Part shown: positions 1 through 64,000 of the stretch, piece after piece
Layout of the letters: every line of letters starts with the position of its first letter
How positions within the stretch are numbered: the first letter of the stretch is position 1
From: a virus
Lineage: Duplodnaviria > Caudoviricetes
IMG/VR virus record: IMGVR_UViG_3300047678_000069
Location: 1,942-65,941 of that record
Length of the DNA: 64,000 nt
Reading direction: 5' to 3' (one strand)
The notes under the pieces: generated by a model
Told to the model about the DNA's origin: nothing
The model's input: only the letters and a program-made list of their open reading frames with translations
Databases searched by the model: none
Position numbers and translations under genes: made by a program

Positions 1-320
1 AGGTTGCAGGGGCATTTTGACTCTCTGATTTGTTCCGCGTGTCGCGTGGATCAACCATCCACATGTGTTTAATTTATAGGTTAAGTCTAAATTGTCTAAC
101 CCTAAAACTAAATCACTGATTGCCTGTAATTAACTTATATGTTTATCACATGTCGGAAGGACCACGCCCAAACAACATCATGAGGATCTTTGTGAATCCC
201 CAGAAGAAGACGAAGAAGATCTTTCCGAGAGGAGCACCAATGAGCTTAGTGATTTGGTTCATCAGGATACCCTGTACTTTCTGCTGGGGAAGAGTGGTTG
301 CCGCTATGATCATGGATGGT

Positions 321-1892
321 CTAGGAGATTGCACCAACCTTGATCGTCTTGTTTCGAGGATTCAGTAAACCGAACACTGCCAGAACCGCTGAGTCAGCTT
401 CGTCAGGTGAGCAACCTACAAGTTCGGTCATCGTTGGTTGAGTTGATTTTGATCCGGGTAATCGACGCTTTGGTGGAAGATAGATCTGTCCCTCATCGCC
501 GAGTAGAAGAGGGACTGGATCAAGTTGCTTTCGCAGTTCAGTGAGAGTTGCTGGAATACCGAATCCGCGAGGGTTCCAATTCTCGTCCATCAATTGCCGC
601 AGCAACCAATACATCTGAGCTCTGCGGTTCTTGAAGACCATTTGTGTTTCAGAGACATCAACTTCTTTCATAAACGAGAGATAAGGAACGACAGGACGCA
701 TTTCAGGAGATGCAGATTCACCAAATGAGATTGTGCGGACGAAATGGTTTTGCTTTCTCATCAAGTCAGCGTGTTGTTTACCACCTCCACCACGGTCGAA
801 CAAAACGTTTTCAGCAGCAACCCCCCACTTTGACATGAGTGTGAGAGTGATTGTTGGGATGATCGAAGTGTCTGGCGTCTTCATTGACAGTTGCTCGAGA
901 ATCCCATATTCGTCGACAACAGTCCAGACTGTTGAGTCACCACCTTCAGCAGTGTCAACACCTATTGCACGGGCTTTTCGAGATTGCTTCTCAAGGACAA
1001 GCTTTTCAGCGATGGCAGCAGAACGGTTGAGCCATTCCGGAGGATACATCAGGATTGATGCACCTTCATAGAATTGGGCATCGAGCGAGATGGTCTGCAT
1101 CACCTTGCTCATTGTGTGACGATGTTTTATGTAGGTTGCATAATCCTTGAGACCGGGAATCAAGATTTCATGAGTTGGTTCTTCGCCACGAGCAACTTGC
1201 AGAAGGCCGAGTCTTACGTTGGGTGAATCCTCGGCTTTGATACGGATCACCTTTCGGTAGAATCCTGGAGCACCAATACGTGGTTGATCACCTTCTTTCA
1301 CTGCTGAATAGAAGAAGTTCGTGCATGGGAACGTGTTGCCAATGATCAGCTTTCGATGAGCCCACGTTTCAGTTGAATTGTGGACACCAGTGTCAATACC
1401 TGAAGCTTCGTCGAAGATCGCCATAGTTGTAGGCTCGTTGAATGGTCCACGTTCCAAGTGTCGTCCGAGAAGTCCTTCATCTTTGTTTGATACTTGACCA
1501 ACTAATTCCCAGAGCGGAATGTCATTCCCTTCTTTGTCAGTTCGACGGACGTGTAAGTGAGTGTGGCGGATTGGTAGTTCGTGCTTTGATGTTTTGATGA
1601 AGCGAGAGATTTCGCCCCACAGAACGTCCTTCAATTGGTCGTGCTTCACTGAGGTTGTGACTACGCGGGATTGTCTGCTGAGGAAGAACCACAGGGCAGC
1701 GTATGCAGCGATGAAGTCTTTGCCAAGTTGATTTCCAGCAGGGACAACCGTTTCATCATTTTCCATTACAGAGATTAGGACTTTCTTTTGCTCCCTATAG
1801 ATTGTGATGTTCGGCCAATTCCATCTAAGAAACTCAAGAGGGTCCATAATCCTCAAGGGCTTCTTAGGTGGTGGAAGTTCTATCGTGCTCAT
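321..1892 (-). CDS. terL: Terminase large subunit
   Basis: Walker A-like AGNQLGKD, Walker B IFDEASG, RNase H-like GVDTAEGG and SPDEADS. Confidence 0.93.
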   Translation of the reverse strand: MSTIELPPPKKPLRIMDPLEFLRWNWPNITIYREQKKVLISVMENDETVVPAGNQLGKDFIAAYAALWFFLSRQSRVVTTSVKHDQLKDVLWGEISRFIKTSKHELPIRHTHLHVRRTDKEGNDIPLWELVGQVSNKDEGLLGRHLERGPFNEPTTMAIFDEASGIDTGVHNSTETWAHRKLIIGNTFPCTNFFYSAVKEGDQPRIGAPGFYRKVIRIKAEDSPNVRLGLLQVARGEEPTHEILIPGLKDYATYIKHRHTMSKVMQTISLDAQFYEGASILMYPPEWLNRSAAIAEKLVLEKQSRKARAIGVDTAEGGDSTVWTVVDEYGILEQLSMKTPDTSIIPTITLTLMSKWGVAAENVLFDRGGGGKQHADLMRKQNHFVRTISFGESASPEMRPVVPYLSFMKEVDVSETQMVFKNRRAQMYWLLRQLMDENWNPRGFGIPATLTELRKQLDPVPLLLGDEGQIYLPPKRRLPGSKSTQPTMTELVGCSPDEADSAVLAVFGLLNPRNKTIKVGAIS

Positions 1893-2113
1893 TGATCTGA
1901 GCTCGAAGGAGCTTCAGCGGTTTGTTGAGCAGTAGTTGATTCATCAGCAGAGTCTGAATCAACCGCCAGAGCAATGCCCTGCATCGAAAGCAGAGTTCCG
2001 TATTCACGCTTTGGGATTAAGTGTCCATGATATCCTGTAGCGAGCAGCTTGTCATTGATTTCCTTGTACGTTGAGGGTGATACTTGCATGACAACATAGG
2101 TGTGAGTTATCAT
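1889..2113 (-). CDS. Hypothetical protein
   Basis: 74 aa ORF whose stop overlaps the terL start (ATGA-type coupling), with an upstream GAGGA. Confidence 0.6.
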   Translation of the reverse strand: MITHTYVVMQVSPSTYKEINDKLLATGYHGHLIPKREYGTLLSMQGIALAVDSDSADESTTAQQTAEAPSSSDQ

Positions 2114-2165
2114 TAATAGTCCTCATCAATACTTTGGGAGATGGACAGAAACGAAACAGTGGACA

Positions 2166-2247
2166 GCCCCCGGAGCACATCCTGCAGGTTCAGAACAGGA
2201 GTCTCACGGATTCGAAGGGTCGGGCGGCAATCGAATCCAACGGGGGC
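2166..2247 (-). ncRNA. Candidate structured RNA (three-way junction)
   Basis: Intergenic nested stems GCCCCCG/CGGGGGC, TCCTG/CAGGA and GGATTCGA/TCGAATCC. Confidence 0.4.
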
Positions 2248-2270
2248 ATGAACTAGAACCTCTTTGAGGA

Positions 2271-2948
2271 TTAGAGCACCTCAACAGAAGTTCCAGCGGG
2301 ATTCATTGAAGAAGGAAGGGGTTGATCCATTAGTAAGCGTAAGCGAGTTTCGATTGGATCGTCCTGATCGATTCGTTCTTCCTGTTCCTCTTGAGTGATG
2401 GCATGTGGTCGTACCATTTCATCCCAGTTGACTTTCAGAGAGACATTGACATCGTGTTGAGTAGGTTGGAACAGACCAAGACGACGGGCTAACATTTCGA
2501 GAGCACCCATCTTGTCCCAGAAATCGATCTGTACGTGTTTGATGACAGTAACGGTCTCATCTTCATTTTCCTCTTCAGTGTAGGATACCTGCAGTCGCTT
2601 GATTGTTCGAGCAACGTGTTGAGGCATCTCCTGCAGCTTCATCACTGAACCATCTGGTTTCAATAAATCTTGGGGATTCATGAAAGCGATGGATTCAAGT
2701 TCTCGCTGGACACGTTCGGCTTCGGTCTTGTGCTCCCATAGAATTGTGTTGAGACGCTTGGCTAGTATTGCTCGGACGTTTGGGTTCTCCAGAACCTTTG
2801 AACCATCAACTTTGTAACCGGCAGCTTTCGCAGCTTTGTTGGCATTCATCGCTTTGTCAGCGAATAGTGCCTCAATGAAGATCTGCTGTTGTGCTGTAAG
2901 GTTTTCAACATTCCCGCCACGCTTTGAAGGCTTCACTTTTGTTGCCAC
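2271..2948 (-). CDS. terS: Terminase small subunit
   Basis: N-terminal HTH LTAQQQIFIE...NANKAAKAAGY, DKMGALEMLARRLGLF motif, position upstream of terL. Confidence 0.88.
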   Translation of the reverse strand: MATKVKPSKRGGNVENLTAQQQIFIEALFADKAMNANKAAKAAGYKVDGSKVLENPNVRAILAKRLNTILWEHKTEAERVQRELESIAFMNPQDLLKPDGSVMKLQEMPQHVARTIKRLQVSYTEEENEDETVTVIKHVQIDFWDKMGALEMLARRLGLFQPTQHDVNVSLKVNWDEMVRPHAITQEEQEERIDQDDPIETRLRLLMDQPLPSSMNPAGTSVEVL

Positions 2949-3085
2949 AGAGATGTCCTCAGCAAGTGTCCTTTTTATTGGTCGTCCTCAGTGGGGCGTA
3001 TTCTCTACAGAAGACTTTCAAAAAGTAAAGTGTAGAAAATTTTTTGAAATCTCCCCATTTTCCCAACCTCCACCCACTTCTTATA

Positions 3086-3147
3086 CTCTCTCTTCTCTCT
3101 TCTCTCTTCTCTCTTCTCTCTTCTCTCTTCTCTCTTCTCTCTTCTCT
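3086..3147. repeat. (TCTCTTC)x8 tandem heptamer repeat
   Basis: Read directly; intergenic, upstream of terS. Confidence 0.95.
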
Positions 3148-3200
3148 GTACACGAGGAGTTCTTCGATTATAGTTGTTGTATAGTGTTTGGCCCTACAGA

Positions 3201-3431
3201 TTAAACTATGAAGAGAATTTCTCCCGTACGAATTTCGATGTAATAACTGTCATAAGCATTGGCATGTGGATTTATAGCTTCAACTACTAAGAACTCCCCT
3301 TTGTCCTTCTCTGTGAATATCTCGAGGCGTATTGTTTTAGTATGGGTTTCTGGACCATTGAATCTCTCAAGCAGCATTCTCGATCTGTATGCATTAAACT
3401 TATACATGTCTTTGAGGACTATGGTTCTCAT
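3201..3431 (-). CDS. Hypothetical protein
   Basis: 76 aa ORF coupled to the stop of the upstream gene. Confidence 0.55.
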   Translation of the reverse strand: MRTIVLKDMYKFNAYRSRMLLERFNGPETHTKTIRLEIFTEKDKGEFLVVEAINPHANAYDSYYIEIRTGEILFIV

Positions 3432-4354
3432 TTGTTCTTCTCTGATTTGGTGGATTTGGTGGATTTGGTGGATTTTGGTTTGGTTTGGGTACGCTTTCGG
3501 GATGATTTTTTATCAGGCTTCGGTTGCATTTCCTGAGGAAGAGCCGCGATGACTTTATCGACCGTGATGATTCCGTTTGGGTAATACTTTGATGGGTCTT
3601 GACACTTCATCTTGCGAAACTCATTACGTGCCCACTGTGCTTTGATTAGAGGGAACAGATTCTGCATCTTTTCGAAGTCGTCAGGATACAGTTTGATGAA
3701 GCGATCCAAGTTCCGGTTGTGAGGAATGCCAGCGATAGTTCTGTTTGAGATTAGGTAATCATCAGGCAGGGCAATACCACAATCTTCAATAGTGGAAATG
3801 ATCTGGTCAGTAGTCCAATCGAAACAGGGATAGAACGTTCTGACCTTTGAACGAATTGCTCCAGCGTAGGCGGGTTCACCATGCTTTGAGCCACGCTTGA
3901 TGATCATCTTACGGAACATGTTGTCGTGAAGAGACAATGCGAATGCACCATACGCTTGGGGCTGGCTGTGTTTGATTCGCAAGTAATCAACGATGTCGTT
4001 GTTGGTGTATAGCCAACGATCAAGGGCTTCAATCTGGTCTTCACGTTCGATTGGCTGATACCACTGTCGGCCAAGAGCTCTTGAGATTTCACCATCTATG
4101 AACCGTTCGATTTTGGTTCCGAATATGTGTTCATAGTAGTCTAGTGATTCATCGACGAATGTCAGGTTTGGGCATGAACAGCCATGATAGGGGATGATTG
4201 TATGAAAGAACTGTCTGAGCCAAATCCATGCACAGACTGAATCCTTTCCACGACTGAATCCCAATATGCAAACTCCATCTGAACGTTTAGCGATCTCTTC
4301 ACAGAGAGCTCTGGAGTCTGGTGTACCCTTTGGTTTGTAATCATCAAGCAACAT
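3428..4354 (-). CDS. PP-loop adenine nucleotide alpha-hydrolase (PAPS-reductase-like)
   Basis: ILGFSRGKDS PP-loop; start placed at the ATG after a GGAGGG RBS. Confidence 0.8.
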   Translation of the reverse strand: MLLDDYKPKGTPDSRALCEEIAKRSDGVCILGFSRGKDSVCAWIWLRQFFHTIIPYHGCSCPNLTFVDESLDYYEHIFGTKIERFIDGEISRALGRQWYQPIEREDQIEALDRWLYTNNDIVDYLRIKHSQPQAYGAFALSLHDNMFRKMIIKRGSKHGEPAYAGAIRSKVRTFYPCFDWTTDQIISTIEDCGIALPDDYLISNRTIAGIPHNRNLDRFIKLYPDDFEKMQNLFPLIKAQWARNEFRKMKCQDPSKYYPNGIITVDKVIAALPQEMQPKPDKKSSRKRTQTKPKSTKSTKSTKSEKNK

Positions 4355-4370
4355 AGTTGTCCCTCCAAAT

Positions 4371-4403
4371 AAAAAAGCACGCAAAGTTTGACCCTTGCGT
4401 GCT
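4371..4403 (-). terminator. Rho-independent terminator after the basic peptide gene
   Basis: Stem AGCACGCAA/TTGCGTGCT followed by a U-tract on the minus strand. Confidence 0.7.
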
Positions 4404-4462
4404 CTTTGGATTATGGATTGAGGAGGAATGCTGATCTTCTGTTGCTCAAGCAGAGATAGTGA

Positions 4463-4651
4463 TTAACCCCCACCGCCACCACCTTCGGATGATCCACCTT
4501 TCTTGGTGCTACCCTTCTTGGCAGCTTTCTTCTTGCCGCCTTTCTTCCACATTGCCTTGAGGAAACGTGTTGTTCCGGCTTTCGTGGCTTTCTTGCCAGG
4601 CATCTTCTTCGTAGCCTTCTTTGAGGCTTTCTTAGATGCTTTCTTCGCCAT
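4463..4651 (-). CDS. Small Lys-rich peptide with a poly-Gly C-terminus
   Basis: 62 aa MAKKASKKASKK...GGSSEGGGGGG with an AGGAGA RBS upstream. Confidence 0.75.
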   Translation of the reverse strand: MAKKASKKASKKATKKMPGKKATKAGTTRFLKAMWKKGGKKKAAKKGSTKKGGSSEGGGGGG

Positions 4652-5015
4652 TCAAGTTCTCCTTGATTTCTGAAAGGAGTGATTCGCCTAGGTTCCAGAG
4701 GCGTAACTGGCCCCGACAATAGACCGGGGTGTCAAGTCTTCGAATGTTGGACAAGACAAAGCAATAAGGGCCAAAGATGTGCTTTGCTTGTGAATGGAAT
4801 CTTTTCTTGGCTTGTGGTACGGTCAAGATCTCAGCAACGTCTGCAATACAGCGAATTGCCCCACTCTTACCACTGCGATGGATCGCAATAGTGATCGGGA
4901 GATTCTCGGGCTTTATTCGCCACGAGCGATTCTCGATCAGCTTCTCTTCGTTGTAAACGAGTTGTTCCCATTCGGGTTTCAGTGACAGAGCCTTGGTTGG
5001 GAGTTTGTCAGCCAA
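4632..5015 (-). CDS. ASCH-domain protein
   Basis: KALSLKPEW...KLIENRSW and C-terminal RGQLRLW, typical of ASCH. Confidence 0.85.
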   Translation of the reverse strand: MADKLPTKALSLKPEWEQLVYNEEKLIENRSWRIKPENLPITIAIHRSGKSGAIRCIADVAEILTVPQAKKRFHSQAKHIFGPYCFVLSNIRRLDTPVYCRGQLRLWNLGESLLSEIKENLNGEESI

Positions 5016-5481
5016 ATGCCAATCCCTCTGATTCGAGACTTTTTATCTTCTGGCGATGTTCAGAAATCTTCGCTAGAGCGGCAAGTCTCTTGTTTAGGTG
5101 AGAGTGTATTATAGCAAATTCTTCATGTGGGATTGGTATGTTAAAACGTTTGGCAAACGATTCACCGTCGATAAATACGTCGTCAACCGCGAGCACTGGT
5201 CCACAGGCTTCCAAAAAAGCCATTTTCTGTGCCCACGATTGAAAGACTAAACACGTATAAAAGTTCACTTCGTTGTTGTTCTTCATTCGCTTTTCGACTT
5301 TCTTGTCAATAGCCTTTAAGTTGGCTTTGACTTGAGTCAAATCACGAATACCTTGGTTAGCTTCTGAAATGTCGTCCTCATTCAGAAACGTTGTCAAGGG
5401 CTTTTCTTCGGGAGTCTTCTTCGCTTTCTTCTTCTTGCGACGGCTTGGAAGCTTTCTCCCTGCAATACCGTTTAAGTCCAT
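5008..5481 (-). CDS. Hypothetical protein, first gene of the PP-loop cassette
   Basis: 157 aa, GGAGG RBS, coupled to the ASCH gene. Confidence 0.7.
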   Translation of the reverse strand: MDLNGIAGRKLPSRRKKKKAKKTPEEKPLTTFLNEDDISEANQGIRDLTQVKANLKAIDKKVEKRMKNNNEVNFYTCLVFQSWAQKMAFLEACGPVLAVDDVFIDGESFAKRFNIPIPHEEFAIIHSHLNKRLAALAKISEHRQKIKSLESEGLAFG

Positions 5482-5563
5482 GAGTTGTCCTCCATAATGC
5501 GGAACATTAAACCACGAAACGACTTAGGTTAAAATCCCGATACCAAAGAATTAACCAAGGGGT

Positions 5564-5761
5564 TTAGAAGAACATACTCATGAAACTATACAGAGTCAAG
5601 ACAACTAATATTAGGTGTTGTAGAAATAGTCTGTATTCCAGTTCTCTGATCTTCTTAGTGTGTTCTAAGACCACGCGGCTGAGAGTTTCATGGGTTGATA
5701 GGCGGTTTGGGTTGTCCATTCTGGCTGACTCCATCAGTTTGTTTCGTTGTTCTGGGGTCAT
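5564..5761 (-). CDS. Hypothetical protein with a C-terminal TM segment
   Basis: 65 aa, hydrophobic C-terminus. Confidence 0.55.
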   Translation of the reverse strand: MTPEQRNKLMESARMDNPNRLSTHETLSRVVLEHTKKIRELEYRLFLQHLILVVLTLYSFMSMFF

Positions 5762-6003
5762 GTTTTCTTTCCTGAGGAAAGGCTCTGAGAACGGTGCATT
5801 TGAACTTGGTGTATCTGAAAAGGATTAGACGCCGTGATCTTAGATCTTGAAGTGTGGTGATAGAAGCGTTCCGTGAAAGCCCTTCAGGTTTTTGGTTCCA
5901 CCAGAACTTTCCAATGTGCAGGATTTTTCCTTCTGCAGATCTGACGACAGTAGCTTGAAGGACCATTCCCTTTTCAAGATGTTCCATTATCAGATGTTGG
6001 GAC

Positions 6004-6507
6004 TTACTTAGGGCTTTCTTCACCATCTGTGACAACCTTTTGGTTCTGGATTGGAATTGGGGTATAAAGTTCAACTCTGCCAGTCAAGCGGACGTAGGAA
6101 GTTTCAAGCCTTCCTCCAGGTCCTTCGACTGCGACCACTGCACCGTTTTTGTTACGTTCAAGAACGTCGATCCATCCAGTGTGGCCTGTGTAGCAGCGGG
6201 AGATTTCCTTGTATGAAACGTCTTTGTCGTTCAGTATGACTCGTGGAGCAGTTGAGCCGGAGAAGTTCACCAGAGGAAACATGTAGACGTCGGACGTGTA
6301 GTTTGTAGTCCAATCGTAGAGGTGGCCTGCAGGTCTTCTCAGTGAACTATGCGTGGAAGCTGCCTTAGCTTCGTGATACTCCTGCAGCATGTCTTCGATC
6401 TTGTGTAGATCGTTGATAGTGGACAACCCTTGCTCAACGCTTGCAACAAGGGATTTGACGTTGATCATTAGGTCACGGTCGAGGTTTGGATACGCTGGGT
6501 TCGTCAT
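6004..6507 (-). CDS. Hypothetical protein
   Basis: 167 aa ORF directly after the primase-helicase. Confidence 0.65.
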   Translation of the reverse strand: MTNPAYPNLDRDLMINVKSLVASVEQGLSTINDLHKIEDMLQEYHEAKAASTHSSLRRPAGHLYDWTTNYTSDVYMFPLVNFSGSTAPRVILNDKDVSYKEISRCYTGHTGWIDVLERNKNGAVVAVEGPGGRLETSYVRLTGRVELYTPIPIQNQKVVTDGEESPK

Positions 6508-6513
6508 GGTTTA

Positions 6514-8796
6514 TTATCCTTGAAATTCGTAAACTTGTTCCCACAAAATTCTCATGCGAGGGGTCAGTCTATAGGCTGGCACCCCTTTGATGCCACGGGC
6601 TTTCTTTCGGTCAAATACTTCAATGACGCCGATCTTTCTTAGGAATCGCAGAAGGTTTTTTACGTTATGCATTGAGTCTCCGATTAGTGTGGTGATAGAA
6701 CTTAGCACAAGACCGTCCTCGTCTGCAGCATACAATAGGCGGGCGATTTCAAGAGTTTGGCCCCTTGAAGTGTCGAGAGCTCTCTTGCGGGTTCTCTTGA
6801 AAACCTCTTTGTCGATTTTCTTCTTGTTCATCACAGCAGCGGTGCACACTGCATAACGAATAAGCTGTGAAGTCAGCCGTGAAGCGAACTCACGTTCAGC
6901 GATTTCCTTTTGCTTCTCAGAGGGTCTTGCTCTCATGAATGCTGTGAACTTGGCGAATCGGGTAATGCGGAACAGAACATCGTCAGGTAGATCAATCTGA
7001 CCAATCAGGTCGAAGGCGTTTGTTCTGAGATGTTCTATGTATCCACCAGTCAATTGCATTGCTGTCGTGAGGGTTGGTGATTGTGTTTGGCTACCACCAC
7101 CAGAACCCATTTCCATAGTCATAGTTGAAGCAACACGGCGGGCGACTCTGTTGAGGATTTCATCTTCAAGTTCATCTGGAACACCTTCCATGATGACACA
7201 GTCCAGGAAACGTTCTCCTAGTTCACTGCTGTCGATCATTCTGAGGGAAGACGTGCCGCATAGGATCACAGTTGTGGAAATGTTTTCGTAATCCTTGCTC
7301 ATCTCGTTCTTGTATTGTGTTCGAACTGAACGGTCATAGAATGCACGAAACTGTGAGAGGATCTGACCGATGGCAGGGTTTTGCAGAATGGTGTCTGCAT
7401 CCTTGATGACTAGAGTTTTGTCATCGAGGAGTTCTGCCATCGACATATTTTCACCACTGTTCTTTACTGATACGTAGCCAGAGAACAGACCGGTCATAGT
7501 GTCTTTAGGGAAGACATATTGACGGTTTGTGGAAATGGCTTCGCAGAGTGTAGTCTTTCCACAGGATGCAGGACCAATGATCTTGACCCACAATTGATCG
7601 CCAGCAACTTTCGTTGAGATGATGGAAGCTAACATTGTGGTCAGAGCATCTTCAAGCCCTTCAGTCCACTTCATTGCTCGACGCCATGCGTTGATCAGAT
7701 CTTTGAAGCGAGAACATGGTTCGCAGACGGTAACGCCGGTTCCACTACCATACGTTTTAGAGCCGCTGGCACCCCCTTTAAGCCACTCTGGCTCGGCGGG
7801 GTGTATTTGGTCGGCTAGTTCGGAGAAGGCGTTTATACGGGAAGCTAGGGCTTCTCCTGCCGCTACAAATACGTCCCGCAAGTCCATTCCGTCAGGTAGT
7901 GCTTCGCTGTATCCTTTCTCGCCCCACTTTAAATAGGAAATCGAGGCAGGTGGTCTTCCTGAGGAAGAGATGACACTGCAGATCGTAGCGATGCCAGACA
8001 GTGCAGCGGGTTGGATTATTTGACCAGTCTTTGGATGATTGCGAGGATGGTCATTGTCGAACATGAAGATGACGTCTTTGCCAGACAGCAGAGAACACCA
8101 GCTTTCATGAAAGACGTTGCAACCCGGCAAGGCGATGATGTTGGTGTCGTTCAGGAGACTGTGCAGTTCTGAGCCAGTCACGGTGAGGATACCTTCATCG
8201 GTCATCTTGGTTTGCTTCATCACTTCATAGAGAGCGATGGCATCCCACACACCTTCACAGATGATCACGCGGGGCTTGGATTTGTCCCACAGATTCATAC
8301 CGAAGATTTGGTGGTGAAATGATGGCTTTGGACCAGACAGTAGTCTCATTTTCCCGTTGATGTTGACATAACGGTAGAGATTTCTGAGAATGCTGTCTGT
8401 GCTGTAGGCTGGGACCAGCCATTCGCCTGAGATGATAGAACGGGTGACACCCCACAATTGTAGAACATCAGCGTCGAGAAATCCACGTTTTTCAGCAAGG
8501 GAGACAAGGGCCTTGGTATAGTTTTCACTGTCGTTCAGGCAATACTCATAAAGCTTGCGGATGAACACCATCGCGTTTCCACCACGGAAAGCTTTACCGT
8601 TGTCTTCACCTTCATTGCAAGCAACACATCTCCATTGACCAGTTTTCAAGAGGACAGAAAATTTTCCGGGTCGATCGCAGAAGGGGCAGGTTGTGGTTGC
8701 ATCCTTACTGTTTGGGTACTGACGAAAGTCTAATCCATGAAAGATATAGGGAGAAACAGTTTCCGAGATTTCGTCAGGTTTATCGATCAATGGCAC
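6514..8796 (-). CDS. DNA primase-helicase fusion
   Basis: N-terminal Zn finger CPFC...CVAC, TOPRIM ICEGVWD...FDND, C-terminal P-loop GPASCGKTT. Confidence 0.87.
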   Translation of the reverse strand: MPLIDKPDEISETVSPYIFHGLDFRQYPNSKDATTTCPFCDRPGKFSVLLKTGQWRCVACNEGEDNGKAFRGGNAMVFIRKLYEYCLNDSENYTKALVSLAEKRGFLDADVLQLWGVTRSIISGEWLVPAYSTDSILRNLYRYVNINGKMRLLSGPKPSFHHQIFGMNLWDKSKPRVIICEGVWDAIALYEVMKQTKMTDEGILTVTGSELHSLLNDTNIIALPGCNVFHESWCSLLSGKDVIFMFDNDHPRNHPKTGQIIQPAALSGIATICSVISSSGRPPASISYLKWGEKGYSEALPDGMDLRDVFVAAGEALASRINAFSELADQIHPAEPEWLKGGASGSKTYGSGTGVTVCEPCSRFKDLINAWRRAMKWTEGLEDALTTMLASIISTKVAGDQLWVKIIGPASCGKTTLCEAISTNRQYVFPKDTMTGLFSGYVSVKNSGENMSMAELLDDKTLVIKDADTILQNPAIGQILSQFRAFYDRSVRTQYKNEMSKDYENISTTVILCGTSSLRMIDSSELGERFLDCVIMEGVPDELEDEILNRVARRVASTMTMEMGSGGGSQTQSPTLTTAMQLTGGYIEHLRTNAFDLIGQIDLPDDVLFRITRFAKFTAFMRARPSEKQKEIAEREFASRLTSQLIRYAVCTAAVMNKKKIDKEVFKRTRKRALDTSRGQTLEIARLLYAADEDGLVLSSITTLIGDSMHNVKNLLRFLRKIGVIEVFDRKKARGIKGVPAYRLTPRMRILWEQVYEFQG

Positions 8797-8816
8797 AGTT
8801 TATTCCTTGTCAAGAG

Positions 8817-8849
8817 AAAACCCGACGAAACATTATGCTTCGTCGGGGG
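8817..8849 (-). terminator. Hairpin/terminator
   Basis: CCCGACGAA/TTCGTCGGG stem with a U-tract on the minus strand. Confidence 0.55.
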
Positions 8850-8893
8850 TCGGACATTATACCACACAGAACTATAATGAACCAGTGCAGATC

Positions 8894-9514
8894 CTAGTTC
8901 TCTTCATCCTTCGGAAGATCATCACCACCGACCTCGAAGTCATCATGAACTTCACGTGGCTTTGAGTCTTTCGGGGCTTGAGCTTCTGGACCGAAATCAT
9001 AAGAGTCAGAGAAGCCTTTGGGGTTGGTTATGGCTTGTTCCATAGCCTGTCGTTCAGCGTTCAAGTCACGATTGGTTGCGTTCTCGGGTGTAAACTTATG
9101 AGGGTAACGCTTCCTCAGCTTTTCGATGTTTGTGACCAGAACTGTTTCTAACCTGGCTTTCAGAGCATTGAGAGCTTCAGCTTGATACCAGTTTGTGTCG
9201 CCGAGTTCTTCGATGAAGTTGACTCGATCAAAGGGCTTGCCATACCACAACCAGTGTTCAAGGGCTGTGGCGAGTTCACCAAGTTCACCCATCATGCCGA
9301 ACACTGAATGCATGAGGCGAACAGCCAGATCTCGATTTTCGTTGATCCGGTAGAGAGCCAGACCATGATCGCATTCAGTCCTCTGAGCAAGGTGTTGATA
9401 CTGGTCTGGTGTGATCAGGCATTCGACAAACTCCGTATTGTTTGGATCGATTGGTGTCTGCTCGATGTTGAACAGACCTGATTCTGGTTCAGGTTGGTTT
9501 GGTGTAGTTGTCAT
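8894..9514 (-). CDS. MazG-like nucleotide pyrophosphohydrolase
   Basis: GMMGELGEL...EELGDTNWY...NIEKLRKRY signature. Confidence 0.85.
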   Translation of the reverse strand: MTTTPNQPEPESGLFNIEQTPIDPNNTEFVECLITPDQYQHLAQRTECDHGLALYRINENRDLAVRLMHSVFGMMGELGELATALEHWLWYGKPFDRVNFIEELGDTNWYQAEALNALKARLETVLVTNIEKLRKRYPHKFTPENATNRDLNAERQAMEQAITNPKGFSDSYDFGPEAQAPKDSKPREVHDDFEVGGDDLPKDEEN

Positions 9515-9546
9515 AAGTGTTGTCCTAGAATGAAATGAAATGTTAG

Positions 9547-10140
9547 TTAGTAGTTCCGGACTTCCCAGAACACAGTGTTGAAGCCGGGGATAGTTCCCCA
9601 CTCAACAGCGTAGGTTGAAAATTCGACAACGTGAAACGGATAACGTTCCAAGAGGATTTGCAGCCAGTCGTAAGATCTTGGACAGAGCTCTGACTGAATG
9701 ATACGTCTGGCAATTTCCCCTGAAACGTAATGAGATTTTTCCCTCAAAGACTCACGCATGGTCTTTGCGAGTGTACTGTAGTGGAAGTCGAGACCCCCAC
9801 GATTGCTTTGAATAACTTCTCCCTGAAGGACGGTCCTTTCTGTTGGGGCCATTGCTGATATGTAAAGTTGATCACTGGTGACGCCGAGATTCAACACGTA
9901 GTCCCACATCTCGAAAACTTTGTCACATGGAACATCGTACCACGTTGGACCACCTGCGATTCTGTTTCTGAGATGGACTGGACCTTTGTCATAGCCAGAT
10001 CTCATGAAGTCCTGCAGTGTGTTCCATGTTGGTGAGGCGTTGCCGAATTCTCCTTTCTTGTAACGCTTTGAAAAGTCGATCTTTGAGTTGACGGGTGGAT
10101 ACGTACCTTGGATCAGGTATGGAAGATGGTCTGTGGCCAC
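9547..10140 (-). CDS. Uncharacterised protein in the DNA modification cassette
   Basis: 197 aa, abuts the stop of the thymidylate synthase homolog. Confidence 0.7.
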   Translation of the reverse strand: MATDHLPYLIQGTYPPVNSKIDFSKRYKKGEFGNASPTWNTLQDFMRSGYDKGPVHLRNRIAGGPTWYDVPCDKVFEMWDYVLNLGVTSDQLYISAMAPTERTVLQGEVIQSNRGGLDFHYSTLAKTMRESLREKSHYVSGEIARRIIQSELCPRSYDWLQILLERYPFHVVEFSTYAVEWGTIPGFNTVFWEVRNY

Positions 10141-11481
10141 TTATACTCCTTTTTGGGTTGTTGAAGGTTTGGTGCGGTGATCGAGCCAGATGGAACAAGC
10201 AAGTCGCCAATCTTCACTTTCGATTTCTTTGAGAAGCTTGGCAGCTTCAACAGCTCCGAATTCTTTGTACGTGTCCCAGACACGAATCATCGGGAATGCT
10301 ACATGCTGGAAGAAAGGCAGTGGTTTTGGGATAACACTCTTGAAGGCACAATCCGACGGGTTGCTGACGAAGCGTTGGACTTGGCTGTCAAAGTCTGGTC
10401 TTTGAAAGTCTTCGAACAATTTGATTTTGGTGAATCCGTTGTGGTCAGGGTAAGCAAACTGAATTTTATCAGCTTTCAGCCATTTGTTGGGATGGAAGCC
10501 GGAATTGGTTTCCGTGTAGACGTGGGCATTGTTGGTGAAGTGATGGTATAGGCCAGCATGGACATTCAAGCCACATGCCATGTATTCCTGAAGGAAAGAA
10601 AAGTGAACGTAGTTCGCTCCCAGCATTCCCCAGACAATGTCGTTTGAACGGTTTGTTACAGTCATGTCAAGGGTTTTCGTTTTGTACTTGAAACCTGCCT
10701 GATAGAGTTTGATCCTGTTGGTACAGGCAACCACTCCCGCAAGATCGCCGTCGCTTCTGGCAAGCAACGATTTTTCATGTTCACGTTCTATGTTGCTCAC
10801 GAGCTCGTTGTGGGACCAGTTGTGGTTGACATGCTCAGTCTTGATCGAGAACATGACTGACAGGTTGCAGCAAACATCTTTTGATGGTGGGACTTCAATA
10901 GTCTTGAATACATGTCTATTTCCAAAACATGTTCCACAATAGGAGTGACCCCAATCTCTGCCACAGTCTGGACAATCTTTCTTATCTGTGATGAAGGAAG
11001 GATTGATCCGCAGAAGATCGTCTTCAACGTTCCACATCTGCAGAACTGCTCGCCTTGAACCCGGAGTGGCTTTCAGGTGTGAGATGATCAGATCAAGCTG
11101 GTCGATTGGGTGACTGTAGAAGTTGCCTTCACGATCTTTGTCCATGGCGGCCCGCCAGCGATAACCGTAGGCACCGTTTAGGGTTTTGCCATTGTCAGAG
11201 AATTGGCCGAACGTTTTGACGAACTTGAGCAGTGGGTCAAGATCGTTTCGACCAGCGAGCATCCACATGGCTTCAAACAAGTGGAAGAACGGGTTGGCAT
11301 CCCTTTCTTTGTTCAGCAGCAAACGCTGACTGGGATTTGTATAGGTCACGATCACTGGTTCTTCGATTTGCAGAACCGGACCGTTGCGGGATGGTGTGCT
11401 GATGGTGGGAATGGTTTCGTCAGCAATGCCGCGAACAATGGATTCGAAGGCGTCATTCACGTTCTGAAATTTGAAATGCAT
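10141..11481 (-). CDS. Thymidylate synthase homolog, probable dUMP hydroxymethylase
   Basis: SRRAVLQMW, KDVCCN (catalytic Cys), NRSNDIVWG-GAN (Asn implies dUMP specificity), NNAHVY; two insertions. Confidence 0.85.
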   Translation of the reverse strand: MHFKFQNVNDAFESIVRGIADETIPTISTPSRNGPVLQIEEPVIVTYTNPSQRLLLNKERDANPFFHLFEAMWMLAGRNDLDPLLKFVKTFGQFSDNGKTLNGAYGYRWRAAMDKDREGNFYSHPIDQLDLIISHLKATPGSRRAVLQMWNVEDDLLRINPSFITDKKDCPDCGRDWGHSYCGTCFGNRHVFKTIEVPPSKDVCCNLSVMFSIKTEHVNHNWSHNELVSNIEREHEKSLLARSDGDLAGVVACTNRIKLYQAGFKYKTKTLDMTVTNRSNDIVWGMLGANYVHFSFLQEYMACGLNVHAGLYHHFTNNAHVYTETNSGFHPNKWLKADKIQFAYPDHNGFTKIKLFEDFQRPDFDSQVQRFVSNPSDCAFKSVIPKPLPFFQHVAFPMIRVWDTYKEFGAVEAAKLLKEIESEDWRLACSIWLDHRTKPSTTQKGV

Positions 11482-11597
11482 TTTGGGTCTTGCAAGAAAA
11501 AAGTCGGGTTGGTTGGTTGGTTGGTTGGTTCTAAAAACAGAGCAAAAGACTGGTGAAAATTATTTTCAGAAAACTTGTCAGTTTTTGGTTGCTGGGG

Positions 11598-11628
11598 TTT
11601 ACTTTGCTTTCGGGTAAGACGATCATTC
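11598..11628 (+). promoter_or_regulatory. Putative class B promoter (TTTACT-N17-GAYYAT)
   Basis: Aligns without gaps to 28272-28302; lies upstream of a plus-strand gene. Confidence 0.55.
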
Positions 11629-11696
11629 ATTTCGTCGGGAGCAATTGTTTGCTCTCAGGGTTAAGTTTTTTCGGTTCAGTTGAAAGGTTTACAGTA

Positions 11697-12140
11697 ATGG
11701 CCAAATCATCCACGAAGAACGCTGCCAAGTCATCTGCCAAGCCAGCGAAGAAAGCAGCAACCAAGGCCACGAAGGCCGAAACGAAGGGCGAGAGTGTGTC
11801 ACGGGGACCGGGGAAGGTTCATTTCAAGATCCTTGCATGTCTCGCCAAGAGCAAGACAGTTCTGTTCAAGGGCTCCAGCAAGGCTGGTGAACTGTCTTAC
11901 AAGGCGATTGCCGAAGAAGCGGGAATTGCAATCAACAACCTGACCCAGTATTTAGCAAAGCAGAGCGGAGCGGGGACGCCATACCCGAACAGCTTGACCT
12001 CACTGGGAATGACCAAGGTCGCCCAGTATGAAACGACGAACGCTGCTGGTGATTCGGTGAACACGCCGCTCCTGTACAGCATCACCGAAAAGGGCAAGGC
12101 AGCTTTGGCCACGTGGCAGAAGGAACAGAAGGGCAAGTGA
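11697..12140 (+). CDS. Winged-helix DNA-binding protein with a Lys/Ala-rich N-terminal arm
   Basis: LSYKAIAEEAGI...YSITEKGKAAL wHTH pattern; has its own promoter and terminator. Confidence 0.75.
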   Translation: MAKSSTKNAAKSSAKPAKKAATKATKAETKGESVSRGPGKVHFKILACLAKSKTVLFKGSSKAGELSYKAIAEEAGIAINNLTQYLAKQSGAGTPYPNSLTSLGMTKVAQYETTNAAGDSVNTPLLYSITEKGKAALATWQKEQKGK

Positions 12141-12167
12141 TCAGCCCCTCACAATCTGACGCAACTG

Positions 12168-12198
12168 AAACCCCGGTATAAACCACCGGGGTTTCTTT
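12168..12198 (+). terminator. Terminator, likely bidirectional
   Basis: GAAACCCCGGT/ACCGGGGTTTC stem between convergent genes. Confidence 0.8.
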
Positions 12199-12218
12199 AC
12201 GTACTCGATTGAACGCTG

Positions 12219-12971
12219 TTAGCCACCTTTCCACCCCTTGCAATGGATCATGCGATCGCAGAACGGCTTTTGGTTCCCCTTGAGTTGAGCCAGCCGATCA
12301 AGTTCTGCAGGGTAGGACACCACCTTGAAACAGTCCTTCAGAATCTGGAGCCGACGTTTCAGGTTTGCACACGATGGATCTCGCGACGAATGGTATTCCA
12401 TCACCAGTTTGTTGCACTTTGGAATCAGGCCAGAATCCATGATTCCAAACTCGCTGCCTTCAATGTCCATCTTGATTCCATCGAAGCCTTCAAGCGTGTT
12501 GATGCATCTGTTGGCCACCTTGGTCGGAAAATCTTTCAGTCCAATCCGCGTTGGATGGAACGTGCTTCGACTGTGGTTGCCTGTACGGTTGCTTGGATAT
12601 AGTTGTAGAAACTTTTGGGTTGAAGACGTGACTGCTGCACAATGGATTTCACATTCTGGAAAATTCCCTACGTTCATCTGAAGCAATTCAAAGCATCTTG
12701 GTTCTGGTTCAAACGCCATGCACGAAGCATCGTTCAGATGGCAATACAAAGTAAACGCCCCAATGTTGGCACCAAGATCAAGCCATGATTCACCAGCTTC
12801 AACATCAAAGTTTATTGTGGCTTTTCGGTAGACTCTGGCAATCAGAACTTCCTTGAGCACGTTCAGGTCGCTTGTGCCGGGTCTGATCAGCGGTTTGGCT
12901 GTTCCCATCTTGGTTTCAAGTTTGATTCTGAGAACGCCCCCCTTTGGTGCGGGGTTATCGACGGTGGGCAT
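12219..12971 (-). CDS. FkbM-family SAM methyltransferase
   Basis: LDLGANIGAF, FEPEP, KMDIEGSE. Confidence 0.9.
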   Translation of the reverse strand: MPTVDNPAPKGGVLRIKLETKMGTAKPLIRPGTSDLNVLKEVLIARVYRKATINFDVEAGESWLDLGANIGAFTLYCHLNDASCMAFEPEPRCFELLQMNVGNFPECEIHCAAVTSSTQKFLQLYPSNRTGNHSRSTFHPTRIGLKDFPTKVANRCINTLEGFDGIKMDIEGSEFGIMDSGLIPKCNKLVMEYHSSRDPSCANLKRRLQILKDCFKVVSYPAELDRLAQLKGNQKPFCDRMIHCKGWKGG

Positions 12972-13134
12972 GGTTGGGCTTTCTTAGTTGTGTTTTCGGT
13001 TGGAACAAGAGCTTTGGCTGGCTCGCTGTGGCGTTTGGTTTAGGTTGGCTCTAGGTTGGGTCGGGTTGGCGATTATCGGCGATTGTGGGGCCTTCTAGGG
13101 GCCTTCAGCGTGGTATTTTGGGCAAGGTTTGGGC

Positions 13135-14079
13135 TTACTTGGTTGGCTTGCGTTTGCGGGTTGCGTGGCGTGTGCCGAAATCTGATTTTGGTTCTGGGAC
13201 TGCATATAGTTGTTTCGGTCGTCCCTCACCAAACAATGTTCGTTCATACTTGTCGAATTCGCACAGGCAATTCTGAAAGTCCATTGCTTCGAGCCGAGTC
13301 ACGAATTGTTTTGAAGTGTGGTCTTCCATGGTTTGCATGAATTCGCCAAATTCTTCTTGGAATCTGCCAGCGGTGATTGAGTGGCCGATATCGCGACTAA
13401 AGAACCTGTTCAGTCCACGAAGCGAACCGGGGCCAGCGGGTGCCCACGTTTTTCGATCAAGCCATAGGCCATGTTCAGCGTGGCGTAGATCAGCGACAAC
13501 TTGACCCGACATGAACGAAGCGAATCCAAAGTTCCTCTTGATCATTTTCCACGTGTGTTGCATGGAATCTGTGTCGGGTTTGAGACGGAAGGGCTTTAAG
13601 TATTTCTTGATCACGAATTCGAGTTTGTCGCCGGTTGCTCCAGCAGTGCTTACGATATATGCACCGTTGAAGATTGTGTTCCCTTGGTCGCGGTGGTCTT
13701 GCAGGATCGTCTGAATTTTCTCCCAGTTGATCTCTGCTGGGGAAAAGATCAGCCTTGTGATCTTATCAAGGGCTTCGGGGTTGTTGAAGATGCGAGCAGT
13801 TGCTGCAGCGACAGGGATGTTTCTGTGGCCACGGTGTGGATCATACCAGTTGTTGATCAGCCATTGTGAAACCTTGTCGTCCATGCGACGAACGTTGCAG
13901 AATCTGTAGTTGTTGAGGATTGGATCTTCGGACCAAGGGAATGCACGACCAGCAACTTTCTTTTGACGAATCTGTTCGCGGGTTTTGATCCAGTGGGCAG
14001 CACGCTGATGAACGTGCATCTTGCGGATAATCTTGAGAAAGTCTTCGTCGCTTTTCGACAGCTTGACAGAACTGGCCAT
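13135..14079 (-). CDS. aGPT-Pplase1 / 5-hmdU DNA kinase helical-domain protein
   Basis: WSEDPILNNYRFCNVRRMDD and MDFQNCLCEFDKYER motifs; GGAGA RBS before ATG 14079; the frame stays open to 14427. Confidence 0.82.
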   Translation of the reverse strand: MASSVKLSKSDEDFLKIIRKMHVHQRAAHWIKTREQIRQKKVAGRAFPWSEDPILNNYRFCNVRRMDDKVSQWLINNWYDPHRGHRNIPVAAATARIFNNPEALDKITRLIFSPAEINWEKIQTILQDHRDQGNTIFNGAYIVSTAGATGDKLEFVIKKYLKPFRLKPDTDSMQHTWKMIKRNFGFASFMSGQVVADLRHAEHGLWLDRKTWAPAGPGSLRGLNRFFSRDIGHSITAGRFQEEFGEFMQTMEDHTSKQFVTRLEAMDFQNCLCEFDKYERTLFGEGRPKQLYAVPEPKSDFGTRHATRKRKPTK

Positions 14080-14457
14080 TTGATCTTCTCCGGATGTGTT
14101 GGTTGAAAGGATGAAAAATTGTGTCCAGATCCCCATGCCAAGGCCATTGTGCATCTTGACGGCGATGACTGGTTTCGCTCTGCAGAGACAGTGGTAGTAC
14201 AGTGTACCGTCTCTGGAATCGATTTTCAAGGTTGGAAAGTGTTCGGTGTCGGGGTTGAACATGTGCTCTTTGAAGCAAGAGCCGCAGCGTACTTTGATTT
14301 CACTCATCTTGATTAGTCCTAATGGGTTTGAATTCTCGAACCAGAAAGTGGGAATCAACAGATGTTTTGATCCACTCACAAACTGATTGTTCTGTGTCTG
14401 TCCAACAATCAGATCCTTCTGTTCCATGCTCCAACATCTGTTGCTTCGTTGGTGTGG

Positions 14458-14718
14458 TCATTTTTCGGCTTGCTTTCTGTACCAGACATAGTCGAAATTT
14501 GCCATCGCTGAAGCTGGACTATCACCACATCCGACTACACCCTCCTGTAGATTATCACCAAGGCAAGCGATCCATACATTACCATCTAGTGTCAACTTTG
14601 GTTTGTAGACGGTGCTCGGCCGTTCGTATTCGGTTAGCACTTGACGAAACATCTCAATGACCTGAAATGCGGAGTGGGCAATTGAGTTCGCGATTTGTTG
14701 TTGTTGTTCGTTGTTCAT
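14458..14718 (-). CDS. Hypothetical protein
   Basis: 86 aa ORF in the operon. Confidence 0.65.
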   Translation of the reverse strand: MNNEQQQQIANSIAHSAFQVIEMFRQVLTEYERPSTVYKPKLTLDGNVWIACLGDNLQEGVVGCGDSPASAMANFDYVWYRKQAEK

Positions 14719-14721
14719 GGT

Positions 14722-14994
14722 TCAGGGGTCGATTAGTGATTTGAGGAATTTGCTGAACGTTGGTGAAAGCGTGGCGAGTTTTTCCCATGCTTTGAAGGCG
14801 GACACAAGTGTTGTTTCACCAACCTCGATGAGAACGGAATTGTACTTAGTGTCCTGTGCAAACCAAGGAAGATCGCTGAATTGGTTGTGGTCTATGATCA
14901 TAGTTGGATCCTTAGAATCTGTCGTGATAACAATCAACACAATACAATGTTTTACGAGTGCCTCCCTGTCTTTGATTATAGCTGGGGCATTCAA
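14722..14994 (-). CDS. Hypothetical protein
   Basis: 90 aa ORF in the operon. Confidence 0.5.
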   Translation of the reverse strand: MNAPAIIKDREALVKHCIVLIVITTDSKDPTMIIDHNQFSDLPWFAQDTKYNSVLIEVGETTLVSAFKAWEKLATLSPTFSKFLKSLIDP

Positions 14995-15188
14995 TCACTT
15001 CTGACATAAGAGTGATCGGGAAGAATTCAGAGGCAGGACAACCTTCGCGGTTGACTGTAACGGGACCGTCTTTGTACTGAACTCTTTTATCCAAGGTCAG
15101 ATGGTCATTTTTCGACTTTCACCAGAAACATGATGGAGATACTTATATCCAACATGTAAAGAAGACTTTACACGTTCTGAATAAGTCG

Positions 15189-17276
15189 TCATGCCACTGT
15201 GATCCCTTCTGCCCAGTGAACAGGATGGTACTCGATCCCCATAGTGAGGGGAACTTGCGGAATAAGGTCAAAGCCAATTTGGTCAAGTGCGTGTTTCAGT
15301 TTGCGAAGCTTCGGCAGGTTGCTCATGTTCTTTCGTTTTGGAAGATCAATGATGATTTCGTCATGAACTTGCAAAGCTAAGAATGCTGGACCAGACGCTC
15401 CCAAACCGGGTCGGGTATTATACCATTGAATCCATTCATTTGTTGCCACCATCATGCGGCACATCACCCACATTGCTGTCCCTTGTGTTCTATAGTTGAG
15501 GGGCACAGTTTCAAGAATTCTTCCCCAGTTCGATCGGGTACAGAGTAGTGGATAGCCGTGTTCAGGATCAACAGTGATGTCTGGCATTGTTTCAATATAG
15601 CCGTGTTCGTTGGCGTAGTCGATCCAATGCTGGTTTAGTTCAGTGAGGTTGCTGAATCGTGCTTTCAACAAACTGTGGGCACCTTTCTTGTGAAAGGCAA
15701 TGTCAGCAGTTCCCCATGTGTCTTCTTTGGTAATGTCGACGGCACCATACTGAACAGCGAAGCCGCCGTTCTTCACCCACTGATACCATGATGAAGCGAA
15801 CTTCTTCTTGCAGTGAGGACCGATGAGTTTTTCGTCGACTCGTTGACCCTTACAGCATTCCTTGCAGATGGTTCCGAGTTCTTTGTTCCACAGATCATCG
15901 TAGATGGTGTGGAAGTTGAGAAGGTGGGTTGAACCATAGTATGGGTAATCATCAGGATGTTCGAACAGATCGATGAGTTCACGCTCGCCGGATTCATAGG
16001 CTGGCAATCGCAATTCAATGTTCTTCGCGTCGAGTGACCACCATTCACGACCGGGGCCGGGACCATAGCAATAGCGAAGATTCACTTCTTCTTGCTTTGA
16101 AACTTGTTGGGCGTTTGGATTGTTGTATGCGAATCGAAGCGTGTCCGTGCCCGTTGGGTTTACTGAGGGAAAGACCTTCATGGTTCCGCGATCGTCACAA
16201 GGCTTCCAGAATTTGTGGTAGCTGTTGATATAGCTGACCGCAGTCATACGTTTACGGAAACGCTGCAGATTCGTTATGAACTTGTGGGGCTTTGATTTCT
16301 GGGGAAGAGTATCAACCCACCGGCTCAGCACAGTCTTGTCAAGTGAGGGGTTTCCTTTGTCGGTGGTCAGGTGAGATGTCAGCTTGAATTTGTCGAATAT
16401 GATCTTCTTCAGGTCGTTGCTATTGCCACTGATTGGCAAGTGACTGATTTCATTGTCTGCGGCTTCAATACAAGCTTCACGTGAAGTGTTGGCTTCTTCC
16501 TGTAAGCGGATCATCAGTTCTTCAGTTCGATCCTCAGACATAGTGATGCCACTTTGTTCCATCGTATGGATTACAGGCAGCAACTTGAGTCTGAAGTCAT
16601 AGATCTTTTCAAGGTCACGTTCTCGAAGAATTTCCAGCATCTTCTTGTAGAGCGGGACTGTGACCGTTGAGTCAACGTTGGCGTATTCTGCAGTACAGTT
16701 CCACCAAGGATGATCTGAAGAGTATCCCTTCTCCTGAGCAATGGCTCTTGGAAGCCACATGTCAAGCTTCCAGACAGTTTCCTTTGCGGATGGCATGGTA
16801 GGATCACCTGCCTTTGCAATACGCCACTTCGGGAATTCAGACTTGGCAAGCTTTCGGGCTTCGATGATGTGTTCTTTCATTGCCTCTTCATAAGGCAGAA
16901 TATTCACACCGACATAGATCAGGGAGAGGGTTGTGAGATCGTGGGGCTGATTGCTCGCCAGAATATGTGACAGAAGCAAAGTGTCTTTGATGGAAGACCA
17001 TCCACCTTTGATAATGTCAAGAACGTCTGGGATGAAAGTGGAAATTGCACGGACGTCGAATCGTGGGTTGTGGGCAATGAGAGTTTGTTGGCGACCGAAC
17101 GTGGCTTTGACTTGCTTCTTGTCAGCGAGTGGAATCTTTGGGATTCGAGTGTAGGGGTCAACATCCCATTCATAGTAGGTGACATTTCCGTCTTCGCTGC
17201 AGAATGTAACAATGAACGGCATTGCTCCATGATGGAAGTCAACGCCAGTGGTTTCAGTGTCAAATGAGACCAGCAT
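15189..17276 (-). CDS. polA: Family A DNA polymerase with a 3'-5' exonuclease domain
   Basis: ExoI FDTETTG, motif A LDAKNIELR, motif B KNGGFAVQYG, motif C QVHDEI. Confidence 0.93.
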   Translation of the reverse strand: MLVSFDTETTGVDFHHGAMPFIVTFCSEDGNVTYYEWDVDPYTRIPKIPLADKKQVKATFGRQQTLIAHNPRFDVRAISTFIPDVLDIIKGGWSSIKDTLLLSHILASNQPHDLTTLSLIYVGVNILPYEEAMKEHIIEARKLAKSEFPKWRIAKAGDPTMPSAKETVWKLDMWLPRAIAQEKGYSSDHPWWNCTAEYANVDSTVTVPLYKKMLEILRERDLEKIYDFRLKLLPVIHTMEQSGITMSEDRTEELMIRLQEEANTSREACIEAADNEISHLPISGNSNDLKKIIFDKFKLTSHLTTDKGNPSLDKTVLSRWVDTLPQKSKPHKFITNLQRFRKRMTAVSYINSYHKFWKPCDDRGTMKVFPSVNPTGTDTLRFAYNNPNAQQVSKQEEVNLRYCYGPGPGREWWSLDAKNIELRLPAYESGERELIDLFEHPDDYPYYGSTHLLNFHTIYDDLWNKELGTICKECCKGQRVDEKLIGPHCKKKFASSWYQWVKNGGFAVQYGAVDITKEDTWGTADIAFHKKGAHSLLKARFSNLTELNQHWIDYANEHGYIETMPDITVDPEHGYPLLCTRSNWGRILETVPLNYRTQGTAMWVMCRMMVATNEWIQWYNTRPGLGASGPAFLALQVHDEIIIDLPKRKNMSNLPKLRKLKHALDQIGFDLIPQVPLTMGIEYHPVHWAEGITVA

Positions 17277-17279
17277 CTA

Positions 17280-17909
17280 CTATTCCTCTTCAGAAATGTT
17301 GTGTCCAGTTTTCCATTCACGTTCGTTTTTGTACTTTGGTGGATACTGTCTACCGAACAGAATCAACCGCCAACTATCCCAAGGGGCCAGAACCCCTTTG
17401 TTGGCAAGCAATTGTATCTGATGTTCTCGTTCATTGAGTGGTGGTCGAGCCAACCCAGCTTGACTGAGAACGCGATCACCATGTTGTATGATGGCAGCAT
17501 ACTTTTGGGCAGGGAACTTGTTCTGCTGGAGAAGACTCAGCATTCGGCCATCATGGATGAAGTTGTGGCAGTAGTGACAGAGTGGAACCGTTTCTTCGTA
17601 AGTGGCTGTTCCGGCTTCATAGTCTATGGTGTATATTTCGTGTCCTTCAATCCATTGGCGAGCTCTGGCTCTTGACTTGTGAACACCACAGGATCGGCAG
17701 TGGTTGTTTGTAGATGCAGCGGCAGCTTTCTTCTCTTTGGCCCACCATTTATTTCCGAGAATATTTCTTGGAGCCACTTGATGAAGTGGTCTTGGAATGT
17801 TTGGATGGAGAAGAATTTCTGGTTGAAGATCCAGAGGGTTTTCCAGCGGCTTTGGCAGGTTTCTTAGTCCCTGTTTTTTGAGGTAGCCTTTTAGATCCAC
17901 GTTCAGCAA
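17280..17909 (-). CDS. HNH-like Zn-binding endonuclease
   Basis: CRSCG...EGHE...LCHYCHNFIH. Confidence 0.75.
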   Translation of the reverse strand: MLNVDLKGYLKKQGLRNLPKPLENPLDLQPEILLHPNIPRPLHQVAPRNILGNKWWAKEKKAAAASTNNHCRSCGVHKSRARARQWIEGHEIYTIDYEAGTATYEETVPLCHYCHNFIHDGRMLSLLQQNKFPAQKYAAIIQHGDRVLSQAGLARPPLNEREHQIQLLANKGVLAPWDSWRLILFGRQYPPKYKNEREWKTGHNISEEE

Positions 17910-18098
17910 TCTCCTTCAACTGATCGATTACATGATCAAACAAAAGTATTTCAGTTCGTCCCAGAAGCTTCCCGTTTAGTCGACCGGACTTTGACCACCG
18001 ACACCTCAGAAAGTTTCTTTCAAGAACGACGTTCAGTGGTTCTCTGCTGGAGGAAAGGCAGAAGACGACGGTATGCGTTGGCTTGTCGATGAGTGGCA

Positions 18099-18347
18099 TC
18101 ATTCCACCTTAGTATCGTTTCGTTTTCCATGGCTTTGGGAGTGGACATCCAGCAATCTTTGGGTGAGTATGAGTGCAACTTGGTCCTCGAGCAGTTGACG
18201 CTGGAAGAAAACAATCCTTTGCGTTTGCCAGAGTCGATATTGGGTCATGAGGGTGATTAGACTGAGGGTAAAAATGATGATCGCTGAGATTGCCGAACTT
18301 GTTGATTCTGTTGTGTTTGTGGAAAGGATCAGAAGTAGATTATCCAA
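18099..18347 (-). CDS. Hypothetical membrane protein
   Basis: 82 aa with one hydrophobic segment. Confidence 0.5.
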   Translation of the reverse strand: MDNLLLILSTNTTESTSSAISAIIIFTLSLITLMTQYRLWQTQRIVFFQRQLLEDQVALILTQRLLDVHSQSHGKRNDTKVE

Positions 18348-18654
18348 GCGGCACCTCGACTTTGAAGCTTGCGAAACGAGTGTAGTTTGGTCCGATGTTA
18401 TGGGACTTTGAGCACAGCAGTTTTGAAACGAGATTCCCCTTGAAGATTGCGTTGGTGCAAAACAAGTGGATCGTGGTCTCTTTAGTGGTTTTTATAGGTA
18501 GAGGCTTGATGAACGACTTTACTTCGTCTACAGAAAGTTCACGCCAAGTGAATGCTGATTGATAGGATATAGCATCACTGTAGAACCAATCTACTTCTTC
18601 TGAAGATCCATCTGAAAAGAAACCCTCCAGAGTGTTTGCGGGGGCAAACTGCAA
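18340..18654 (-). CDS. Hypothetical protein
   Basis: 104 aa ORF. Confidence 0.5.
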   Translation of the reverse strand: MQFAPANTLEGFFSDGSSEEVDWFYSDAISYQSAFTWRELSVDEVKSFIKPLPIKTTKETTIHLFCTNAIFKGNLVSKLLCSKSHNIGPNYTRFASFKVEVPLG

Positions 18655-18726
18655 TGAAGCCTCTGGAGGGTGGGACGTTGTTTAGCTCACTGAAAGTTCA
18701 GTGGACTGTTGACCGTAAGTGATCAA

Positions 18727-20106
18727 CTACTTTTCGTTTTTGAAGGCAGCGAACGGAACCGACTTGAAGACGATCTTGTCGTTGTCAGCACTCTTGAGAT
18801 TCAGCAGTTGCTTCTTTTCGAAGACGGCAGTGATCTCAACTTCAACTGACTTGGTCTTCCCTTTCGGTTTGTAGAAGCCCATGTCACCAACTTCAAGAGG
18901 GGCTTCTTCTTCAGATTCTTCTGATTCTTCACCTTCTTCATCTTCTGATTCTTCACCTTCAGATTCAGATTCATCGTCGGCTGATTGGGCCGCTTCAATT
19001 GCTGAGGCAAGGGCAGCCCAGTTCTTATACTTCTTTTCGTTCGTTGGATCCAAACCAGCCTCTTCAGCCAGAGCGGTGAGTTGATCAGCAGCAGCCTGAT
19101 CACCGTCGTTGTCAGCGGCTTCACCAAGGGCTGCATAGTCAATTGCTTCGGATTCGTCTGATTCTTCTTCAGCTTCTTCGCCTTCTTCTTCAGCGGTTGC
19201 CTGTTTGATCAGGGCAGCAACAGCTTTCCAGTCCTTGGCTTTGTCGACGGTCTTCTTCGGAATGCCAGCGTCGATTGCCATCTTGACCAAGGTCTCTTGA
19301 GCTTCGGCATCCTTTGCCATCGCAGATTCGGCAAGTTCATCAACTGAAAGTTCTTCAGATTCTTCTGATTCATCAGATTCTTCTGATTCATCAGACTCTT
19401 CTGATTCATCAGCTTCTTCTGATTCATCAGCTTCTTCTGATTCATCAGCTTCTTCTGATTCATCGGATTCTTCTGATTCATCGGATTCTTCGCCATCGCC
19501 GGTTTCGTCTTCTTCAAGATCGTCCTCTTCGTCGGACTCTTCATAATCGACCACGCCGCCCCATTCTTCGTTTACACGGGGTTCAGGTGCTTTCGGGCCG
19601 TCATACTTTTCGTTGTAACCGGGTTGACCCTTTTCTTTCTTCTTCCCTTGCCACGTACGAACGCGGAAGTAGGTGTCGCTTTCTTCAAGAGCCTTACACG
19701 TTTCGTCAAGATTGTCGAAATCAACCTCAGTCGTGTCGACGCCGAGTTTCCTCAGTTCGTTGAGGACGTGGGCCATATGGTCGTCAATGGTCTTTCGGCT
19801 GCGGGTTGGGGTTTCACACAGCGGCTCTTGAATCATGGTCCTCAGACCAAGAATCGGAATGCCATTGACTTTGTTAGGGGACACGATGATCCCGACAGCC
19901 TGCCAGTACACCTTTCCCTTGAGGTCGCCGGTCTTGTAAGTGTCAAACTTACAGGTCTTCAACTTGGCGACGCCGTTTTCGATTCCATTCGGGAGAGAAC
20001 CACCTGATGAAAATTTCGTATCATCAGCTTTGTGAGCGGAGAACGCTTTCTTGCCAGCGGCAGCGATCTTCGCCAGAACAGAACTACTCGTGCTCTTTGC
20101 AACCAT
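18727..20106 (-). CDS. Very acidic protein, probable ssDNA-binding protein with repeats
   Basis: Beta-rich N-terminal domain followed by EESDES/EEADES repeats; sits after the exonuclease and Sak4-like ATPase. Confidence 0.6.
   Translation of the reverse strand: MVAKSTSSSVLAKIAAAGKKAFSAHKADDTKFSSGGSLPNGIENGVAKLKTCKFDTYKTGDLKGKVYWQAVGIIVSPNKVNGIPILGLRTMIQEPLCETPTRSRKTIDDHMAHVLNELRKLGVDTTEVDFDNLDETCKALEESDTYFRVRTWQGKKKEKGQPGYNEKYDGPKAPEPRVNEEWGGVVDYEESDEEDDLEEDETGDGEESDESEESDESEEADESEEADESEEADESEESDESEESDESEESEELSVDELAESAMAKDAEAQETLVKMAIDAGIPKKTVDKAKDWKAVAALIKQATAEEEGEEAEEESDESEAIDYAALGEAADNDGDQAAADQLTALAEEAGLDPTNEKKYKNWAALASAIEAAQSADDESESEGEESEDEEGEESEESEEEAPLEVGDMGFYKPKGKTKSVEVEITAVFEKKQLLNLKSADNDKIVFKSVPFAAFKNEK
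19352..19492. repeat. 18-bp coding tandem repeat (EE[S/A]DES)
   Basis: Repeated TTCTTCTGATTCATCAG[A/C] units. Confidence 0.9.
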
Positions 20107-20148
20107 TTCAACCGTTCCTTTAAGTGGAAACACAAACCAAAAACAGGA

Positions 20149-20182
20149 GGGGTATTATAACAATTGAAACAATCAATTGCTT
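20149..20182 (-). promoter_or_regulatory. Class A promoter AAGCAA-N17-TATAATACCCC
   Basis: One of three intergenic copies. Confidence 0.75.
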
Positions 20183-20371
20183 TCAACCAGAAGTGGATTT
20201 TCTGCCGTGTTCTCTTTGGATTACTCTGTGGACTTCTTCACGATGCACAGCAATCTCTGGAGGGGCTTCAATCCCGAGGCGAACTCTGTCACCACGAATC
20301 TCGATGATCATTATTTTGATGTTATCGTTGATGATGATGGATTCGTCTTTCGATCGACTGAGAACTAACAT
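20183..20371 (-). CDS. csrA: Carbon storage regulator CsrA (RNA-binding translational regulator)
   Basis: MLVLSR...[17 protein letters not shown] canonical CsrA sequence; AGGAGA RBS. Confidence 0.95.
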
Positions 20372-20426
20372 ATGAGTCTCCTTACAGAACTTTGTTTGTA
20401 ATTGAAAACGATTTTACACCAGAACC

Positions 20427-21296
20427 CTAGCCTTTGAATTCTCCTTTCAAGACGCTGACGATTTTGTCATAGGATGGATCGACGATAACATCGGGCAGCT
20501 TGAATCCTTTTGGCACCCGAAACTTTGTAGTGAACACTTCATGTGGTTCACAGTATGCACAGTAGTCAACACCTGGCATTTTCTTGCGTACCTTGACTTC
20601 CTTTCCTTTGATCTTGGTTGTGACCAGCTTTGTCTTGTTCCGACGATACATTCGAAGGATGTAGTCACAAGCTGGATTCAGCCAACCTGCCAGAGAAGGA
20701 CTGAGAGCCACACCGACGGTTGGATGAAGGCCATCCATCCCGGATCCTTCCATACCTTCAGGCAGTTCGTTTTCACGCTCTTGCCCGATGATGACAGAAT
20801 GGGTTTCAAGGCTGAGCAATGCTCGGAGATATTCTTTGCATTGCATGGTGCATTGACCATACTGTTCACGAGTGGCCAGTCCCCAACTCTTCTGAACTGG
20901 GATTTCATCAAGCCCGAGAACTTCCTTCAGAACAAGATCCTGCAGACCACTTACGTGATCCAAGACAATCGTGTTGTAGTTATGGTTCTCCTTAACGGAG
21001 TCGATGAGGGTCTTGAACTCGCTCGAGTCATGAAGAACAACAGCGTCAATCTCCTTTCGGTATTCAATTGGCACTGATTTTAGTTCTCCGGGTTTCTTGC
21101 CGCCTGAAACGATCACTGCGAGGATCGGTTTGGGGAACGTGGTCCAGAACGTTGTTTTTCCGGAACCACTTTGCCCGTACATCATGATCCGCAGATAATC
21201 GGTTTCCATGAAGTCTTCAACCGACATGATTCGGTCAAGGACTGATCCAGTCTTCTTTTTCTTTGGGGTCGCACTCTGTCGTGTAATTGAAGGCAC
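20427..21296 (-). CDS. AAA_24/Sak4-like ATPase (recombination)
   Basis: MYGQSGSGKTT, TIVLDHVS; next to an exonuclease. Confidence 0.85.
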   Translation of the reverse strand: MPSITRQSATPKKKKTGSVLDRIMSVEDFMETDYLRIMMYGQSGSGKTTFWTTFPKPILAVIVSGGKKPGELKSVPIEYRKEIDAVVLHDSSEFKTLIDSVKENHNYNTIVLDHVSGLQDLVLKEVLGLDEIPVQKSWGLATREQYGQCTMQCKEYLRALLSLETHSVIIGQERENELPEGMEGSGMDGLHPTVGVALSPSLAGWLNPACDYILRMYRRNKTKLVTTKIKGKEVKVRKKMPGVDYCAYCEPHEVFTTKFRVPKGFKLPDVIVDPSYDKIVSVLKGEFKG

Positions 21297-22495
21297 TATT
21301 CAAGCTCCGGGAACAAGGTCGTAACGTTTTCAAGCCCCACTGTGGAACCTGATGCAAGGTATTCGTCAAGATCTGTAACACCACCCTCATTTAGTGGGTT
21401 ATAAATGCCAAACGGACAACGGTAGTCAAGACAAGAAGGGCTGAGATAGCTTTGTTCACTTTCTCGACCAGTCTTGTAATCGTACCACCAGCAGATTTGT
21501 TCAAGCACTGGATTGAGGAATTCGTGCTTGAACTTTTCGATGTCGGCTTGAGTTAGTTCAACTGTCCACCGCTGGAAGTAGGATTCAGGATCGGCAACGA
21601 TGTAATCGTCACGAAGACGGGCATAGAACTCAGAATCAGTTTCAGCGGCTTTCTTGGCTGTCGCTTGATGTTTTCTGATCGTACCCTTTCCACCTGCCAA
21701 CGGACGTCGGACGACATTATAGCGAACACCTTTCAAGGGAAATGGGTATGGTGTTCCTTTTGGAATTGGCCAGTTGCCAATTTGTTCTACTGGGGGAAGG
21801 TGAACGTCTTGGTCCCAAAGTTCGTTTTCTTCCCTCAGCAGTTCTTGGACGACTACGATGTAGGTCATGGTTTGCGGGTCAAAGGACAGTTGCTTCTGCA
21901 GACGAATCTTGTCAATCTCAGATTTCGTCTTGTGTTCGTTCAAGTACACACCGGCGGTCTTACCTTTGCCAATAAGATCAAGGGCGTCGATCTTGCCACG
22001 TAGGTTGACAACTCGACCAGACGGAAGTTGATACGGGACGCAGAAGACAGCTTCCTGCAGCAATGGAGTTCGCTGGACAACTTCGTGGTTCTTTGCCCAG
22101 TAGGAAACATAGATTGGAAACATCATGAGGCAGATGGAATACCACTTCATGATTTCTTCTTTGTCAAGTGGAAACTTTGACAGAAGTGTTTCAGTGTAGT
22201 CCTTCAGTTCTTCCTTGCCGTTGCGTCCTTCGTGTTCGGGGGCAGCATAGCATTCTTCAAGAATGTGCCACATTGAGCCAAACTCGATCGACTTATTGAA
22301 TCGTGGGGTTGGGATCAGTCCATCGATTACCTTGACGCCGAACCTGTAACGACAGTTGACAAATTCAGAGATGAGACCCTGTGTGATGCCGCCCATTGGT
22401 CCGGTTGCTTCAGGACCATCCCACGTGGCTTTCTTTTTAGAGCGTGGAACGTTTTTCATCGCTGTTTTCAGTTGAGCTTTTATGCTGGTTTTCAT
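21296..22495 (-). CDS. PD-(D/E)XK (RecB/Cas4-like) exonuclease
   Basis: FGSMWH...LRGKIDALD...NEHKT...QTMTY. Confidence 0.82.
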   Translation of the reverse strand: MKTSIKAQLKTAMKNVPRSKKKATWDGPEATGPMGGITQGLISEFVNCRYRFGVKVIDGLIPTPRFNKSIEFGSMWHILEECYAAPEHEGRNGKEELKDYTETLLSKFPLDKEEIMKWYSICLMMFPIYVSYWAKNHEVVQRTPLLQEAVFCVPYQLPSGRVVNLRGKIDALDLIGKGKTAGVYLNEHKTKSEIDKIRLQKQLSFDPQTMTYIVVVQELLREENELWDQDVHLPPVEQIGNWPIPKGTPYPFPLKGVRYNVVRRPLAGGKGTIRKHQATAKKAAETDSEFYARLRDDYIVADPESYFQRWTVELTQADIEKFKHEFLNPVLEQICWWYDYKTGRESEQSYLSPSCLDYRCPFGIYNPLNEGGVTDLDEYLASGSTVGLENVTTLFPELE

Positions 22496-22749
22496 CGTTG
22501 TTTCTTTTCCATAAGGGCTTTGACATAACCACGGTTCCAATCAACATGATTGGGGTCGTTTGGCAGGAAAGTGTTTAATTGGGTTGGGATCCCTTCGTGG
22601 CCTGCCCAATATCCTTCTTGGAAGGCGTCTTGTTTCAGTTGCTCAACGCGGATTTGGTGTTTGATTTCTTCTGTTCTGACGAAATTGATGAATGCTCCTA
22701 ACAGAAGACCAAGTGAGCATAGGATGAGAGTTTCGACAAGGATTTTCAT
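22492..22749 (-). CDS. Hypothetical protein with an N-terminal TM segment
   Basis: 85 aa, coupled overlaps at both ends. Confidence 0.6.
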   Translation of the reverse strand: MKILVETLILCSLGLLLGAFINFVRTEEIKHQIRVEQLKQDAFQEGYWAGHEGIPTQLNTFLPNDPNHVDWNRGYVKALMEKKQR

Positions 22750-23111
22750 TTTAGTTCTATACCTTTCCAGTAGTCTTTGTAAAGCTGACAGAGTTCTTTC
22801 AAAGACTCAGCAGCGGTTTTCTGGAGTTGACGCATACGTTCGGCGTTTGGGCCGACGAAGATCCCGATCATGCTGGATTGGTTTTCAGCTTCCTCAGCGT
22901 GGATCAGGCATTCGAACGAGCGAAGAACTGGACGCTCTGGTTTCAATTGGATTGACTGTTTTGGTGCGGAAGCTTTCTTTGGAGGCACCACTGCAGGGGG
23001 TACCGAAGACTTTGCTGGAGAAGAAGCCAGCGGCTCAGAACGTTCTTGTTTCTTCACAGGAGTCTGGATCTTGGGAGACTTTTTGATATTTCGTTTCAGA
23101 GCCACTGGCAT
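22746..23111 (-). CDS. Hypothetical protein
   Basis: 121 aa, GAGG RBS. Confidence 0.6.
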   Translation of the reverse strand: MPVALKRNIKKSPKIQTPVKKQERSEPLASSPAKSSVPPAVVPPKKASAPKQSIQLKPERPVLRSFECLIHAEEAENQSSMIGIFVGPNAERMRQLQKTAAESLKELCQLYKDYWKGIELK

Positions 23112-23166
23112 TGCAGTATTCCTCAGTAGATGTAGATGAAAATTTGGTCAGACGGAAGAAGTTGAT

Positions 23167-23619
23167 TCAGATCGTTTCAGTTGAATCGATTGGCTCAGGA
23201 ACGGGTTGTTCAACAGGGAGAAAGTTGATGTAGCCGTTGGAATCTAACTTCAGGAAGTCAACCTTTTCTACCATCTTGGAACCAAGACCAAGACCAAGAC
23301 TCATTGAATTAACTTCGGAGTAGAAGAATCTTCCCCTGAAGTACAGTCGTGACAGTGGTTGATCTTTTGGTGAAACAAAGTCAGACGGATTCTCGAACGA
23401 GAAATCTTCGTGGATGTCATGAAGAACGACACGGTCGCATTCAGCAACTGCGTCGCAGCCGAACCCATACTCAACGTCGGATTTGATGAATGTAACTCCG
23501 ATGGCTTCCACGGATTTACAAGGGATGGCTTTTGAGATTGGGTCTTCCGAGCGACGGACCAGCCATCGGCATGATGAATTTCGGCCAGTGTAGTTTGTGG
23601 ACACGATGAACTTTGACAT
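23167..23619 (-). CDS. Hypothetical protein
   Basis: GGAGA RBS; downstream of a class A promoter. Confidence 0.6.
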   Translation of the reverse strand: MSKFIVSTNYTGRNSSCRWLVRRSEDPISKAIPCKSVEAIGVTFIKSDVEYGFGCDAVAECDRVVLHDIHEDFSFENPSDFVSPKDQPLSRLYFRGRFFYSEVNSMSLGLGLGSKMVEKVDFLKLDSNGYINFLPVEQPVPEPIDSTETI

Positions 23620-23689
23620 CTTCGATTTTCTCCAGAACTTAAACAGAAATTGAGACATTAGAAACTCCATTACCAATCAAACGCTGGTT

Positions 23690-23723
23690 GGGGTATTATA
23701 CATAGTGAAAGAAATCGTTGCTT
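23690..23723 (-). promoter_or_regulatory. Class A promoter AAGCAA-N17-TATAATACCCC
   Basis: Second copy of the motif. Confidence 0.75.
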
Positions 23724-23725
23724 GG

Positions 23726-24397
23726 TTAAAACGGAATAACCAATTCCATTGTTAGGTCTATCAATTTTGCGACGCACTGCTGGATGAACAGTCCTCGACT
23801 GGAAATATCGCTGCGAAGGATGGCTGCAGGATGCATGATGGTTTCAACTTTGATGTCGTTCGAAGGGACCAACGGACTTCCCCACTTCTTTGAAAGCTTT
23901 CCAACGAACACGATTGCTTGCGGTTTCGCCAGACTAATAATCTCAACGAGTTTTGGCGAGCAAGCGTGAATATGGACTGGTTTTGGTTCAGGAGTTTTTT
24001 GGCCATCTTCATCCGCCGGGATGCACCCTATCAGATTTGTCAGGGCATACCGAAGATAAGTTGGTTCTGGAACTGATGGTTCTTCTATTGGTATAGAAAG
24101 AATCGAATCAGAGATTATTTGATCCAAAAGCTTCCCGGCAGGACCAATGAATGGTTTTCCGATAGTGTCCTCAGAAACGCCGGGGGCTTCGCCAATGAAC
24201 AGAATGTCGCAGGGTAGCTTTCCACGAGCAAAGACCACCTTGTTTCTGGTTTGGTGAAGTGGACATCGGCGACAGTCCTTCCACTTCATCTTGTGCTCTG
24301 TATAGTTGTGGACTTCAGTTTCCTTCGGTCCTCTTTCTGTGCCACTCTTTGCGGAATGAGTGACACTTTTCCTGGATTTCGGTTTGATCTTTGGCAT
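23726..24397 (-). CDS. Uracil-DNA glycosylase family 4 (Fe-S)
   Basis: CRRCPL, IGEAPG, PFIGPAGKLLD, HPAAILR. Confidence 0.92.
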   Translation of the reverse strand: MPKIKPKSRKSVTHSAKSGTERGPKETEVHNYTEHKMKWKDCRRCPLHQTRNKVVFARGKLPCDILFIGEAPGVSEDTIGKPFIGPAGKLLDQIISDSILSIPIEEPSVPEPTYLRYALTNLIGCIPADEDGQKTPEPKPVHIHACSPKLVEIISLAKPQAIVFVGKLSKKWGSPLVPSNDIKVETIMHPAAILRSDISSRGLFIQQCVAKLIDLTMELVIPF

Positions 24398-24601
24398 CGG
24401 GTATATTCCTTAGAACTACTTGAGTGGCAACTATTAGTGCCTCACGAACATCTGAATCAGAGGCTGCAACGTCAATAATCATCATTACAAGACGCAGTGT
24501 TGATCTTACTTCTTTTTCAGTAAGCTCTTTAATTATGAAGTTCATGCAATCCATGTGTTCTTCAACAGTGAAATTGTGACAGTAGGTTGGATCTATTGGG
24601 A

Positions 24602-25135
24602 TCATTTTAGTTGTCTCAGTTGACCAGTGATGAATCGAAGACCGTATTCGGCGATCAGAATAGAATCGCTGACTTTAAGCTGTGAAGTTTGGTTTTCGTT
24701 GAACACGTTTAGATCTGGATACAGTTCTTGAGCAAGTCTGTTCAGACGTTTTTTGAATTGATCTTTGTTTTCTGTTTTTTTCCTTGGAACAACTCCAAGG
24801 GCTTTCTGCCATCGTTGAGGTGTGATGAAAATTCTTCTGTGCCTGACAAATGCTTGCTTGACCATACCAAAGTTCATACCGAACTTGAATGAGGAAGCAA
24901 CGCCTTGCTTTGGCATTGAATGAACATTCTCAATGAAAACGTTCGCCCCGTCGGTAATCGACTGAACTAGGTTGTCAAGGTCGAGTTCTGTTTCTGGCAT
25001 CGGGGTTGGTTCTAGTGAAACTTTGGAAGTCAAGTTTCTGTAAGAAGTAACCCTGAGAACACAGATTCCGCCAGACTGACCGGGGTCAACTCCGACGATC
25101 GTGGTTTGGACTTTGGTGGTTTCAACCTTTGGCAT
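24602..25135 (-). CDS. RuvC-like Holliday junction resolvase
   Basis: VGVDPGQSGG, FIENVHSMPKQGVASSFKFG, PQRWQK, DSILIA. Confidence 0.88.
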   Translation of the reverse strand: MPKVETTKVQTTIVGVDPGQSGGICVLRVTSYRNLTSKVSLEPTPMPETELDLDNLVQSITDGANVFIENVHSMPKQGVASSFKFGMNFGMVKQAFVRHRRIFITPQRWQKALGVVPRKKTENKDQFKKRLNRLAQELYPDLNVFNENQTSQLKVSDSILIAEYGLRFITGQLRQLK

Positions 25136-25331
25136 TGTTAGTTCCGATTGAAATGTGCAAAGTCTCTTCGTCAATTTTAATCGAAACAGAGATTTGATGT
25201 TTGTGGGCAGCATTGCGAATTTGTTGAGCCATGACATGTGGCATCACTTCAAAATCCTTTCCTCGGATCAGATTGAAGCTTCGGTTTCGTTTGAACCATT
25301 TGTCGAACGGGTAGGGCTTGTGAACTGTCAC
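25122..25331 (-). CDS. Hypothetical protein
   Basis: 69 aa, coupled to the upstream gene, AGGAGA RBS. Confidence 0.6.
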   Translation of the reverse strand: MTVHKPYPFDKWFKRNRSFNLIRGKDFEVMPHVMAQQIRNAAHKHQISVSIKIDEETLHISIGTNNAKG

Positions 25332-26125
25332 TTGTCTTCTCCTTGTGTTGGGCGGGATTGTTTAGAAGAATACTTGTTGATGGAATCAAGGAATCTAAAG
25401 GTTAGTGCCTTGTTGATTTTTATAGACAACTGGGAAAGAACTTCGAAAGCGTTCGCCTTGGCTATTTCCTTGAAATCTGGTTTGGTAGCGGGATCCGGGG
25501 TTGGATCAGACAGCGGTTTGGCCTTAGTCGTTCCATCTTCACAAGTGTAGGTTTCATACATCTTGTTGTCTTGGGTTGGACGGATGATCGTGACTGGCAA
25601 GCCATCTGGATCAAGGAATATCTCTGTGGTTTCTGGAAATGGTGACCCACCGTTATAGGGATATGGAAGGGCTGAGCGGCATGGTGGATGTGATGGAGGA
25701 AATGGTGGAAATTCATACTTTGGAAGTGGAACAGCTTTGGCCATCATCCTGACAACTTCTTCTGGTGAATAAACTGGAAGGAATTGCATCTGAGATTCAT
25801 GGAATTCATGAACTCGTTTTTCCACGTCAGCGTAGTTAATGGTAAAACCGTTGACTGCAGCTTTGGCTGAGTTGGCTGCATCTTGAATTGCTTTGGAAAA
25901 TTCTGGAAAAGCACCGTATCCCATAGCAGTGATCTCAGTTTTCATATCTTTGACAAACGAACGTTTTTGCTGTGACAACTCTTTGAGTTCTGAGATTTCA
26001 ATGTTGCACGATTCCAGTTCTTCGTTCAGTATGAAATTTTCCTCTTCAAGTTCTGCAACTCTTTTCTTCAGAAGCTTGAATCGATTTCTCACTTTTTTCG
26101 TCCGTGGCTTTTTATAGCGGGTCAT
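25328..26125 (-). CDS. Hypothetical coiled-coil protein
   Basis: GGAGA RBS; first gene after a class A promoter. Confidence 0.65.
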   Translation of the reverse strand: MTRYKKPRTKKVRNRFKLLKKRVAELEEENFILNEELESCNIEISELKELSQQKRSFVKDMKTEITAMGYGAFPEFSKAIQDAANSAKAAVNGFTINYADVEKRVHEFHESQMQFLPVYSPEEVVRMMAKAVPLPKYEFPPFPPSHPPCRSALPYPYNGGSPFPETTEIFLDPDGLPVTIIRPTQDNKMYETYTCEDGTTKAKPLSDPTPDPATKPDFKEIAKANAFEVLSQLSIKINKALTFRFLDSINKYSSKQSRPTQGEDK

Positions 26126-26163
26126 CGGTTGTCTCCGGTTGTTTAGTGGCCTGAAGTGGGCGT

Positions 26164-26196
26164 GGGGTATTATAAACGTTTGTTGGTTGTTTGCTT
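26164..26196 (-). promoter_or_regulatory. Class A promoter AAGCAA-N16-TATAATACCCC
   Basis: Third copy of the motif, at the divergence point. Confidence 0.75.
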
Positions 26197-26298
26197 GCGA
26201 TTTTCGGCGAATGGTAGGGTTGGTATTTTTCGAGCACAAAATCGTCGAGACGCAAAACACAATAAAAACACGGGTAAAGTAGTAAAAACTTTTCTGGG

Positions 26299-26327
26299 TT
26301 GCATTATGGTCGTTGGCTATTAATAAT
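26299..26327 (+). promoter_or_regulatory. Sigma70-like promoter TTGCAT-N17-AATAAT
   Basis: Near-consensus hexamers upstream of the ParB-like gene. Confidence 0.5.
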
Positions 26328-26390
26328 ACGTGTCAGCTTTGTTCGCTGTGGGCAAAGCAAAACAAGTTTTTAACCGGAGTGAGTTTAGTC

Positions 26391-27983
26391 ATGCCCAAGA
26401 TTACCAAAGAAGTTTCAGGAACGAAAGAAGTCAAGCCAGCAGCAAAGAAAGCTGCAAAGAAGGCTTCTGTTCCCGCCGAAACGAAGAAGGCCGCTGTTGT
26501 TGAAGCCCCTGCCAAGTCTGCTGGGAAGAAGGCTTCGAAGAAGAGCAAGGGTTCAGGGGAGATTGTTTATCCTGAACTTCGGGCTGAAGTGTACGGACCA
26601 GACAATCCGATCACTGTGGACTTGATGAAAGCGTGGTTAGGCTGGAAGGAATTGCCAGCGGATCATGAGGGCGAGTTTCTGCTGAAGGACGAAAACGGCA
26701 CAAAGGTCATTTGCTTGAACAATGCAAAGAATCGACCGTATTCAGCTTCCCTCAGCAGTTTGTATGCTCAGGAGATTCTGCGGGGACACTGGAAACTGAA
26801 CGGCGAAACCATGATCTTCGGTAATTATGGTCAAGCCATCGCAGTTCAGCACCGTGGCATCGGGTTGATTCTGGCATGGCAGAAGTGGGCCAATGACAAA
26901 GCTGCATATCCCTATTGGAAGTCGGCACCAACAATTCAGTCCTTTGTTGCGTTCGGCATTTCGGAGGATGATGAAACTGTCAACACGATTGACACTGGCA
27001 AGCCGAGAACTTTCAGCGACGCAGTGTACCGTTCGTCGTTGTTTGAGAACCTGTCTGGTTCAGCGAAGAAGAATGCCTGCAGGATTCTTGACTTTGCCGT
27101 CAGGTGCGTTTGGAACAGAACGGGTCGTGGGGTTGTTTCCTATGCACCACGAAGAACCCACAGCGAGGCATTTGAATTCGTGAATGCTCACGAGACACTG
27201 TTGAAGTGTGTTAGGCACATCATGGAAGAAAATGACGAGAACCGTGTTGGACGATTTATTCCACCGGGGACCGCTGCGGGTTTGATGTACATGATGGCTT
27301 GCAGCACAACCGATCGAACGGAATACGCTGCAGCAGAAAGTCCGACTGAGAACTATCTCAACTTTGAGAACTACGACAAAGCTGAAGCGTTCTGGGTTGG
27401 CCTTGCAAGTGGATCGAAGTTGTTCGCTCCGCTGAAAGCTGCAATTTCCAAGATGATTGAAGACTCGTTCGGTGGAAGCCCGATCGAACGTATCTCGTTG
27501 ATTGTGTTGGCGTGGACCAGCTTCCTGAACCATGGAAAGGTTCTTGAGAAAGATCTCAAGCTGGAATATCACACGGACGAAGAAACGGGTGCCACTATGC
27601 TGATGGAATGTCCTTCGGTTGGCGGGATTGACCTTGGCAACCCTGCAGAACATGAAGACGCTCAGGAAGCAACCCCGGAGGAAATGGAATCTACGAAGAA
27701 CAAGATCAAACAGGAAAAGGCTTCCAAGGGCAAGGTGGCGAAAGGTTCAAAGCAAAAGCCAGACATGAAGAACGTAGTCTACCTGACACCGGCAGATCTC
27801 AAGGTTGGTGACAAGGTTTGGGTTGGTACGTCAAGCAGTGACGAGAACAAGTGGATGGGGATCTACCGTAGTCATTACAAACTTGCGGCTGGCCCCATTG
27901 CCAAGATCGAAGCATGTGAAGGATATGCTGGGGCTGGCAAGTTGTTTGATGCATCGTTTGAATCTTTGTACGTGATTGAATAG
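26391..27983 (+). CDS. ParB/Srx-like protein with a basic N-terminal arm
   Basis: NRPYS...YAQEILRGHWKLNGETMIF...AVQHRG resembles the ParB-like DGQHRL family; also TIDTGKPRT. Confidence 0.7.
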   Translation: MPKITKEVSGTKEVKPAAKKAAKKASVPAETKKAAVVEAPAKSAGKKASKKSKGSGEIVYPELRAEVYGPDNPITVDLMKAWLGWKELPADHEGEFLLKDENGTKVICLNNAKNRPYSASLSSLYAQEILRGHWKLNGETMIFGNYGQAIAVQHRGIGLILAWQKWANDKAAYPYWKSAPTIQSFVAFGISEDDETVNTIDTGKPRTFSDAVYRSSLFENLSGSAKKNACRILDFAVRCVWNRTGRGVVSYAPRRTHSEAFEFVNAHETLLKCVRHIMEENDENRVGRFIPPGTAAGLMYMMACSTTDRTEYAAAESPTENYLNFENYDKAEAFWVGLASGSKLFAPLKAAISKMIEDSFGGSPIERISLIVLAWTSFLNHGKVLEKDLKLEYHTDEETGATMLMECPSVGGIDLGNPAEHEDAQEATPEEMESTKNKIKQEKASKGKVAKGSKQKPDMKNVVYLTPADLKVGDKVWVGTSSSDENKWMGIYRSHYKLAAGPIAKIEACEGYAGAGKLFDASFESLYVIE

Positions 27984-28271
27984 GTCTGACCTTTTCACCA
28001 GTTTGTAAACTCTGGTTCCCCTGTCGGTTGTTGTTGCTTGTTGGACAGCGATCGGCAGGGGTTTTTTGTTTTTTGTTGGCAGGGTTGGCAGGGGGGTTGG
28101 TTTTGCTTGTGGGGGTTGGTTGTTTGTGGGCAGGGGAAACAATGGGTTGGCGATTGTGGGGGCTTGTGGGGCTTGTGTGGAGCTTGTGGGCAGTAAAAAC
28201 GCTGGTTTTATTGGGCTTTTGCTTGTCGGCAAAAAACTTTTGGAAAAATGGTCAAATGGTTGTTGTGGGAC

Positions 28272-28302
28272 TTTACTTCGACGACGATTTCGACGACTAT
28301 TC
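28272..28302 (+). promoter_or_regulatory. Putative class B promoter (TTTACT-N17-GAYYAT)
   Basis: Aligns to 11598-11628; heads the plus-strand operon. Confidence 0.55.
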
Positions 28303-28511
28303 TTTCTGCAGGACGCACATTGTTGCGAACTGTAAACGATCTTTGAAAACACAGACAGGGTAAGGCTGATCGGGAAACTGGTCACTACGCTGTAGAATCA
28401 AGAACGGGTAAAACCCGTGAATCCGGCTCCTAACCAGAGAACCATCACACAGATGATGTGGAAGCCGATCGACAGGAAAGCTGATTTGCTACCAGTGGAC
28501 CTGAGACGATG

Positions 28512-28564
28512 AAGCGTAGCATGGTGTGTACCATGCCTGATGATTCGAAAACGATGAAACGCTT
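28512..28564 (+). ncRNA. Type III hammerhead ribozyme
   Basis: AAGC-GUA^ / stem I GCAUGGU-GUGU-ACCAUGC / CUGAUGA / stem II U-UCG-AAAA-CGA-U / GAAA-CGCUU; stem III AAGCGU:ACGCUU is perfectly paired. Confidence 0.88.
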
Positions 28565-28573
28565 TTAGAGGAC

Positions 28574-28855
28574 ATGACAATGACTATTGAAACCGAAGTT
28601 TACTTGATGAGCCAGTTCCGTGTAGAACCGAACATGGTTCAAGTTTGTGTTGAAGAAGGGTACTACTATACTCAACGTGGCTTTGTGATTCAAGGGTTGT
28701 CTGAAGGGGTTCACTGCTATGAATTCCAGCGGGTGTTCCAGACCGAACAGTTGGCTCTTGACAAGGTTGATCAACTCGAACGACTGGTTAATGCGACCAA
28801 GGTTGATGGACTGAAAGTTACCGAGGACTGGAATTACATCGGGTCGTCAACATAG
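28574..28855 (+). CDS. Hypothetical early protein
   Basis: GAGGA RBS directly after the ribozyme. Confidence 0.7.
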   Translation: MTMTIETEVYLMSQFRVEPNMVQVCVEEGYYYTQRGFVIQGLSEGVHCYEFQRVFQTEQLALDKVDQLERLVNATKVDGLKVTEDWNYIGSST

Positions 28856-28871
28856 TGCTGACCGTGTTCAA

Positions 28872-28905
28872 GGGGGGTGACCATCGTGGTCGCTCCCTTC
28901 TTCTT
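28872..28905 (+). terminator. Terminator-like hairpin with a CAUCGUG cap
   Basis: GGGGGTGACCA-TCG-TGGTCGCTCCC followed by a pyrimidine tract. Confidence 0.55.
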
Positions 28906-28927
28906 CAATAGAAGTGAGGATGTTCCA

Positions 28928-29344
28928 ATGTTGAGTTTAGAATTCGTACTGGCTGGTCGAGCAGTGTTCACCGTCAACAATGACAAGGGCGACCACTACA
29001 CTTTCAAGGTGGTCAAGAAGGAAACGGCTTCAATGGGGCCGATCTGGTTTGCAATGCTGCTGACTGGTCCTGACAATACAAATGACTACACCTACATGGG
29101 GTGCATTGATGCTCAGCTTGGTTTCAGACTTACCGGCAAGTCAAAGTTCAAGATGGACAGTGTTCCGGTCAAGGTACTGGTCTGGACCCTTCGACATGTT
29201 TTCATGATGCTGGAACTTCCGGCTGGTTACAAGATCCACCATGAAGGAAAGTGTGGTCGCTGTGGTCGAGCTTTGACTGTACCTAGTTCTGTGGAAAGTG
29301 GGATTGGTCCTGAGTGTGCCAAAATCATGATGGGAGTATGCTGA
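28928..29344 (+). CDS. DUF6011-like Zn-ribbon protein
   Basis: CGRCGRALTVPSSVESGIGPECA. Confidence 0.8.
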   Translation: MLSLEFVLAGRAVFTVNNDKGDHYTFKVVKKETASMGPIWFAMLLTGPDNTNDYTYMGCIDAQLGFRLTGKSKFKMDSVPVKVLVWTLRHVFMMLELPAGYKIHHEGKCGRCGRALTVPSSVESGIGPECAKIMMGVC

Positions 29345-29676
29345 TGAAGACTAAAACCGCCGTTCAATGCTGTTCATGTCACAGGGCAACAGCCGAAATG
29401 GAAATTGGGTCAAACCAAGTATGCTGGAATTGCTGGAAAGCCTTGAAGCAATACAGCATATGCTCAATCTGCCGAAAGGTGTTGAGCAAAACGCTAGCAG
29501 ACCTTGCATTCAAACGTCATACTGTTTCCTGTTGTAGTCGAAAAGCCTGCAAGATTGAAGCAGATGTTGCGGTTGGTCTGCTGTGCTGTAACAAAGCAAA
29601 GAAGATCAATTGTGTTTGTGTTCGGGCTTACAAGTGTCCTGTTCATGGTGAGTTCCATGTTGGGTCGCACGATTAG
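29344..29676 (+). CDS. Cys-rich hypothetical protein
   Basis: Multiple CxxC motifs; coupled to the upstream stop. Confidence 0.6.
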   Translation: MKTKTAVQCCSCHRATAEMEIGSNQVCWNCWKALKQYSICSICRKVLSKTLADLAFKRHTVSCCSRKACKIEADVAVGLLCCNKAKKINCVCVRAYKCPVHGEFHVGSHD

Positions 29677-29733
29677 TTGTTGGGTTATAGTTGTGTGAGT
29701 TTGTTCTTTTCCTTACTTGAAAGTGAGTTTACG

Positions 29734-30918
29734 ATGGCTGCGGTTATTGCTGATATTGCTGCTGAGATTGTTACGTTCCTTCAGCAAAATGAAACTGAAT
29801 GGTTCACTGAAGAACAAGTATATCAACAATTGCGTCACTTGGTTGGCGATCGAAAAGGTGACTACCATGTGACCTATCCTTTGAGAGCCTTGGTTGGGGC
29901 TGGTGTGCTGAAGGGGACTGTTCGAAATGGCAAGGTGGTCAAGTGTTCCTTCAAATCTGCCACAGACAGTTCAGGGGTTGAAACGGTTCCCAAAGCTGAC
30001 ATGATGAAGCTTGTTTCAACTGTTCGAAGCCAGTTCGAAAAGCAAGTGACCGACCTGACCGAAAAGGTTGGAACCCTGACCGCCGAAGTTGCCAAACGCC
30101 AGTCAGCAACACGGGTTGCTCGGATCGACGTTTACCGTGGCAAGACCCTTGAACGAAAGATTGAAGGGATCTTTCATGCAACGTTTGAAGAGATTCTGGA
30201 TCTGGGAAATGCCCGTGAACCGATCTTTGCATACGGTCCCGGCGGATCTGGCAAGTCGACCATTGGTGAACAGCTTGCCGAAGCTTTGGGGTTATCGTTC
30301 CACATGATTTCCTGCTCTTCAGGGATGACTGAGGGTCAGGTGTTGGGTCGGTTGCTTCCAGTGGGGACCAACGGCAAGTTTGAATTCGTTGGTACAGAAT
30401 TCCTCAACGCCTTTGAAAACGGTGGGGTGTTTCTGGCTGATGAGATTGACGCTGCTGACCCTAACACCTTGCTGATCTGGAATTCAGCTTTGGCGAATGG
30501 CAGGATCAGTCTGCCTAATCGGCCAAAGAAACCGATGGCAGTGATGCATGAAGATTTCGTGTTCATTGCTGCAGCGAACACCCTTGGCGGTGGGGCTGAC
30601 CGGATGTATTCTGGACGCAACAAATTGGACGGGGCGTTCATGGACCGTTTTTGCTGCAGCAAGGTTATGATTGGTTATGATCCGAACCTTGAAGAACAAG
30701 TCTGTCCTGATGTAGAACTCAGAACAAGGCTTCTGGCTTACAGAGCCAACCTTGAAGCCAACCGGCTTGAGCGAATCATCAGCACTAGGTTCATGGCGAA
30801 AGCCTACAAAGCCAAACAGCGTGGGTGGTCAGACGAGAAGATTGATGAAACCCTGTTTCGGGGATGGCGTGAAAACGAAATCAATCTGGTCAAGCAAGGT
30901 GTTCGAAAGTCCTTCTGA
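29734..30918 (+). CDS. MoxR/CobS-like AAA+ ATPase
   Basis: GPGGSGKS, FLADEIDAA, IAAANT, LDGAFMDRF. Confidence 0.9.
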   Translation: MAAVIADIAAEIVTFLQQNETEWFTEEQVYQQLRHLVGDRKGDYHVTYPLRALVGAGVLKGTVRNGKVVKCSFKSATDSSGVETVPKADMMKLVSTVRSQFEKQVTDLTEKVGTLTAEVAKRQSATRVARIDVYRGKTLERKIEGIFHATFEEILDLGNAREPIFAYGPGGSGKSTIGEQLAEALGLSFHMISCSSGMTEGQVLGRLLPVGTNGKFEFVGTEFLNAFENGGVFLADEIDAADPNTLLIWNSALANGRISLPNRPKKPMAVMHEDFVFIAAANTLGGGADRMYSGRNKLDGAFMDRFCCSKVMIGYDPNLEEQVCPDVELRTRLLAYRANLEANRLERIISTRFMAKAYKAKQRGWSDEKIDETLFRGWRENEINLVKQGVRKSF

Positions 30919-30968
30919 AAGTGGTGTTGTGTTTGTGAGTGTGTTTTCTTTAATCCTAGTTCTGGAGA

Positions 30969-31829
30969 ATGATCATGAGTATCAAAAGCAATGCCCTGAA
31001 AATCACAACCCGTTCCGGCCACGAGATCTTCCGGTTCGAATCTGTTGCAGCGATGGATGGTTATGTTGACAAGACCATTCGTGGGCCAGAATTCTTCACA
31101 ACAAATCCTAGTTTCACTGGACGGGAATTCAATAGTTGGGAACAGCTTCAAGAAGCCTTGAACAAAGCGTGGGAAGAGGGTATCGAAATTGTTGAAGCGT
31201 TTGTGACACGTCTCCGGAAGCTTGAATGGCCTGAGATCAAGGAAGTAAAGGCTCGCAAGGTTTACAGCACAGAAGGTGACGAAGTTGATTTCGATCGGCT
31301 TCATGCTGGTGTTCCAGAATTCTTCACGAAGATCGAACGTGAAAAGACTGGACCAGCAACTGTGACCGTGGTGATTGATAACACCACTGCAGGATACATG
31401 GATTCGGAGGACATTCTGTGGCGTGGGGCTGCTGCTCTGGCGTTCACTGCTCTGCTGGAAGAAAAGGGGTATGGCGTTGAATTGTGGGTCACTAATGGCT
31501 CAAGACTCTACGCTTACCATCCAGACCGTGGTGTCATGACAGCAACGTGCCTGAAGCGTGCTGGTGATCCACTCGACATGAGCACCTTGACCTCAGTGGT
31601 CAGTGGTTGGTTCTACAGGACGGAAACGTTTCAGCTTCTGCACACAATCTGTGACCACCAACAGAAGGTCATGACTTCTGCGTACGGGAGGGTTCATTCC
31701 CCAACGTCAGAAGATCTTGACATGTTCACGGGTGATCAGAAACGGGTTTATGTTTCTGGGGTGTTCAGTTTCAGCGGTGCAGCAGACCTGATCGGTGATG
31801 AACTGAAAAGGATCTCAGTCGAAGATTAG
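30969..31829 (+). CDS. Partner of the MoxR ATPase (CobT/vWA-like, degenerate)
   Basis: Follows the MoxR gene; GDEVDFDR then VTVVIDNTTA MIDAS-like strand. Confidence 0.65.
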   Translation: MIMSIKSNALKITTRSGHEIFRFESVAAMDGYVDKTIRGPEFFTTNPSFTGREFNSWEQLQEALNKAWEEGIEIVEAFVTRLRKLEWPEIKEVKARKVYSTEGDEVDFDRLHAGVPEFFTKIEREKTGPATVTVVIDNTTAGYMDSEDILWRGAAALAFTALLEEKGYGVELWVTNGSRLYAYHPDRGVMTATCLKRAGDPLDMSTLTSVVSGWFYRTETFQLLHTICDHQQKVMTSAYGRVHSPTSEDLDMFTGDQKRVYVSGVFSFSGAADLIGDELKRISVED

Positions 31830-31917
31830 TTCCGGAGTTCGGGGTAGGGCACCACGTTGATGCCCTACCTTATGGACGAACATGAAAAGACCTACGGCGG
31901 TTGAGCGATTATTCGAT

Positions 31918-31950
31918 TGGGGCAGGCATCGTGTTTGCCCCTTTCTTTTT
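31918..31950 (+). terminator. Terminator-like hairpin with a CAUCGUG cap
   Basis: GGGGCAGGCA-TCG-TGTTTGCCCC followed by TTTCTTTTT. Confidence 0.65.
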
Positions 31951-31968
31951 ACACCTTATTTGGAGTTT

Positions 31969-32277
31969 ATGATGATCTACCGAGGCTACAAAATTGAACC
32001 CTTCCCAAACAGCTACCCTTTCCCGTTTTCGTATGTTCATACAGGCTACGATGGACCGGAAGACGACCGGCATGGGATTGAGGATACTGTTCAGGAATGT
32101 AAGGATGCAATTGATGATTGGTACGACGACCAGTTGTTCTGTGAACATTGCGATTCAACTGGCATCGTGCATGTTCCGAATCGACCCTACCCAAACGATC
32201 CGCGAAGCATTGAAGAAACGTTTTCTGAAGAATGTGAAAAGTGTTCCAAGGTCCACAGTCAATTGTTAAACCAATAG
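31969..32277 (+). CDS. Hypothetical protein with CxxC pairs
   Basis: GGAG RBS; CEHC...CEKC. Confidence 0.65.
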   Translation: MMIYRGYKIEPFPNSYPFPFSYVHTGYDGPEDDRHGIEDTVQECKDAIDDWYDDQLFCEHCDSTGIVHVPNRPYPNDPRSIEETFSEECEKCSKVHSQLLNQ

Positions 32278-32292
32278 CAGGAATTTTTAACG

Positions 32293-32487
32293 ATGGTCAT
32301 GGAAGCAGAAGTCCCCACAAGTGTTCGTTTACGTCGTGCAGGATTCGATAAGTGTGGCTATAATCCTCGAGAACGAAAATGGAAAGTTGGGTGTACCAAG
32401 TGCAAGGCACTGGTCATCAATGGAGTGCCATGCCATGAATTAAATTGTTCAAACTTTGTTAAGGCAAAAAACCGTGGGTTCAAATAA
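32293..32487 (+). CDS. Small Zn-binding hypothetical protein
   Basis: CTKC...INGVPCHELNC. Confidence 0.65.
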   Translation: MVMEAEVPTSVRLRRAGFDKCGYNPRERKWKVGCTKCKALVINGVPCHELNCSNFVKAKNRGFK

Positions 32488-32704
32488 GGAACTACTGACA
32501 ACTGGACAAGCTGCGACCGTGATTGGCTGCAGTATCCAACATGTAAGAACTTTGATCAACAGAAAGAAATTGCTGGCGACTTCTGTGAAAACTGTGAACG
32601 GAAGTTCAACAGGGATGGAATGGCGGATTTCAATGGATGAAGCCAAAAGGTACAGAGCCTACCAACCAAAGAAAGGATGGAAGCGTGGTCAGAAACGAAA
32701 GTGA
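32456..32704 (+). CDS. Excisionase-like HTH DNA-binding protein
   Basis: LLTTGQAATVIGCSIQHVRTLI...WRI; start codon uncertain. Confidence 0.75.
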   Translation: MLRQKTVGSNKELLTTGQAATVIGCSIQHVRTLINRKKLLATSVKTVNGSSTGMEWRISMDEAKRYRAYQPKKGWKRGQKRK

Positions 32705-32880
32705 TAAGTGGCAATCAAATGCAGAATGGAACCCGTGTTACGAGTTTGAAAACAACGTGACAACGGACACACACCAAACTAAAGAACAGGCTGAAGCTGT
32801 GTGTCGTGGGTTGATGCGTGAAGGATTGGGTTGTGGGCGTATCCACTTCCCTGTGAGAGTTTGGGTGTCTGTAAAAGAAA

Positions 32881-34506
32881 GTGAGCAAGATCATGCCGAA
32901 AGTTGATTCACCCCTCAAGGCTTTGGGGAAACAGTTGAAGGAAAGCCGAAAGAAACTTCCACCGAATGTTATTGTCAGGGCTGGTGCAGGTTGTGGTAAG
33001 ACAACAACACTGGTTGAAGGAATGAAGATGATGCGTGGCATCGAAACATTGATCACCCCTTCAGCACAACAGAAAGCTGTGTGGGATCAGATGATGTTGT
33101 CAAAGGATGCGTATTCGGTTTGCTTCACTTCGTTTGGTAAGGAACCAGCGGTGCAGATGGGTAAGAAGATTCCAGCGGGTTGCGAATCTATGACTCTGCA
33201 TCAGATGGGATCGAGGATGGTGCGGAAAGCTTTTCCAATGGCTAAGCTTGACAAGAAAGGGGAAAAGGACAGCTTGATCATTGGCAAGGTTCTGAACGTG
33301 GACATCTACAGGTTCAAGAATTCGAAGTTCATGGAATACCAATCCCTAATGGACGCGATCGAGAAGTGCAAGCTAACATTGATTGACGGCACCGAACCAA
33401 TGCAAGTTGAGGACATGCTAAACCACTTTGACATTGTCGAGGGGCGGGATCTTATCTTCAAGCACATTGAAGAGATTCTTGAACTGTCAATGGACATCAA
33501 GACAACCGGGATGTACACGTTTCCCGATATGATCTGGATCCCGATCGTTCAGAAACTTCCAATTTTCAAGTTCGACCTATTGCTGGTCGACGAATTCCAA
33601 GACCTGAACCGTTGCCAGCAAGAATTGGCTTTGTTGGCTGGTCACAGGATCATAGGTGTTGGTGATGAGAATCAGTCAATCTTTGCGTTTGCTGGTGCAG
33701 ACCAAGATTCGATGAAACGGCTTGAGAACCGTCTTCGCAATACGCCGAATGGGGTTGAAGTTTTGTTCTTGAACGAAACTCGAAGATGCGCAAAAGCCAT
33801 TGTCAGGGAAGCCCAAAAAACTGTTCCAGATTTCTTTGCCCACGAAAGCAATCCTGAGGGAGAGGTCCTGTACGATCAGCTTGAAGATACGGAATTCGGT
33901 GATTCTTACAGGAAGCGAGTTGAGGACGGCGATATGGTTCTGTGCCGCTATAATGCACCGCTTGTTTCTCAGTGTTTTAAGTTCTTGAAGGGGAAACGCA
34001 AGGCACAGATTCGTGGTCGTGAAATTGGTGGCAGCTTGATCAGGATAATCTTCAGGGCACTCAGGTATCGTGGGGACATACCGGACTTCACGAACAGTTC
34101 CAGGTTCAGTGATGATGTGTCATTGGTGGATCTTGAGTCAGGGCTTCAGGAATGGCTGGCATCAGAAGTTTCGAAAGAGCGATCCAAGAAGTTTGTTGAC
34201 GAAACCAAGATCAACGGAAAGATCGATTGCTGTGAATGCATCAAAGTGTTCTGCAGCGATTCAAAGTCAGCGGCTGAAGTGGTTGTCAGGATCAATCAAG
34301 TGTTCACTGACACAACTTGTGAAGGGATCATGCTGAGTTCGATCCATAAAGCCAAAGGCCTTGAATGCAAGACCGTTTGGCTTCTTCAGCCACAGTCAAA
34401 TTCAAAGTATCGAAAGCCCGCTCCAAAATGGCAGAGCAAACAGGAGACCAACCTTGAGCATGTTGGTATCACAAGGGCAATGAATAAACTGGTTTATGTT
34501 CACTAG
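32881..34506 (+). CDS. UvrD/Rep superfamily 1 helicase
   Basis: AGAGCGKTT, VDEFQD, VGDENQSIFAF, SIHKAKGLE, VGITRA. Confidence 0.93.
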   Translation: MSKIMPKVDSPLKALGKQLKESRKKLPPNVIVRAGAGCGKTTTLVEGMKMMRGIETLITPSAQQKAVWDQMMLSKDAYSVCFTSFGKEPAVQMGKKIPAGCESMTLHQMGSRMVRKAFPMAKLDKKGEKDSLIIGKVLNVDIYRFKNSKFMEYQSLMDAIEKCKLTLIDGTEPMQVEDMLNHFDIVEGRDLIFKHIEEILELSMDIKTTGMYTFPDMIWIPIVQKLPIFKFDLLLVDEFQDLNRCQQELALLAGHRIIGVGDENQSIFAFAGADQDSMKRLENRLRNTPNGVEVLFLNETRRCAKAIVREAQKTVPDFFAHESNPEGEVLYDQLEDTEFGDSYRKRVEDGDMVLCRYNAPLVSQCFKFLKGKRKAQIRGREIGGSLIRIIFRALRYRGDIPDFTNSSRFSDDVSLVDLESGLQEWLASEVSKERSKKFVDETKINGKIDCCECIKVFCSDSKSAAEVVVRINQVFTDTTCEGIMLSSIHKAKGLECKTVWLLQPQSNSKYRKPAPKWQSKQETNLEHVGITRAMNKLVYVH

Positions 34507-34968
34507 GTGTTTCTTGAAAGGATGTTGATCATGCAAAGGATTGCGAAGTTGTTGTTCTGGCTGAGTGTATTGGTGACCGTATGTTGCGGTTGCCGTTGGT
34601 GTGGAACCGATTACCAAGGAACTGAAATCATGAAGGAAATGTTGCCAGTTGAACACAAGCCAAGAAATCACAAGCCAAAAGCTTCTGAGCGTATTGACTT
34701 TACGGTTGAAGATGAGCGAGGGTTCCGCGAACGATTTGAGTGTGCGTCGGTTGAAGAGTTTTCGAACAGGGTGTTCAAGTATTGTCTTGGAGTGTGGAAA
34801 GCCAAGACAGCACGATACCGAAATGTTCTGGCAACTGAACTGACCGTCATTCTGGATGCGAACTTTCGCATGGGACGTACGAACTTTGCGTTTGAGCATG
34901 GTGGACTCAAGTTTCTTCCAACAGCTTATTATTTGAAAGGAGGTCAGGCTGCAACGTATAACAGTTGA
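34507..34968 (+). CDS. Hypothetical protein (start uncertain)
   Basis: ORF track. Confidence 0.5.
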   Translation: MFLERMLIMQRIAKLLFWLSVLVTVCCGCRWCGTDYQGTEIMKEMLPVEHKPRNHKPKASERIDFTVEDERGFRERFECASVEEFSNRVFKYCLGVWKAKTARYRNVLATELTVILDANFRMGRTNFAFEHGGLKFLPTAYYLKGGQAATYNS

Positions 34969-35059
34969 AAAGAATTGTTGTACAATGATCGGGCATTTTG
35001 GTTGTAAGGTTCACAACCCAATTTGATGTTCAGGTTGGGTTTCTTTTCCAGTTATTTGT

Positions 35060-35659
<600 letters not shown>

Positions 35660-35781
35660 AACTTGATGGGCTGACTTTTCTCTGGTTGGTCAGACCATAA
35701 ATTTGCACGGCGATCTGAAGGGGAAACCTTTTGGGTCGCCGTGCATTTTCGTTTGTAGGGTTGAACGGTTTGCAGGGTTAC

Positions 35782-35872
35782 TTGTTGGTTGTTACTTGTT
35801 GGTTGTTGGTTGTTGGTTGTTGGTTGTTGGTTGTTGGTTGTTGGTTGTTGGTTGTTGGTTGTTGGTTGTTGG
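35782..35872. repeat. (TTGTTGG)x13 tandem heptamer repeat, one unit variant
   Basis: Read directly; in the convergent intergenic region. Confidence 0.95.
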
Positions 35873-36188
35873 TTGCTGCGGGATTCTTGCGTGGGCTTGC
35901 AGGGTGGTTGTGTGGCTCTTGGTTGGTTGTTGGGCAGGGTTTTATTGGGCTTTTGGCTAGGGGGCGTTTGTGGGGCAAAATTGGGGCTTTTGCGATGGCT
36001 CTGGCAGGGCTTTGCAGGGGCTTTAAGCGTGGGGGGCTCTAGGGTCGGTTGGGTTTCGAAAAGCGACGCGTCTGTGGGCTTGTGGGGGGCCTTAAAACGC
36101 AAAATCGCAAGGGGTTTAGGTGGGCAGAGTTTGGGTAGGGTTTACTGTACAGTCGTATAGTATCAGATTTTGGTGGGTGTACCAACGA

Positions 36189-36219
36189 AAAACCATCCAG
36201 ATTTTTTGTCTGGATGGTT
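36189..36219 (-). terminator. Terminator ending the late module
   Basis: AACCATCCAGA/TCTGGATGGTT stem with an adjacent A-run. Confidence 0.75.
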
Positions 36220-36266
36220 CATTTAGTTAGAGGAACAGAAATAAAACGTTTGGTTGTGAACCGCGA

Positions 36267-36632
36267 TCAGACTGGTTCTTCTACTGGCGGAACTTCTTCG
36301 TCCGGAACATCGCGGACAGCCACGACTTCATGACCAAGACCAAACGCTGGAAGTGGATCTTCCAAGTCGCCGACTTGAAACGTGTACTGTTCGGAGACAA
36401 CAGTCTTATCTTCTCCATTCACGGCCTTGCCGGTTGTGTGGACGCGGAAGATGACCGACTGACTCGCTTTCACTTCGACAATGATGTTCGTGATCTCTGG
36501 TGATACTTCAGACTCCAAAGCTGGAGTTCCGTCAATCACCACTTCCACGACCTGTTTCGTGATGTCACCTGATGGCGATGGTGACCATTTCAATTTCACA
36601 TCGGCTACCAACATTCGAACAAACTCCTTCAA
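36267..36632 (-). CDS. Small beta-rich (Ig/Fn3-like) protein
   Basis: VKLKWSPSPSGDI Fn3-like start; upstream extended -10 TGCTATAAT. Confidence 0.6.
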   Translation of the reverse strand: MKEFVRMLVADVKLKWSPSPSGDITKQVVEVVIDGTPALESEVSPEITNIIVEVKASQSVIFRVHTTGKAVNGEDKTVVSEQYTFQVGDLEDPLPAFGLGHEVVAVRDVPDEEVPPVEEPV

Positions 36633-36704
36633 ACAACTTTTAACAAACTAACAGAATGTGCCGAAACAGTTCCGGCGTTCGACTTGTGTATTATAGCATA
36701 AACG

Positions 36705-36766
36705 ATCCCCGGTTTGGGCTGAAACGTTGTTGGAGCATTCAACGTGGCAGTTTCCAAACCGGGGAT
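36705..36766. other. Long intergenic hairpin
   Basis: ATCCCCGGTTTGG/CCAAACCGGGGAT 13-bp stem with an inner ACGTTG/CAACGT stem. Confidence 0.7.
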
Positions 36767-36799
36767 TTTTCGTCGGAAGATTTTAGCAACCCTTGAGAG

Positions 36800-37552
36800 T
36801 TATCGTTGCTGAATCTTTTCATGGTTATAGTTGCGGTTCAACCTGCGAATTTGAAATGTTTCTCGCAGCTTTTCGAGTCGGGCTTCACTCTGCTGGGGAA
36901 GAGAGCCGTCGGAATATTGTGTGGCACGACCAAACCAGTTTGTTGTAGGTTCTCCTATGTGAAGGACTTCGAATGGGGGTCTGACTTTGTTGAAGTGATG
37001 CCACTTCTGTTGAAAGAAGGAATCGGCACCGCCTGCATGTTTCCAGTTGATATCATGCCACGGAGCAGGTCCAAGGACAGGATCTTCAGCATGAAACACC
37101 TGACAGTAGCCTGCAAACTCAGCGACGTTTCTATGTACTGGATATTGAGGCCAGTATGGTTCCTGAGGAACTCCTGTGAGTGACGGGTACATTCTTCTGA
37201 GCGGGGTGTAGAGAGTGCCTCTTTCGATGTTGAATTCTGGAACCTTCTTCGGAATCAGAATGTCAGCGTCAAGTAAGCACAACCATCCATGCCGTCCAAA
37301 ATTGTCAAGCCCCTCTTCGAGTGCTCTCCATTTGTTGAAGTATGCTCCATCTTCATAGAAGGCATCTGTGATATGGATTGCACAGTCAAGTCCCTCAAAG
37401 GCAAAGAGCCGCGTCTCAACGTCTGCCTTTGAAGTGATGACCATAACATCATCGAAGTGATGCATATTGTATGGAAGAGTGATCTTCAGCATATCAACAC
37501 AGTCGACACAGACGATAACAGCCCGAACAGGGGGATTGGAAGAATTGAACAT
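36800..37552 (-). CDS. GT-A fold glycosyltransferase
   Basis: IVCVD, FNKWRALEEGL, WLCLLDADI (DxD), GYCQVF, AGGADSFF. Confidence 0.85.
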   Translation of the reverse strand: MFNSSNPPVRAVIVCVDCVDMLKITLPYNMHHFDDVMVITSKADVETRLFAFEGLDCAIHITDAFYEDGAYFNKWRALEEGLDNFGRHGWLCLLDADILIPKKVPEFNIERGTLYTPLRRMYPSLTGVPQEPYWPQYPVHRNVAEFAGYCQVFHAEDPVLGPAPWHDINWKHAGGADSFFQQKWHHFNKVRPPFEVLHIGEPTTNWFGRATQYSDGSLPQQSEARLEKLRETFQIRRLNRNYNHEKIQQR

Positions 37553-37554
37553 GA

Positions 37555-38364
37555 TTAACCTTGGTTCTCAGGGGGAACAGATTTGTGCCATCGATAGTTT
37601 GAAACATAGCCGGGGACTGCAACACGGTCACTCTCATAATGGTCAGGTTGTGTTCCGTCTCTCAGCCACCCGTTGACAACATGCATTGACTTCAAAACTT
37701 TGTTGCGTTCTTCTGCCTCAGGAATTGGCTCGGAATCTAAACGGTCTGTGACACGTCCGTACCAATTCGAATCGCGAGGGCCTAAGTGCAGGACCGTGAA
37801 CGGCATTCTCTTTCTCTCATGTGGAGGCCACAGGTTCTGAAAATAACTGTCGCCACCTCCTGCGTGCCTGAATGTTGGATCATACCAATACGGTTGATCT
37901 CTCAGGTAAGGGCTTGAGGCATTGAACAGTTGGAAGAAGCCGGGGAACTCTCTGTCATGTGTCGACTTAGCATATCTCCAAGCCCTATCAGGATTGCCCT
38001 GACTGAAGTCTACAGGATTGTTGAGAATAAGACGACTTGGACCGTACAACTTGACAGGATCAAGTTGCGGCAGGTTCATAGCCGGGGGGAATACAATGTC
38101 AGCATCCCAGATTATGATCCACCCATCTCTCCCCAGTAAATCTAGCCCCTCTTCCATTGCAAGCCCCTTATTGAAGCGGGCACCGTAACGAGTAAAAGCA
38201 TCTGTCCTGTGCAGCTTTACTGAGGGAAAGTACGAGACGAGGTCAGCGGTCTTGGTGTCAGTCAGGGAAGTCACCACCACACACTCTTCCATGTACTTCA
38301 TGTTCAGGGGGAGTGTCATCCTCAAAAGGTCGTCATAGTCTACGCAGATTACAATGCCTCTCAT
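37555..38364 (-). CDS. GT-A fold glycosyltransferase (paralog)
   Basis: VICVDYDD, FNKGLAMEEGL, WIIIWDADI, GFFQLF, AGGGDSYF. Confidence 0.85.
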   Translation of the reverse strand: MRGIVICVDYDDLLRMTLPLNMKYMEECVVVTSLTDTKTADLVSYFPSVKLHRTDAFTRYGARFNKGLAMEEGLDLLGRDGWIIIWDADIVFPPAMNLPQLDPVKLYGPSRLILNNPVDFSQGNPDRAWRYAKSTHDREFPGFFQLFNASSPYLRDQPYWYDPTFRHAGGGDSYFQNLWPPHERKRMPFTVLHLGPRDSNWYGRVTDRLDSEPIPEAEERNKVLKSMHVVNGWLRDGTQPDHYESDRVAVPGYVSNYRWHKSVPPENQG

Positions 38365-38951
38365 TGGGCTCCCTTTCTCTTCAGTGTGACAAGTGAATTG
38401 CAGCGATTGACTATGCTGTAGTGTTGGTCAACTATGAATGCGTCAACTGCAGGCTTCACACCTGTCCATGTTGGGTCTTCATAATCATGCAGGAACACAG
38501 TAGACGGTCTGAACTTCGCAACAACTGCCAGATCAGCCGACACCCCTTCAAACGAATGATCACCATCGATGAACACGATAGGCAACTCTGGAAAATAAGG
38601 TGACTTATGAAACTCCTCAAGTGTTCCAGTGAATAGTTGCATGTTCGGCAGAGCATTAGAAACCCAATGATCCTTCCTCTTCACTTCCTTGTTGGCATAT
38701 TCCTGCGGAGGGTCAACTTCGATTGAGGCAAAGTTGTCAATACAGTACAGATCAAGGTTTGGATGTGACTTTGCGATAATGTGAGCCGACACTCCTGAAG
38801 CTGTTCCAACTTCGATCAGGGTTCCGTAGTTTGGAAGCTGTGCGATCAATACCATCAATTCAGTGTATGACAACCATGAGGCCCCCTGAAGTCCCCGATA
38901 GAGTCTTGGTAGTGCATTGTCGTTGTGATCGTTGATTGGTTCAGGAATCAT
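38361..38951 (-). CDS. Class I SAM methyltransferase (Methyltransf_24-like)
   Basis: IEVGTASGVS, FIDGDHSFEGV, FLHDY, GVKPAVD. Confidence 0.9.
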   Translation of the reverse strand: MIPEPINDHNDNALPRLYRGLQGASWLSYTELMVLIAQLPNYGTLIEVGTASGVSAHIIAKSHPNLDLYCIDNFASIEVDPPQEYANKEVKRKDHWVSNALPNMQLFTGTLEEFHKSPYFPELPIVFIDGDHSFEGVSADLAVVAKFRPSTVFLHDYEDPTWTGVKPAVDAFIVDQHYSIVNRCNSLVTLKRKGAQ

Positions 38952-39613
38952 CGAAAATTCTCCGCGACGCAATAGATGAAATTCTCTTTGGGGACAATCC
39001 GCTTGGTCACGATGTAATTGACCTTATACTTCGCTTCGATCAGCATTGTGGTCAATGATGTTGAATTGAAGAACCAGAAGTGGTCTGAGTTGTACAGGTC
39101 ACTATCGTCAGGGATCAGAATGAAGGCGAGCCCGTGAGGCTTCAGGACTGTTTTGAGTTTCTCCAAAGCTGATGGAGCGTCCTCAAAGTGCTCAAGAGAG
39201 TGAGCCAGGAAAGCAACATCGTATTCCTGTGTAGGCTCAAACTCCTCAAAGGTTGAATTGTGTACCGTGATCTCAGGCCACTTCTCACTCATGAGGTCAC
39301 ATGCCCACTTGGAAGGTTCAACCGCTGTGTATGTGAATTTCTTTTCAAGAAACATTGGAACATACTGTGAGCGACCTGAACCTATCTCAATGACAGACTT
39401 ACCTCGTCCATAAGGAAGCGGCGGGAAGTTCTCATTGAACTCTCGAATATGGTTTTCATCCTTTCCCTGAATCGAGTCATAGTATTCCTGCGACAAAAGC
39501 TGGATTGGGTTGTAACTCTTCTGATGGCGAGGACATTTCCGAATGTTGTAGCGGGCTGATGTTGTGGGGTGTACCCTGAGAAGGCAACCGCAAGTCAATG
39601 GATGTGTAATCAT
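38948..39613 (-). CDS. Class I SAM methyltransferase
   Basis: VIEIGSGRS, VEPS, HSLEHFED, LKPHG. Confidence 0.9.
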   Translation of the reverse strand: MITHPLTCGCLLRVHPTTSARYNIRKCPRHQKSYNPIQLLSQEYYDSIQGKDENHIREFNENFPPLPYGRGKSVIEIGSGRSQYVPMFLEKKFTYTAVEPSKWACDLMSEKWPEITVHNSTFEEFEPTQEYDVAFLAHSLEHFEDAPSALEKLKTVLKPHGLAFILIPDDSDLYNSDHFWFFNSTSLTTMLIEAKYKVNYIVTKRIVPKENFIYCVAENFR

Positions 39614-40599
39614 CAGTAAGCTCCATTCTCAATGTAGTCAGTAGACTTTGGAAGATGTTTTTCACCGAGTTGAACAACGTCAGTGATCTGCTGAATGGCT
39701 CGTGAGTCTCGAAGCTTGACCATCGGAAGATGCATGGCACTGATCTGCTCTGCAGGGCCTGAGTTAGCAAGAGCCCCGTATCCCTTCAGAGGAATTCCAC
39801 AACCGTGACAATGAAGCTTGACCTGATCAGCGTAAGCCTTCATCGAATGTCTCCACCATCCCGGCACAACAGGGGACCCCACATCAGGAATAGGGTGTCC
39901 AGATCCGTTATAGTTTGGGTTGTGCTGATGCAACATTGCGTGAGCCCCGGCGATCTCACAGAAGTAGGCTCGAAGCTCCCCCCTGAAGATACAGACCATC
40001 GCTGACCAATATTTGTTGATATCACAATTAGCAATCAGGTTCCAACGTTCGCCTTCATCCTTGATCACATCACTCATGGCAACGAGTGGAGGCCCGTGTC
40101 TTGAATCCTGATCAAGCCCCTTCAGATTGTTAGCAAGGAATTTTTGAGTTGAAGGCCAGTCAGTTAAAAACTGTTGCCAAGCTTCCTCATCCTGATGGAC
40201 ATTAAGGTTTGACACGGCAGGATTGAATGTTTCCTCCATGATCGCACCCTTACCCCTCGGATGATTGCACCATAGTCCTCGCTGTTCAAACGGAACTTTG
40301 GCTCTGAGAATTTCGCAGAGGATATCAAACTGTGGATGTAGAGCAGGATTGCCTCCAAACATTCCCACCACTCCGAAGTAGGCATTAGGAGTTCCAAACT
40401 CTAGTGAATCAATTGCCTGTTCGTACTGTTCTGGAGTAATGAATTCAGCCTTGCCTCCAAACTGTGAATTTTGTGTGCAGTGAAAACATTTCTTGTCACA
40501 TGTACGGGTGATCCAGATTTGCATAACCCCGCGTCTCCAGATGCCGGGTCGTAGTTGTCCGGGAGGGACCATTTTCTTTAATGCGTAATCCAAGTTCAT
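39613..40599 (-). CDS. Radical SAM enzyme
   Basis: CDKKCFHC (CxxxCxxC), FGGNPALHP, additional C-terminal Cys residues. Confidence 0.88.
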   Translation of the reverse strand: MNLDYALKKMVPPGQLRPGIWRRGVMQIWITRTCDKKCFHCTQNSQFGGKAEFITPEQYEQAIDSLEFGTPNAYFGVVGMFGGNPALHPQFDILCEILRAKVPFEQRGLWCNHPRGKGAIMEETFNPAVSNLNVHQDEEAWQQFLTDWPSTQKFLANNLKGLDQDSRHGPPLVAMSDVIKDEGERWNLIANCDINKYWSAMVCIFRGELRAYFCEIAGAHAMLHQHNPNYNGSGHPIPDVGSPVVPGWWRHSMKAYADQVKLHCHGCGIPLKGYGALANSGPAEQISAMHLPMVKLRDSRAIQQITDVVQLGEKHLPKSTDYIENGAY

Positions 40600-40614
40600 T
40601 GCGGCGAACTTTCT

Positions 40615-41718
40615 TTAAGAGAGAAGTGATAGAGCGTCAAACGATTCACCGGGGAATGATTCAGCCAACGGATGTCGATTGTTCCCCATAGATGAGACTA
40701 TACCTGTATGCTGAACAAGTGAGGGATTGTGAACATACTCGAACCAACCTGAAAGCTTCATTGTGTCTGAGATACCTCCATCGATTGATCGGTGTCCTCG
40801 TTCTGGATCCTGCATCTTGTCTAATAGAAAACGATGAGCCAACAGAGTTTTGACTCCTTCAGCAGTGAAGACAAGAGCAACAGCCCCTCTGCCATTTTGA
40901 TTCGACATATAAAGTCCAGTATAGCCAGTTGGACAAATACTTTGGTTGCTTGGGAATGTGTAGAGGTTAAGGTATCCCTTATCCGGGAAGCTCACATTGT
41001 CAAGGTAGGCTTTCAGATTCCGCACAGTAACGAAATCATCCTGAAAGATTGCGTAACGATCCGCATGAGGTTTTCTGATGTAGAGTTCATACAGAGTCAG
41101 TATCCAATGTCCGGCTGTTCTGATATGGTCCCTGAACGTCACAGGATGCCCTAGGACGCGATATGAGGCTTCATGCTGTGTTTCAGACGCATCGACAAAC
41201 AGACGCGGTTCTGAGAAGCCTGCGAGCTTCAGAGAATCGAGCGTCTGAGGGAGTGTCGTCTCAAGTCTTGACGGAACAGTCGTAACACCGTAGCTCCATA
41301 TCAATGATCTCAACTGAGTTTCCGCAGACTTTACTGGGGAAGAGAGGCCAGTGATCGAAGTGAACATGGCAGCAGCGTCCTTCAGCGTGCCTTGCACAAC
41401 TCTTGAGGCCCATGAACCAAGCTGATTCAGTTTCTCCTGACGTTCAGCACAACCGCACTCTTCACCAAGCCAGTCTGAAACAAGCTCCTTTGTGATTCCG
41501 ACACTACTTAGAGCAGCGGATACATGATCTCCCAATCCTTTCGAGGGCGGATCAGATTGAGGCGAATGATTGACTGGATGATTCTTTGAGACTACCGCCA
41601 GAATCTCATCAACTACAGTTCCCTGTCCGCTTCGACACTTCATCCAGAGTACAGGGTGAAGAGATCTGGCTCTGACTGTACAGTAACCGGCTATTGGACA
41701 ATTACACTTCGTGGTCAT
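40615..41718 (-). CDS. Cys-rich N-terminal domain fused to a glycosyltransferase (GT25-like)
   Basis: KGLGD...CGCAERQEKLN domain, then AIFQDDF and PSLVQHTG. Confidence 0.78.
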   Translation of the reverse strand: MTTKCNCPIAGYCTVRARSLHPVLWMKCRSGQGTVVDEILAVVSKNHPVNHSPQSDPPSKGLGDHVSAALSSVGITKELVSDWLGEECGCAERQEKLNQLGSWASRVVQGTLKDAAAMFTSITGLSSPVKSAETQLRSLIWSYGVTTVPSRLETTLPQTLDSLKLAGFSEPRLFVDASETQHEASYRVLGHPVTFRDHIRTAGHWILTLYELYIRKPHADRYAIFQDDFVTVRNLKAYLDNVSFPDKGYLNLYTFPSNQSICPTGYTGLYMSNQNGRGAVALVFTAEGVKTLLAHRFLLDKMQDPERGHRSIDGGISDTMKLSGWFEYVHNPSLVQHTGIVSSMGNNRHPLAESFPGESFDALSLLS

Positions 41719-43124
41719 AATCCTGAATCTCCCACATCCAGATAAACTTTGCTCGGAAGAGTTGAAGGACCTCCGAATACTCCTGTATTGGTAGTTGATC
41801 TAGTTCTATAGTCAAAGGTCAGGGGTAATTCAACTTCGCCTTCTTCAGAACAGGCAACATTTCGAGACCACTGAGCTATCAGTCCATTAAATTGTCCGAG
41901 ACCGTAAGGTCCAAAGAACGGCCATATGTCAAAGATCCCAAACTTAGACATTCCCGGCAGCACAGAGAACACGTCTGGGGTAATCCGGTCCTTGATCTTG
42001 AACTTCCCCTCTTGGTATGACTCAGGATAATTCAATGAGACTGTGTTATTGGGGTATGTATATCCGAAGATGGTTGAATAGTAATTTGGATAGAACTGGG
42101 TTGTGTAGTTTACTATTGTGGTGTCGTTAGATCCGAAAATAGATGCCTGACCAAAGACCGGCTGTGGATTAGTGAAGTTGCCGATATTTGAGCAGAGGCC
42201 GGGGCGAACATACAGAGACACTGACCATCGAGGATGTACCACCCAGAAGTATCCACAGAGTTTAGCTGACGCCAGATAGTAGGCGTGGGCATAGGTTTCT
42301 GGGTAAGGCTCTATGGGATCTAAATTTCTGTTGCCGGGGACTGCATTTGAAGGATGTCCCATGAGGAATCTAGGGTCCAGTCCGTTGACTAATGCCTCAG
42401 AAGTTCTGGGAACTGATCTGAATCCATCGATGTAAACTATATTGCGGTTGTTGATGTCATTGAGAACATAGAGGTTGTCATCAAGATTGGAATCAGCCAT
42501 CTGCACTTCACCGCTCTGCTCAGAGAACGGATGCACGACATAGAACCTTTGCTTCCAAGCCCTTGCAGGCGGATTGCTTAAATACTGTATGGAATACTGT
42601 CTCCAGTTAGGATTTGGAGGATAAGGGTCAAGCGTCACAACGTCATTATTCCATATGCTCCACGGCATCTTCATATTAGCGATGGAGGTCCAAGTACATT
42701 CAGGGGCAGTCCCCTTTGTAAGATAACTGGCAAGATGTTTGACCTGATAGTTCAGTCCTGTGGGTACATCAGGATGGGTTCTATTAGCTTCCAGATCAAT
42801 GTAAGTAGTCTTGGTTCCAGTTGCAGGATTAATGACATAGAGTGGGTGAGTGTAAGACCCTGACTTGGAGCCCGACTCTGTTTTACTGAGAAGAGTAGAC
42901 GGGACTGCATGAGCACCCAATGCTGAATGCAGTCTCAGATTCATCGCTGCTGGATAGCCTGCAGGACGATTGACGTTGGTGCATCCATGACACTTGTAGA
43001 CAGGTGGCATCTTCACAGGATAGACGCAGGCACGACAGGGGCCAATATCCTGCTCTGGCATAACTTCATTCAGGCAGAGGGGACGCCAATATTTCTTGTC
43101 TTCTGTGAACAGGTAGTCTGGCAT
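41715..43124 (-). CDS. Probable tail/receptor-binding protein
   Basis: Last gene of the tail module; aromatic/Asn/Pro-rich; Cys-rich N-terminus. Confidence 0.55.
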   Translation of the reverse strand: MPDYLFTEDKKYWRPLCLNEVMPEQDIGPCRACVYPVKMPPVYKCHGCTNVNRPAGYPAAMNLRLHSALGAHAVPSTLLSKTESGSKSGSYTHPLYVINPATGTKTTYIDLEANRTHPDVPTGLNYQVKHLASYLTKGTAPECTWTSIANMKMPWSIWNNDVVTLDPYPPNPNWRQYSIQYLSNPPARAWKQRFYVVHPFSEQSGEVQMADSNLDDNLYVLNDINNRNIVYIDGFRSVPRTSEALVNGLDPRFLMGHPSNAVPGNRNLDPIEPYPETYAHAYYLASAKLCGYFWVVHPRWSVSLYVRPGLCSNIGNFTNPQPVFGQASIFGSNDTTIVNYTTQFYPNYYSTIFGYTYPNNTVSLNYPESYQEGKFKIKDRITPDVFSVLPGMSKFGIFDIWPFFGPYGLGQFNGLIAQWSRNVACSEEGEVELPLTFDYRTRSTTNTGVFGGPSTLPSKVYLDVGDSGL

Positions 43125-43152
43125 TTGATCAACTCAGGGTAAAAGTCAGGGA

Positions 43153-43443
43153 CTATGGACAATCACATGGAACATCAAGAACCGTATAGATGGGGTATGA
43201 CCCTGTTGGAGGTACAGGTGAGCCGCCGTTTGTACAGTGATCTTCAATCATGAAGAACACAAAGCTATCCCACACCCACTTAGAAGTACCACATCCACCA
43301 GTTCCTGTTCCCGTTCCCGGCATTGAAACCGGAACAACACAAGCAAGGCACTGCTCACCATTGACTGATGTTTCAGGCTTTACTGTGTTTGTGCAGAGGG
43401 CTCTCCAATATTTCTTTGGAGACGAGAAAACCATTGTTGGCAT
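43153..43443 (-). CDS. Small Cys-rich tail-associated protein
   Basis: N-terminus paralogous to 41715-43124; GTGTGTGG linker. Confidence 0.6.
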   Translation of the reverse strand: MPTMVFSSPKKYWRALCTNTVKPETSVNGEQCLACVVPVSMPGTGTGTGGCGTSKWVWDSFVFFMIEDHCTNGGSPVPPTGSYPIYTVLDVPCDCP

Positions 43444-43445
43444 GA

Positions 43446-44210
43446 TTAGGTTCCTGCGATCAGATTGTTGGGCCAGTGTATTTCAAGTCGCATGTCAGGA
43501 GATGCAAGTGGGTCCCATTTGATGTAAGCTCCCGTGACTGTAAGTGTGACAGGGGCACCTAAGCTATCGAATCCGATTATCTGACTGCTTACGTTCTTTG
43601 ACCAGAAGCCATCTCCTGAATCATAATCAAGCCAATGTTCATCAGCAGGCAGAACTGTGACGCCATATGGCTCCTCGCTTTTCTTACTGTAAAGATTCGC
43701 GAGTGCAACCGCAACCCTTGAGGTGGTTTTCTCTCCCCCCACGATTATGTCGTATTCGGATTCCTTATAGCAGAAGCACCCACAGACTCCTGAAATGAGA
43801 GGAGTGGTTGAAGGGCCTGCAGCAGAAGCGGCGAGCCAAACACCGTCTTTCGTTCTCAGAACTACGATCCAAGTTTGTCCTGGAATGACATTCGTTGAGA
43901 TGTTGTATACCGTCTTGTCTGGTATGTCCATCGGAGTCAGATTGTTATCGATGATTCTCCAGATTTCACATTCAGCAGAACCTGGAGCATCCCCTGTTCC
44001 TGTTCCGGTTGATGTACCGGCTTGGATTGATAAAGGAGCAATTCCGTTCGATGGAGTCAGGGCAATATAAACCTCAGGAGTGAATTGATCGTCACCGGCA
44101 AGGAAGTTTGGATTCTTTGTGCCTAGGTTCTGTATTCTTTGGAGTTCGGATGAAACAACCTGTTTGATCAGGGCCATATCCGTATCAGTGAGTAAATTCA
44201 GTTTAGCCAT
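43446..44210 (-). CDS. Putative minor tail protein
   Basis: Position in the tail module; GTSTGTGTG tract. Confidence 0.6.
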   Translation of the reverse strand: MAKLNLLTDTDMALIKQVVSSELQRIQNLGTKNPNFLAGDDQFTPEVYIALTPSNGIAPLSIQAGTSTGTGTGDAPGSAECEIWRIIDNNLTPMDIPDKTVYNISTNVIPGQTWIVVLRTKDGVWLAASAAGPSTTPLISGVCGCFCYKESEYDIIVGGEKTTSRVAVALANLYSKKSEEPYGVTVLPADEHWLDYDSGDGFWSKNVSSQIIGFDSLGAPVTLTVTGAYIKWDPLASPDMRLEIHWPNNLIAGT

Positions 44211-44214
44211 TTTA

Positions 44215-44661
44215 TCACTCTGGGATTAAGGTTGTTGTGCAACGTGTAGAACCGTATGAGCTTCGAAGCTTCATTGACTTGAAATCAGCGAATGGAAACC
44301 TTGCCGATTCTCCTGCTGGGATGAAGATGACCGGCGAAGCGTCTCCAAATGAGATTTCAATCACATGGAGTTTGTCGGCATTCTCAGCAGGCGGCATTAC
44401 CCCAAGTTCAATATCTGAATCAACACTGAGTTGAACCTGAGGGGCAGGGATGTGACGATTCTGAATCACGATGAGAGAACACTTCTCAAGCCATCCTGCT
44501 TGAAATGGAACCTTTTCCTCAGTGAGAAAGAAGGTTCTTTGAAAAGGCTGTTCCTCAGTAGTGAGGTATCGTGAATAACCAAGCTTGATTTCAAACGTCT
44601 CTTCAGAAGGACGCTGATGGTATACTGTGTCTGAGACCGTTACCCTGAGATCGTGATTCAT
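44215..44661 (-). CDS. Hypothetical protein (tail region)
   Basis: 148 aa, beta-rich. Confidence 0.6.
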   Translation of the reverse strand: MNHDLRVTVSDTVYHQRPSEETFEIKLGYSRYLTTEEQPFQRTFFLTEEKVPFQAGWLEKCSLIVIQNRHIPAPQVQLSVDSDIELGVMPPAENADKLHVIEISFGDASPVIFIPAGESARFPFADFKSMKLRSSYGSTRCTTTLIPE

Positions 44662-44675
44662 TGCGGCGAATCTTT

Positions 44676-45647
44676 CTATAATGAGGAGGGGATGCCGAGA
44701 GAAAGAAAGTTGGACTCTGGATAGTATTCAATTTTGAGTTGATGCAGGGATTCACCGACACCTGTACCTGTCTGTGGAATACCTAGCGGTTCACCTGCAC
44801 CGTTCAGAGGAAGCCTGATCGGATTGCCTGCTCTGTCAATTGCTTTGATGAAGTGTCTTGGATTATTCTTGTCAGGAGCACTTCCGCCGATCTTGTCAAG
44901 AGTCCAGTTTCCTGTAAGCTTATCCCAATGCCCGTTCAATACCTTGTTCCCCTCATCGACAACGTATCGATCAAAGGTCTTGGCATCGATATCAAACTCG
45001 AATGTTCTGGTATAGTAGTATGTACAGGTTCCATACAACTTACGTTCCCAGTTTACATTGCTGAGTTTGACACACCGCCGAGACATCCCCCACAATGTAG
45101 AGTCATTGACAGTGTCAATCATATTAGCAAACGTCGACAGCCCAAGGGAGGTTACATTCTGTCCAATCTTGACTGTCGGCCTGTTTGCATCGAATTCAAC
45201 CTGTTGTCCCTGAAACGGCTCCCATGAGGATGAACGAATGACTGCACCAAAACGGTTGTAGGTCGCCTCTTTGGTGTATTTCGTGAATGATCCGCTAAGC
45301 TGTTGAGGCTCGCTGAGTGGATCAGATATAGTTGAGGTTTGGCATCGACTGAGAGGCTTTGTTGAAAACTTCTGATCGACTCTCCAAAACCTGACCCACT
45401 CTCCTTCTTTGATTTCAGGGGCTCGACTGATTTTCATATAAGGATAGCAGAATGCCCAAGTGTCATTGTCGTTTCCGAAATTCCACGTTGAGCCTACTGC
45501 AGGCAATCCTGACGCCATCATCACTGTATATGGACCGTCATTCTTGCTTGACGTTTCAACAAGGTGGGTAACCGTGAAGGTTCTATGTCCTTCATCATCA
45601 CGCTCACCTTCCCAAACTCTGATGCCTGTCTTCACTGTTGCCGTCAT
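44676..45647 (-). CDS. Putative distal tail/hub protein
   Basis: Directly follows the tape measure gene. Confidence 0.65.
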   Translation of the reverse strand: MTATVKTGIRVWEGERDDEGHRTFTVTHLVETSSKNDGPYTVMMASGLPAVGSTWNFGNDNDTWAFCYPYMKISRAPEIKEGEWVRFWRVDQKFSTKPLSRCQTSTISDPLSEPQQLSGSFTKYTKEATYNRFGAVIRSSSWEPFQGQQVEFDANRPTVKIGQNVTSLGLSTFANMIDTVNDSTLWGMSRRCVKLSNVNWERKLYGTCTYYYTRTFEFDIDAKTFDRYVVDEGNKVLNGHWDKLTGNWTLDKIGGSAPDKNNPRHFIKAIDRAGNPIRLPLNGAGEPLGIPQTGTGVGESLHQLKIEYYPESNFLSLGIPSSL

Positions 45648-47950
45648 TATGCTCCCCCGATATTCGAAATGCCAATCATGTCAAAGAAGCCTTTGCCCTT
45701 CTCACGACCTTGGGCAACAAGTTCAGTTAGATTCTCAACCATAGTCTCAAACAGAGGTTTGTTGTCGGCACTGTTCGCGTTTGGATTCTTCGGAGTCTGG
45801 ATTGTCATTTTGTCACGATAAGCCGCAATGACATCATAAGCCTTCGTGGTTCCGGCAGCGACTGCATCGATAGCCCCCACAGCTCCTTTGACCCCACTTG
45901 TGAAAGCTTCCCCCATCTTCATTCCGGTTTCAGTTGCTCTATCAAATGTTGCTGGGGAAATGATCGGAGCAACATATTCGTCCCATATATCGGTTCCCAT
46001 TTGTGCGAATCCGAATATTCCAGTACCTCCGACTTTACGATTATCAACTGCATTCTTTGCAGCTTTCTGAGCGTCTTCCCAAGCTTTACGTGCAGCTTCA
46101 CCGGGGGCAGAAGCCTTTTTGAGGGCCTCTTCTCGCATGACCTCATTTTCAGCTTGAAGATCACGATAATATTTTCGAGTTTCCTCTAGTGTCTTATTCG
46201 CAGCAGTAGCGTCGATGGTAGGCATCTTCCACTTATCCGGCATCACCGCGTTGAAGCTTTCAATCAGCCAGTTCATTGATTCAATGATATTCACTACCAT
46301 CTTGTCAAATGTTTCACCAAGTGCCGATTGTAATCCTATCCATACACTAGCGATGAATGATTTTGTCTTGATCCACCCGGATTCAATATCCACAAGCATC
46401 GAAGTCCAAAGGTAACTCACTGAAGTGGTGATAACTTTCCAAGCTAATTCAAATTCACCATTCTTAATGAGGTCTACTACTAAGAGAAATTGATCCCCGA
46501 TGAATTTAAACGCAGATTGAAGTTGATTTGCAGCCCATGCCCCGATATTGGTGAATTTATTCAATCCATAAGCTGCGGCTGTGATGCCAGCAATGATCAA
46601 TCCAAGAGGGCTAAATACTGCGGCAAGGATTGGAATCAACCCTGCGATGACAGCACTTGCAGAGGTGAACCCAATAACAGCTAACTTCACAGCCGCTGCA
46701 ATTCCAGCCCATAGAACTAGAAAATCAGCGTTATCTACAACCCATTCGGCAATAGAAGCCCCGACACTCACAATGGTATTCCAGAAGCTTGTGAGATAAG
46801 GAATTACTGATCCAACTTCACGTCGGATTGTCGAGAAAGCGTCTTGAAGAATCGGGGTTACAGCTCCAATTGTTGAAGAGGCGACTGAATAGATACCGGA
46901 AAGAAGTGGGGAGATGTATGTTTGGAATAAGTCAGAAATCATATTCAGTCCCCACATCACCTTAGGGACAATCCATCTAATAACATTTCCAAAAGCGTTG
47001 CTAATGACTGGCCCCCACACTTCAACTGTCTTAATGACACTTTTCAATGTACTTCTAATGTCAAGTTTTTCAATTAACACTGCACCCATCTTGGTGACTT
47101 CTAGTTTTATAGTGTCAGCAAGAGTTGACCAAAGACCGAATACAGTATTCGATTGCTTCTCCATCATATTGAAGAATTTCCCGCCGGGTCCACTTGCTGA
47201 GATGAAGGCTTGCTCAACCATTTGGGCAGAGATTCGACCAGCTTCCATTTCAGTTTTCAGTTGAGCAAGGCTCTTGCCGGAGGTCCGTGCCATTTCCTGA
47301 AGAGGATTGAATCCCCAATTGATCATCTGCAACAGGTCCTGACCCATCAGGCGTCCTGCTGCCTGTGTCTGTGAGTAGGCGTAGGCAAGTCCGTTGAGTT
47401 TATTCTGGTCACCTGCTGCAACGTCTCCGAGGGCTTTCAGCGTTGGCATGATCTTGTTTTGAGCGACTCCGAAGTTCAACATCATCTGAGCAGCAGAGCG
47501 AAGCCCAGGCATCTCAAATGGTGTTTTCGCTGCAAAGTCATTCAGTTCTGCCAGCATCTTCTTGGCAGCACTTGCTGAACCCAACATGACCTCAAATGAG
47601 ATAGCTGATTGTTCAGCTTCTGCGGCGAGCTTCATCGCATATCCACCACCTGCGATACCGCCAGCAATCCCACCGACTCCCATCAATCCCGCTGCGGCAC
47701 CTGCTCCGACAGAACCGAGCCCCATTGCTGTAACGGCTCCGGCTTTATTAACAAGTCCACTCAGAGCTGAAGCGGCTGAAGCAGCGTATCCCTTCACCTT
47801 TGAAGTCAGACTTTGGATTGTACTTGCGTGACGTTCAATCTGTGTGGCAGTCTTTTGAGAGTAGGAAGCAGCCTGCTGCATCATTGAGCGATAGCTGCTT
47901 CCATCTCCAACCAGACTGACGACCAGACGTTCTACTTCTGTGCCTGTCAT
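45647..47950 (-). CDS. Tail tape measure protein
   Basis: FEVMLGS...FAAKTPFE...LGDVAAG...GRLMGQDLLQM tape-measure domain; Ala-rich helical composition. Confidence 0.93.
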   Translation of the reverse strand: MTGTEVERLVVSLVGDGSSYRSMMQQAASYSQKTATQIERHASTIQSLTSKVKGYAASAASALSGLVNKAGAVTAMGLGSVGAGAAAGLMGVGGIAGGIAGGGYAMKLAAEAEQSAISFEVMLGSASAAKKMLAELNDFAAKTPFEMPGLRSAAQMMLNFGVAQNKIMPTLKALGDVAAGDQNKLNGLAYAYSQTQAAGRLMGQDLLQMINWGFNPLQEMARTSGKSLAQLKTEMEAGRISAQMVEQAFISASGPGGKFFNMMEKQSNTVFGLWSTLADTIKLEVTKMGAVLIEKLDIRSTLKSVIKTVEVWGPVISNAFGNVIRWIVPKVMWGLNMISDLFQTYISPLLSGIYSVASSTIGAVTPILQDAFSTIRREVGSVIPYLTSFWNTIVSVGASIAEWVVDNADFLVLWAGIAAAVKLAVIGFTSASAVIAGLIPILAAVFSPLGLIIAGITAAAYGLNKFTNIGAWAANQLQSAFKFIGDQFLLVVDLIKNGEFELAWKVITTSVSYLWTSMLVDIESGWIKTKSFIASVWIGLQSALGETFDKMVVNIIESMNWLIESFNAVMPDKWKMPTIDATAANKTLEETRKYYRDLQAENEVMREEALKKASAPGEAARKAWEDAQKAAKNAVDNRKVGGTGIFGFAQMGTDIWDEYVAPIISPATFDRATETGMKMGEAFTSGVKGAVGAIDAVAAGTTKAYDVIAAYRDKMTIQTPKNPNANSADNKPLFETMVENLTELVAQGREKGKGFFDMIGISNIGGA

Positions 47951-48297
47951 TGGTCTTTCTTTCCGCCGAGTCTGGCGATCCATAGCTGTAGGGATTCATC
48001 TGACATTTCGTCAAGCTCTTTTCGAGTCAGCTTCCGTTGTATGACCGGCTTTGGAGATTTGAATTCAATCTTCATGTCGGATACATTGGTCTTCTTCGAG
48101 CCGCCTCTCTGAGCTTGTATCAGGGCTAATTGCATCATGTAATGATCAGAGCGAGAAGGACGATTCCATTCGCCCCTCATCCACTCTCTGATTACACGGA
48201 ATTCCCTGACGGACATACGTCTACGAACTTCACTGGGAAGAAGTCCGAATAGAGCTGCTACCTCTATCCAAGGTCCGTAGACTTCTGAGCGTTTTTT
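47947..48297 (-). CDS. Tail assembly chaperone extension (G-T), reached by -1 frameshift
   Basis: The -1 frame is open from the slippery AAAAAAC through MSVREF to the stop at 47947. Confidence 0.8.
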   Translation of the reverse strand, partial: KKRSEVYGPWIEVAALFGLLPSEVRRRMSVREFRVIREWMRGEWNRPSRSDHYMMQLALIQAQRGGSKKTNVSDMKIEFKSPKPVIQRKLTRKELDEMSDESLQLWIARLGGKKDQ

Positions 48298-48731
48298 AGT
48301 CGATCCTGATCTTCAATCAGTTTCTTCTTACGCTCTTCCAGTCGGGCGATTTCCTTGTCAATCGACTCAATCGTTTCTTCTTCGTTGTCCAGTTCACTGA
48401 TCTCCTTGATCTTCACCGCAAGACCTGTGATGGTCTTAGGCTTGAACTGGTTTCGAACGTGGTCAATGTGTACTCGCTTTCCGGCCTGAGGGCCTTCAGC
48501 GTGGTACAGACACAGGGAAACGAGAATCGGTTCAACGTCAGCGAGATTTTTCATCGCTGTAGGTCGACCATCCGGCCCCATTGTGGTTCGGTCGAGAATC
48601 GCGTTGCGATAGTGGCACGCCGCATCGCCGTTCGCTTCACGAATCTCGAACTTCTCCCCAGCAATAATGACGGGGACCACAACAGGACCGGATGAGTCTT
48701 CTTCAAATACAAGGGTTTCAGCTTGTGACAT
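48264..48731 (-). CDS. Tail assembly chaperone
   Basis: Between the tail tube and tape measure genes; slippery site near the 3' end. Confidence 0.82.
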   Translation of the reverse strand: MSQAETLVFEEDSSGPVVVPVIIAGEKFEIREANGDAACHYRNAILDRTTMGPDGRPTAMKNLADVEPILVSLCLYHAEGPQAGKRVHIDHVRNQFKPKTITGLAVKIKEISELDNEEETIESIDKEIARLEERKKKLIEDQDRLKNAQKSTDLG

Positions 48732-48782
48732 TGTTTCGCTCCAAACATATCGGTGAATAGAAATGAAATTACATTAGATGGA

Positions 48783-49265
48783 CTAAGTACCTGTTCCGCT
48801 TGCGGCTGTGTAGACGAAGCTTTCTTCAATGCCAGTCGTCAGGTCACGCATCGTTGGAGTGATCGTGACAGTTCCTTCAGGCATTTCGCCGATGGACTGG
48901 TCACCTGCTTCGAATGAACGAAGACCGCCGAAGAAGGCAATCTTGGAACCGTTCGGGAATGTGATTGTGACTGTGGTTTCAACATTGATCAGGGCTTTGA
49001 CCTGAGCATAGGCTGTTCCCTTATAACCTACAGTCATGGTAGACTCAGTCAGTTCCTTGAGAGTCTGGAAAGCTTTCGTTCGCCATTCGATGTTGTGCAT
49101 CGTGGTCACGTCGATTGCTTCACCGCCATCAAGTCCCGGAGGCTTGACAGACTTCTCCCAAAGCTGGATGCTCGCATTCGCTGCGAACGTAATCAGGGTT
49201 CGATAACCGTCTTTGAAGAACTTACCTGAGGGAGTAGTTCTGTTTGTGGCTACTGGTGCCGTCAT
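48783..49265 (-). CDS. Major tail tube protein
   Basis: IDVTTM...TVTITFPNGS.IAFFG lambda gpV-like pattern; gene position. Confidence 0.85.
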   Translation of the reverse strand: MTAPVATNRTTPSGKFFKDGYRTLITFAANASIQLWEKSVKPPGLDGGEAIDVTTMHNIEWRTKAFQTLKELTESTMTVGYKGTAYAQVKALINVETTVTITFPNGSKIAFFGGLRSFEAGDQSIGEMPEGTVTITPTMRDLTTGIEESFVYTAASGTGT

Positions 49266-49275
49266 TTCAATTTCC

Positions 49276-49716
49276 TTAGATCATTGTGAGGGTTAGAACA
49301 GCGTTCAAAGTGAACAAGTGACGCTTGGACTGACTGACAGCCTTTCCTGCGTCGATTGTTTGTGATGTTCTGGTAACGGCTTCAACCATGTAAGTGTTCA
49401 AACCAATCGTCACCAGTGTTCTTCTGAAGACAGTGTCCAGAATGTTTTCAATTAAAAGGGCTCGTGTTCTCGCGGTTTGATGATCAATGCCTCGCACTCT
49501 GATTTGAATGCCGGGATATTCGACCATCTCACCTGTGACTTGAATCCGACCTTGGAATTTTCCTGCTGTGTCATAGATCGTGATGCAGTTGTCTGGCAGA
49601 TCAGGTTCATTGCTAATGTAGATCGGCCAGACACCATTTACTGAGGGAAGAGAACCGCCAGAGGATGCGATCAACGCATAACGAAGAATATCGGCAGGGG
49701 TGTGTGGTAGATTCAT
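49276..49716 (-). CDS. Tail terminator protein
   Basis: PDNCITIYDT...PGIQIRVRG; gene position. Confidence 0.8.
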   Translation of the reverse strand: MNLPHTPADILRYALIASSGGSLPSVNGVWPIYISNEPDLPDNCITIYDTAGKFQGRIQVTGEMVEYPGIQIRVRGIDHQTARTRALLIENILDTVFRRTLVTIGLNTYMVEAVTRTSQTIDAGKAVSQSKRHLFTLNAVLTLTMI

Positions 49717-50066
49717 TTCTTCTCCAACGTCGTTTGAGCACTTGCCCTTAAAATACCAGTATCAACGGGAACCAATTTCTGAGACGCTGCCTGAAGCTTC
49801 AATCCGGCTTTGTAGAGAGCGGCCTCAACTGACATTCCCCGCTTAACATCCTCCCTTAGTCCCTGTTGGAGTTCCTTTCTCATCTCGCGGGCAGGTTGTT
49901 CCAAGAACTTCGCCTGCCCGCCGTTTGGATGAGACATGTCCAGATTTTCGTGTACGTGAACTGCATACTCAGCAGAGTACGAGACCACGACAGTCACATC
50001 TGGACGTTGTTGAGCCAGCTTCCTGAGAGTTCTTGCGATACTCCCTGATTTACTGATCCTTACCAT
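49713..50066 (-). CDS. Neck/tail completion protein
   Basis: YAVHVHE...GQAKFLEQP...VPVDTGILRAS. Confidence 0.8.
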   Translation of the reverse strand: MVRISKSGSIARTLRKLAQQRPDVTVVVSYSAEYAVHVHENLDMSHPNGGQAKFLEQPAREMRKELQQGLREDVKRGMSVEAALYKAGLKLQAASQKLVPVDTGILRASAQTTLEKK

Positions 50067-50334
50067 GTCTTGAGTCCACCGTTGATCTGAGTGACATTCT
50101 GTCCAAAGCTTTCTCGAATGAGTTAACAACTCTTTCAATCTGCTTGGTTTGTTCTGACTCCTGTTTCAGGACCAGTTCACTGATTGCTTTCCTCTCTTCC
50201 GGAATTAACAGTGTAGTTCCATAGTAGAGGCCGCCTGCAATCAAGGCGAGTTGCATGAAACTTATCACGTTGCTGAATGGCTGACCTTTGAACCAATGTA
50301 GCAACAGTTTCAATGATCCTTCTTCAAGCTGCAT
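50050..50334 (-). CDS. Membrane protein (holin-like)
   Basis: One TM segment followed by a coiled coil. Confidence 0.5.
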   Translation of the reverse strand: MQLEEGSLKLLLHWFKGQPFSNVISFMQLALIAGGLYYGTTLLIPEERKAISELVLKQESEQTKQIERVVNSFEKALDRMSLRSTVDSRHGKDQ

Positions 50335-50622
50335 TGTTTGGGTATATCCTATTCTTGAGCCAGTCGATGATCGAACGTTCAAACATCGAGATGAGAAAAC
50401 GTAAAATCCATGGAGACATATAAATCAAGATGGCTTCCACAAATTGTTGAGGGGTTTGAGACGGATCATAAACCTCCTTTGCTATGTCGACGATTCGCTG
50501 GATCTTCTTTTGCTTCTTGTCAATGGAAGATCTTAGCCTTGGATTTCTGGTTGAAGCATAAAGGCTCTGGGAGCAATTGTGAACTTCATAACAGGAAATT
50601 CTTAGACCAGTCCAGTCTGGAT

Positions 50623-50907
50623 TCATTTAGGCTTGAGCTCCAAGTCTATCGGAGAGTTATTGATGTTGATGTTTATGCCAGATCCAGACTTGGTGATCTC
50701 GGAGATTGTTGTGAGGATTCGAATGCCCGCAATTTTGGCTGAGACCTTTGCGGGAGGATCCAGAGTAACTTTTCCTTTGGAGATTGTTATAGTCTGGACA
50801 GGAGACAGGTCAAGAAGATTTTCTTCATGCTCGATCTTTCCCGTACTGAGCAAAGAGCTCAGCACCTTGAACAGTACGGGAGAGATGTTGATTTCACGAT
50901 CCAGCAA
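50623..50907 (-). CDS. Hypothetical protein
   Basis: 94 aa, AGGAG RBS. Confidence 0.55.
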   Translation of the reverse strand: MLDREINISPVLFKVLSSLLSTGKIEHEENLLDLSPVQTITISKGKVTLDPPAKVSAKIAGIRILTTISEITKSGSGINININNSPIDLELKPK

Positions 50908-50925
50908 TTGAAACTCCTTCAGAGC

Positions 50926-51597
50926 TCAGTTCGGGCACACTCCGCCGGGGCAGGATGAATAGAAGAATCTGGATCGTCCGCTTCGCCTTGTTGAGTATCG
51001 CTGTTGTTTCGGTGTTGAATAGGTTCTGACAGGCGAAGCCCTTGAAACTGTTTTCGAAGCCTTGGTTGAACTGTTGTGAGCATTGTCGTGGAGGATTTCC
51101 ATTTCCTTCATCGATAGGTTGTTGACTACGATGCCATGTTCTTTGAGATGCCTTTCAGCTTCTGTCGTTGACACGTTCCAATTACCTTCCCAATTCCATC
51201 TGGGACCGGGAAGTCTTTCGACGATTGATTCAGTGATTATGGTTCTGATGACGGGCTTTGGTGGATCCGGTTGTTTCAGCGGTTCTGGTTCTTGAACCTC
51301 TTTACTAGGGATCGGTTCTTCGGCTTTAGGTTCAGGTTCAGGTTTCGGCTGGAGATTAGTGACCGCTTCTTCAATGCGAGCAAGGATTTCTTTCTGCTCA
51401 TGGAAACCTGCTTTCGTGTCAGCTTGAATCGCCAGTTGAGTTTCTTTCAGAGCTCGTGCGAACGCTGCATCCTGAATCTTGGTCAGTGTTTCATCCTTGG
51501 TTTTTGTCAGATTAGTGTCGACGGGAGTGATACACGAACAGCCGATCATCGAGACAGAAGCAACAAGAATGAACAGTAACAAATTTTTGAATCTCAT
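50926..51597 (-). CDS. Putative lipoprotein
   Basis: Signal peptide with lipobox-like MIGC; C-terminal SSCPGGVCPN. Confidence 0.7.
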   Translation of the reverse strand: MRFKNLLLFILVASVSMIGCSCITPVDTNLTKTKDETLTKIQDAAFARALKETQLAIQADTKAGFHEQKEILARIEEAVTNLQPKPEPEPKAEEPIPSKEVQEPEPLKQPDPPKPVIRTIITESIVERLPGPRWNWEGNWNVSTTEAERHLKEHGIVVNNLSMKEMEILHDNAHNSSTKASKTVSRASPVRTYSTPKQQRYSTRRSGRSRFFYSSCPGGVCPN

Positions 51598-51610
51598 GGG
51601 ATTTGTTCCT

Positions 51611-52417
51611 TTACTTGAAGTAAGGGGAATTTGAATACCAATCTACTGGAGTGGCTTCTTGATTCCCCATCAAACCAATTGCGGCGGTGTTTCTGTGCTG
51701 GAGCATTTGTCTCCAAGCTTCTGGAGTGATTAGGTATGGGCCGTCAGCATGTGAATTCGCGGCACGAAGATTTCCATCTTTGTCATAGCCAAGAACGCAC
51801 ATAGCATGACCACCAAGGATCCTGTTTGAAGCTGGAGCAAACTTTCTGACGATTCGGTCTTTCGGGATCAGTCCGGAATACCATGAAATGCCAAACGAGA
51901 AGAAGCCACCACCACCAATGTAGTCAAGGCATTCATCATGGTCTTGAGGAACTTGCCAGATTGACTTTGCACGGTAAGCTTTTGCTGCCTCATAGTTTTC
52001 TGAGGAAAGGATCCTTGCTCGATCCATTTGACCGGGGTATGAACTTGGATATCCGGTGAGTTCTTCTTTCGGACAACCAACACCAACACCAATCTTTCCT
52101 CCGCCGGAAATTGTTGATCCACTGTCACGTCCAAGCAATCCGTCAATCTTTTGGGTTGCGAGATATGCAAAGATTTCTGACAGTTGAACACGTTCGCCTT
52201 TAACGAAGGCCAGACGTTCAAGTCCACTTGAAAGAGCATGACCCTGACATGAACCAATCTGACCTTGGTTTTCTGTTCGGTGCCATGAAATATCAACTTC
52301 TGCAGGGCGACTGAACGCTGACCACTCTGCAGTTTTCATTGGGGCTTGAGGCAGGTTGTACAGGAACATCCTGTTCTCAAGGTCGAGACGACAATTGTTA
52401 ACAGCGAAGTTGCTCAC
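51611..52417 (-). CDS. Papain-like C1 cysteine peptidase
   Basis: NQGQIGSCQGHA, GGHAMCVLGY, ANSH (Q/C/H/N catalytic set). Confidence 0.88.
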   Translation of the reverse strand: MSNFAVNNCRLDLENRMFLYNLPQAPMKTAEWSAFSRPAEVDISWHRTENQGQIGSCQGHALSSGLERLAFVKGERVQLSEIFAYLATQKIDGLLGRDSGSTISGGGKIGVGVGCPKEELTGYPSSYPGQMDRARILSSENYEAAKAYRAKSIWQVPQDHDECLDYIGGGGFFSFGISWYSGLIPKDRIVRKFAPASNRILGGHAMCVLGYDKDGNLRAANSHADGPYLITPEAWRQMLQHRNTAAIGLMGNQEATPVDWYSNSPYFK

Positions 52418-52782
52418 TTGTATTCCTTCAGAATCTTGGAATGAAGTTTCAGGTCATAGCCACCATTGGTTTCAAACGCTTTCTTTTCATTTGAAGCGAT
52501 GGTGTCAAAGGCAACTTTTCGCATTGCCTCTTGACCAGTAGCCAAGTGGTTCCACACTTCTGTTTCAGTTTTCAGTCCTCCTGAATCGATGAGATCAGCG
52601 GTGTCATGATTGTGTTTGATCCACAGTCGTTCGTAGTCATCGAACGCTTTTGAAACAACCTCGCTCGAGATTGGGTCTGGATCAGGTTTGGGGTTTGGTT
52701 TGTTGTCGTTGGTATTGATCAGCAATGAACCGATCAACGCCGCGATACCAGCGATGGTTCCGATCAGTTGTGTTCGGGTCAT
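52414..52782 (-). CDS. Membrane-anchored hypothetical protein
   Basis: N-terminal TM segment and PKPDPDP linker. Confidence 0.65.
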   Translation of the reverse strand: MTRTQLIGTIAGIAALIGSLLINTNDNKPNPKPDPDPISSEVVSKAFDDYERLWIKHNHDTADLIDSGGLKTETEVWNHLATGQEAMRKVAFDTIASNEKKAFETNGGYDLKLHSKILKEYK

Positions 52783-53297
52783 TTTGGTTCCTTGTTGTCA
52801 TCTGAAGTTTGTTTGTCGAACATAGTCCTTGAGGTTGCGATTTTGTTGCGGCTCAGGGCTTCGTTCAAGCGATCAACTTCAGCGTGCAAAACTTCGAGTT
52901 CACCCAGACCCTTGAGGATGTAAGAAATCTGGATTTCCGCTGGTGCGGTTGTACAGTTCTGAACAATCATCAGAGCATATGCTGCAGCTTGTGGGTTGCC
53001 AGCATTGCCGATCGGGTTTGCGGGGTTTTCGGGGTTGGTTGGTAATTGGGTTTCGTGGGGCTTCGGATTTTGCGTTTTAAGGGCTCTGGCTTGCGTTTTA
53101 AGGGCTTGCAAGTAGCCAAGCGTGGTTTTTACTGCCGGAATGGCAGCGAAGCTTGCAAGGGCCAGCAGAGAGCCAGCAAACAAAGCATATTTCAGCAGGG
53201 TTTGCGGGTTGGGTAATTGGATTGAAATTTCAGCGATTTGTGGCCACATGGCAGGTTCAGCCCCTTCCTGTCTTGTCAACAATTCCCCAGATGACAC
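52779..53297 (-). CDS. Membrane-anchored hypothetical protein
   Basis: TM segment; start uncertain. Confidence 0.55.
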   Translation of the reverse strand: MSSGELLTRQEGAEPAMWPQIAEISIQLPNPQTLLKYALFAGSLLALASFAAIPAVKTTLGYLQALKTQARALKTQNPKPHETQLPTNPENPANPIGNAGNPQAAAYALMIVQNCTTAPAEIQISYILKGLGELEVLHAEVDRLNEALSRNKIATSRTMFDKQTSDDNKEPK

Positions 53298-53427
53298 CGA
53301 TCAATGCAATGGTTCCGCCAACGATTGCCGTGGCAGTTCCTTCATCAGTGATTCCGGCTGAAACAGCGGCACCACCAAGAATAGTCATTACGTGTCGGAT
53401 GATACTGAAAACCATGTCCTTGTTCAT
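53257..53427 (-). CDS. Small two-TM holin-like protein
   Basis: SIIRHVMTILGG...IGVIWGIVDK pattern of small phage holins. Confidence 0.72.
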   Translation of the reverse strand: MNKDMVFSIIRHVMTILGGAAVSAGITDEGTATAIVGGTIALIGVIWGIVDKTGRG

Positions 53428-53441
53428 TGTAGAACCTCTCA

Positions 53442-53813
53442 TTAAACGTTTGTTGGAAGTGTGTCTGTGAAGCGGGTAAGGTTTGATGAATAACGTCGGG
53501 CACGTTGCTTGATGTCTGGAGTAACAGAGGATGTTGTGATTTGATACAGTTCAAGGTTCACTGCGGGTGATGGAAGATCACGAAGATTCCCACGCCATAG
53601 AATAGAACCAAGAACCATTGAGGAGTTCGTGATGATTGTGTCTGGTTTCGATTCGTTTGAGTTTTGGGATTCACCAGACACGCGAGTGAGGGTTGGCCAC
53701 TCCACGTCTATCTCTACTGGGGAAGAGACCGTGACTTGGTTGTAGTCGTCGACGCCAGCTTTCACCCACAAGACAGCTTTCAGTTTCTTTTCAACACGCT
53801 CAACTCTCGACAT
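53442..53813 (-). CDS. Head closure protein
   Basis: GVDDYNQ motif; gene position. Confidence 0.65.
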   Translation of the reverse strand: MSRVERVEKKLKAVLWVKAGVDDYNQVTVSSPVEIDVEWPTLTRVSGESQNSNESKPDTIITNSSMVLGSILWRGNLRDLPSPAVNLELYQITTSSVTPDIKQRARRYSSNLTRFTDTLPTNV

Positions 53814-54183
53814 TGGAATTTTCCGGTGGGTGGTCTCTCAGTGGTAATGTCTTGCCAGCGAATTCATGAGTACAGTCAGTAAGGTATTCAACTAATCCTC
53901 CGCGGATGAAAGTGTGACACTTCATGTCGACGCGGTGGCTGGTTCCGTCCGGGTCTTTCTTTGTGTAGTAACTGGTGGTCAGGATACTTGGTGAAAGTGT
54001 TGGCTTTTCAACGTCCATATTCCATGTCCACATTGGATGCATACCGGGGGTGTTCACCTTGATGTACTGTTCATGGAAATGTCCATGCATCAGCAAGTGA
54101 ATGTGGGTTGCGGTTTGTGGTGGGCAAGTGTCGAAGCGATTAGTGACAGGATTGTGAATGCAGGGGCGAGCCTTCATGACCAC
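53800..54183 (-). CDS. DUF6527-like protein
   Basis: WTWN.DVEKPTLSPSIL...CHTFIRGG.VEYLTDCTH.FAGKT. Confidence 0.75.
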   Translation of the reverse strand: MVMKARPCIHNPVTNRFDTCPPQTATHIHLLMHGHFHEQYIKVNTPGMHPMWTWNMDVEKPTLSPSILTTSYYTKKDPDGTSHRVDMKCHTFIRGGLVEYLTDCTHEFAGKTLPLRDHPPENSNVES

Positions 54184-54614
54184 ATCTCACGATAGATTGA
54201 AGTGTAGGATTCATACTCCTGTTCAGTCGAACCAATCCAAACCATTCCAAGGGTCTTCTTCCCACCATCTTTGATTTGTTGCTGGAGTTTTGCCAAATAC
54301 ATCGTGATATCCAACAACATAGCTGTTTGCCCATATTGTGTCGATTCGAACAGCATTCCGAATTGACCCTGAAAGCTTCCTGATGCACCGGATGTTGACT
54401 TTGAAGTTAGGAGTTGATCGCGGTGAGCGTACAAGTGGGCTGCAAGCCATGTTTCAATCTCCTTCAGATCATTGGCGTCCAACAGTCCTGTGTAATCGTT
54501 TGACGAGATCTTATTCACTAGAACACTGGCTGCTCTGATGAACGGGTTGACATCGATGTCTATATCTGTGCTGATTATGTCCCTTACTAAATCTTCAGTT
54601 GTTCTGATTGGCAC
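54174..54614 (-). CDS. Head-tail adaptor
   Basis: WLAAHL...STQYGQTAMLLD. Confidence 0.75.
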   Translation of the reverse strand: MPIRTTEDLVRDIISTDIDIDVNPFIRAASVLVNKISSNDYTGLLDANDLKEIETWLAAHLYAHRDQLLTSKSTSGASGSFQGQFGMLFESTQYGQTAMLLDITMYLAKLQQQIKDGGKKTLGMVWIGSTEQEYESYTSIYREMWS

Positions 54615-54721
54615 AGCTTTGTCCTCTTATAAAAACTGATCAGGGACTTACTAACAAATCTCTGATCAGTTGGTTTTCCTCGTTATGTGGGTCGGTTATG
54701 TGTGTCGACCGACGTGCAAAC

Positions 54722-55261
54722 TTAGATGCCTGCAGCAACCAATGTCTTGATGATTTCAGCTTTGAGTTTTGCAGAGCCGAGATCAACTTCGCATTCTTCA
54801 GCCAGCTTCTTCAACTGGTCGACGGTCATGTTCTCGAGTTCAGTCGTGTCCTTCGTTGGATCTGATTCATCACCTTCAGCATCGTCTTCAGTGTCGGCTT
54901 CACTTTCCTCAGAGGGAATTTGTTCCTGAGGGAAAGGAACACCGAGTTTTGGAAGAGCCAGTGGTTCAAGGTTCAGCGGATTGTTGCCGTCTTTGAAACC
55001 AGAGGTCGCAGCGGCCTGTACCTTGGCAGCGTTTGAGTCAGCGATGATTCCGGGGGGGAGTTTGTATTTGACTCGAGCGGTGTCGAGCAACCGTTCAAAC
55101 TTCAGTGAGCCGGGGGAGTTGTGCTTTGAAAGATCTTGTTCGGATTCGAATGTGTCGCCGGGAACGTAGACTACAAGTTCTTGAGATTCAGGATTGTTGG
55201 GATCGGTGCTTCGCGAAAAGGCGTGCTTTCCACGAAGAAGTTTCCACTTTGAAACAGCCAT
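54722..55261 (-). CDS. Hypothetical protein with a C-terminal Rho-N/HeH-like domain
   Basis: LENMTVDQLKKLAEE...KAEIIKTL. Confidence 0.7.
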   Translation of the reverse strand: MAVSKWKLLRGKHAFSRSTDPNNPESQELVVYVPGDTFESEQDLSKHNSPGSLKFERLLDTARVKYKLPPGIIADSNAAKVQAAATSGFKDGNNPLNLEPLALPKLGVPFPQEQIPSEESEADTEDDAEGDESDPTKDTTELENMTVDQLKKLAEECEVDLGSAKLKAEIIKTLVAAGI

Positions 55262-55291
55262 TGAGTTTGCTCCTTAGTGCATGTTTATCAA

Positions 55292-55342
55292 AAGAGAAAA
55301 GAAAATGACTGGGGGCTGAGGAGGACAACTCAACCCCCAGTC
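55292..55342 (-). terminator. Terminator after the major capsid gene
   Basis: GACTGGGGG/CCCCCAGTC stem with a U-rich tract on the minus strand. Confidence 0.75.
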
Positions 55343-55386
55343 TGACCAGTTGGATTACAACTGGGAGGGAAACTGATTGTGAAGAA

Positions 55387-56565
55387 CTATGATGTCGTTC
55401 CGTGACAGATACCACAGTTCCCGTTGAAGTCTGCCAGCAAGCGAGGCACTTGGATTGCGAGCACTTTGAAGTTGACTCGCATTCCGCCCTGTGATTCCCA
55501 CTGAACAGTCGTCGGTTCCATACCATTGATGGCCTGAGCAACGTCGCTGGTCATCTGGACCAAGAGCAGATTGAACGTTGAAGTGAAGAAGTCGAGACGA
55601 CGAACCGAACTGATGTTCTCGATGGACTGAAGACGCTGACGTAATGTCTGGTTGGGAGAGGTCATACCACTCGTGGCCAGAGCATAATAGTCATTGTCAA
55701 GGTAGCGATCCCAGTCCTTGCTGTGGTACAGCATGTATGGACCATAGCAACCTGCATCATAGAGAAGGTCACGCATTGCCAGAACTTGACCGACCGTGTC
55801 AGATGGTTTCCAGCCACCACCGGAAGGAGCAGTCACCGAAGTGTACGTGGCTCGTTCAGGGAAGTTGGTGTAACCGTAGACGGTTGGAGCTCGGCTGTAT
55901 TCCGTGGCTGCACCATAGGTGACGCCAGTGACCATGCCGATCAAGGTCTTTTCGATCTTTTCAGCGATTCTTCGACCGGCACGTTCTGCCTGACGAACAT
56001 CCAGACCAACACCTGAGTTTCGGGAGATTGTCAGACGACGCTGAGAAAACCAGAAGTCAGAGTGAGTGATTGGAAGTGGAGTTCCTTCAAGCTGGAAGCG
56101 AGTCGAATCACCACGACCTTCGGTCATTCCGTCCATGTCAACCTGAGCTTCACCACCATCAGATTCAGTTTCATATTCGAGGACCATCTTGCCCATCGCG
56201 TTGAAACCGCCGATCTGTGAAGCTGCCATCAGGTCGGTCCATGCACGTAATCGCTGGCGATACGCACGATGAACCTGACGATCGAGTTGAATCCATTCAT
56301 CCTTTCGGAGGGTCGTCGAGTTGATGACCGGAAGATCGATGTCACGATCACGAAGATCCTTGACAAGAACTTCTTCGTAGACTGGTTCAAACAAATTCGA
56401 CTTTGGGTTGAACTTGGTTCGGCCAGTGTTGACAGTACACTTTTTTCGACCATCAAGGTCGATGTACTGACGACGGAGACCAGTCTCATACCGAACGCCG
56501 GGTGTCGTGAAATCGACGCCGACTTCTCCGGGGTTGAGACTGTTGAGTACAAAGTCTGTAAACAA
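55387..56565 (-). CDS. Major capsid protein (HK97 fold, encapsulin/linocin-like clade)
   Basis: LRKDEWIQLD...PLPITHSDF...RRL; follows the scaffold and decoration genes and precedes a terminator. Confidence 0.88.
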   Translation of the reverse strand: MFTDFVLNSLNPGEVGVDFTTPGVRYETGLRRQYIDLDGRKKCTVNTGRTKFNPKSNLFEPVYEEVLVKDLRDRDIDLPVINSTTLRKDEWIQLDRQVHRAYRQRLRAWTDLMAASQIGGFNAMGKMVLEYETESDGGEAQVDMDGMTEGRGDSTRFQLEGTPLPITHSDFWFSQRRLTISRNSGVGLDVRQAERAGRRIAEKIEKTLIGMVTGVTYGAATEYSRAPTVYGYTNFPERATYTSVTAPSGGGWKPSDTVGQVLAMRDLLYDAGCYGPYMLYHSKDWDRYLDNDYYALATSGMTSPNQTLRQRLQSIENISSVRRLDFFTSTFNLLLVQMTSDVAQAINGMEPTTVQWESQGGMRVNFKVLAIQVPRLLADFNGNCGICHGTTS

Positions 56566-56641
56566 GGTTGAAACTCCTTAAAGCGGAAACAGAGTAATTG
56601 GGTTGAAGGGTTGAACGAGCGGAGATTCCGCGATGAGGATT

Positions 56642-57133
56642 TTAATAACCAGTGAAGATCACGTGAACCAACTGGTTGGCGGTTGGGTCAATGATGGTTT
56701 CGAGCAACTGGAACGGTTCAGTTTCTGGAGAACCAGTCGTTGCGATGAGAAGGCCGGTCGTGTCATCGACGATCAGCATTTCACCTTTCGTGTGGTCGTC
56801 TGCCGTACCTGAAATATCTGCGAGGAGAAGATTGAATTCTTCGCCGGGCATTGGAACGTAGCAGCGAACAGCATCACCCGCAGCGTAAGCCGTGGTTTGA
56901 TTGATGCCACGAAGAGAATCCATGTCAAGGATCAACCATGGACCCTTTGGACGACCACCGTCGGCATCAGCATTGTAGAGTTCAAAAGTGAATCGACCAT
57001 TGTTGTCGATACCAGATGAAGCCTTGATCTGAAGAATGGTTCCAGGCTTTGGCGTGATGCCAATGTCCAGCTTTCCTTCAATCCACCGACCCTTGGGATC
57101 AGCAGTAACAATAATATCAGAACCACGTGCCAT
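56642..57133 (-). CDS. Capsid decoration protein
   Basis: 163 aa directly before the major capsid gene; AYAAGDAVR. Confidence 0.7.
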   Translation of the reverse strand: MARGSDIIVTADPKGRWIEGKLDIGITPKPGTILQIKASSGIDNNGRFTFELYNADADGGRPKGPWLILDMDSLRGINQTTAYAAGDAVRCYVPMPGEEFNLLLADISGTADDHTKGEMLIVDDTTGLLIATTGSPETEPFQLLETIIDPTANQLVHVIFTGY

Positions 57134-57206
57134 TTATACTCTCCTGAATAGTGAATGTGTATTTGATGAAGCGAACAGAAACGAAAGTGATGGTTGGGCT
57201 GAAGAC

Positions 57207-57971
57207 TTACTTCAGGGCTTTGGCAGCTTCTTCCCAATTCGTGGTCGGCGGAATCAGCATTCCGGTCTGACTTTCTGTGGTCTTCTTATTGATGGTTGGG
57301 TTGCCTGCACCAGAGAAGTTGAATCGTGCTGAAACGCCGGGGATCTGATTACCGGGTTCAATACGATTTTTGCCATTGTTGGCCACGGGTTCTGGCTTCT
57401 TCGGAATCAGACTGACCATGACTTTCAGCTTGTTGAGAGATTCACCGGCAAGGTTTGCAACCATTCCCTTCTTCTCTCGATCGTTGAGATCGGAGTTGTC
57501 GATCAACTTCTTGATCAATTCAGCTTTCTGATCGTTCATGACGTTTGCTGCATTAGCAACAACTTCCTGAACTTCAGCGGGGGCTGAATTCATCCACTCG
57601 TCGAACGACTGTGGCTTTGACTGTGGCTTTGGTTGACTTGCGGAACCGCGATTCCCAGTCATTGGCTTTTCACCTTTCTTTTTGTTGTGGGAAGCACCGC
57701 ACTTTGAGCAAACCATCCCATCGCCGTTGCCGGTCGGGGTTTCATCTTCATTGGTGACATCTGTTTCATCAGAACCAGAATCGTCGTCATCAATATCGTC
57801 ATCATCATCATCATCATCGTCTGGTTCAGTGTTGAGGGTTGCGTCTGCGAAATTCAGAAGAGCAACATCGGTCATGGCTTCGATCGCGGGCTTACCATCT
57901 TCGGTGATGATTTGATTCGCGACCAGCGATTCAACAATTTCCTGACGATCTTCAGGAGTCAACTTTGCCAT
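57207..57971 (-). CDS. Scaffolding protein (putative)
   Basis: Acidic/helical; between the protease and decoration genes. Confidence 0.65.
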   Translation of the reverse strand: MAKLTPEDRQEIVESLVANQIITEDGKPAIEAMTDVALLNFADATLNTEPDDDDDDDDDIDDDDSGSDETDVTNEDETPTGNGDGMVCSKCGASHNKKKGEKPMTGNRGSASQPKPQSKPQSFDEWMNSAPAEVQEVVANAANVMNDQKAELIKKLIDNSDLNDREKKGMVANLAGESLNKLKVMVSLIPKKPEPVANNGKNRIEPGNQIPGVSARFNFSGAGNPTINKKTTESQTGMLIPPTTNWEEAAKALK

Positions 57972-58033
57972 CTCTGGCTCTCCAATCAAAAGTAATGAAC
58001 AAGCGAGCCAGAATGGTCGCTCGGTGAAACGTT

Positions 58034-59362
58034 TCAGTATTTCCCTCGACCCGTCAAAAGTTTGCGAGCCGTTTTCTTGTCACCTGATTCGTGTGCCTTC
58101 TTGACTTTCGCAACTAAGGACTTCACACGTTCAGCCGGAGTTCTTGTGTCTTTTGCTGGGAGCTTTGAAGCTCGAGCCGTCTTTCGATCCTTTGAAGCTT
58201 TTGCTCCAGCAGATTTCTTTTTGGCCATTGCCTCTTTGCGATCCTGATTCTTCGAACTCTTTTCAAAAGCCTTGCGATCGGCGTGGTCTTTGAAACCTTT
58301 CTTCTTCGCGATTAGATCTTGAGTGGCAGAACGCTTTGAAGTTGACTTTGAACTAGCCTTGGTCTTCTTGGCAGCCCTTACCGTTTTCTTGACCTTTTCT
58401 TTCTGAGTCTTCGCAGTCTTTGCGTCACGATGGGCTTTCAGCTTGGCTTGGAGTTTCTTCAGGCGATCGACAGACCTTTGTTTTGAAGAGGTCTTGACTT
58501 TTCCCTTTCCAGTTTTCGGTTTCATTGAAGATCTTGCAGTGGGTCGCTGTGGTGGCTTTGCTGCAGGTTTCTTTCCGAGACCAATTTTCTTCTTGAGACG
58601 ATCAATCAGATTCTTGGCAGAAGATTTCAGTTGATGACCAACCGCTCTTGCTCCCGCCTTTAATGCTGCCCCACCATGATGTCTCGCCAGCATTGCAGCT
58701 TTACGGGATTCTGGTGACCAGTTGTAAGTGGGGAAATCGTCATTGTTATTCGGCTTCGGCTTTTCATTCGCGTTCGCAGTAACTCCAAGACCACAACCAT
58801 CGCTGATCGAACAAGCACCAACTTCATCAGGAAGGATCGCCAGATGATCGGGAACGTATCGACGAGCAATCTTGTCATAAGGCTTTCCGTTGAACGTTGC
58901 TCCGGCTGGAGCAGGATCGTTTCTTGTGAAAAGGCCAGTTGACAATTCAACTTGTTCGCCACGTTCAATTGCCGAAATAATTCGGCTGTCAATCTTCCTG
59001 CAACGTTCAATGTCGATCCAAGCTTCCGCTGCAAGAATTCCCTTTTCAGTGACTCTCGAATTTAGAACAGTGCCAATGCCTCTTGCATTGAGAACTCCGG
59101 GGTCACGAGCAGAGATTGCTTTACCATCTCTGAACGGGTGATAAACGACAAGAGGCATTCCATTCCATGCAGAATGATTCTTGACTATTTCTTCAGGCGG
59201 ATAAAGCAGACTTCCTCTTGAGCCGTTTAATACGCCGGGAACGATCATCGAAACTGGAACAACATAATGAGGACGACCATGAAGTTCTTCTTTCCTGATA
59301 TTCCCGCAGCGATTCGCGGTAAGGTAAGCGAACGGTTTTTGAATCATTGAAGAGTTTTTCAC
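58034..59362 (-). CDS. DUF2213-like prohead protease with a long basic C-terminal extension
   Basis: PLVVYHP, ELSTG, DHLAILPDEVGACS; last ~240 aa are Lys/Arg/Ala-rich. Confidence 0.8.
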   Translation of the reverse strand: MKNSSMIQKPFAYLTANRCGNIRKEELHGRPHYVVPVSMIVPGVLNGSRGSLLYPPEEIVKNHSAWNGMPLVVYHPFRDGKAISARDPGVLNARGIGTVLNSRVTEKGILAAEAWIDIERCRKIDSRIISAIERGEQVELSTGLFTRNDPAPAGATFNGKPYDKIARRYVPDHLAILPDEVGACSISDGCGLGVTANANEKPKPNNNDDFPTYNWSPESRKAAMLARHHGGAALKAGARAVGHQLKSSAKNLIDRLKKKIGLGKKPAAKPPQRPTARSSMKPKTGKGKVKTSSKQRSVDRLKKLQAKLKAHRDAKTAKTQKEKVKKTVRAAKKTKASSKSTSKRSATQDLIAKKKGFKDHADRKAFEKSSKNQDRKEAMAKKKSAGAKASKDRKTARASKLPAKDTRTPAERVKSLVAKVKKAHESGDKKTARKLLTGRGKY

Positions 59363-59521
59363 ATCTAGGAATTCCCTTCTGGTTGGGTAAAATTTTGCAC
59401 GGCACCGTGTTCTGCTGGGGAGAAGAATATCTTCGAAAGGCGATCTGATAATAGTGTGAACAGCCCACTATTTACCCAAGCGTTTAGGCGAAATGCTGGG
59501 GTTATAGGAGATTCGGTTTTT

Positions 59522-59788
59522 CTAGGTCAGGCCGCTGTACGCATCACTAAGCAATCGAACCCATCGGTAATAGTATCGACGGCGATAGAACTCACAGATT
59601 ATTGATTGGCCTTGTGGTTCAAGTATCTTTCGAATGTTGAACACGTGGACACGGACTGTGATGTCAGATGTTAGTGGGTCGGGGATTGTCTCCTTTACTT
59701 CGTCAAAGCTGTGACGCTGTCCATCAGCGAGTAGATCGGCAATCCTTTGTTGTGTTTCGGTGAACTGTCTGGCCATAGTTGTCCTCAA
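59522..59788 (-). CDS. Small winged-helix protein
   Basis: RIADLLADGQRHS...TVRVHVFNIRKIL. Confidence 0.7.
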   Translation of the reverse strand: MRTTMARQFTETQQRIADLLADGQRHSFDEVKETIPDPLTSDITVRVHVFNIRKILEPQGQSIICEFYRRRYYYRWVRLLSDAYSGLT

Positions 59789-59797
59789 AGTAACTGA

Positions 59798-60724
59798 TTA
59801 TTTGGGCTTGGTTGCCTTCTTCATTTTCAGGATTCCCTCTTCGATTCTCTTTCGGATCTTTGCAGACTTAGGTGAGCTACCTTGTGGGATTGGAGCAAAC
59901 GCACATCTGCAATTCGTGTGAGCAGGAATCATCCCTCTGGCTTGCTTGATTGAGAAGACCTTGCCCGACATTGATTTGCAGCGTGGGCAAACTCTTCCGT
60001 CTTTTGCAGATTGCCATTCGACGCTTACCGCAACACGATCGATTCCCATTGCTTCAAGAGCATTCAATTGGCCTTCAGCGTGTGCTCTGATGATTTCAGT
60101 GCGGGCAATCGCCATTGAACGTTGCTTTGAAAGATTCAGTTTCTTTCTGAGCTCGGCTGCAATTACGCGAATACCTTTTCCTTGAACAAGCCCATCGGTT
60201 AGAACTTGCGTGAGAGTTCTGATGGATTGCTCTTGAATCCCTTTCAGATCTTTGAATGTTCGTGAGGCAAGCACCTTTAAGCGATCAATGGCGATTGGTG
60301 TATTGAATGCAGATGAAAGGAATTGGTCACGTGTCCCGTTATACCAATTCATGCGGGCTGGGCTCTTCGCTGAATGTTTCTTGTTTACTTCATCGAAGGT
60401 TCGACCAGCCCCCTTTGCATGAGCAGCTTCAATATAGCGAGCCCACCAATCAATGTTTACAGTTTTGGGTTCAAACGAGTTTTTCAGTTGGGTCTTGATC
60501 CACCGTTCGAACTCGTTCAGCTTTTGCTCACTTGAAAGGAACTTCCATCGCGTGTTCAGGGAGAGAGATTCGCGGGTATCGCCGAACACTTTCTCTGAAG
60601 TCAGCAATGCGTTGACCTGCCTTATAACGAAGTCAAAGCGATCTGAGATGTCCTTGCAGAATTTCTTTCGTAGGGATTCGGTTCTGGAAGGATCCTCCAG
60701 CATTGGGTTAAATTGGTTTTCCAT
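59798..60724 (-). CDS. Head morphogenesis protein (Mu gpF/SPP1 gp7-like)
   Basis: IARTEIIRAH, DGRVCPRC, IPAHTNCRC. Confidence 0.9.
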   Translation of the reverse strand: MENQFNPMLEDPSRTESLRKKFCKDISDRFDFVIRQVNALLTSEKVFGDTRESLSLNTRWKFLSSEQKLNEFERWIKTQLKNSFEPKTVNIDWWARYIEAAHAKGAGRTFDEVNKKHSAKSPARMNWYNGTRDQFLSSAFNTPIAIDRLKVLASRTFKDLKGIQEQSIRTLTQVLTDGLVQGKGIRVIAAELRKKLNLSKQRSMAIARTEIIRAHAEGQLNALEAMGIDRVAVSVEWQSAKDGRVCPRCKSMSGKVFSIKQARGMIPAHTNCRCAFAPIPQGSSPKSAKIRKRIEEGILKMKKATKPK

Positions 60725-60881
60725 TGTGTCGCTTTGATGAGGAGATGATCCGATCTTTACGGAAAGGTTTCGCTCTGCCGTGTTCTTCCGTTGAACGCAT
60801 CCGATCTTCGTTCTCACGTTTTATTAGAAGCTTTGTGGCTTCCATTTCAGCGTGGGTTGGATCAGGTCTTTTCCTTGGCAT
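60708..60881 (-). CDS. Small basic hypothetical protein (57 aa, below the ORF-track cutoff)
   Basis: MPRKRPDPTH...GKPI* with a GAGGA RBS; fills the gap after the portal gene. Confidence 0.5.
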   Translation of the reverse strand: MPRKRPDPTHAEMEATKLLIKRENEDRMRSTEEHGRAKPFRKDRIISSSKRHNGKPI

Positions 60882-60883
60882 GT

Positions 60884-62872
60884 TTAGTTCCTCAAATGGT
60901 TTGAAATTATGGAACGTGCTCTGAGCAGCTTGGCTCTATTTTCGGTTACAACTTTCGAAGTCATCTTCTTTGCTTTATCAGCGGTGATCCTTTGTTCTGA
61001 GGAGAGTGTTGCCATGCGAAGGGCAGATTCTGGGGAAAGACCAACTGACTGCAGTAGCTCAACTGCAACTTCTGGATGAGTTGTTCCTGCAGATACGCTT
61101 AGAAGAATGTCTTTCACAGAACTGATCTGAGCACCATTCAGCGGAGTAGTTCTTCCGGGTGGAGCAGTTTTCTGAGGAGGAAGCTGATCTGTTGGATTGG
61201 TTGGGCTTGGAGGAATTGGGTTTCCTTCAGCGTCAACTTCTCCTTCGGGAGGTAAGGCGTTTGGATCACCAAGCATGGATTCATCTTCCATAGCACGTTG
61301 ATCTTCGAGTGTGCGGGAACGGTTCTCCAAAATGCTTTGAGCAGTTTTCTCCTTCATGCCGTACAGCTTTGTGAGAACGTCGATTGGTTCGATCAATGTG
61401 TCGACACCACCACCAATATACATCGACAAGCCAGTGACGACTTGAGTTGCATAGGTTGCCTTTTCGGTTGGAGAAGAAAGATCGATTCCATCCCAACTGA
61501 TTGAATAGAATTCTGCTGGAGGAACCAGCGTGCCGACCTTGATCTGTCGGTCGATGAATTCAACAATGATTGAGGGGATGCAATGGTTTTGGTTTCGTTC
61601 AATGACAGTTTCATTCCAAGATGACTTGTCCTGTGATGAAGCAAGTTCACCACGCTCAGAGCCCATGAAGATCCTCTTGGGTACTCGCAGCTTGATGCAG
61701 ATTGCTTCGATCTGAACATTGATCTGGGATGACGGATCAACTACTTGTGTGGTCAGGGTCTTTGCGGTGATACCTGTGAGAGAGAACCATCGCTGAAGAC
61801 TGTTTGAATATTTCCACATTGCTTCCTTGATGGCAGCTTGATCAATGCCAACGTCAGCGACGGCTTTTGGATCGATCTCAAGGGATAGACCGGGGAATGC
61901 ACCTTTCCAATACATCTCAGCGGAACCGCCGTACAACTTTGTACAGTCAATCAAGCGGTTGAAGACTGGACGCATGGCAGGTTCAGCAAAGATTTCGTTT
62001 GAAAGAGGATTGTCGGCAACGTGGATAATTCGTGACCAATGGACTTGTTCTGATCGCAGAGAAACACCAATGCCGTTGAGCGGCTGGTCGTTGAGGTTGC
62101 TGTAAGTCACCTGATAGATTAGGGGCTTACCATATCGTTCACTGTTCCTTCGGGTTTCGTAACGAACAACTTGAACTTGGGATTCATCGAAGACACGAAG
62201 ATACAGAAGCTGGATTGGAGTTTCCGCTGGAAGTTCTTCAGTGATTGGTTTGGTGTCAGTGTATTGGTCGTCAAGTGAATCGCCGAGATTATCGTCGGGG
62301 ACACTGAAATCACTTGAGTCGTAATTTTCCTCGTCTTCAAAGGCATCGTTCTCGAAGTTTGGTGCGGGCTTTCTCATTGAGTCGTTTGGACCAAGGTCAC
62401 TGAAACCCATGAGAAGAACGCCGAACGAACCAATGCGAGACGCTTTGTCAAGACGCTTCAAGTATCGCATGATGTTGGAACCTTGTGTCTCCAACGGACG
62501 ATACATTGAACCACCATTGAGATTGAAGTTCAAGTTTTTCCATGACAGTTCGAATGGGGTTTCGTTGTCTGAGTTTTCGTCTTCATAGATTTCGGGGAGG
62601 GTCTTCCAACATTCTTCTGGCATGATGTCGACGACTCGAGCCGCGATTGGATCGCGATCGTACAAGTGACGATAGGTTTGGGCGGTGATATTTTCTGTGG
62701 CAGGGTATCCACATTCTGAATCGTAATCGCGGCGAGGATCCATGAACTTCTTGATCAAATCGTTCCTTGAAGTAAACGAATTGAACATTAGGTCGTTCAG
62801 GATTTCCTTGTTGAAGGCCATATCGTCTTCTGGGGAAGAGTCGTCGGCAGGGCTTGCAGTTGGGGTGCTCAT
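60884..62872 (-). CDS. Portal protein (DUF1073-like)
   Basis: YDRDPIAARVVD, VHWSRIIH, PKRIFMGSERGELAS; precedes gpF and the protease. Confidence 0.88.
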   Translation of the reverse strand: MSTPTASPADDSSPEDDMAFNKEILNDLMFNSFTSRNDLIKKFMDPRRDYDSECGYPATENITAQTYRHLYDRDPIAARVVDIMPEECWKTLPEIYEDENSDNETPFELSWKNLNFNLNGGSMYRPLETQGSNIMRYLKRLDKASRIGSFGVLLMGFSDLGPNDSMRKPAPNFENDAFEDEENYDSSDFSVPDDNLGDSLDDQYTDTKPITEELPAETPIQLLYLRVFDESQVQVVRYETRRNSERYGKPLIYQVTYSNLNDQPLNGIGVSLRSEQVHWSRIIHVADNPLSNEIFAEPAMRPVFNRLIDCTKLYGGSAEMYWKGAFPGLSLEIDPKAVADVGIDQAAIKEAMWKYSNSLQRWFSLTGITAKTLTTQVVDPSSQINVQIEAICIKLRVPKRIFMGSERGELASSQDKSSWNETVIERNQNHCIPSIIVEFIDRQIKVGTLVPPAEFYSISWDGIDLSSPTEKATYATQVVTGLSMYIGGGVDTLIEPIDVLTKLYGMKEKTAQSILENRSRTLEDQRAMEDESMLGDPNALPPEGEVDAEGNPIPPSPTNPTDQLPPQKTAPPGRTTPLNGAQISSVKDILLSVSAGTTHPEVAVELLQSVGLSPESALRMATLSSEQRITADKAKKMTSKVVTENRAKLLRARSIISNHLRN

Positions 62873-64000
62873 TATTGTTCACGTCCGATGATAGATGGAA
62901 GTTGGTAAGTTGAACCAGCATCAGAAGGGATGACAACCGTTTGAGAATCTCTGCGAGAGCCACGCCAGATTCGATATGTGCAACCTTTGGCAAGGCCAAT
63001 GATTTCAAACATCCCATAAACATTTGATACTGTTGTCTTGACTCTAGTGTCGAATGAGAATCCATCAATTGTTGAAGGGACACTATACAATTCACTATAG
63101 ATGGAAACTGATTCTTCTTCGACACCGTCTTGATCATAAGCAATTCCAAAGCCTGTAGTGAATTCACCGACGCTCGGCGTAACAGAATTTTCTGTCATAC
63201 TGAGAGTGATGGAATCATCAGCACTGATGACCAAGGTTGCTCCACCATAGGTATACCCCACCTTTGTGATCGACACCGTCCACGTTGCGTCGTCAACGTT
63301 GAATACCGCCACCCCACTGGCATTCGTGAGTGCGGTGTAGCTATTGACTCCCTCAGTGAGACGCACGAGAGCGTTTTGCAGTGTGGTTGCACCATCGTTG
63401 ATGGTAATCGTCACTGTCCGTGCTCCAGCGCCAGCGGAGTCCAGTTTCACTGCCCCAGTGGCAGACACGCGGAGTCGATTTGCGAGATCATCAGCATGGA
63501 ATAAACCGGCTCGAATATCTGCGACGGAAGGCGCAGAGCCACCACCGCCTCCGCCTCCGCCTCCAGCATCCTTGATCGCTTCCAGATTGTCAGTGGTCCC
63601 GACATAGGTAGCCGTTCCGCCAGTCTGGATCTCAGTTTCGGCTGTAGCCATTCCTGCGGTACCGGCATCCTTCCGGAACGCTCGACGAAGCCAGTTCCCG
63701 AGGGATGTGATCCCGGAAAACACTGTCGTCAAAGCCGTTAAATAGCCTGTATTTGCGTTTACAGCCGTTTCGATGTCGTTAATCTGACCAGTGAGCGTGG
63801 AGTCCAGTTTCGCTGCTATTCGGCCTGATTCCAACGCCGCTGGCAGTCGCGTCTGGATGTTCGCAGTCTTCACGGCTTCCGCGTTGACGCTTGCTTGAGT
63901 GGCCAGCGATGTTGCCCATGATCCGGTGCCGAGTGCCGCCAGAACGTCAGCAGCGGAATGCGTGCTAAATCCCGTAGCTGTGGCCCATGATCCTGCACCA
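62872..64000 (-). CDS. Large Ala/Gly/Thr-rich putative virion protein, 5' end outside the window
   Basis: The frame stays open from 63873 to the window edge; C-terminal beta-sandwich-like domains. Confidence 0.7.
   Translation of the reverse strand, partial: GAGSWATATGFSTHSAADVLAALGTGSWATSLATQASVNAEAVKTANIQTRLPAALESGRIAAKLDSTLTGQINDIETAVNANTGYLTALTTVFSGITSLGNWLRRAFRKDAGTAGMATAETEIQTGGTATYVGTTDNLEAIKDAGGGGGGGGGSAPSVADIRAGLFHADDLANRLRVSATGAVKLDSAGAGARTVTITINDGATTLQNALVRLTEGVNSYTALTNASGVAVFNVDDATWTVSITKVGYTYGGATLVISADDSITLSMTENSVTPSVGEFTTGFGIAYDQDGVEEESVSIYSELYSVPSTIDGFSFDTRVKTTVSNVYGMFEIIGLAKGCTYRIWRGSRRDSQTVVIPSDAGSTYQLPSIIGREQ

Follow-up and report, generated by a model that had tools for sequence, protein, structure and literature searches.

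A candidate boxA antitermination leader ending at a probable hammerhead ribozyme ahead of an operon of an uncultured phage

Results

The stretch of DNA analysed here (the window) consists of 64,000 nt of a viral record from IMG/VR (IMGVR_UViG_3300047678_000069; Duplodnaviria, Caudoviricetes), that is, the 65.9-kb record (CheckV completeness 92%) minus its first 1.9 kb. Genes lie on the minus strand up to position 26260 and again from about 35656, and between them a plus-strand module (26313-35659) encodes a 556-aa protein, a 91-93-aa open reading frame (ORF), a DUF6011 protein, a MoxR/CobS-like AAA_5 ATPase, a DUF7192 protein and a UvrD-type helicase. A gap of 590 nt separates the 556-aa gene from the small ORF and is the site of the leader, which a sequence-only reading had placed at 28308-28518 and described as a structured small RNA with a 3' end set by a ribozyme.

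The 556-aa protein upstream of the gap (26313-27983, plus strand) belongs to PHROG 5931, of unknown function, and matches no family in Pfam or NCBIfam. It carries an N/D-G-Q-H-R block that is invariant in 42 aligned homologues and that we take to resemble a ParB/DGQHR-type motif. The protein has approximately 78 homologues, almost all on phage-like contigs of 60-75 kb; among genome contigs the sole full-length match is on a 73.8-kb contig binned with a Dehalococcoidia MAG, and the rest are short ParB-like fragments. The best homologue among 5.8 billion proteins is 43% identical in local and 44% in global alignment.

An intrinsic terminator found by a terminator scan (28018-28061, plus strand) closes the 556-aa gene with an 18-bp stem followed by a T run. 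It folds at -31.1 kcal/mol (z -8.0), a value equalled by none of 200 shuffles, and given that the upstream gene is closed so strongly, the leader needs a promoter of its own. Between this terminator and the promoter-like element described below lie GT-rich direct repeats (28062-28230) with GGCAGGG and CTTGTGGG words, which fall into seven direct-repeat families; GGCAGGGK is found nine times in the window against 2.0 expected, and four of the nine copies are within these repeats. A second GT-rich array (35750-36110) is located on the other side of the plus-strand module and includes about 14 tandem TTGGTTG units (35790-35875). Both arrays sit directly after strong terminators (28018-28061 and 35704-35745), and they may be protein-binding sites.

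On the other side of the gap, the first operon gene (28567-28855 including its Shine-Dalgarno sequence, plus strand) is preceded by AGAGGA at 28567-28572 and starts at ATG 28574, or at 28580 with better spacing. Its 91-93-aa product has no family in Pfam, PHROGs or NCBIfam. Two terminator-like hairpins are found within the operon, at 28866-28898 and 31919-31941. The first of these, which separates the small ORF from the DUF6011 gene, is a 13-bp hairpin followed by UUCUUCUUC; the region around it (28850-28930) folds at -28.8 kcal/mol (z -2.6), and it is possibly an attenuating terminator inside the operon.

The putative promoter assigned earlier to the leader is borne out in part. A -35-like TTTACT (28272) and a -10-like TATTCT (28298) are present on the plus strand (element 28272-28303), but the 20-nt spacer between them is over-long and contains a 12-nt tandem duplication (28277-28300), and a sigma-70 promoter scan returned no plus-strand promoter in the leader region. 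Hence the 5' end is uncertain; the predicted start of transcription is near A28310. The first transcribed bases can form a 5'-terminal hairpin (28308-28333, plus strand), with CGCA-loop-UGCG inside GCAG/CUGU, at -10.1 kcal/mol (61% of the ensemble, z -1.83).

This hairpin holds a boxB-like position directly before ACGAUCUUUGAAAAC (28336-28350, plus strand), which we regard as a candidate rrn-type boxA and a candidate loading site for NusB-S10. Bases 28336-28348 agree with the B. subtilis rrn consensus AUGAUCUUUGAAA at 12 of 13 positions. As described in the accessible text of a 2026 mBio report (PMC13753749), B. subtilis rrn operons start with a small hairpin followed immediately by a boxA-like sequence of consensus AUGAUCUUUGAAA, B. 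subtilis NusB binds that boxA RNA by NMR, and the E. coli boxA consensus is UGCUCUUUAACA. Compared with GYTCTTTAANA, a gamma-proteobacterial consensus given in the accessible part of PMC5725501 that may not be that of the host, the window motif matches at 9 of 11 positions, with A replacing Y and G replacing A. The exact boxA 11-mer occurs a single time in the window, on the same strand as the operon, and is unpaired in the centroid fold. MFE folds offered a pairing of boxA with the stem III strand of the hammerhead (below) or with the Shine-Dalgarno sequence, which we rejected as weak (seven pairs, including two G.U, across a loop of 220 nt). No boxC-like element was recognised in the leader.

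The rest of the leader is a variable body (28351-28510, plus strand) with hairpins at 28367-28384, 28404-28418, 28424-28467 and 28468-28510. All three hairpins that had been read in the sequence earlier are found on the plus strand within 28308-28518, namely GATCGG-GAAA-CTGGTC (28368-28383), ACGGGT-AAA-ACCCGT (28404-28418) and CGGCTCC...GGAAGCCG enclosing CACA...TGTG (about 28425-28467). The absence of a credible plus-strand ORF is likewise upheld, with frames of 31-32 aa and a 111-aa TTG frame through the GT-rich repeats as the only ones present; minus-strand frames over the stretch are 184 aa and 60 aa long, and frames on both strands have no Pfam or NCBIfam match at E <0.1. The minimum free energy of 28308-28518 is -59.7 kcal/mol, at z -2.68 with 1 of 200 shuffles as good, or z -1.96 with a separate set of 100 shuffles. 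The description as a structured leader therefore stands as far as the hairpins and a fold at z -2.0 to -2.7 go, but 11% of 45 random 211-nt tiles of the window also reach z -2 or lower (mean z -0.61, sd 1.25). Taken together, hairpins, GGA triplets and fold exceed chance weakly. Of the sequencing runs listed as containing 28000-29400, two are DNA runs that may be the source of the contig, and none is an RNA run.

Related loci were collected from IMG/VR as 77 loci (72 distinct), each with a 27-41% identical homologue of the 556-aa protein. No close relative of the leader was found among GenBank phages by blastn, in IMG/VR by the 93-aa, 556-aa and AAA_5 proteins singly, or in JGI metagenomes by the 556-aa protein, and a DNA pattern of stem I and the core of the hammerhead had 0 matches. 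The upstream regions of the DUF6011 neighbours in L003-L005 are unrelated, with no ribozyme match at E up to 0.1. Searched against the 77 loci with blastn-short, the leader gives a 16-nt match of boxA to L009 (E 0.045) and everything else at E >=0.7; the body (28351-28510) has no match below E 2.8. Compared with Rfam, the body matches no family, apart from one chance-level C/D-box hit (E 0.056). A duplex scan of leader against operon, looking for leader-trailer pairing, was swamped by promiscuous GU-rich repeats near 35,900.

Side by side, the leaders of the relatives have one common word behind their promoters, TCTTTGA-N-AAC. On the plus strand up to 800 nt past the homologous upstream gene, TCTTT[GA]ANA is present in 13 of the 72 distinct loci, compared with about 1.6 expected from a background of 34 matches in 1.21 Mb (the rest of the loci, both strands), which amounts to an enrichment of about eight-fold at this single position and strand; L053 has a one-base variant that falls outside this count. 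The boxA-like word is found 180-320 nt past the homologous gene in 11 of the 72, and the corresponding distance in the window is 357 nt. A TTGAACGGC extension common to approximately seven relatives is missing from the window. Promoter-like elements consisting of a -35 TTTACT, a 16-17-nt spacer and a TATAAT-like -10 stand 8-38 nt before boxA in 5 of 11 relatives examined and match 11-12 of 12 positions. In L009, L015 and L069 the interval from the -10 to boxA contains hairpins (-12.6 to -14.7 kcal/mol), and in L013 a weak one. While the surroundings diverge, boxA holds its place between promoter and leader body.

Given that the spacing between promoter and boxA is variable and the word is strictly confined to one strand, an RNA signal fits better than a DNA operator. 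This bears on a reading in which the stretch is mainly a DNA element (an origin, partition site or operator array) connected with the GT-rich repeats and with the ParB-like-looking 556-aa protein, the hairpins being by-products. The GT-rich arrays do flank the plus-strand module, but the upstream repeats end at about 28230, short of the leader, and boxA and hammerhead are strand-specific RNA signals supported by the relatives, so that we consider a DNA element very unlikely.

At its 3' end the leader enters a candidate type III hammerhead ribozyme (28511-28565, plus strand) with a predicted cut between A28518 and G28519. At gathering thresholds Rfam reports nothing in the window; a permissive Rfam scan of 1 kb matches the element to RF00008 at 33.4 bits (E 4e-5; E 6.2e-7 for the whole record), about 15 bits under the gathering threshold of 48.5. 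In the Rfam alignment the core is intact, with CUGAUGA at 28537-28543, GAAAC at 28556-28560 and a GUA triplet that precedes the predicted cut following A28518. Stem I (7-8 bp, loop GUGU) and stem III (7 bp, open) are long and perfect. Stem II consists of a U.U mismatch and three Watson-Crick pairs under an AAAA loop; the mismatch sits at the base of the stem, a position occupied by a G-C pair in the relatives and in the Rfam consensus. The hammerhead forms in the MFE fold of the whole leader plus ribozyme.

Hammerheads are also found at this place in the relatives. RF00008 matches at E <=0.01 in 3 of 76 related records (75 with a 556-aa homologue, 3 with a DUF6011 homologue, 2 with both), none above threshold and all downstream of the homologous gene. 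A descriptor scan, for which control patterns gave one or two stray matches each in 1.4 Mb, finds canonical type III hammerheads at the equivalent spot in L013, L022 (identical to L023), L025 and L027, and a further copy in L015, in whose core U...A replaces the C...G pair of the other relatives. The succession of boxA, type III hammerhead and first gene is thus seen in L013, L015, L022, L025 and L027, i.e. 5 of 12 distinct boxA-bearing relatives, and the order boxA, ribozyme, Shine-Dalgarno sequence is kept in every case seen.

Aligned (A4), the hammerheads of these five relatives have 10 of 16 pairs changed on both sides with 98.8% of cells paired, a count that includes a pseudoknot between loops I and II; 0 of 500 shuffles are as good and no slid register comes near it. 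Judged by their sequences, the ribozymes of the relatives appear to be real. They have a 2-bp stem II, and loops I and II pair as a covarying 4-bp pseudoknot, GGUA/UACC, which in L013 is CGCA/UGCG, i.e. two pairs changed on both sides. The loops of the window, GUGU and AAAA, are unable to form it. A covariance model built from the five relatives only (R1; L013, L022, L025, L027 and L015) and thus trained without the window recovers the window element at 28510-28566 with 23 bits (E 0.019; search space 698,100 bases, both strands). The window element accordingly looks like a divergent, pseudoknot-less member of the ribozyme lineage that occupies this position.

R1 also found additional copies in L011, L009, L053 and L014, the look-alike in L009 scoring 42.5 bits. 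Several syntenic hammerheads have altered cores (L015:5847-5902, L009:5679-5738 and L053:5933-5988). C3 and G8 pair in the active hammerhead ribozyme. In L015, which has UUGAAAA in place of CUGAUGA, both are jointly changed, to U and A, and this could be a natural compensatory pair; the core of L009 has an extra U, and that of L053 reads UUGAAGA. Several hammerheads of differing topology are present in the early operons of relatives, and only one in the window. These include tandem type III plus type II hammerheads in L027 (5846-5962) and sites in L013 at 5715-5764, about 6023-6069 and about 6951-7014, with a type II hammerhead above threshold (42.7 bits) in the L013 record. Further sites are L019:6605-6674 and L038:5735-5792, the latter type I-like by eye. 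Permuted hammerheads proposed by eye in L012 and L069 have no Rfam report at E up to 1 or 0.1 and are not counted.

The earlier claim of a ribozyme at the end of the leader is hence supported by the core, the GUA triplet and the match to R1, but weakened by the sub-threshold Rfam score, the weak stem II and the missing pseudoknot. The accessible part of Perreault et al. 2011 (PMC3088659) describes tertiary contacts as critical for the speed of hammerheads at physiological magnesium, and hammerheads without tertiary loop contacts as losing activity at physiological Mg. One alternative is a boxA leader without cleavage, in which the hammerhead has decayed and is inactive and the mRNA retains the leader as a long 5' UTR. 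The score below the Rfam threshold, the U.U in place of the basal G-C of stem II with only three further pairs, the window's want of a pseudoknot or evident loop-loop contact, and the altered cores at the same place in L009, L015 and L053 all point that way. However, the invariant core bases and the NUH triplet are all intact, both stem I and stem III are long and fully paired, the hammerhead is the MFE fold in the context of the whole leader, and a fully preserved core is unexpected in a dead copy. We consider it fairly unlikely that the copy is dead, and rate self-cleavage by the window hammerhead, as predicted from these features, at somewhat better than an even chance.

A second alternative keeps the cleavage and drops the antitermination. 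The stretch would be an ordinary 5' UTR with a boxA-like word of no Nus function, the hammerhead would trim the mRNA to a 5'-OH, and the hairpins would be incidental. There is good documentation of gene-flanking hammerheads in prophage transcripts (accessible text of PMC3088659), and trimming to a 5'-OH beside the ribosome-binding site is the usual proposal for phage hammerheads. The relatives have several type I-III hammerheads in the same operon that are not each preceded by boxA, the boxA word is absent from 59 of 72 relatives, and in L011 a syntenic hammerhead stands behind an A-rich leader without boxA. Set against this are the roughly eight-fold enrichment of the boxA word at one position and strand, its constant place between promoter and body amid divergence, and the 12/13 match to an experimentally bound boxA in the same hairpin-then-boxA layout (accessible text of PMC13753749). 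An ordinary UTR is in our view unlikely, although it deserves to be taken seriously.

The sequence-only reading had favoured a discrete early small RNA of about 210 nt and, more speculatively, a CsrA sponge. The phage does encode CsrA (PF02599, 77 bits, about 20216-20371 on the minus strand, in a 76-aa open frame), and the leader contains exactly five GGA triplets, as stated. The further statement that five is slightly above chance does not hold, given that shuffles average 4.9 (mononucleotide) or 5.5 (dinucleotide) and 58-75% of them have at least as many. The densest 150 nt of the leader hold 4 GGA, compared with 10-12 in the richest 150-nt stretches of the window, and just one leader GGA is in a hairpin loop. 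No CsrB/Rsm family is found at gathering threshold in the window, nor at E up to 10 in 27900-28900 (Rfam). With GGA at chance, one of them in a hairpin loop, and no CsrB/Rsm match, the CsrA-sponge role fails every test applied. The leader is like CsrB, RsmY and RsmZ in that it is small and non-coding and that its genome also has a gene for CsrA, and unlike them in its chance-level GGA content, which is not displayed in loops, in having no Rfam match and in lacking a terminator of its own.

As to a discrete RNA in general, the stretch is non-coding and ends at a probable hammerhead, but its body aligns with no relative. A dedicated, conserved small RNA is contradicted by the absence of the body from all 77 loci and by a boxA-to-cut length of 80 to 446 nt in the relatives, a five-fold range (L027 80, L013 280, L025 373 and L022 446 nt; window 178 nt). 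A purpose-made, stable, trans-acting early RNA of about 210 nt with a ribozyme-set 3' end, for example a CsrA sponge, is in line with the encoded CsrA, with a 5' hairpin and a cyclic-phosphate 3' end that would both favour stability, with a leader fold somewhat more stable than shuffles, and with a weak PrrB/RsmZ-like match in the related locus L073. Yet the GGA count, the lack of a match to CsrB/Rsm or any other small RNA family, and the unconserved body of variable length all speak against it, and we regard it as very unlikely. The L073 match (8542-8667, minus strand), at 25 bits against a threshold of 44 (E 0.097), could be due to chance or could mark a CsrA-binding RNA of this phage family.

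Discussion

The conserved parts of the leader appear to be its two ends: it opens with hairpin and boxA, and it closes with a hammerhead that adjoins the ribosome-binding site. On the basis of these motifs, the order in which they stand, how far relatives keep them and how the ribozymes of the relatives covary, we propose that the stretch is a Nus-factor antitermination leader of a phage early/replication operon that is removed by ribozyme cleavage, an interpretation to which we give about an even chance of being right. We infer the binding of Nus factors, the antitermination, the self-cleavage and what becomes of the fragment.

In the proposed sequence of events, transcription would start near 28310, and the nascent RNA would form the small 5' hairpin first and then expose the rrn-type boxA. 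Host NusB-S10 with NusA, NusG and other factors would assemble on boxA and render RNA polymerase termination-resistant, and the modified polymerase would pass approximately 210 nt of untranslated, Rho-exposed leader as well as the terminator-like hairpins at 28866-28898 and 31919-31941. The type III hammerhead, a few bases ahead of the ribosome-binding site, would cut between A28518 and G28519 to give a boxA leader of about 209 nt (5'-triphosphate and 2',3'-cyclic phosphate) and an mRNA that opens with a 5'-OH and the hairpin of stem I. The released 5' fragment would be a processing product, possibly still held by the polymerase, and no dedicated trans-acting small RNA. With boxA directly behind the 5' hairpin, the fragment resembles a cut-off antitermination leader rather than a purpose-made small RNA. 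For this window, the '210-nt sRNA' is hence most likely a leader fragment, and the link to CsrA is unfounded.

By analogy, the layout can be read as the grammar of an rRNA operon with a ribozyme in place of the RNase III site. As in the rrn leaders of B. subtilis and E. coli, a small 5' hairpin or boxB is followed immediately by boxA at the head of a long transcription unit, and as in those leaders, where the complex consists of NusB-S10-NusA-NusG-SuhB, the leader would later be removed by endonucleolytic processing, which in the phage is predicted. In contrast to rrn leaders, the phage leader heads protein-coding genes, has no recognised boxC, owes its Nus binding to prediction from sequence, and would be removed by a self-cleaving ribozyme, whereas RNase III acts at a leader-trailer helix in rrn. 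The nutL and nutR sites of lambda combine boxA with boxB and the N protein (accessible text of PMC2800207 and PMC2724277). As in lambda, the Nus-factor loading word of the window would lie in the first transcribed bases of an early operon; unlike lambda nut, no N-like protein or boxB-N pairing is evident, and processing would be by a hammerhead. The window boxA is moreover of the B. subtilis type, unlike the E. coli type of the phage boxA precedents.

The ribozyme shares with type III hammerheads of RF00008 its core, NUH site, three-helix junction and open stem III, and with the gene-flanking hammerheads of prophages, as covered in the accessible text of Perreault et al. 2011 (PMC3088659), a site between cistrons or leaders within a phage operon. 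It differs from typical RF00008 members in its sub-threshold score and weak stem II with a basal U.U, from the copies in its relatives in its missing pseudoknot, and from known hammerheads in that it ends a boxA leader. Phage boxA sites and phage hammerheads are each already known, but we did not find the pairing in print; a full-text literature search (boxA, hammerhead and antitermination) turned up no natural boxA leader with a ribozyme at its end, the hammerhead in the accessible part of PMC10250234 being an engineered tool.

What hammerheads do in bacteria and phages has yet to be settled, and boxA beyond rRNA operons is only starting to be catalogued. The order promoter, hairpin, boxA, variable leader, hammerhead and ribosome-binding site in uncultured phages of approximately 60-75 kb suggests a link between processive antitermination and ribozyme processing, and the ribozyme may take over in a phage operon the task that RNase III performs behind boxA in rRNA operons. 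The locus also bears on whether an antitermination complex outlives the cutting of its RNA tether. As stated in the accessible text of a preprint (bioRxiv 10.64898/2026.03.17.712431), the rrn antitermination complex needs polymerase and boxBAC RNA and bridges RNA ends by looping; given this looped complex, seen in single-molecule work, the effect of a ribozyme that cuts the loop is a question of interest. A bolder version, which we think quite unlikely, would have the cleaved boxA leader persist as a free RNP, either an untethered, portable antitermination RNA that NusB-S10 clamps to the polymerase and that serves the entire early operon, or a decoy that draws Nus factors from host rRNA. If it were true, the ribozyme cut would be a switch for how long, and for whom, antitermination lasts.

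The proposed boxA leader cut by a hammerhead gives no reason for the 160 nt of idiosyncratic, moderately structured RNA between boxA and ribozyme. Some relatives have internal leader blocks in common that are absent from the window. A block around GGTACAA(A/C)GCCCGG that lies between complementary G/C-rich arms is shared by the leaders of L012, L015, L019, L061 and L069, about 40-110 nt past boxA in four of them and about 215 nt past it in L019, and is a candidate conserved leader hairpin of these relatives.

Follow-up and report, generated by a model that had tools for sequence, protein, structure and literature searches.

Phage record and gene neighbourhood

The window, by which we mean the whole 64,000-nucleotide stretch of DNA analysed here, comprises bases 1942-65941 of a 65,941-base IMG/VR virus record with an estimated completeness of 92%. 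The record belongs to a tailed dsDNA phage and has PHROG matches to, among others, terminase, portal, tape measure, DNA polymerase, primase/helicase and thymidylate synthase. Its portal protein is less than 30% identical to any GenBank phage record, and the phage is therefore without a cultured relative. At the nucleotide level, the region 27500-30500 showed no DNA match to GenBank phages, and a search of the same phages with the 68-nt hammerhead element described below returned only fragments with E ≥ 2. Among sequencing runs, the stretch was found in just two DNA runs, of a moss metagenome, from which it may originate, and in none of RNA.

Minus-strand genes occupy the phage DNA as far as 26260 and resume at 36267, enclosing a plus-strand block. 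The features of the locus within this block are the following:

26313-27983, plus strand: upstream gene (556 aa) in the plus-strand block, with a terminator-like hairpin beyond its end
28018-28061, plus strand: strong intrinsic-terminator-like hairpin of 18 pairs with a T run, ending the upstream gene 26313-27983
28062-28510, plus strand: probable promoter/leader region of about 450 nt without a convincing gene, between terminator and predicted ribozyme
28511-28517, plus strand: stem III 5' strand of the predicted ribozyme, G28511 (wobble) followed by AAGCGT, which would remain on the upstream cleavage product
28518, plus strand: A17, the cleavage-site nucleotide of the GTA triplet 28516-28518, with the predicted cut at 28518/28519
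28519-28536, plus strand: stem I hairpin (7 bp, loop GTGT), predicted to lead the downstream RNA at its very 5' end once cleavage has occurred
28537-28543, plus strand: core strand CTGATGA (C3-A9), from the sequence and the Rfam alignment
28544-28555, plus strand: stem II hairpin TTCG/AAAA/CGAT, three Watson-Crick pairs plus T/T at 10.1/11.1
28556-28558, plus strand: core GAA (G12, A13, A14), from the sequence and the Rfam alignment; the GAAA occupies 28556-28559
28559-28565, plus strand: stem III 3' strand, A15.1 and CGCTT plus T28565 (wobble), pairing with the 5' strand
28568-28572, plus strand: Shine-Dalgarno-like GAGGA, 3 nt past the ribozyme end at 28564
28580-28855, plus strand: downstream ORF, an orphan of 91 aa from ATG 28580 (93 aa from ATG 28574 in the list of open reading frames)

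Relatives of the 556-aa upstream protein were absent from the viral contigs searched. The same was found for the 91-aa downstream ORF, which also had no family match. The first-pass annotation had called this ORF the first early gene; what the analysis supports is that it is the first gene past the strong terminator. It is followed by genes for a DUF6011 protein, an AAA_5 ATPase (29677-30918), a DUF7192 protein and a UvrD-like helicase. None of the ORFs in the leader of about 450 nt matched Pfam or PHROG, and they overlap with the terminator or with low-complexity repeats. A promoter search of 28062-28515 produced a single weak sigma-70-like site, TCGGGA-17-TAGAAT at 28370; the lack of a convincing promoter is a point against the ribozyme reading. 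A tRNA scan of the window found none.

The first 200 nt of the leader (28062-28270) form a G/T-rich non-coding tract, and similar tracts occur at 35840-36140 and 12990-13140, all with degenerate repeats of the TTGTGGG or GGTTGG type. Their GC skew reaches +0.74, and the plus strand is the G-rich one regardless of the direction of the flanking genes. For the word TTGTGGG, the window has 25 occurrences where 10.5 are expected, six of them inside 28107-28269, and an 18-base stretch is common to 28204-28221 and 35938-35955. Possible functions of these tracts are as regulator sites, as an origin or as spacers prone to G-quadruplex formation. A perfect hairpin at 36186-36215 (CCATCCAGA / TCTGGATGG), flanked by T runs on both sides, lies at the boundary between the plus-strand block and the minus-strand structural genes and looks like a bidirectional terminator.

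Anatomy and scoring of the predicted ribozyme

The first-pass annotation had described 28512-28564 as a type III hammerhead with a complete core, a GTA triplet, a cut after 28518, a 7-bp stem I and a fully paired stem III, and each of these elements was located in the sequence. The positions that define a type III core are all present at 28516-28518, 28537-28543 and 28556-28559, namely CUGANGA, GAA, the A15.1-U16.1 pair and a nucleotide other than G at position 17. Stem I is formed by GCATGGT (28519-28525) with ACCATGC (28530-28536). Stem III comprises six base pairs between AAGCGT (28512-28517) and ACGCTT (28559-28564), which a G28511/T28565 wobble could extend. Stems I and II are closed by loops and stem III is open, and the minimum-energy fold of 28505-28572 gives precisely this hammerhead secondary structure. 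The energy of this fold is unexceptional (z = -1.86, with 14 of 200 shuffles equal or better), which counts against the ribozyme reading. The one departure from the canonical arrangement lies in stem II, in which the closing pair G10.1-C11.1 is replaced by T/T at 28544/28555. Beyond the ribozyme, the GAGGA was indeed found 3 nt downstream, at 28568-28572. The gene start proposed earlier, ATG 28574, did not hold up equally well: it is spaced only 1 nt from the GAGGA, and the in-frame ATG 28580 is the likelier start because its spacing is 7 nt. The gap from the ribozyme to ATG 28580 is 15 nt.

The pattern CTGATGA-N12-GAAAC occurs once in the window, compared to 0.02 occurrences expected (2 of 100 shuffles contained one). 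Comparison with Rfam hammerhead models, the check that the first-pass annotation had proposed, gave a divided answer. An end-to-end alignment to RF00008 (Hammerhead_3) scored 33.4 bits, with E = 9.9e-6 on 251 nt and E = 6.2e-7 on the whole 65.9-kb record, which favours the assignment; the RF00008 gathering cut-off is 48.5 bits, so that a scan of the window at gathering returned no match, and this counts against it. The same family search of 28400-28650 gave, the hammerhead aside, chance-level matches only. Among these, the one at 28449-28505 to the archaeal C/D-box sR11 (23.7 bits vs 39; E = 0.014 on 251 nt) was treated as chance; it probably stems from GATGA and CTGA words.

A more specific score was obtained with a covariance model (R2) built from 106 other aligned members of the family described in the next section, with the window sequence left out. 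The window element scored 67.4 bits with this leave-one-out model (E = 1.4e-16) and matched it over the full length 1-55, whereas the runner-up in the window reached 12.3 bits. The same model detected one hammerhead copy in the entire phage record. Taken with the covariation of the family, this score strongly supports the earlier proposal of a type III hammerhead adjoining the ribosome-binding site of the next gene, and we are highly confident that 28512-28564 is a genuine, selected type III hammerhead.

A phage hammerhead family and its stem II closing pair

The exact 24-mer composed of CTGATGA, stem II and GAAAC recurs in 15 other viral contigs, in all of which the flanks build stems I and III of differing, compensating sequence. 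Position 17 is A or T in these contigs, an ATG lies within about 20-25 nt downstream, and loop I, which was unconstrained in this comparison, reads GTGT in 11 loci, GAAT in three and GTGC in one. A looser pattern, GTGT-N7-CTGATGA-N12-GAAAC with pairing left unconstrained, was found in at least 120 viral stretches. Among the 142 pattern matches listed, 134 showed at least five of seven stem I pairs and at least four of six stem III pairs. The family alignment was made from the matches listed with a slightly stricter pairing filter and with duplicates removed, and contains 107 distinct sequences including that of the window.

Across these 107 listed sequences, 92.4% of the cells were paired, a percentage inflated by the pairing filter on rows (8 of the 142 listed matches were dropped at the first filter), compared to 63.3% in column shuffles and 31-46% with partners slid by 1-3 columns. 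The covariation score was 0.806 vs 0.225 for shuffled alignments, none of 500 of which reached the observed value, and at most 0.131 when the 3' partners were slid by 1-3 columns. Changes on both sides were found at 13 of the 17 pairs in the listed sequences. By helix, again among the 107 distinct matches listed, stem I was 99.9% paired, with six of its seven pairs changing on both sides and up to six pair types per position; stem II was 88.3% paired, with three of four pairs covarying; and stem III was 86.4% paired, with four of six pairs changing on both sides. Position 17 was C, A or T and never G, and loop II was AAAA or GAAA in 93 of the 107. Together with the loop I sequences of the 24-mer contigs, this is at most indirect evidence of a tertiary contact between loops I and II, which would permit fast cleavage at physiological Mg. 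The architecture is unusually fixed, with a 7-bp stem I carrying a GTGT loop and a four-position stem II carrying a purine-AAA loop; the search pattern itself prescribed the spacings, the core and the letters of loop I, whose invariance is therefore uninformative.

Three scans with family models produced 148 matches in 100 loci, 60 in 43 loci and 57 in 44 loci, and family members scored about 43-77 bits with the family covariance models. Many of the contigs carry three to six hammerhead copies. Twelve such multi-copy loci (L006, L009, L021, L025, L035, L063, L130, L041, L072, L007, L005 and L013) returned no Rfam match at gathering, and the RF00008 cut-off, and with it routine annotation, therefore misses these copies. 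The window copy and these twelve copy-rich loci thus differ from the hammerheads of PMC3088659 and RF00008 in falling below the gathering cut-off. In this way a very abundant phage hammerhead architecture lies under the Rfam threshold and the family is overlooked by routine annotation. The T/T subclass was also observed in prokaryote genome bins, in which 24 of 32 pattern matches (L157-L188) were strong model matches. Seventeen of the 24 confirmed loci are labelled as Patescibacteria group, mostly Saccharibacteria, and another case is a Sphingobacterium griseoflavum contig.

The U-U at 10.1/11.1 had been called unusual in the first-pass annotation. The mismatch is there, but the description as unusual does not stand, since the listed matches (107 distinct) have G-C in 56 cases, T/T in 44, A/A in six and G/T in one. 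In the whole viral collection, combinations of A, C or G at 10.1 with A or G at 11.1 were limited to A/A (12 distinct sequences) and one C/A, G10.1 with a partner other than C was represented by a single G/T sequence type, and a search for this architecture with a nucleotide other than G at 10.1 and C at 11.1 found nothing. Watson-Crick pairs other than G-C were essentially missing from 10.1/11.1 in these scans. The pair U10.1/U11.1 was already reported as a natural hammerhead variant in 2011, in the consulted part of PMC3088659, which cites Ruffner 1990 for a higher activity of U/U at this site compared to other mismatches. Because T/T is thus a documented natural variant in that source and is present in 44 of the 107 distinct matches listed, we do not consider it disqualifying for the window element. 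G10.1 contributes to a known metal site of the hammerhead, and since stem II of the window copy has only three Watson-Crick pairs and is without G10.1, its cleavage rate may be slow, which weighs against the ribozyme reading.

The identity of position 17 varies with the 10.1/11.1 class. In 115 distinct sequences, position 17 beside G-C was C in 46, A in nine and T in two; beside T/T it was A in 31, T in nine and C in four; and beside A/A it was T in ten and C in two. The T/T class in genome bins had A at position 17 in 13 of 23 cases. The association had p = 5e-9 with fine clustering (51 clusters) and p = 0.052 (16 clusters) or 0.91 (4 clusters) with coarse single-linkage clustering; since it fades under coarse clustering, shared descent may account for it. 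A speculative interpretation, which we hold to be rather doubtful, is that position 17 tracks 10.1/11.1 in a Watson-Crick-like manner (G-C with C17, U/U with A17 as in the window, A/A with U17), reflecting a contact so far unrecognised, or another state, that involves the cleavage-site nucleotide and the foot of stem II; the homo-mismatches would then offer another natural way of satisfying the geometry around G10.1.

Genomic setting and possible role

Members of the family have a marked position relative to genes. Among the matches listed (106 distinct contexts), 100 had a downstream ATG-ORF within 100 nt on the same strand, at a median gap of 22 nt (IQR 19-24), and in 88 of these listed contexts the gap to the start codon was 10-40 nt, a range that includes the window copy with its 15 nt to ATG 28580. 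A same-strand ORF ended upstream in 92 of the 106 listed contexts, at a median gap of 32.5 nt and within 15-70 nt in 81 of the 106. In 113 distinct contexts, the 40 nt directly upstream formed a hairpin with an energy of -10 kcal/mol or lower in 64% of cases, compared to 10% of 618 control segments (Mann-Whitney p = 7e-31). A recurrent module was observed in loci L005-L134, in which a gene is followed by a GC-rich hairpin, the hammerhead, about 22 nt and the next gene. An idea that the family hammerheads follow capsid genes was rejected: ten upstream proteins comprised four matching a gamma-glutamyl-cyclotransferase PHROG, one ATPase and five with no match.

The window copy does not share the upstream part of this arrangement, the short gap of 15-70 nt after a same-strand gene together with an abutting strong hairpin, and this counts against the ribozyme reading. 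Its previous gene ends at 27983, 528 nt away and behind its own terminator, and the 40 nt abutting the ribozyme upstream fold to only -8.7 kcal/mol. Given this distance and the weak abutting fold, the window copy is placed in an operon leader and not in a short intergenic gap. The neighbouring genes offer a limited comparison. Relatives of the DUF6011 protein are mostly 30-51% identical to it over the greater part of its length, with the weakest match covering 25 residues only, and none of their 13 loci (three viral and ten metagenomic) carries a hammerhead, which is a further point against the ribozyme reading. As these relatives are few, distant and all without a hammerhead, positional conservation cannot be shown from them.

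The part of Perreault et al. 2011 (PMC3088659) that we consulted reports that hammerheads of phages and prophages flank genes and that prophage examples cleave in vitro and in E. coli, and the occurrence of hammerheads in phage intergenic regions, as stated in the first-pass annotation, agrees with these published cases. The same part of the source proposes that hammerheads process long phage transcripts, and describes a hammerhead of a halovirus that precedes the first ORF of an early transcript by 13 nt; the mapped 5' end of this transcript is at most 3 nt from the cleavage site. The window element has in common with the phage hammerheads described there the catalytic core, the type III topology and the location on the coding strand between or before phage genes. 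It differs in being the sole copy in the phage and in lying within a long leader that follows a terminator, and not in a short interval separating two genes. The literature covered contained no description of the particular subfamily, which may be present in the supplementary alignments of PMC3088659.

We propose that the ribozyme acts in the untranslated region leading into the plus-strand gene block, which starts at ATG 28580. The transcribed RNA would fold into the three-helix junction and, by the internal transesterification that is standard for hammerheads, cleave at A28518/G28519. This would free the upstream RNA with a 2',3'-cyclic phosphate end and just the 7-8 nt of the stem III 5' strand, and the downstream message would keep nearly all of the ribozyme, with its 5'-OH located on the first nucleotide of stem I. 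This 7-bp hairpin would be followed by the stem II hairpin and then by about 20 unpaired bases with the GAGGA and the start codon. The predicted net effect is a short, standard and nuclease-resistant 5' end that is independent of the leader of about 450 nt. Provided that the ribozyme is active, both the stem I-capped 5'-OH end and the separation of the upstream RNA are expected from what is established about hammerhead chemistry. In bacteria, RNA decay that depends on the 5' end is slowed by hairpins at the extreme 5' terminus and by 5' ends other than a monophosphate. By inference, the predicted ribozyme would cleave itself in vivo and thereby influence stability and translation. The proposed function appears plausible and in line with published ideas, and 5'-end processing or insulation of the downstream message seems to us a reasonably probable role.

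Other explanations of the element were considered against the same evidence. The ribozyme could be active and mainly serve the upstream RNA, forming 3' ends, either of a non-coding leader or a small RNA (28062-28518) or of read-through from the terminator (28018-28061), with the downstream effect being secondary. The excess of abutting 5' hairpins over control segments suggests that the 3' terminus of the upstream cleavage product is important in the family, and about 450 nt without a credible gene precede the ribozyme in the window. However, the window copy itself is without a strong upstream hairpin, with type III topology the body of the ribozyme stays with the downstream product, the matches listed are tightly spaced relative to the downstream start codon, and Rfam models point to no other structured RNA above chance level in 28400-28650, and we regard a mainly upstream function as unlikely. 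Cleavage could also be switched, occurring only when the stem III 5' strand and the cleavage site are not paired with 28385-28391, depending on transcription speed, a bound factor or promoter choice. A perfect 7-bp helix between CTACGCT (28385-28391) and AGCGTAG (28513-28519) can indeed compete with stem III in the 221-nt fold of 28380-28600, where it appears in the minimum-energy structure and partly in the centroid; this competition also tells against the ribozyme reading as such. Regulated cleavage is raised as a possibility for phage hammerheads in the consulted part of PMC3088659. On the other hand, by simple arithmetic a 7-mer complementary to some part of a 53-nt element is expected by chance about once per 450 nt or so, the 221-nt fold is not significant (z = -1.76), and family members have simple hairpins only and no such common element, making a regulatory switch quite improbable.

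The reading as an inactive relic or a chance look-alike without self-cleavage draws on the score under the Rfam gathering threshold, on a mismatch at the most conserved helix pair, on the single copy in the phage and on the absence of hammerheads from the nearest available relatives, the 13 DUF6011 loci. Against it stand the E value with the leave-one-out model, the intact state of every core position with all three helices perfect, and the recurrence of the same mismatch in listed matches with covarying stems, which is unexpected for decaying copies. We therefore consider a relic or look-alike very improbable, and processing of the downstream 5' end remains our preferred interpretation.

If this interpretation is correct, the window arrangement would be a natural counterpart of RiboJ and of the ribozyme insulators used in synthetic biology. 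In general stem and loop sizes the window element presumably resembles the sTRSV ribozyme. RiboJ, a ribozyme derived from sTRSV and inserted between promoter and RBS, in E. coli increased transcript about 2-fold and protein 2-10-fold according to the consulted part of PMC6206723. Like sTRSV(+)/RiboJ, as described in that part of the source, the window element is of type III and lies between promoter or leader and RBS, and its cleavage is predicted to remove the leader and leave a hairpin-capped, standard 5' end. In contrast, RiboJ is synthetic and has an extra 23-nt hairpin before the RBS, whereas the natural window element comes without such a hairpin and carries T/T instead of G-C at 10.1/11.1.

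The window element is a member of a very large, already known kind of phage ribozyme, and its identification is solid but fairly ordinary. Of wider relevance are the habits of the family, including the distance of about 22 nt to the start codon, the hairpin just upstream and the replacement of G-C by U/U or A/A, which bear on the long-open question of the purpose of phage hammerheads. For this phage, an active ribozyme would provide the head of a replication-type gene block (AAA ATPase, UvrD-like helicase) with a concrete RNA-processing site.

Only one hammerhead-bearing locus, L074, shares a gene with the window, a homologue of the AAA_5 ATPase. In this locus a hammerhead of the T/T class (10508-10562, minus strand) lies 29 nt before a 402-aa gene whose product is 37% identical to the AAA_5 ATPase of the window (29677-30918).

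Follow-up and report, generated by a model that had tools for sequence, protein, structure and literature searches.

The DNA analysed here is a 64-kb stretch (64,000 nucleotides, ‘the window’) of an IMG/VR virus record of 65,941 nt, the completeness of which is estimated by CheckV at 92%. The structural genes of the window all lie on its − strand. A six-frame scan of the whole 64 kb finds five runs of alternating glycine and threonine, (GT)n or (TG)n with n at least 2. Four of these occur within tail genes of the − strand; the fifth occurs in a 68-codon frame of the + strand that contains no gene. An earlier note on this DNA drew attention to Gly-Thr motifs in five proteins, and translation places all five exactly where that note had put them. 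The proteins, and the enzymes encoded beside them, are listed in Table 1.

Table 1. Structural genes considered for Gly-Thr motifs, and the adjoining cluster of enzyme genes, in the 64-kb window
Feature	Position	Strand	Remarks
Major capsid protein	55387..56565	−	DUF6260, phrog_771; C-terminus HGTTS*
Tail tube protein, 160 aa	48783..49265	−	C-terminus ..YTAASGTGT*; GTGT codons 48786–48797
First gene past the tape measure, 323 aa, in the place of the distal tail protein	44676..45647	−	TGTG at 44760–44771
Tail or fibre-region protein, 254 aa	43446..44210	−	TGTGTG at 43992–44009; C-terminus IAGT*
Small Cys-rich fibre-like protein, 96 aa	43153..43443	−	GTGTGTG at 43297–43317
Fibre-like protein, 469 aa	41715..43124	−	N-terminal anchor as in the 96-aa protein
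GT25-like GT-A glycosyltransferase	40615..41718	−	Predicted fold, residues ~136–367, preceded by a Cys-rich N-terminal part
Radical SAM enzyme, 328 aa	39613..40599	−	Pfam Radical_SAM 4e-7
Class I SAM methyltransferase	38948..39613	−	Pfam Methyltransf_23 2.5e-15
SAM methyltransferase, Methyltransf_24 type	38361..38972	−	Pfam Methyltransf_24 2.4e-7
GT2-like GT-A glycosyltransferase, 269 aa	37555..38364	−	WDADIVF motif; Atlas feature and structure rows
Paralogue of the GT2-like enzyme, 250 aa	36800..37552	−	Matched by the profile of the 269-aa enzyme’s family at E 1.3e-78

The tail tube gene sits between the gene for the tail terminator and those for the chaperones and tape measure, as in lambda gpV-like tail tubes. 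Modelled from 29 sequences (pLDDT 71), its product has Foldseek matches to the tube domain of lambda gpV and to the tail tube of YDC107 (E 3e-6 to 5e-6, probability 1.0). The fold of the tube domain is common to gpV and the window protein, but what follows it is not. In gpV, an outward-facing Ig-like domain comes after the tube domain; in the window protein, a tail of 4–6 residues ending in -GT stands there instead. Given the modelled likeness to gpV, and the outward position of the gpV domain, the C-terminus of the window tube should also lie outside. Among relatives of this protein, 55 of 79 end in -GT, and the unit that is conserved is an extension of 4–6 residues ending x-G-T-COOH. Few of these ends are doubled to GTGT as in the window; GTGT as such, put forward in the earlier note as the sequon, is at most a candidate. 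C-terminal -GT is chiefly a property of the tube: seven of the nine ends of this kind among structural genes are tube ends, and beyond the tube they are only sporadic. On this ground, we rejected the idea of a C-terminal tag common to many virion proteins.

The other three runs lie in distal-tail and fibre-region proteins. The first protein past the tape measure matches nothing in Pfam or PHROG. Its motif, QTGTGVG, spans residues 292–298 of 323, with the TGTG in a variable loop. About 10 of the sequences in an alignment of 23 homologues have Gly-Thr motifs in this same loop, following LNGxGxP, and a run is present in 8 of 46 homologues. The 254-aa protein, which contains AGTSTGTGTG, belongs to a family (28 homologues) that is conserved in its N-terminal part and variable in its C-terminal parts; (GT)n runs, 4 to 21 residues long, occur in 17 of the 28. 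In the 96-aa protein, PGTGTGTGG lies between the N-terminal anchor and the Cys-rich end. The N-terminal 42 residues of this protein are 52% identical to those of the 469-aa fibre-like protein, which itself has no Gly-Thr run and for which no family match was found.

To gauge how often such runs might be expected, ORFs and the borders of the structural module were set by a custom greedy script, and residues were shuffled within each protein. The 29 structural ORFs of the window contain four runs versus 0.59 expected, a number reached in 2 of 1000 shuffles, and the 60 other ORFs contain none (0.32 expected). When the window is taken together with 14 whole relatives, 56 runs are found in 380 structural ORFs versus 10.7 ± 3.3 expected (maximum 20 in 200 shuffles), and 10 in the 951 other ORFs versus 6.9 ± 2.6. 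(Gly-Thr)n runs are enriched approximately 5-fold in the structural genes of this phage group, and in these only, which bears out the earlier suggestion that they recur in structural proteins. It is hardly credible that the motifs are meaningless products of chance or of DNA slippage. The codons are periodic in a few long runs (e.g. those of L025 and L041), but the shuffles reject chance, run positions are kept across proteins that are 40–50% identical, and the runs with n at least 3 (47 distinct runs) use all four Gly codons and all four Thr codons. Such mixed codon use points to selection on the peptide, not on a DNA repeat.

The C-terminus of the major capsid protein is a different matter. 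CGI.H[GA]TT[SATV] termini occur in 11 of 15 capsid relatives, and in nine of these the end is HGTT or HATT followed by S or A. Among relatives without the GT25-like enzyme, four of five have an HG[TS] capsid end. HGTTS, which the earlier note had counted among the Gly-Thr motifs, is thus the conserved terminus of this capsid family, kept with or without the enzyme, and we rejected it as part of a Gly-Thr tag.

The cluster that adjoins the tail genes comprises three GT-A glycosyltransferases, two SAM methyltransferases and one radical SAM enzyme. That glycosyltransferases are encoded here had been claimed before, and folds, Atlas rows and a profile match agree on three. One of the three is the GT25-like enzyme. 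The model of its domain (pLDDT 91.9) has a GT-A fold, and there are at least 500 GT-A matches to it at E < 0.001. Its best matches among solved structures include enzymes that glycosylate proteins or glycoproteins (POMGnT1, COLGALT1, LH3 and GalNAc-T2), and the second-ranking viral match (BFVD) is Gp87 of Mycobacterium phage Ardmore. In the alignment of the family, FQDD and PSLVQH are invariant, providing a DxD-type QDD and a downstream invariant His; model and alignment together thus show the Rossmann-like fold and DxD-type motif of GT-A enzymes. The enzyme matches no Pfam family at E up to 1, PF01755 (Glyco_transf_25) not being reached, and its profile matches nothing in a search of PDB sequences. 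Related clusters are named GT25 in the Atlas, a name that counts as a lead only. COLGALT1 (a GT25 enzyme, the collagen hydroxylysine galactosyltransferase) and POMGnT1 resemble the window enzyme in their GT-A fold and DxD motif, and their substrates are proteins or glycans bound to proteins; the TM-scores are only 0.56–0.61, however, the identity is 13%, and the acceptors differ.

The GT25-like gene belongs to the core of the lineage and is near-universal in it: 25 of 27 and 21 of 28 related records (46 of 55 in total) have the gene. Its place is behind the fibre genes, on the same strand as the structural genes. The enzyme is also phage-restricted. More than 1,400 database entries belong to its family, and the four matches in 185,579 species genomes are all on contigs of 37–74 kb, phage-sized pieces binned in MAGs of Opitutaceae, Caulobacter and Dehalococcoidia. 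Searches (tblastn) of 50,697 cultured-phage records with the tube, the GT25-like domain and the GT2-like enzyme gave no match.

The 269-aa GT2-like enzyme has Atlas feature scores of 0.99 to phage clusters named automatically as ‘glycosyltransferase family protein’ or ‘hypothetical protein’. The top three of these clusters have no common Pfam family; in the fourth, ‘glycosyltransferase family 2’, 18% of the members have PF00535. The Atlas structure rows reach the bar for PF00535, the direct match to this family is weak (E 0.0076), and one of 270 homologues is named GT family 2 by NCBI. In PDB sequence searches, the GT2-like and radical SAM proteins gave weak matches only. The radical SAM gene accompanies the GT2-like genes in all five genomes that have them. 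Fusions connect several of these activities: in one relative (P0168) the GT25-like domain is joined to a radical SAM domain, and in another (L158) to Methyltransf_24. The fusion partners of the domain comprise Methyltransf_24 plus a GT-B unit, a GT-B unit alone, and radical SAM, as would be expected for a single glycan pathway.

That pathway might conceivably act on DNA, with the cluster forming part of a thymidine hypermodification pathway. Genes for a 5-hmdU DNA kinase, a thymidylate-synthase-like enzyme and an FkbM methyltransferase are present in the window, and radical SAM enzymes occur in such pathways. We consider this very unlikely, nonetheless. The GT25-like gene does not travel with the kinase, which is absent from 6 of the 14 whole relatives that have the gene, three of these being 100% complete; and the cluster is situated 20 kb from the kinase, inside the structural operon.

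A closer parallel is found in mycobacteriophages. Passages of two papers describe virion glycosylation as shown for Che8 (gp108–110) and Corndog (gp35–38) (PMC12363180, PMC11600133), and Che8 gp110 and Corndog gp38 are there called essential for capsid glycosylation (PMC12363180). Passages of two others (PMC12494034, PMC13419713) have no content on glycosylation sites. According to the genome records, gp110 and gp38 belong to Pfam Glyco_transf_25, and are encoded alongside GT2 and TylF/Methyltransf_24 genes. The make-up of the window’s cassette is alike—a GT25-like enzyme, GT2-like enzymes and a TylF/Methyltransf_24 methyltransferase, the last of the same family as Che8 gp108 and Corndog gp35—and in this respect the likeness to the mycobacteriophage system drawn in the earlier note holds good. 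The window’s cassette, which belongs to a lineage of 44–50% G+C, differs in having two further genes, one for a radical SAM enzyme and one for a second methyltransferase. At the level of profiles, the window family aligns weakly with that of gp110 (hhalign E 4.9e-4, probability 32%, 105 columns, against a 6-sequence family profile; E 0.0082, probability 5%, against Che8 gp110 alone). FQDD/LEDD and PSLVQH/PSLVDH are in register in the former alignment. Che8 gp108 and gp109 have no profile similarity to the window’s GT25-like family.

The ends of the virion proteins also invite comparison, the earlier note having placed mycobacteriophage virion glycans at C-terminal hydroxy-amino acids of capsid and tail tube proteins. 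The Che8 capsid protein ends ..KTGS* and its tail tube protein ..SDGS*; in Corndog, for which gene roles were assigned in this analysis, the presumed capsid protein ends ..LVGS* and the other ..KGDS*. In these phages, as in the window, the last residue of the tail-tube and capsid subunits is Ser or Thr. The tag of the window differs in being Thr-based, and further (GT)n runs lie inside its distal-tail and fibre proteins.

Whether motif and enzyme occur together was examined in 50 dereplicated phages, 43 with the GT25-like enzyme and seven without. The tube ends in -GT in 27 of the 43 and in none of the seven; G[TS] is present within the last five tube residues in 37 and one, respectively; and there is at least one run in the tail region in 38 and two (Fisher 0.0004 to 0.002 for the three contrasts, not corrected for descent). 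In phages without the enzyme, tubes end directly after ..VETAPVF, and lack the extension. The earlier note had tied the motifs to the glycosyltransferase cluster as a whole; among relatives, they follow one enzyme of that cluster, and are missing where the GT25-like enzyme is missing, in two or three independent events. By the condition that the earlier note itself set, such an outcome does not refute its reading. There are exceptions among the 43 carriers: six have a tube end without G[TS], and five are without a run. In the pair L183/L203, the tag is missing from both tubes. On the tree, absence of the enzyme amounts to three changes, only two of them forced by well-supported branches, and with two to three independent losses a sign test on independent pairs cannot reach significance. 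A wider search for relatives without the enzyme added 18 loci, among them no new complete genome lacking it.

These numbers bear on a simpler view of the motifs: that they are flexible linkers and, on the tube, a structural terminus; that the cassette is directed at host envelope glycans (for receptor masking or exclusion of other phages) or at a soluble sugar; and that the association is one of shared descent. The runs vary in length from 4 to 21 residues and are placed between domains, their flanks have no extended consensus, as for plain linkers, the independent contrasts are few, and some carriers of the enzyme have no tube tag. The GT25 family, moreover, includes lipooligosaccharide galactosyltransferases. 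We nevertheless think this view unlikely, although it has to be weighed seriously. Tail proteins of these same kinds are present in relatives that lack the enzyme, with only two runs among seven phages; the enzyme is a core, phage-restricted gene of the late structural operon; and the cassette matches the one that glycosylates virions in Che8 and Corndog, the glycoproteins of Che8 having similar ends.

Another view accepts that the cassette glycosylates virion proteins, but at other residues, with the Gly-Thr motifs as bystanders. There are further Ser and Thr residues in the capsid and other proteins, and poly-Thr tracts in relatives go with PF00535-type GT2 enzymes, which suggests further acceptors within the group. 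The structural module of the window, however, is free of poly-Thr and poly-Ser/Thr tracts, and the motif tracks the GT25-like enzyme specifically; we rate this quite improbable.

On balance, we lean towards a Che8-like virion O-glycosylation system in which C-terminal -GT and (GT)n are candidate acceptor sites; this uncultured siphophage, in other words, probably glycosylates its own tail. The cassette follows the tail-fibre genes directly in the late operon, and its presumed product is a short glycan, methylated in part and assembled in the cytoplasm. O-linkage of this glycan to threonines of exposed Gly-Thr elements would fall to the GT25-like enzyme or to the whole set. The elements in question are the x-G-T-COOH extension of the tube and, in the distal-tail and fibre-region proteins, the internal (GT)n loops or linkers. 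We infer from sequence that protein is the target and these threonines the sites, and likewise the order in which the enzymes would act. The tag-plus-enzyme system proposed in the earlier note survives, accordingly modified: its enrichment, glycosyltransferase cluster and co-occurrence stand, GTGT as such is at most a putative sequon, and the capsid end is rejected as a tag.

A broader generalization is possible, if rather doubtful. A C-terminal glycine plus hydroxy amino acid, and (Gly-Thr)n loops, might constitute the portable sequon of a phage-restricted, GT25-type protein O-glycosyltransferase, which would also explain the -GS ends of Che8 and Corndog. Poly-Thr and the PF00535-type GT2 enzymes might form a second, orthogonal pair, and phages might swap such pairs to re-coat their tails. 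In the literature that we found, the phages proven to glycosylate their virions with enzymes of their own are few, and all are mycobacteriophages. The present findings suggest that a large lineage of uncultured phages has a related cassette in its core, and point to a very short acceptor element. If tail glycosylation at these elements is confirmed, proteins could be O-glycosylated in the cytoplasm with a minimal peptide tag and a soluble enzyme. A sequence rule would also be at hand for predicting which phages are glycan-coated, which matters for how hosts are recognized, how stable particles are and how the immune system recognizes therapeutic phages.

Viruses of eukaryotes offer a final comparison. 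The capsid of chlorovirus PBCV-1 is glycosylated by virus-encoded enzymes, one of which, A064R, combines glycosyltransferase domains with a methyltransferase domain. PBCV-1 is a eukaryotic virus with N-linked capsid glycans, unlike the O-linkage proposed here, and we know of no short peptide tag in its case. What PBCV-1 and the window have in common are soluble GT-A enzymes and sugar methyltransferases of their own, partly fused, which in the window would likewise decorate structural proteins.

Gly-Thr runs, by which we mean (GT)n or (TG)n with n of at least 2, recur in the tail proteins of this phage and its relatives, and we lean towards reading the Gly-Thr elements as glycosylation tags. 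An earlier note had pointed to these motifs in the structural proteins and proposed that they are acceptors for the glycosyltransferases encoded nearby. Every motif it named is present in the translations; the observation is confirmed, and the tag interpretation is supported in part only. A six-frame scan of the whole window returns five runs, four in tail genes of the minus strand, at positions from 43297 to 48797, and the fifth in a non-genic frame. The 29 structural ORFs hold 4 runs against 0.59 expected from within-protein shuffles (2 of 1000 shuffles reach 4), and the 60 other ORFs hold none against 0.32 expected. The excess in structural ORFs, which the note had put up for checking, extends to the lineage: in the window and 14 whole relatives, structural ORFs carry 56 runs where 10.7 ± 3.3 are expected, and other ORFs 10 where 6.9 ± 2.6 are expected. 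ORFs were called with our own greedy longest-ORF script and module borders were drawn from anchor genes, a weakness, yet one incapable of producing a five-fold effect. The 47 distinct runs with at least three repeats use every Gly and Thr codon in mixed order, which argues that the peptide is under selection; two of the long runs seem to owe part of their length to slippage. Runs lean to the C-terminal fifth of proteins, and no extended consensus was found in their flanks, small residues aside (the count includes some non-genic frames).

The source IMG/VR record is 65,941 nt long and 92% complete; the window is its bases 1942-65941, with a G+C content of 44-50%. A siphophage structural operon occupies the minus strand from 64000 down to about 41700. 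Its tail tube protein is assigned by fold, since in Foldseek its model (29 sequences, pLDDT 71) matches the YDC107 tube and the tube domain of lambda gpV (E 3e-6 to 5e-6). This protein has 27 further relatives in the database, and no detectable relatives among the cultured phages in INPHARED.

Principal features of the window, with coordinates where assigned
Feature	Position	Strand	Assignment or remark
Portal and Mu F-like head protein		-	Phage_portal_3; structural operon
333-aa protein	62872-63873		beside portal gene
Capsid	55387-56565	-	DUF6260, phrog_771; ends HGTTS
Candidate lysis-type set	50926-53297	-	within structural operon
Protein with lipoprotein-like signal	50926-51597	-	candidate lysis-type set
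Peptidase-like protein	51611-52417	-	phrog_16701; candidate lysis-type set
Two small putative membrane proteins	52414-52782, 52779-53297	-	judged by eye; candidate lysis-type set
Tail terminator		-	structural operon
Tail tube protein, 160 aa	48783-49265	-	fold match; ends AASGTGT
Two chaperone-sized genes		-	structural operon
Tape measure		-	TMP_3
Four or five proteins without any family		-	structural operon
43446 protein	43446-44210	-	tail/fibre region
96-aa protein	43153-43443
469-aa protein	41715-43124
GT25-like glycosyltransferase	40615-41718	-	GT-A fold
Radical SAM gene	39613-40599	-	glycosyltransferase cluster
Thymidine hypermodification set	8894-14427	-
5-hmdU DNA kinase	13135-14427	-	thymidine hypermodification set
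FkbM methyltransferase	12219-12971	-	thymidine hypermodification set
Thymidylate-synthase-like protein	10141-11481	-	thymidine hypermodification set
MazG-like protein	8894-9601	-	thymidine hypermodification set

Relatives of the tube are encoded in 175 IMG/VR stretches. Among the best 80 of these, one of which runs off its contig, the tube ends in -GT in 55 of 79 (AGT 23, SGT 14, TGT 8, PGT 8, EGT 2; locus L060 is counted as non-GT), and the remainder end mostly in -GTD, -GTP, -GS or -GTT. The doubled GTGT end is common only to the window and its closest relatives. A C-terminal -GT is largely a property of the tube itself, which accounts for 7 of 9 cases among structural proteins; on terminator, connector or fibre proteins it is sporadic. 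Internal motifs recur elsewhere in the tail. The gene after the tape measure bears them in one homologous variable loop (a run in 8 of 46 homologues), and the 43446 family has runs of 4 to 21 residues in 17 of 28. Directly after the former gene, 76 loci encode a tail protein some 145 aa long with a position-conserved EY-GTGTGT-TG loop (e.g. L012:8220-8666 and L050:15094-15531); neither the window nor any of the 11 loci that lack the GT25-like gene has it. The note had included the capsid end among the motifs. It reads CGI.H[GA]TT[SATV] in 11 of the 15 homologues found in the loci (9 with HGTT or HATT, then S or A). Phages without the enzyme end in GIVHGTHA (two), GIVHGSV, GICHGS and GTAHMRTA; four of these five thus keep the HG[TS] core, which is therefore a feature of the capsid family and, on present evidence, not countable as part of the motif.

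That the neighbouring cluster holds glycosyltransferases, as the note had stated, is borne out by a GT-A fold model for the 40615 protein and a GT2-like assignment for the 37555 protein; Pfam recognizes no more in the cluster than two methyltransferases and a radical SAM enzyme. Residues ~136-367 of the 40615 protein form the GT-A fold (pLDDT 91.9), and its solved matches are POMGnT1 first (E 2.4e-8), COLGALT1, LH3, mimivirus R699, GalNAc-T2 and GnT-I. FQDD and PSLVQH are invariant in this GT25-like family, and Atlas likewise indicates a glycosyltransferase. Atlas also makes the 37555 protein a GT2-like GT-A enzyme (its PF00535 match is weak), and the 36800 ORF is its paralogue; the pair spans 36800-38364. 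In relatives, the fusion partner of the GT25-like domain is a combined Methyltransf_24 and GT-B unit, GT-B by itself, or a radical SAM domain (the last in one database protein), and because of these fusions the cluster is most likely a single glycan-building pathway. Wherever the radical SAM gene is present, so is the GT2-like gene (5/5 genomes, including G004, G007, G013 and G021). In a collection of cellular genomes, the GT25-like family has only four matches (L253-L256), on contigs of 37-74 kb from MAGs assigned to Opitutaceae, Caulobacter and Dehalococcoidia. The contigs have the look of phage sequences that were binned with these MAGs, so the labels are no reliable guide to hosts. A role in DNA modification is an unlikely alternative for the cluster. 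A 5-hmdU DNA kinase is indeed encoded in the window, with thymidylate-synthase-like, MazG and FkbM companions, and the phage DNA probably carries modified thymine. But the kinase is missing in 6 of 14 whole relatives that have the GT25-like gene, three of the six being rated 100% complete.

The GT25-like profile matches 25 of 27 tube-family records (12 of 13 among those at least 90% complete) and 21 of 28 further records found via the gene after the tape measure. In every case it follows the fibre genes on their strand, at a distance of a few kb. The GT2-like enzyme is far less frequent (8/27). We scored 149 loci and left out 72 whose contigs are too short to decide whether the GT25-like enzyme is present; 73 have known status and both marker proteins, and merging near-identical pairs leaves 50. 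The tube ends in GT in 27 of 43 phages with the enzyme and 0 of 7 without; G[TS] lies within its last five residues in 37/43 versus 1/7, and the tail region has at least one run in 38/43 versus 2/7 (means 2.4 and 0.3). Without the enzyme, the tube terminates directly after a conserved ..VETAPVF strand, so x-V-x-G-T is an added tail of 4-6 residues. No glycosyltransferase of the three kinds searched was found in genomes G016 and G042 (both 100% complete) or G039 (86%), whose tubes end ..FTPAP, ..FVAHA and ..VFTP and whose tail regions hold 0, 1 and 0 runs. Tag and runs thus follow the enzyme, as the note's reading anticipates. The Fisher values (p = 0.0004 to 0.002, 50 phages) overstate the evidence, however, because the independent contrasts number only two or three, and significance in a sign test is then out of reach. 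On a quick IQ-TREE tree of the tube protein, trimmed of its last 10 residues, together with the next marker protein, the seven enzyme-less phages require three changes, only two of them forced by well-supported branches: five form one starred clade, G016 lies nearby, and L183 is sister to L203, neither of which has a tagged tube. Among the 43 enzyme-bearing phages there are exceptions too: 6 lack G[TS] at the end of the tube, and 5 have no run.

In lambda gpV, the tube domain is followed by an outward Ig-like domain, and by analogy the C-terminal tail here is expected on the outside of the tube. In the scheme we propose, the protein-contacting enzyme, the sugar and the modified sites are all inferences. 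A soluble cassette would draw on cytoplasmic nucleotide sugars late in infection; the GT25-type enzyme would initiate or elongate an O-linked glycan at exposed threonines, located in the C-terminal tail of every tube subunit and in (GT)n loops of distal tail and fibre-region proteins; GT2-like enzymes would lengthen it, and tailoring of the sugars would fall to the methyltransferases, perhaps joined by the radical SAM enzyme.

The mycobacteriophages Che8 and Corndog have the same enzyme kit. According to two papers, an O-methyltransferase gene of cluster O phages is followed by three genes for glycosyltransferases, which modify capsid and tail tube proteins (PMC11600133), and the two glycosyltransferases that capsid glycosylation requires are Che8 gp110 and Corndog gp38 (PMC12363180). 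By Pfam, Che8 gp108 is GT2 plus TylF/Methyltransf_24, gp109 GT2-like and gp110 Glyco_transf_25 (32.3 bits, cut-off 24); Corndog gp35 is TylF/Methyltransf_24, gp37 GT2-like and gp38 Glyco_transf_25 (24.5 bits). Aligning the window family gives E 0.0082 with gp110 alone, and E 4.9e-4 (probability 32%, 105 columns) with a six-member gp110 profile, where a DxD-type motif and PSLVxH are in register; among viral fold matches, Gp87 of Mycobacterium phage Ardmore ranks second. Given the profile alignment and this match, homology is likely but not established. Both systems share Gly plus a hydroxy amino acid at the very C-terminus: Che8 capsid and major tail protein end ..VVFNKTGS and ..AEQYSDGS, and the presumed Corndog capsid and tail tube, annotated as hypothetical and assigned by place and size, ..PLVGS and ..IKGDS. 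The logic is the same as in Che8 and the key enzyme probably related, but the window represents another lineage, whose tag is different and shorter and whose cassette has additional enzymes. Full-text literature on virion glycosylation, tail tubes and glycosyltransferases, with most subscription journals outside its scope, yielded no paper describing the Gly-Thr motif or this lineage. Relatives of Che8 gp110 occur in 734 INPHARED records, including 35 Gordonia, 11 Escherichia, 7 Klebsiella and 6 Serratia phages; among cultured phages too, virion glycosylation may not be confined to actinobacteriophages.

Poly-Thr or poly-Ser/Thr fibre tracts accompany PF00535-type GT2 genes in other relatives (loci L148, L151, L160, L003 and L026; genomes G003 and G011). 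G003 has 5 tracts and G011 2, versus 1 in 14 other genomes, and the L160 tube ends PTTTT. Genomes G028, G029 and G032, which lack the GT25-like gene, have two GT2 genes each in the same place and fibres full of poly-Thr. Poly-Thr and the PF00535-type GT2 may be a second tag-and-enzyme pair.

Elsewhere in the operon, the 333-aa protein has an 11-glycine run and no family match, and a possible lysis-type set lies among the structural genes. The 96-aa and 469-aa proteins have their first 42 residues in common (22/42 identical, E 9e-12) and, from sequence, would look like two alternative fibres docking to one site.
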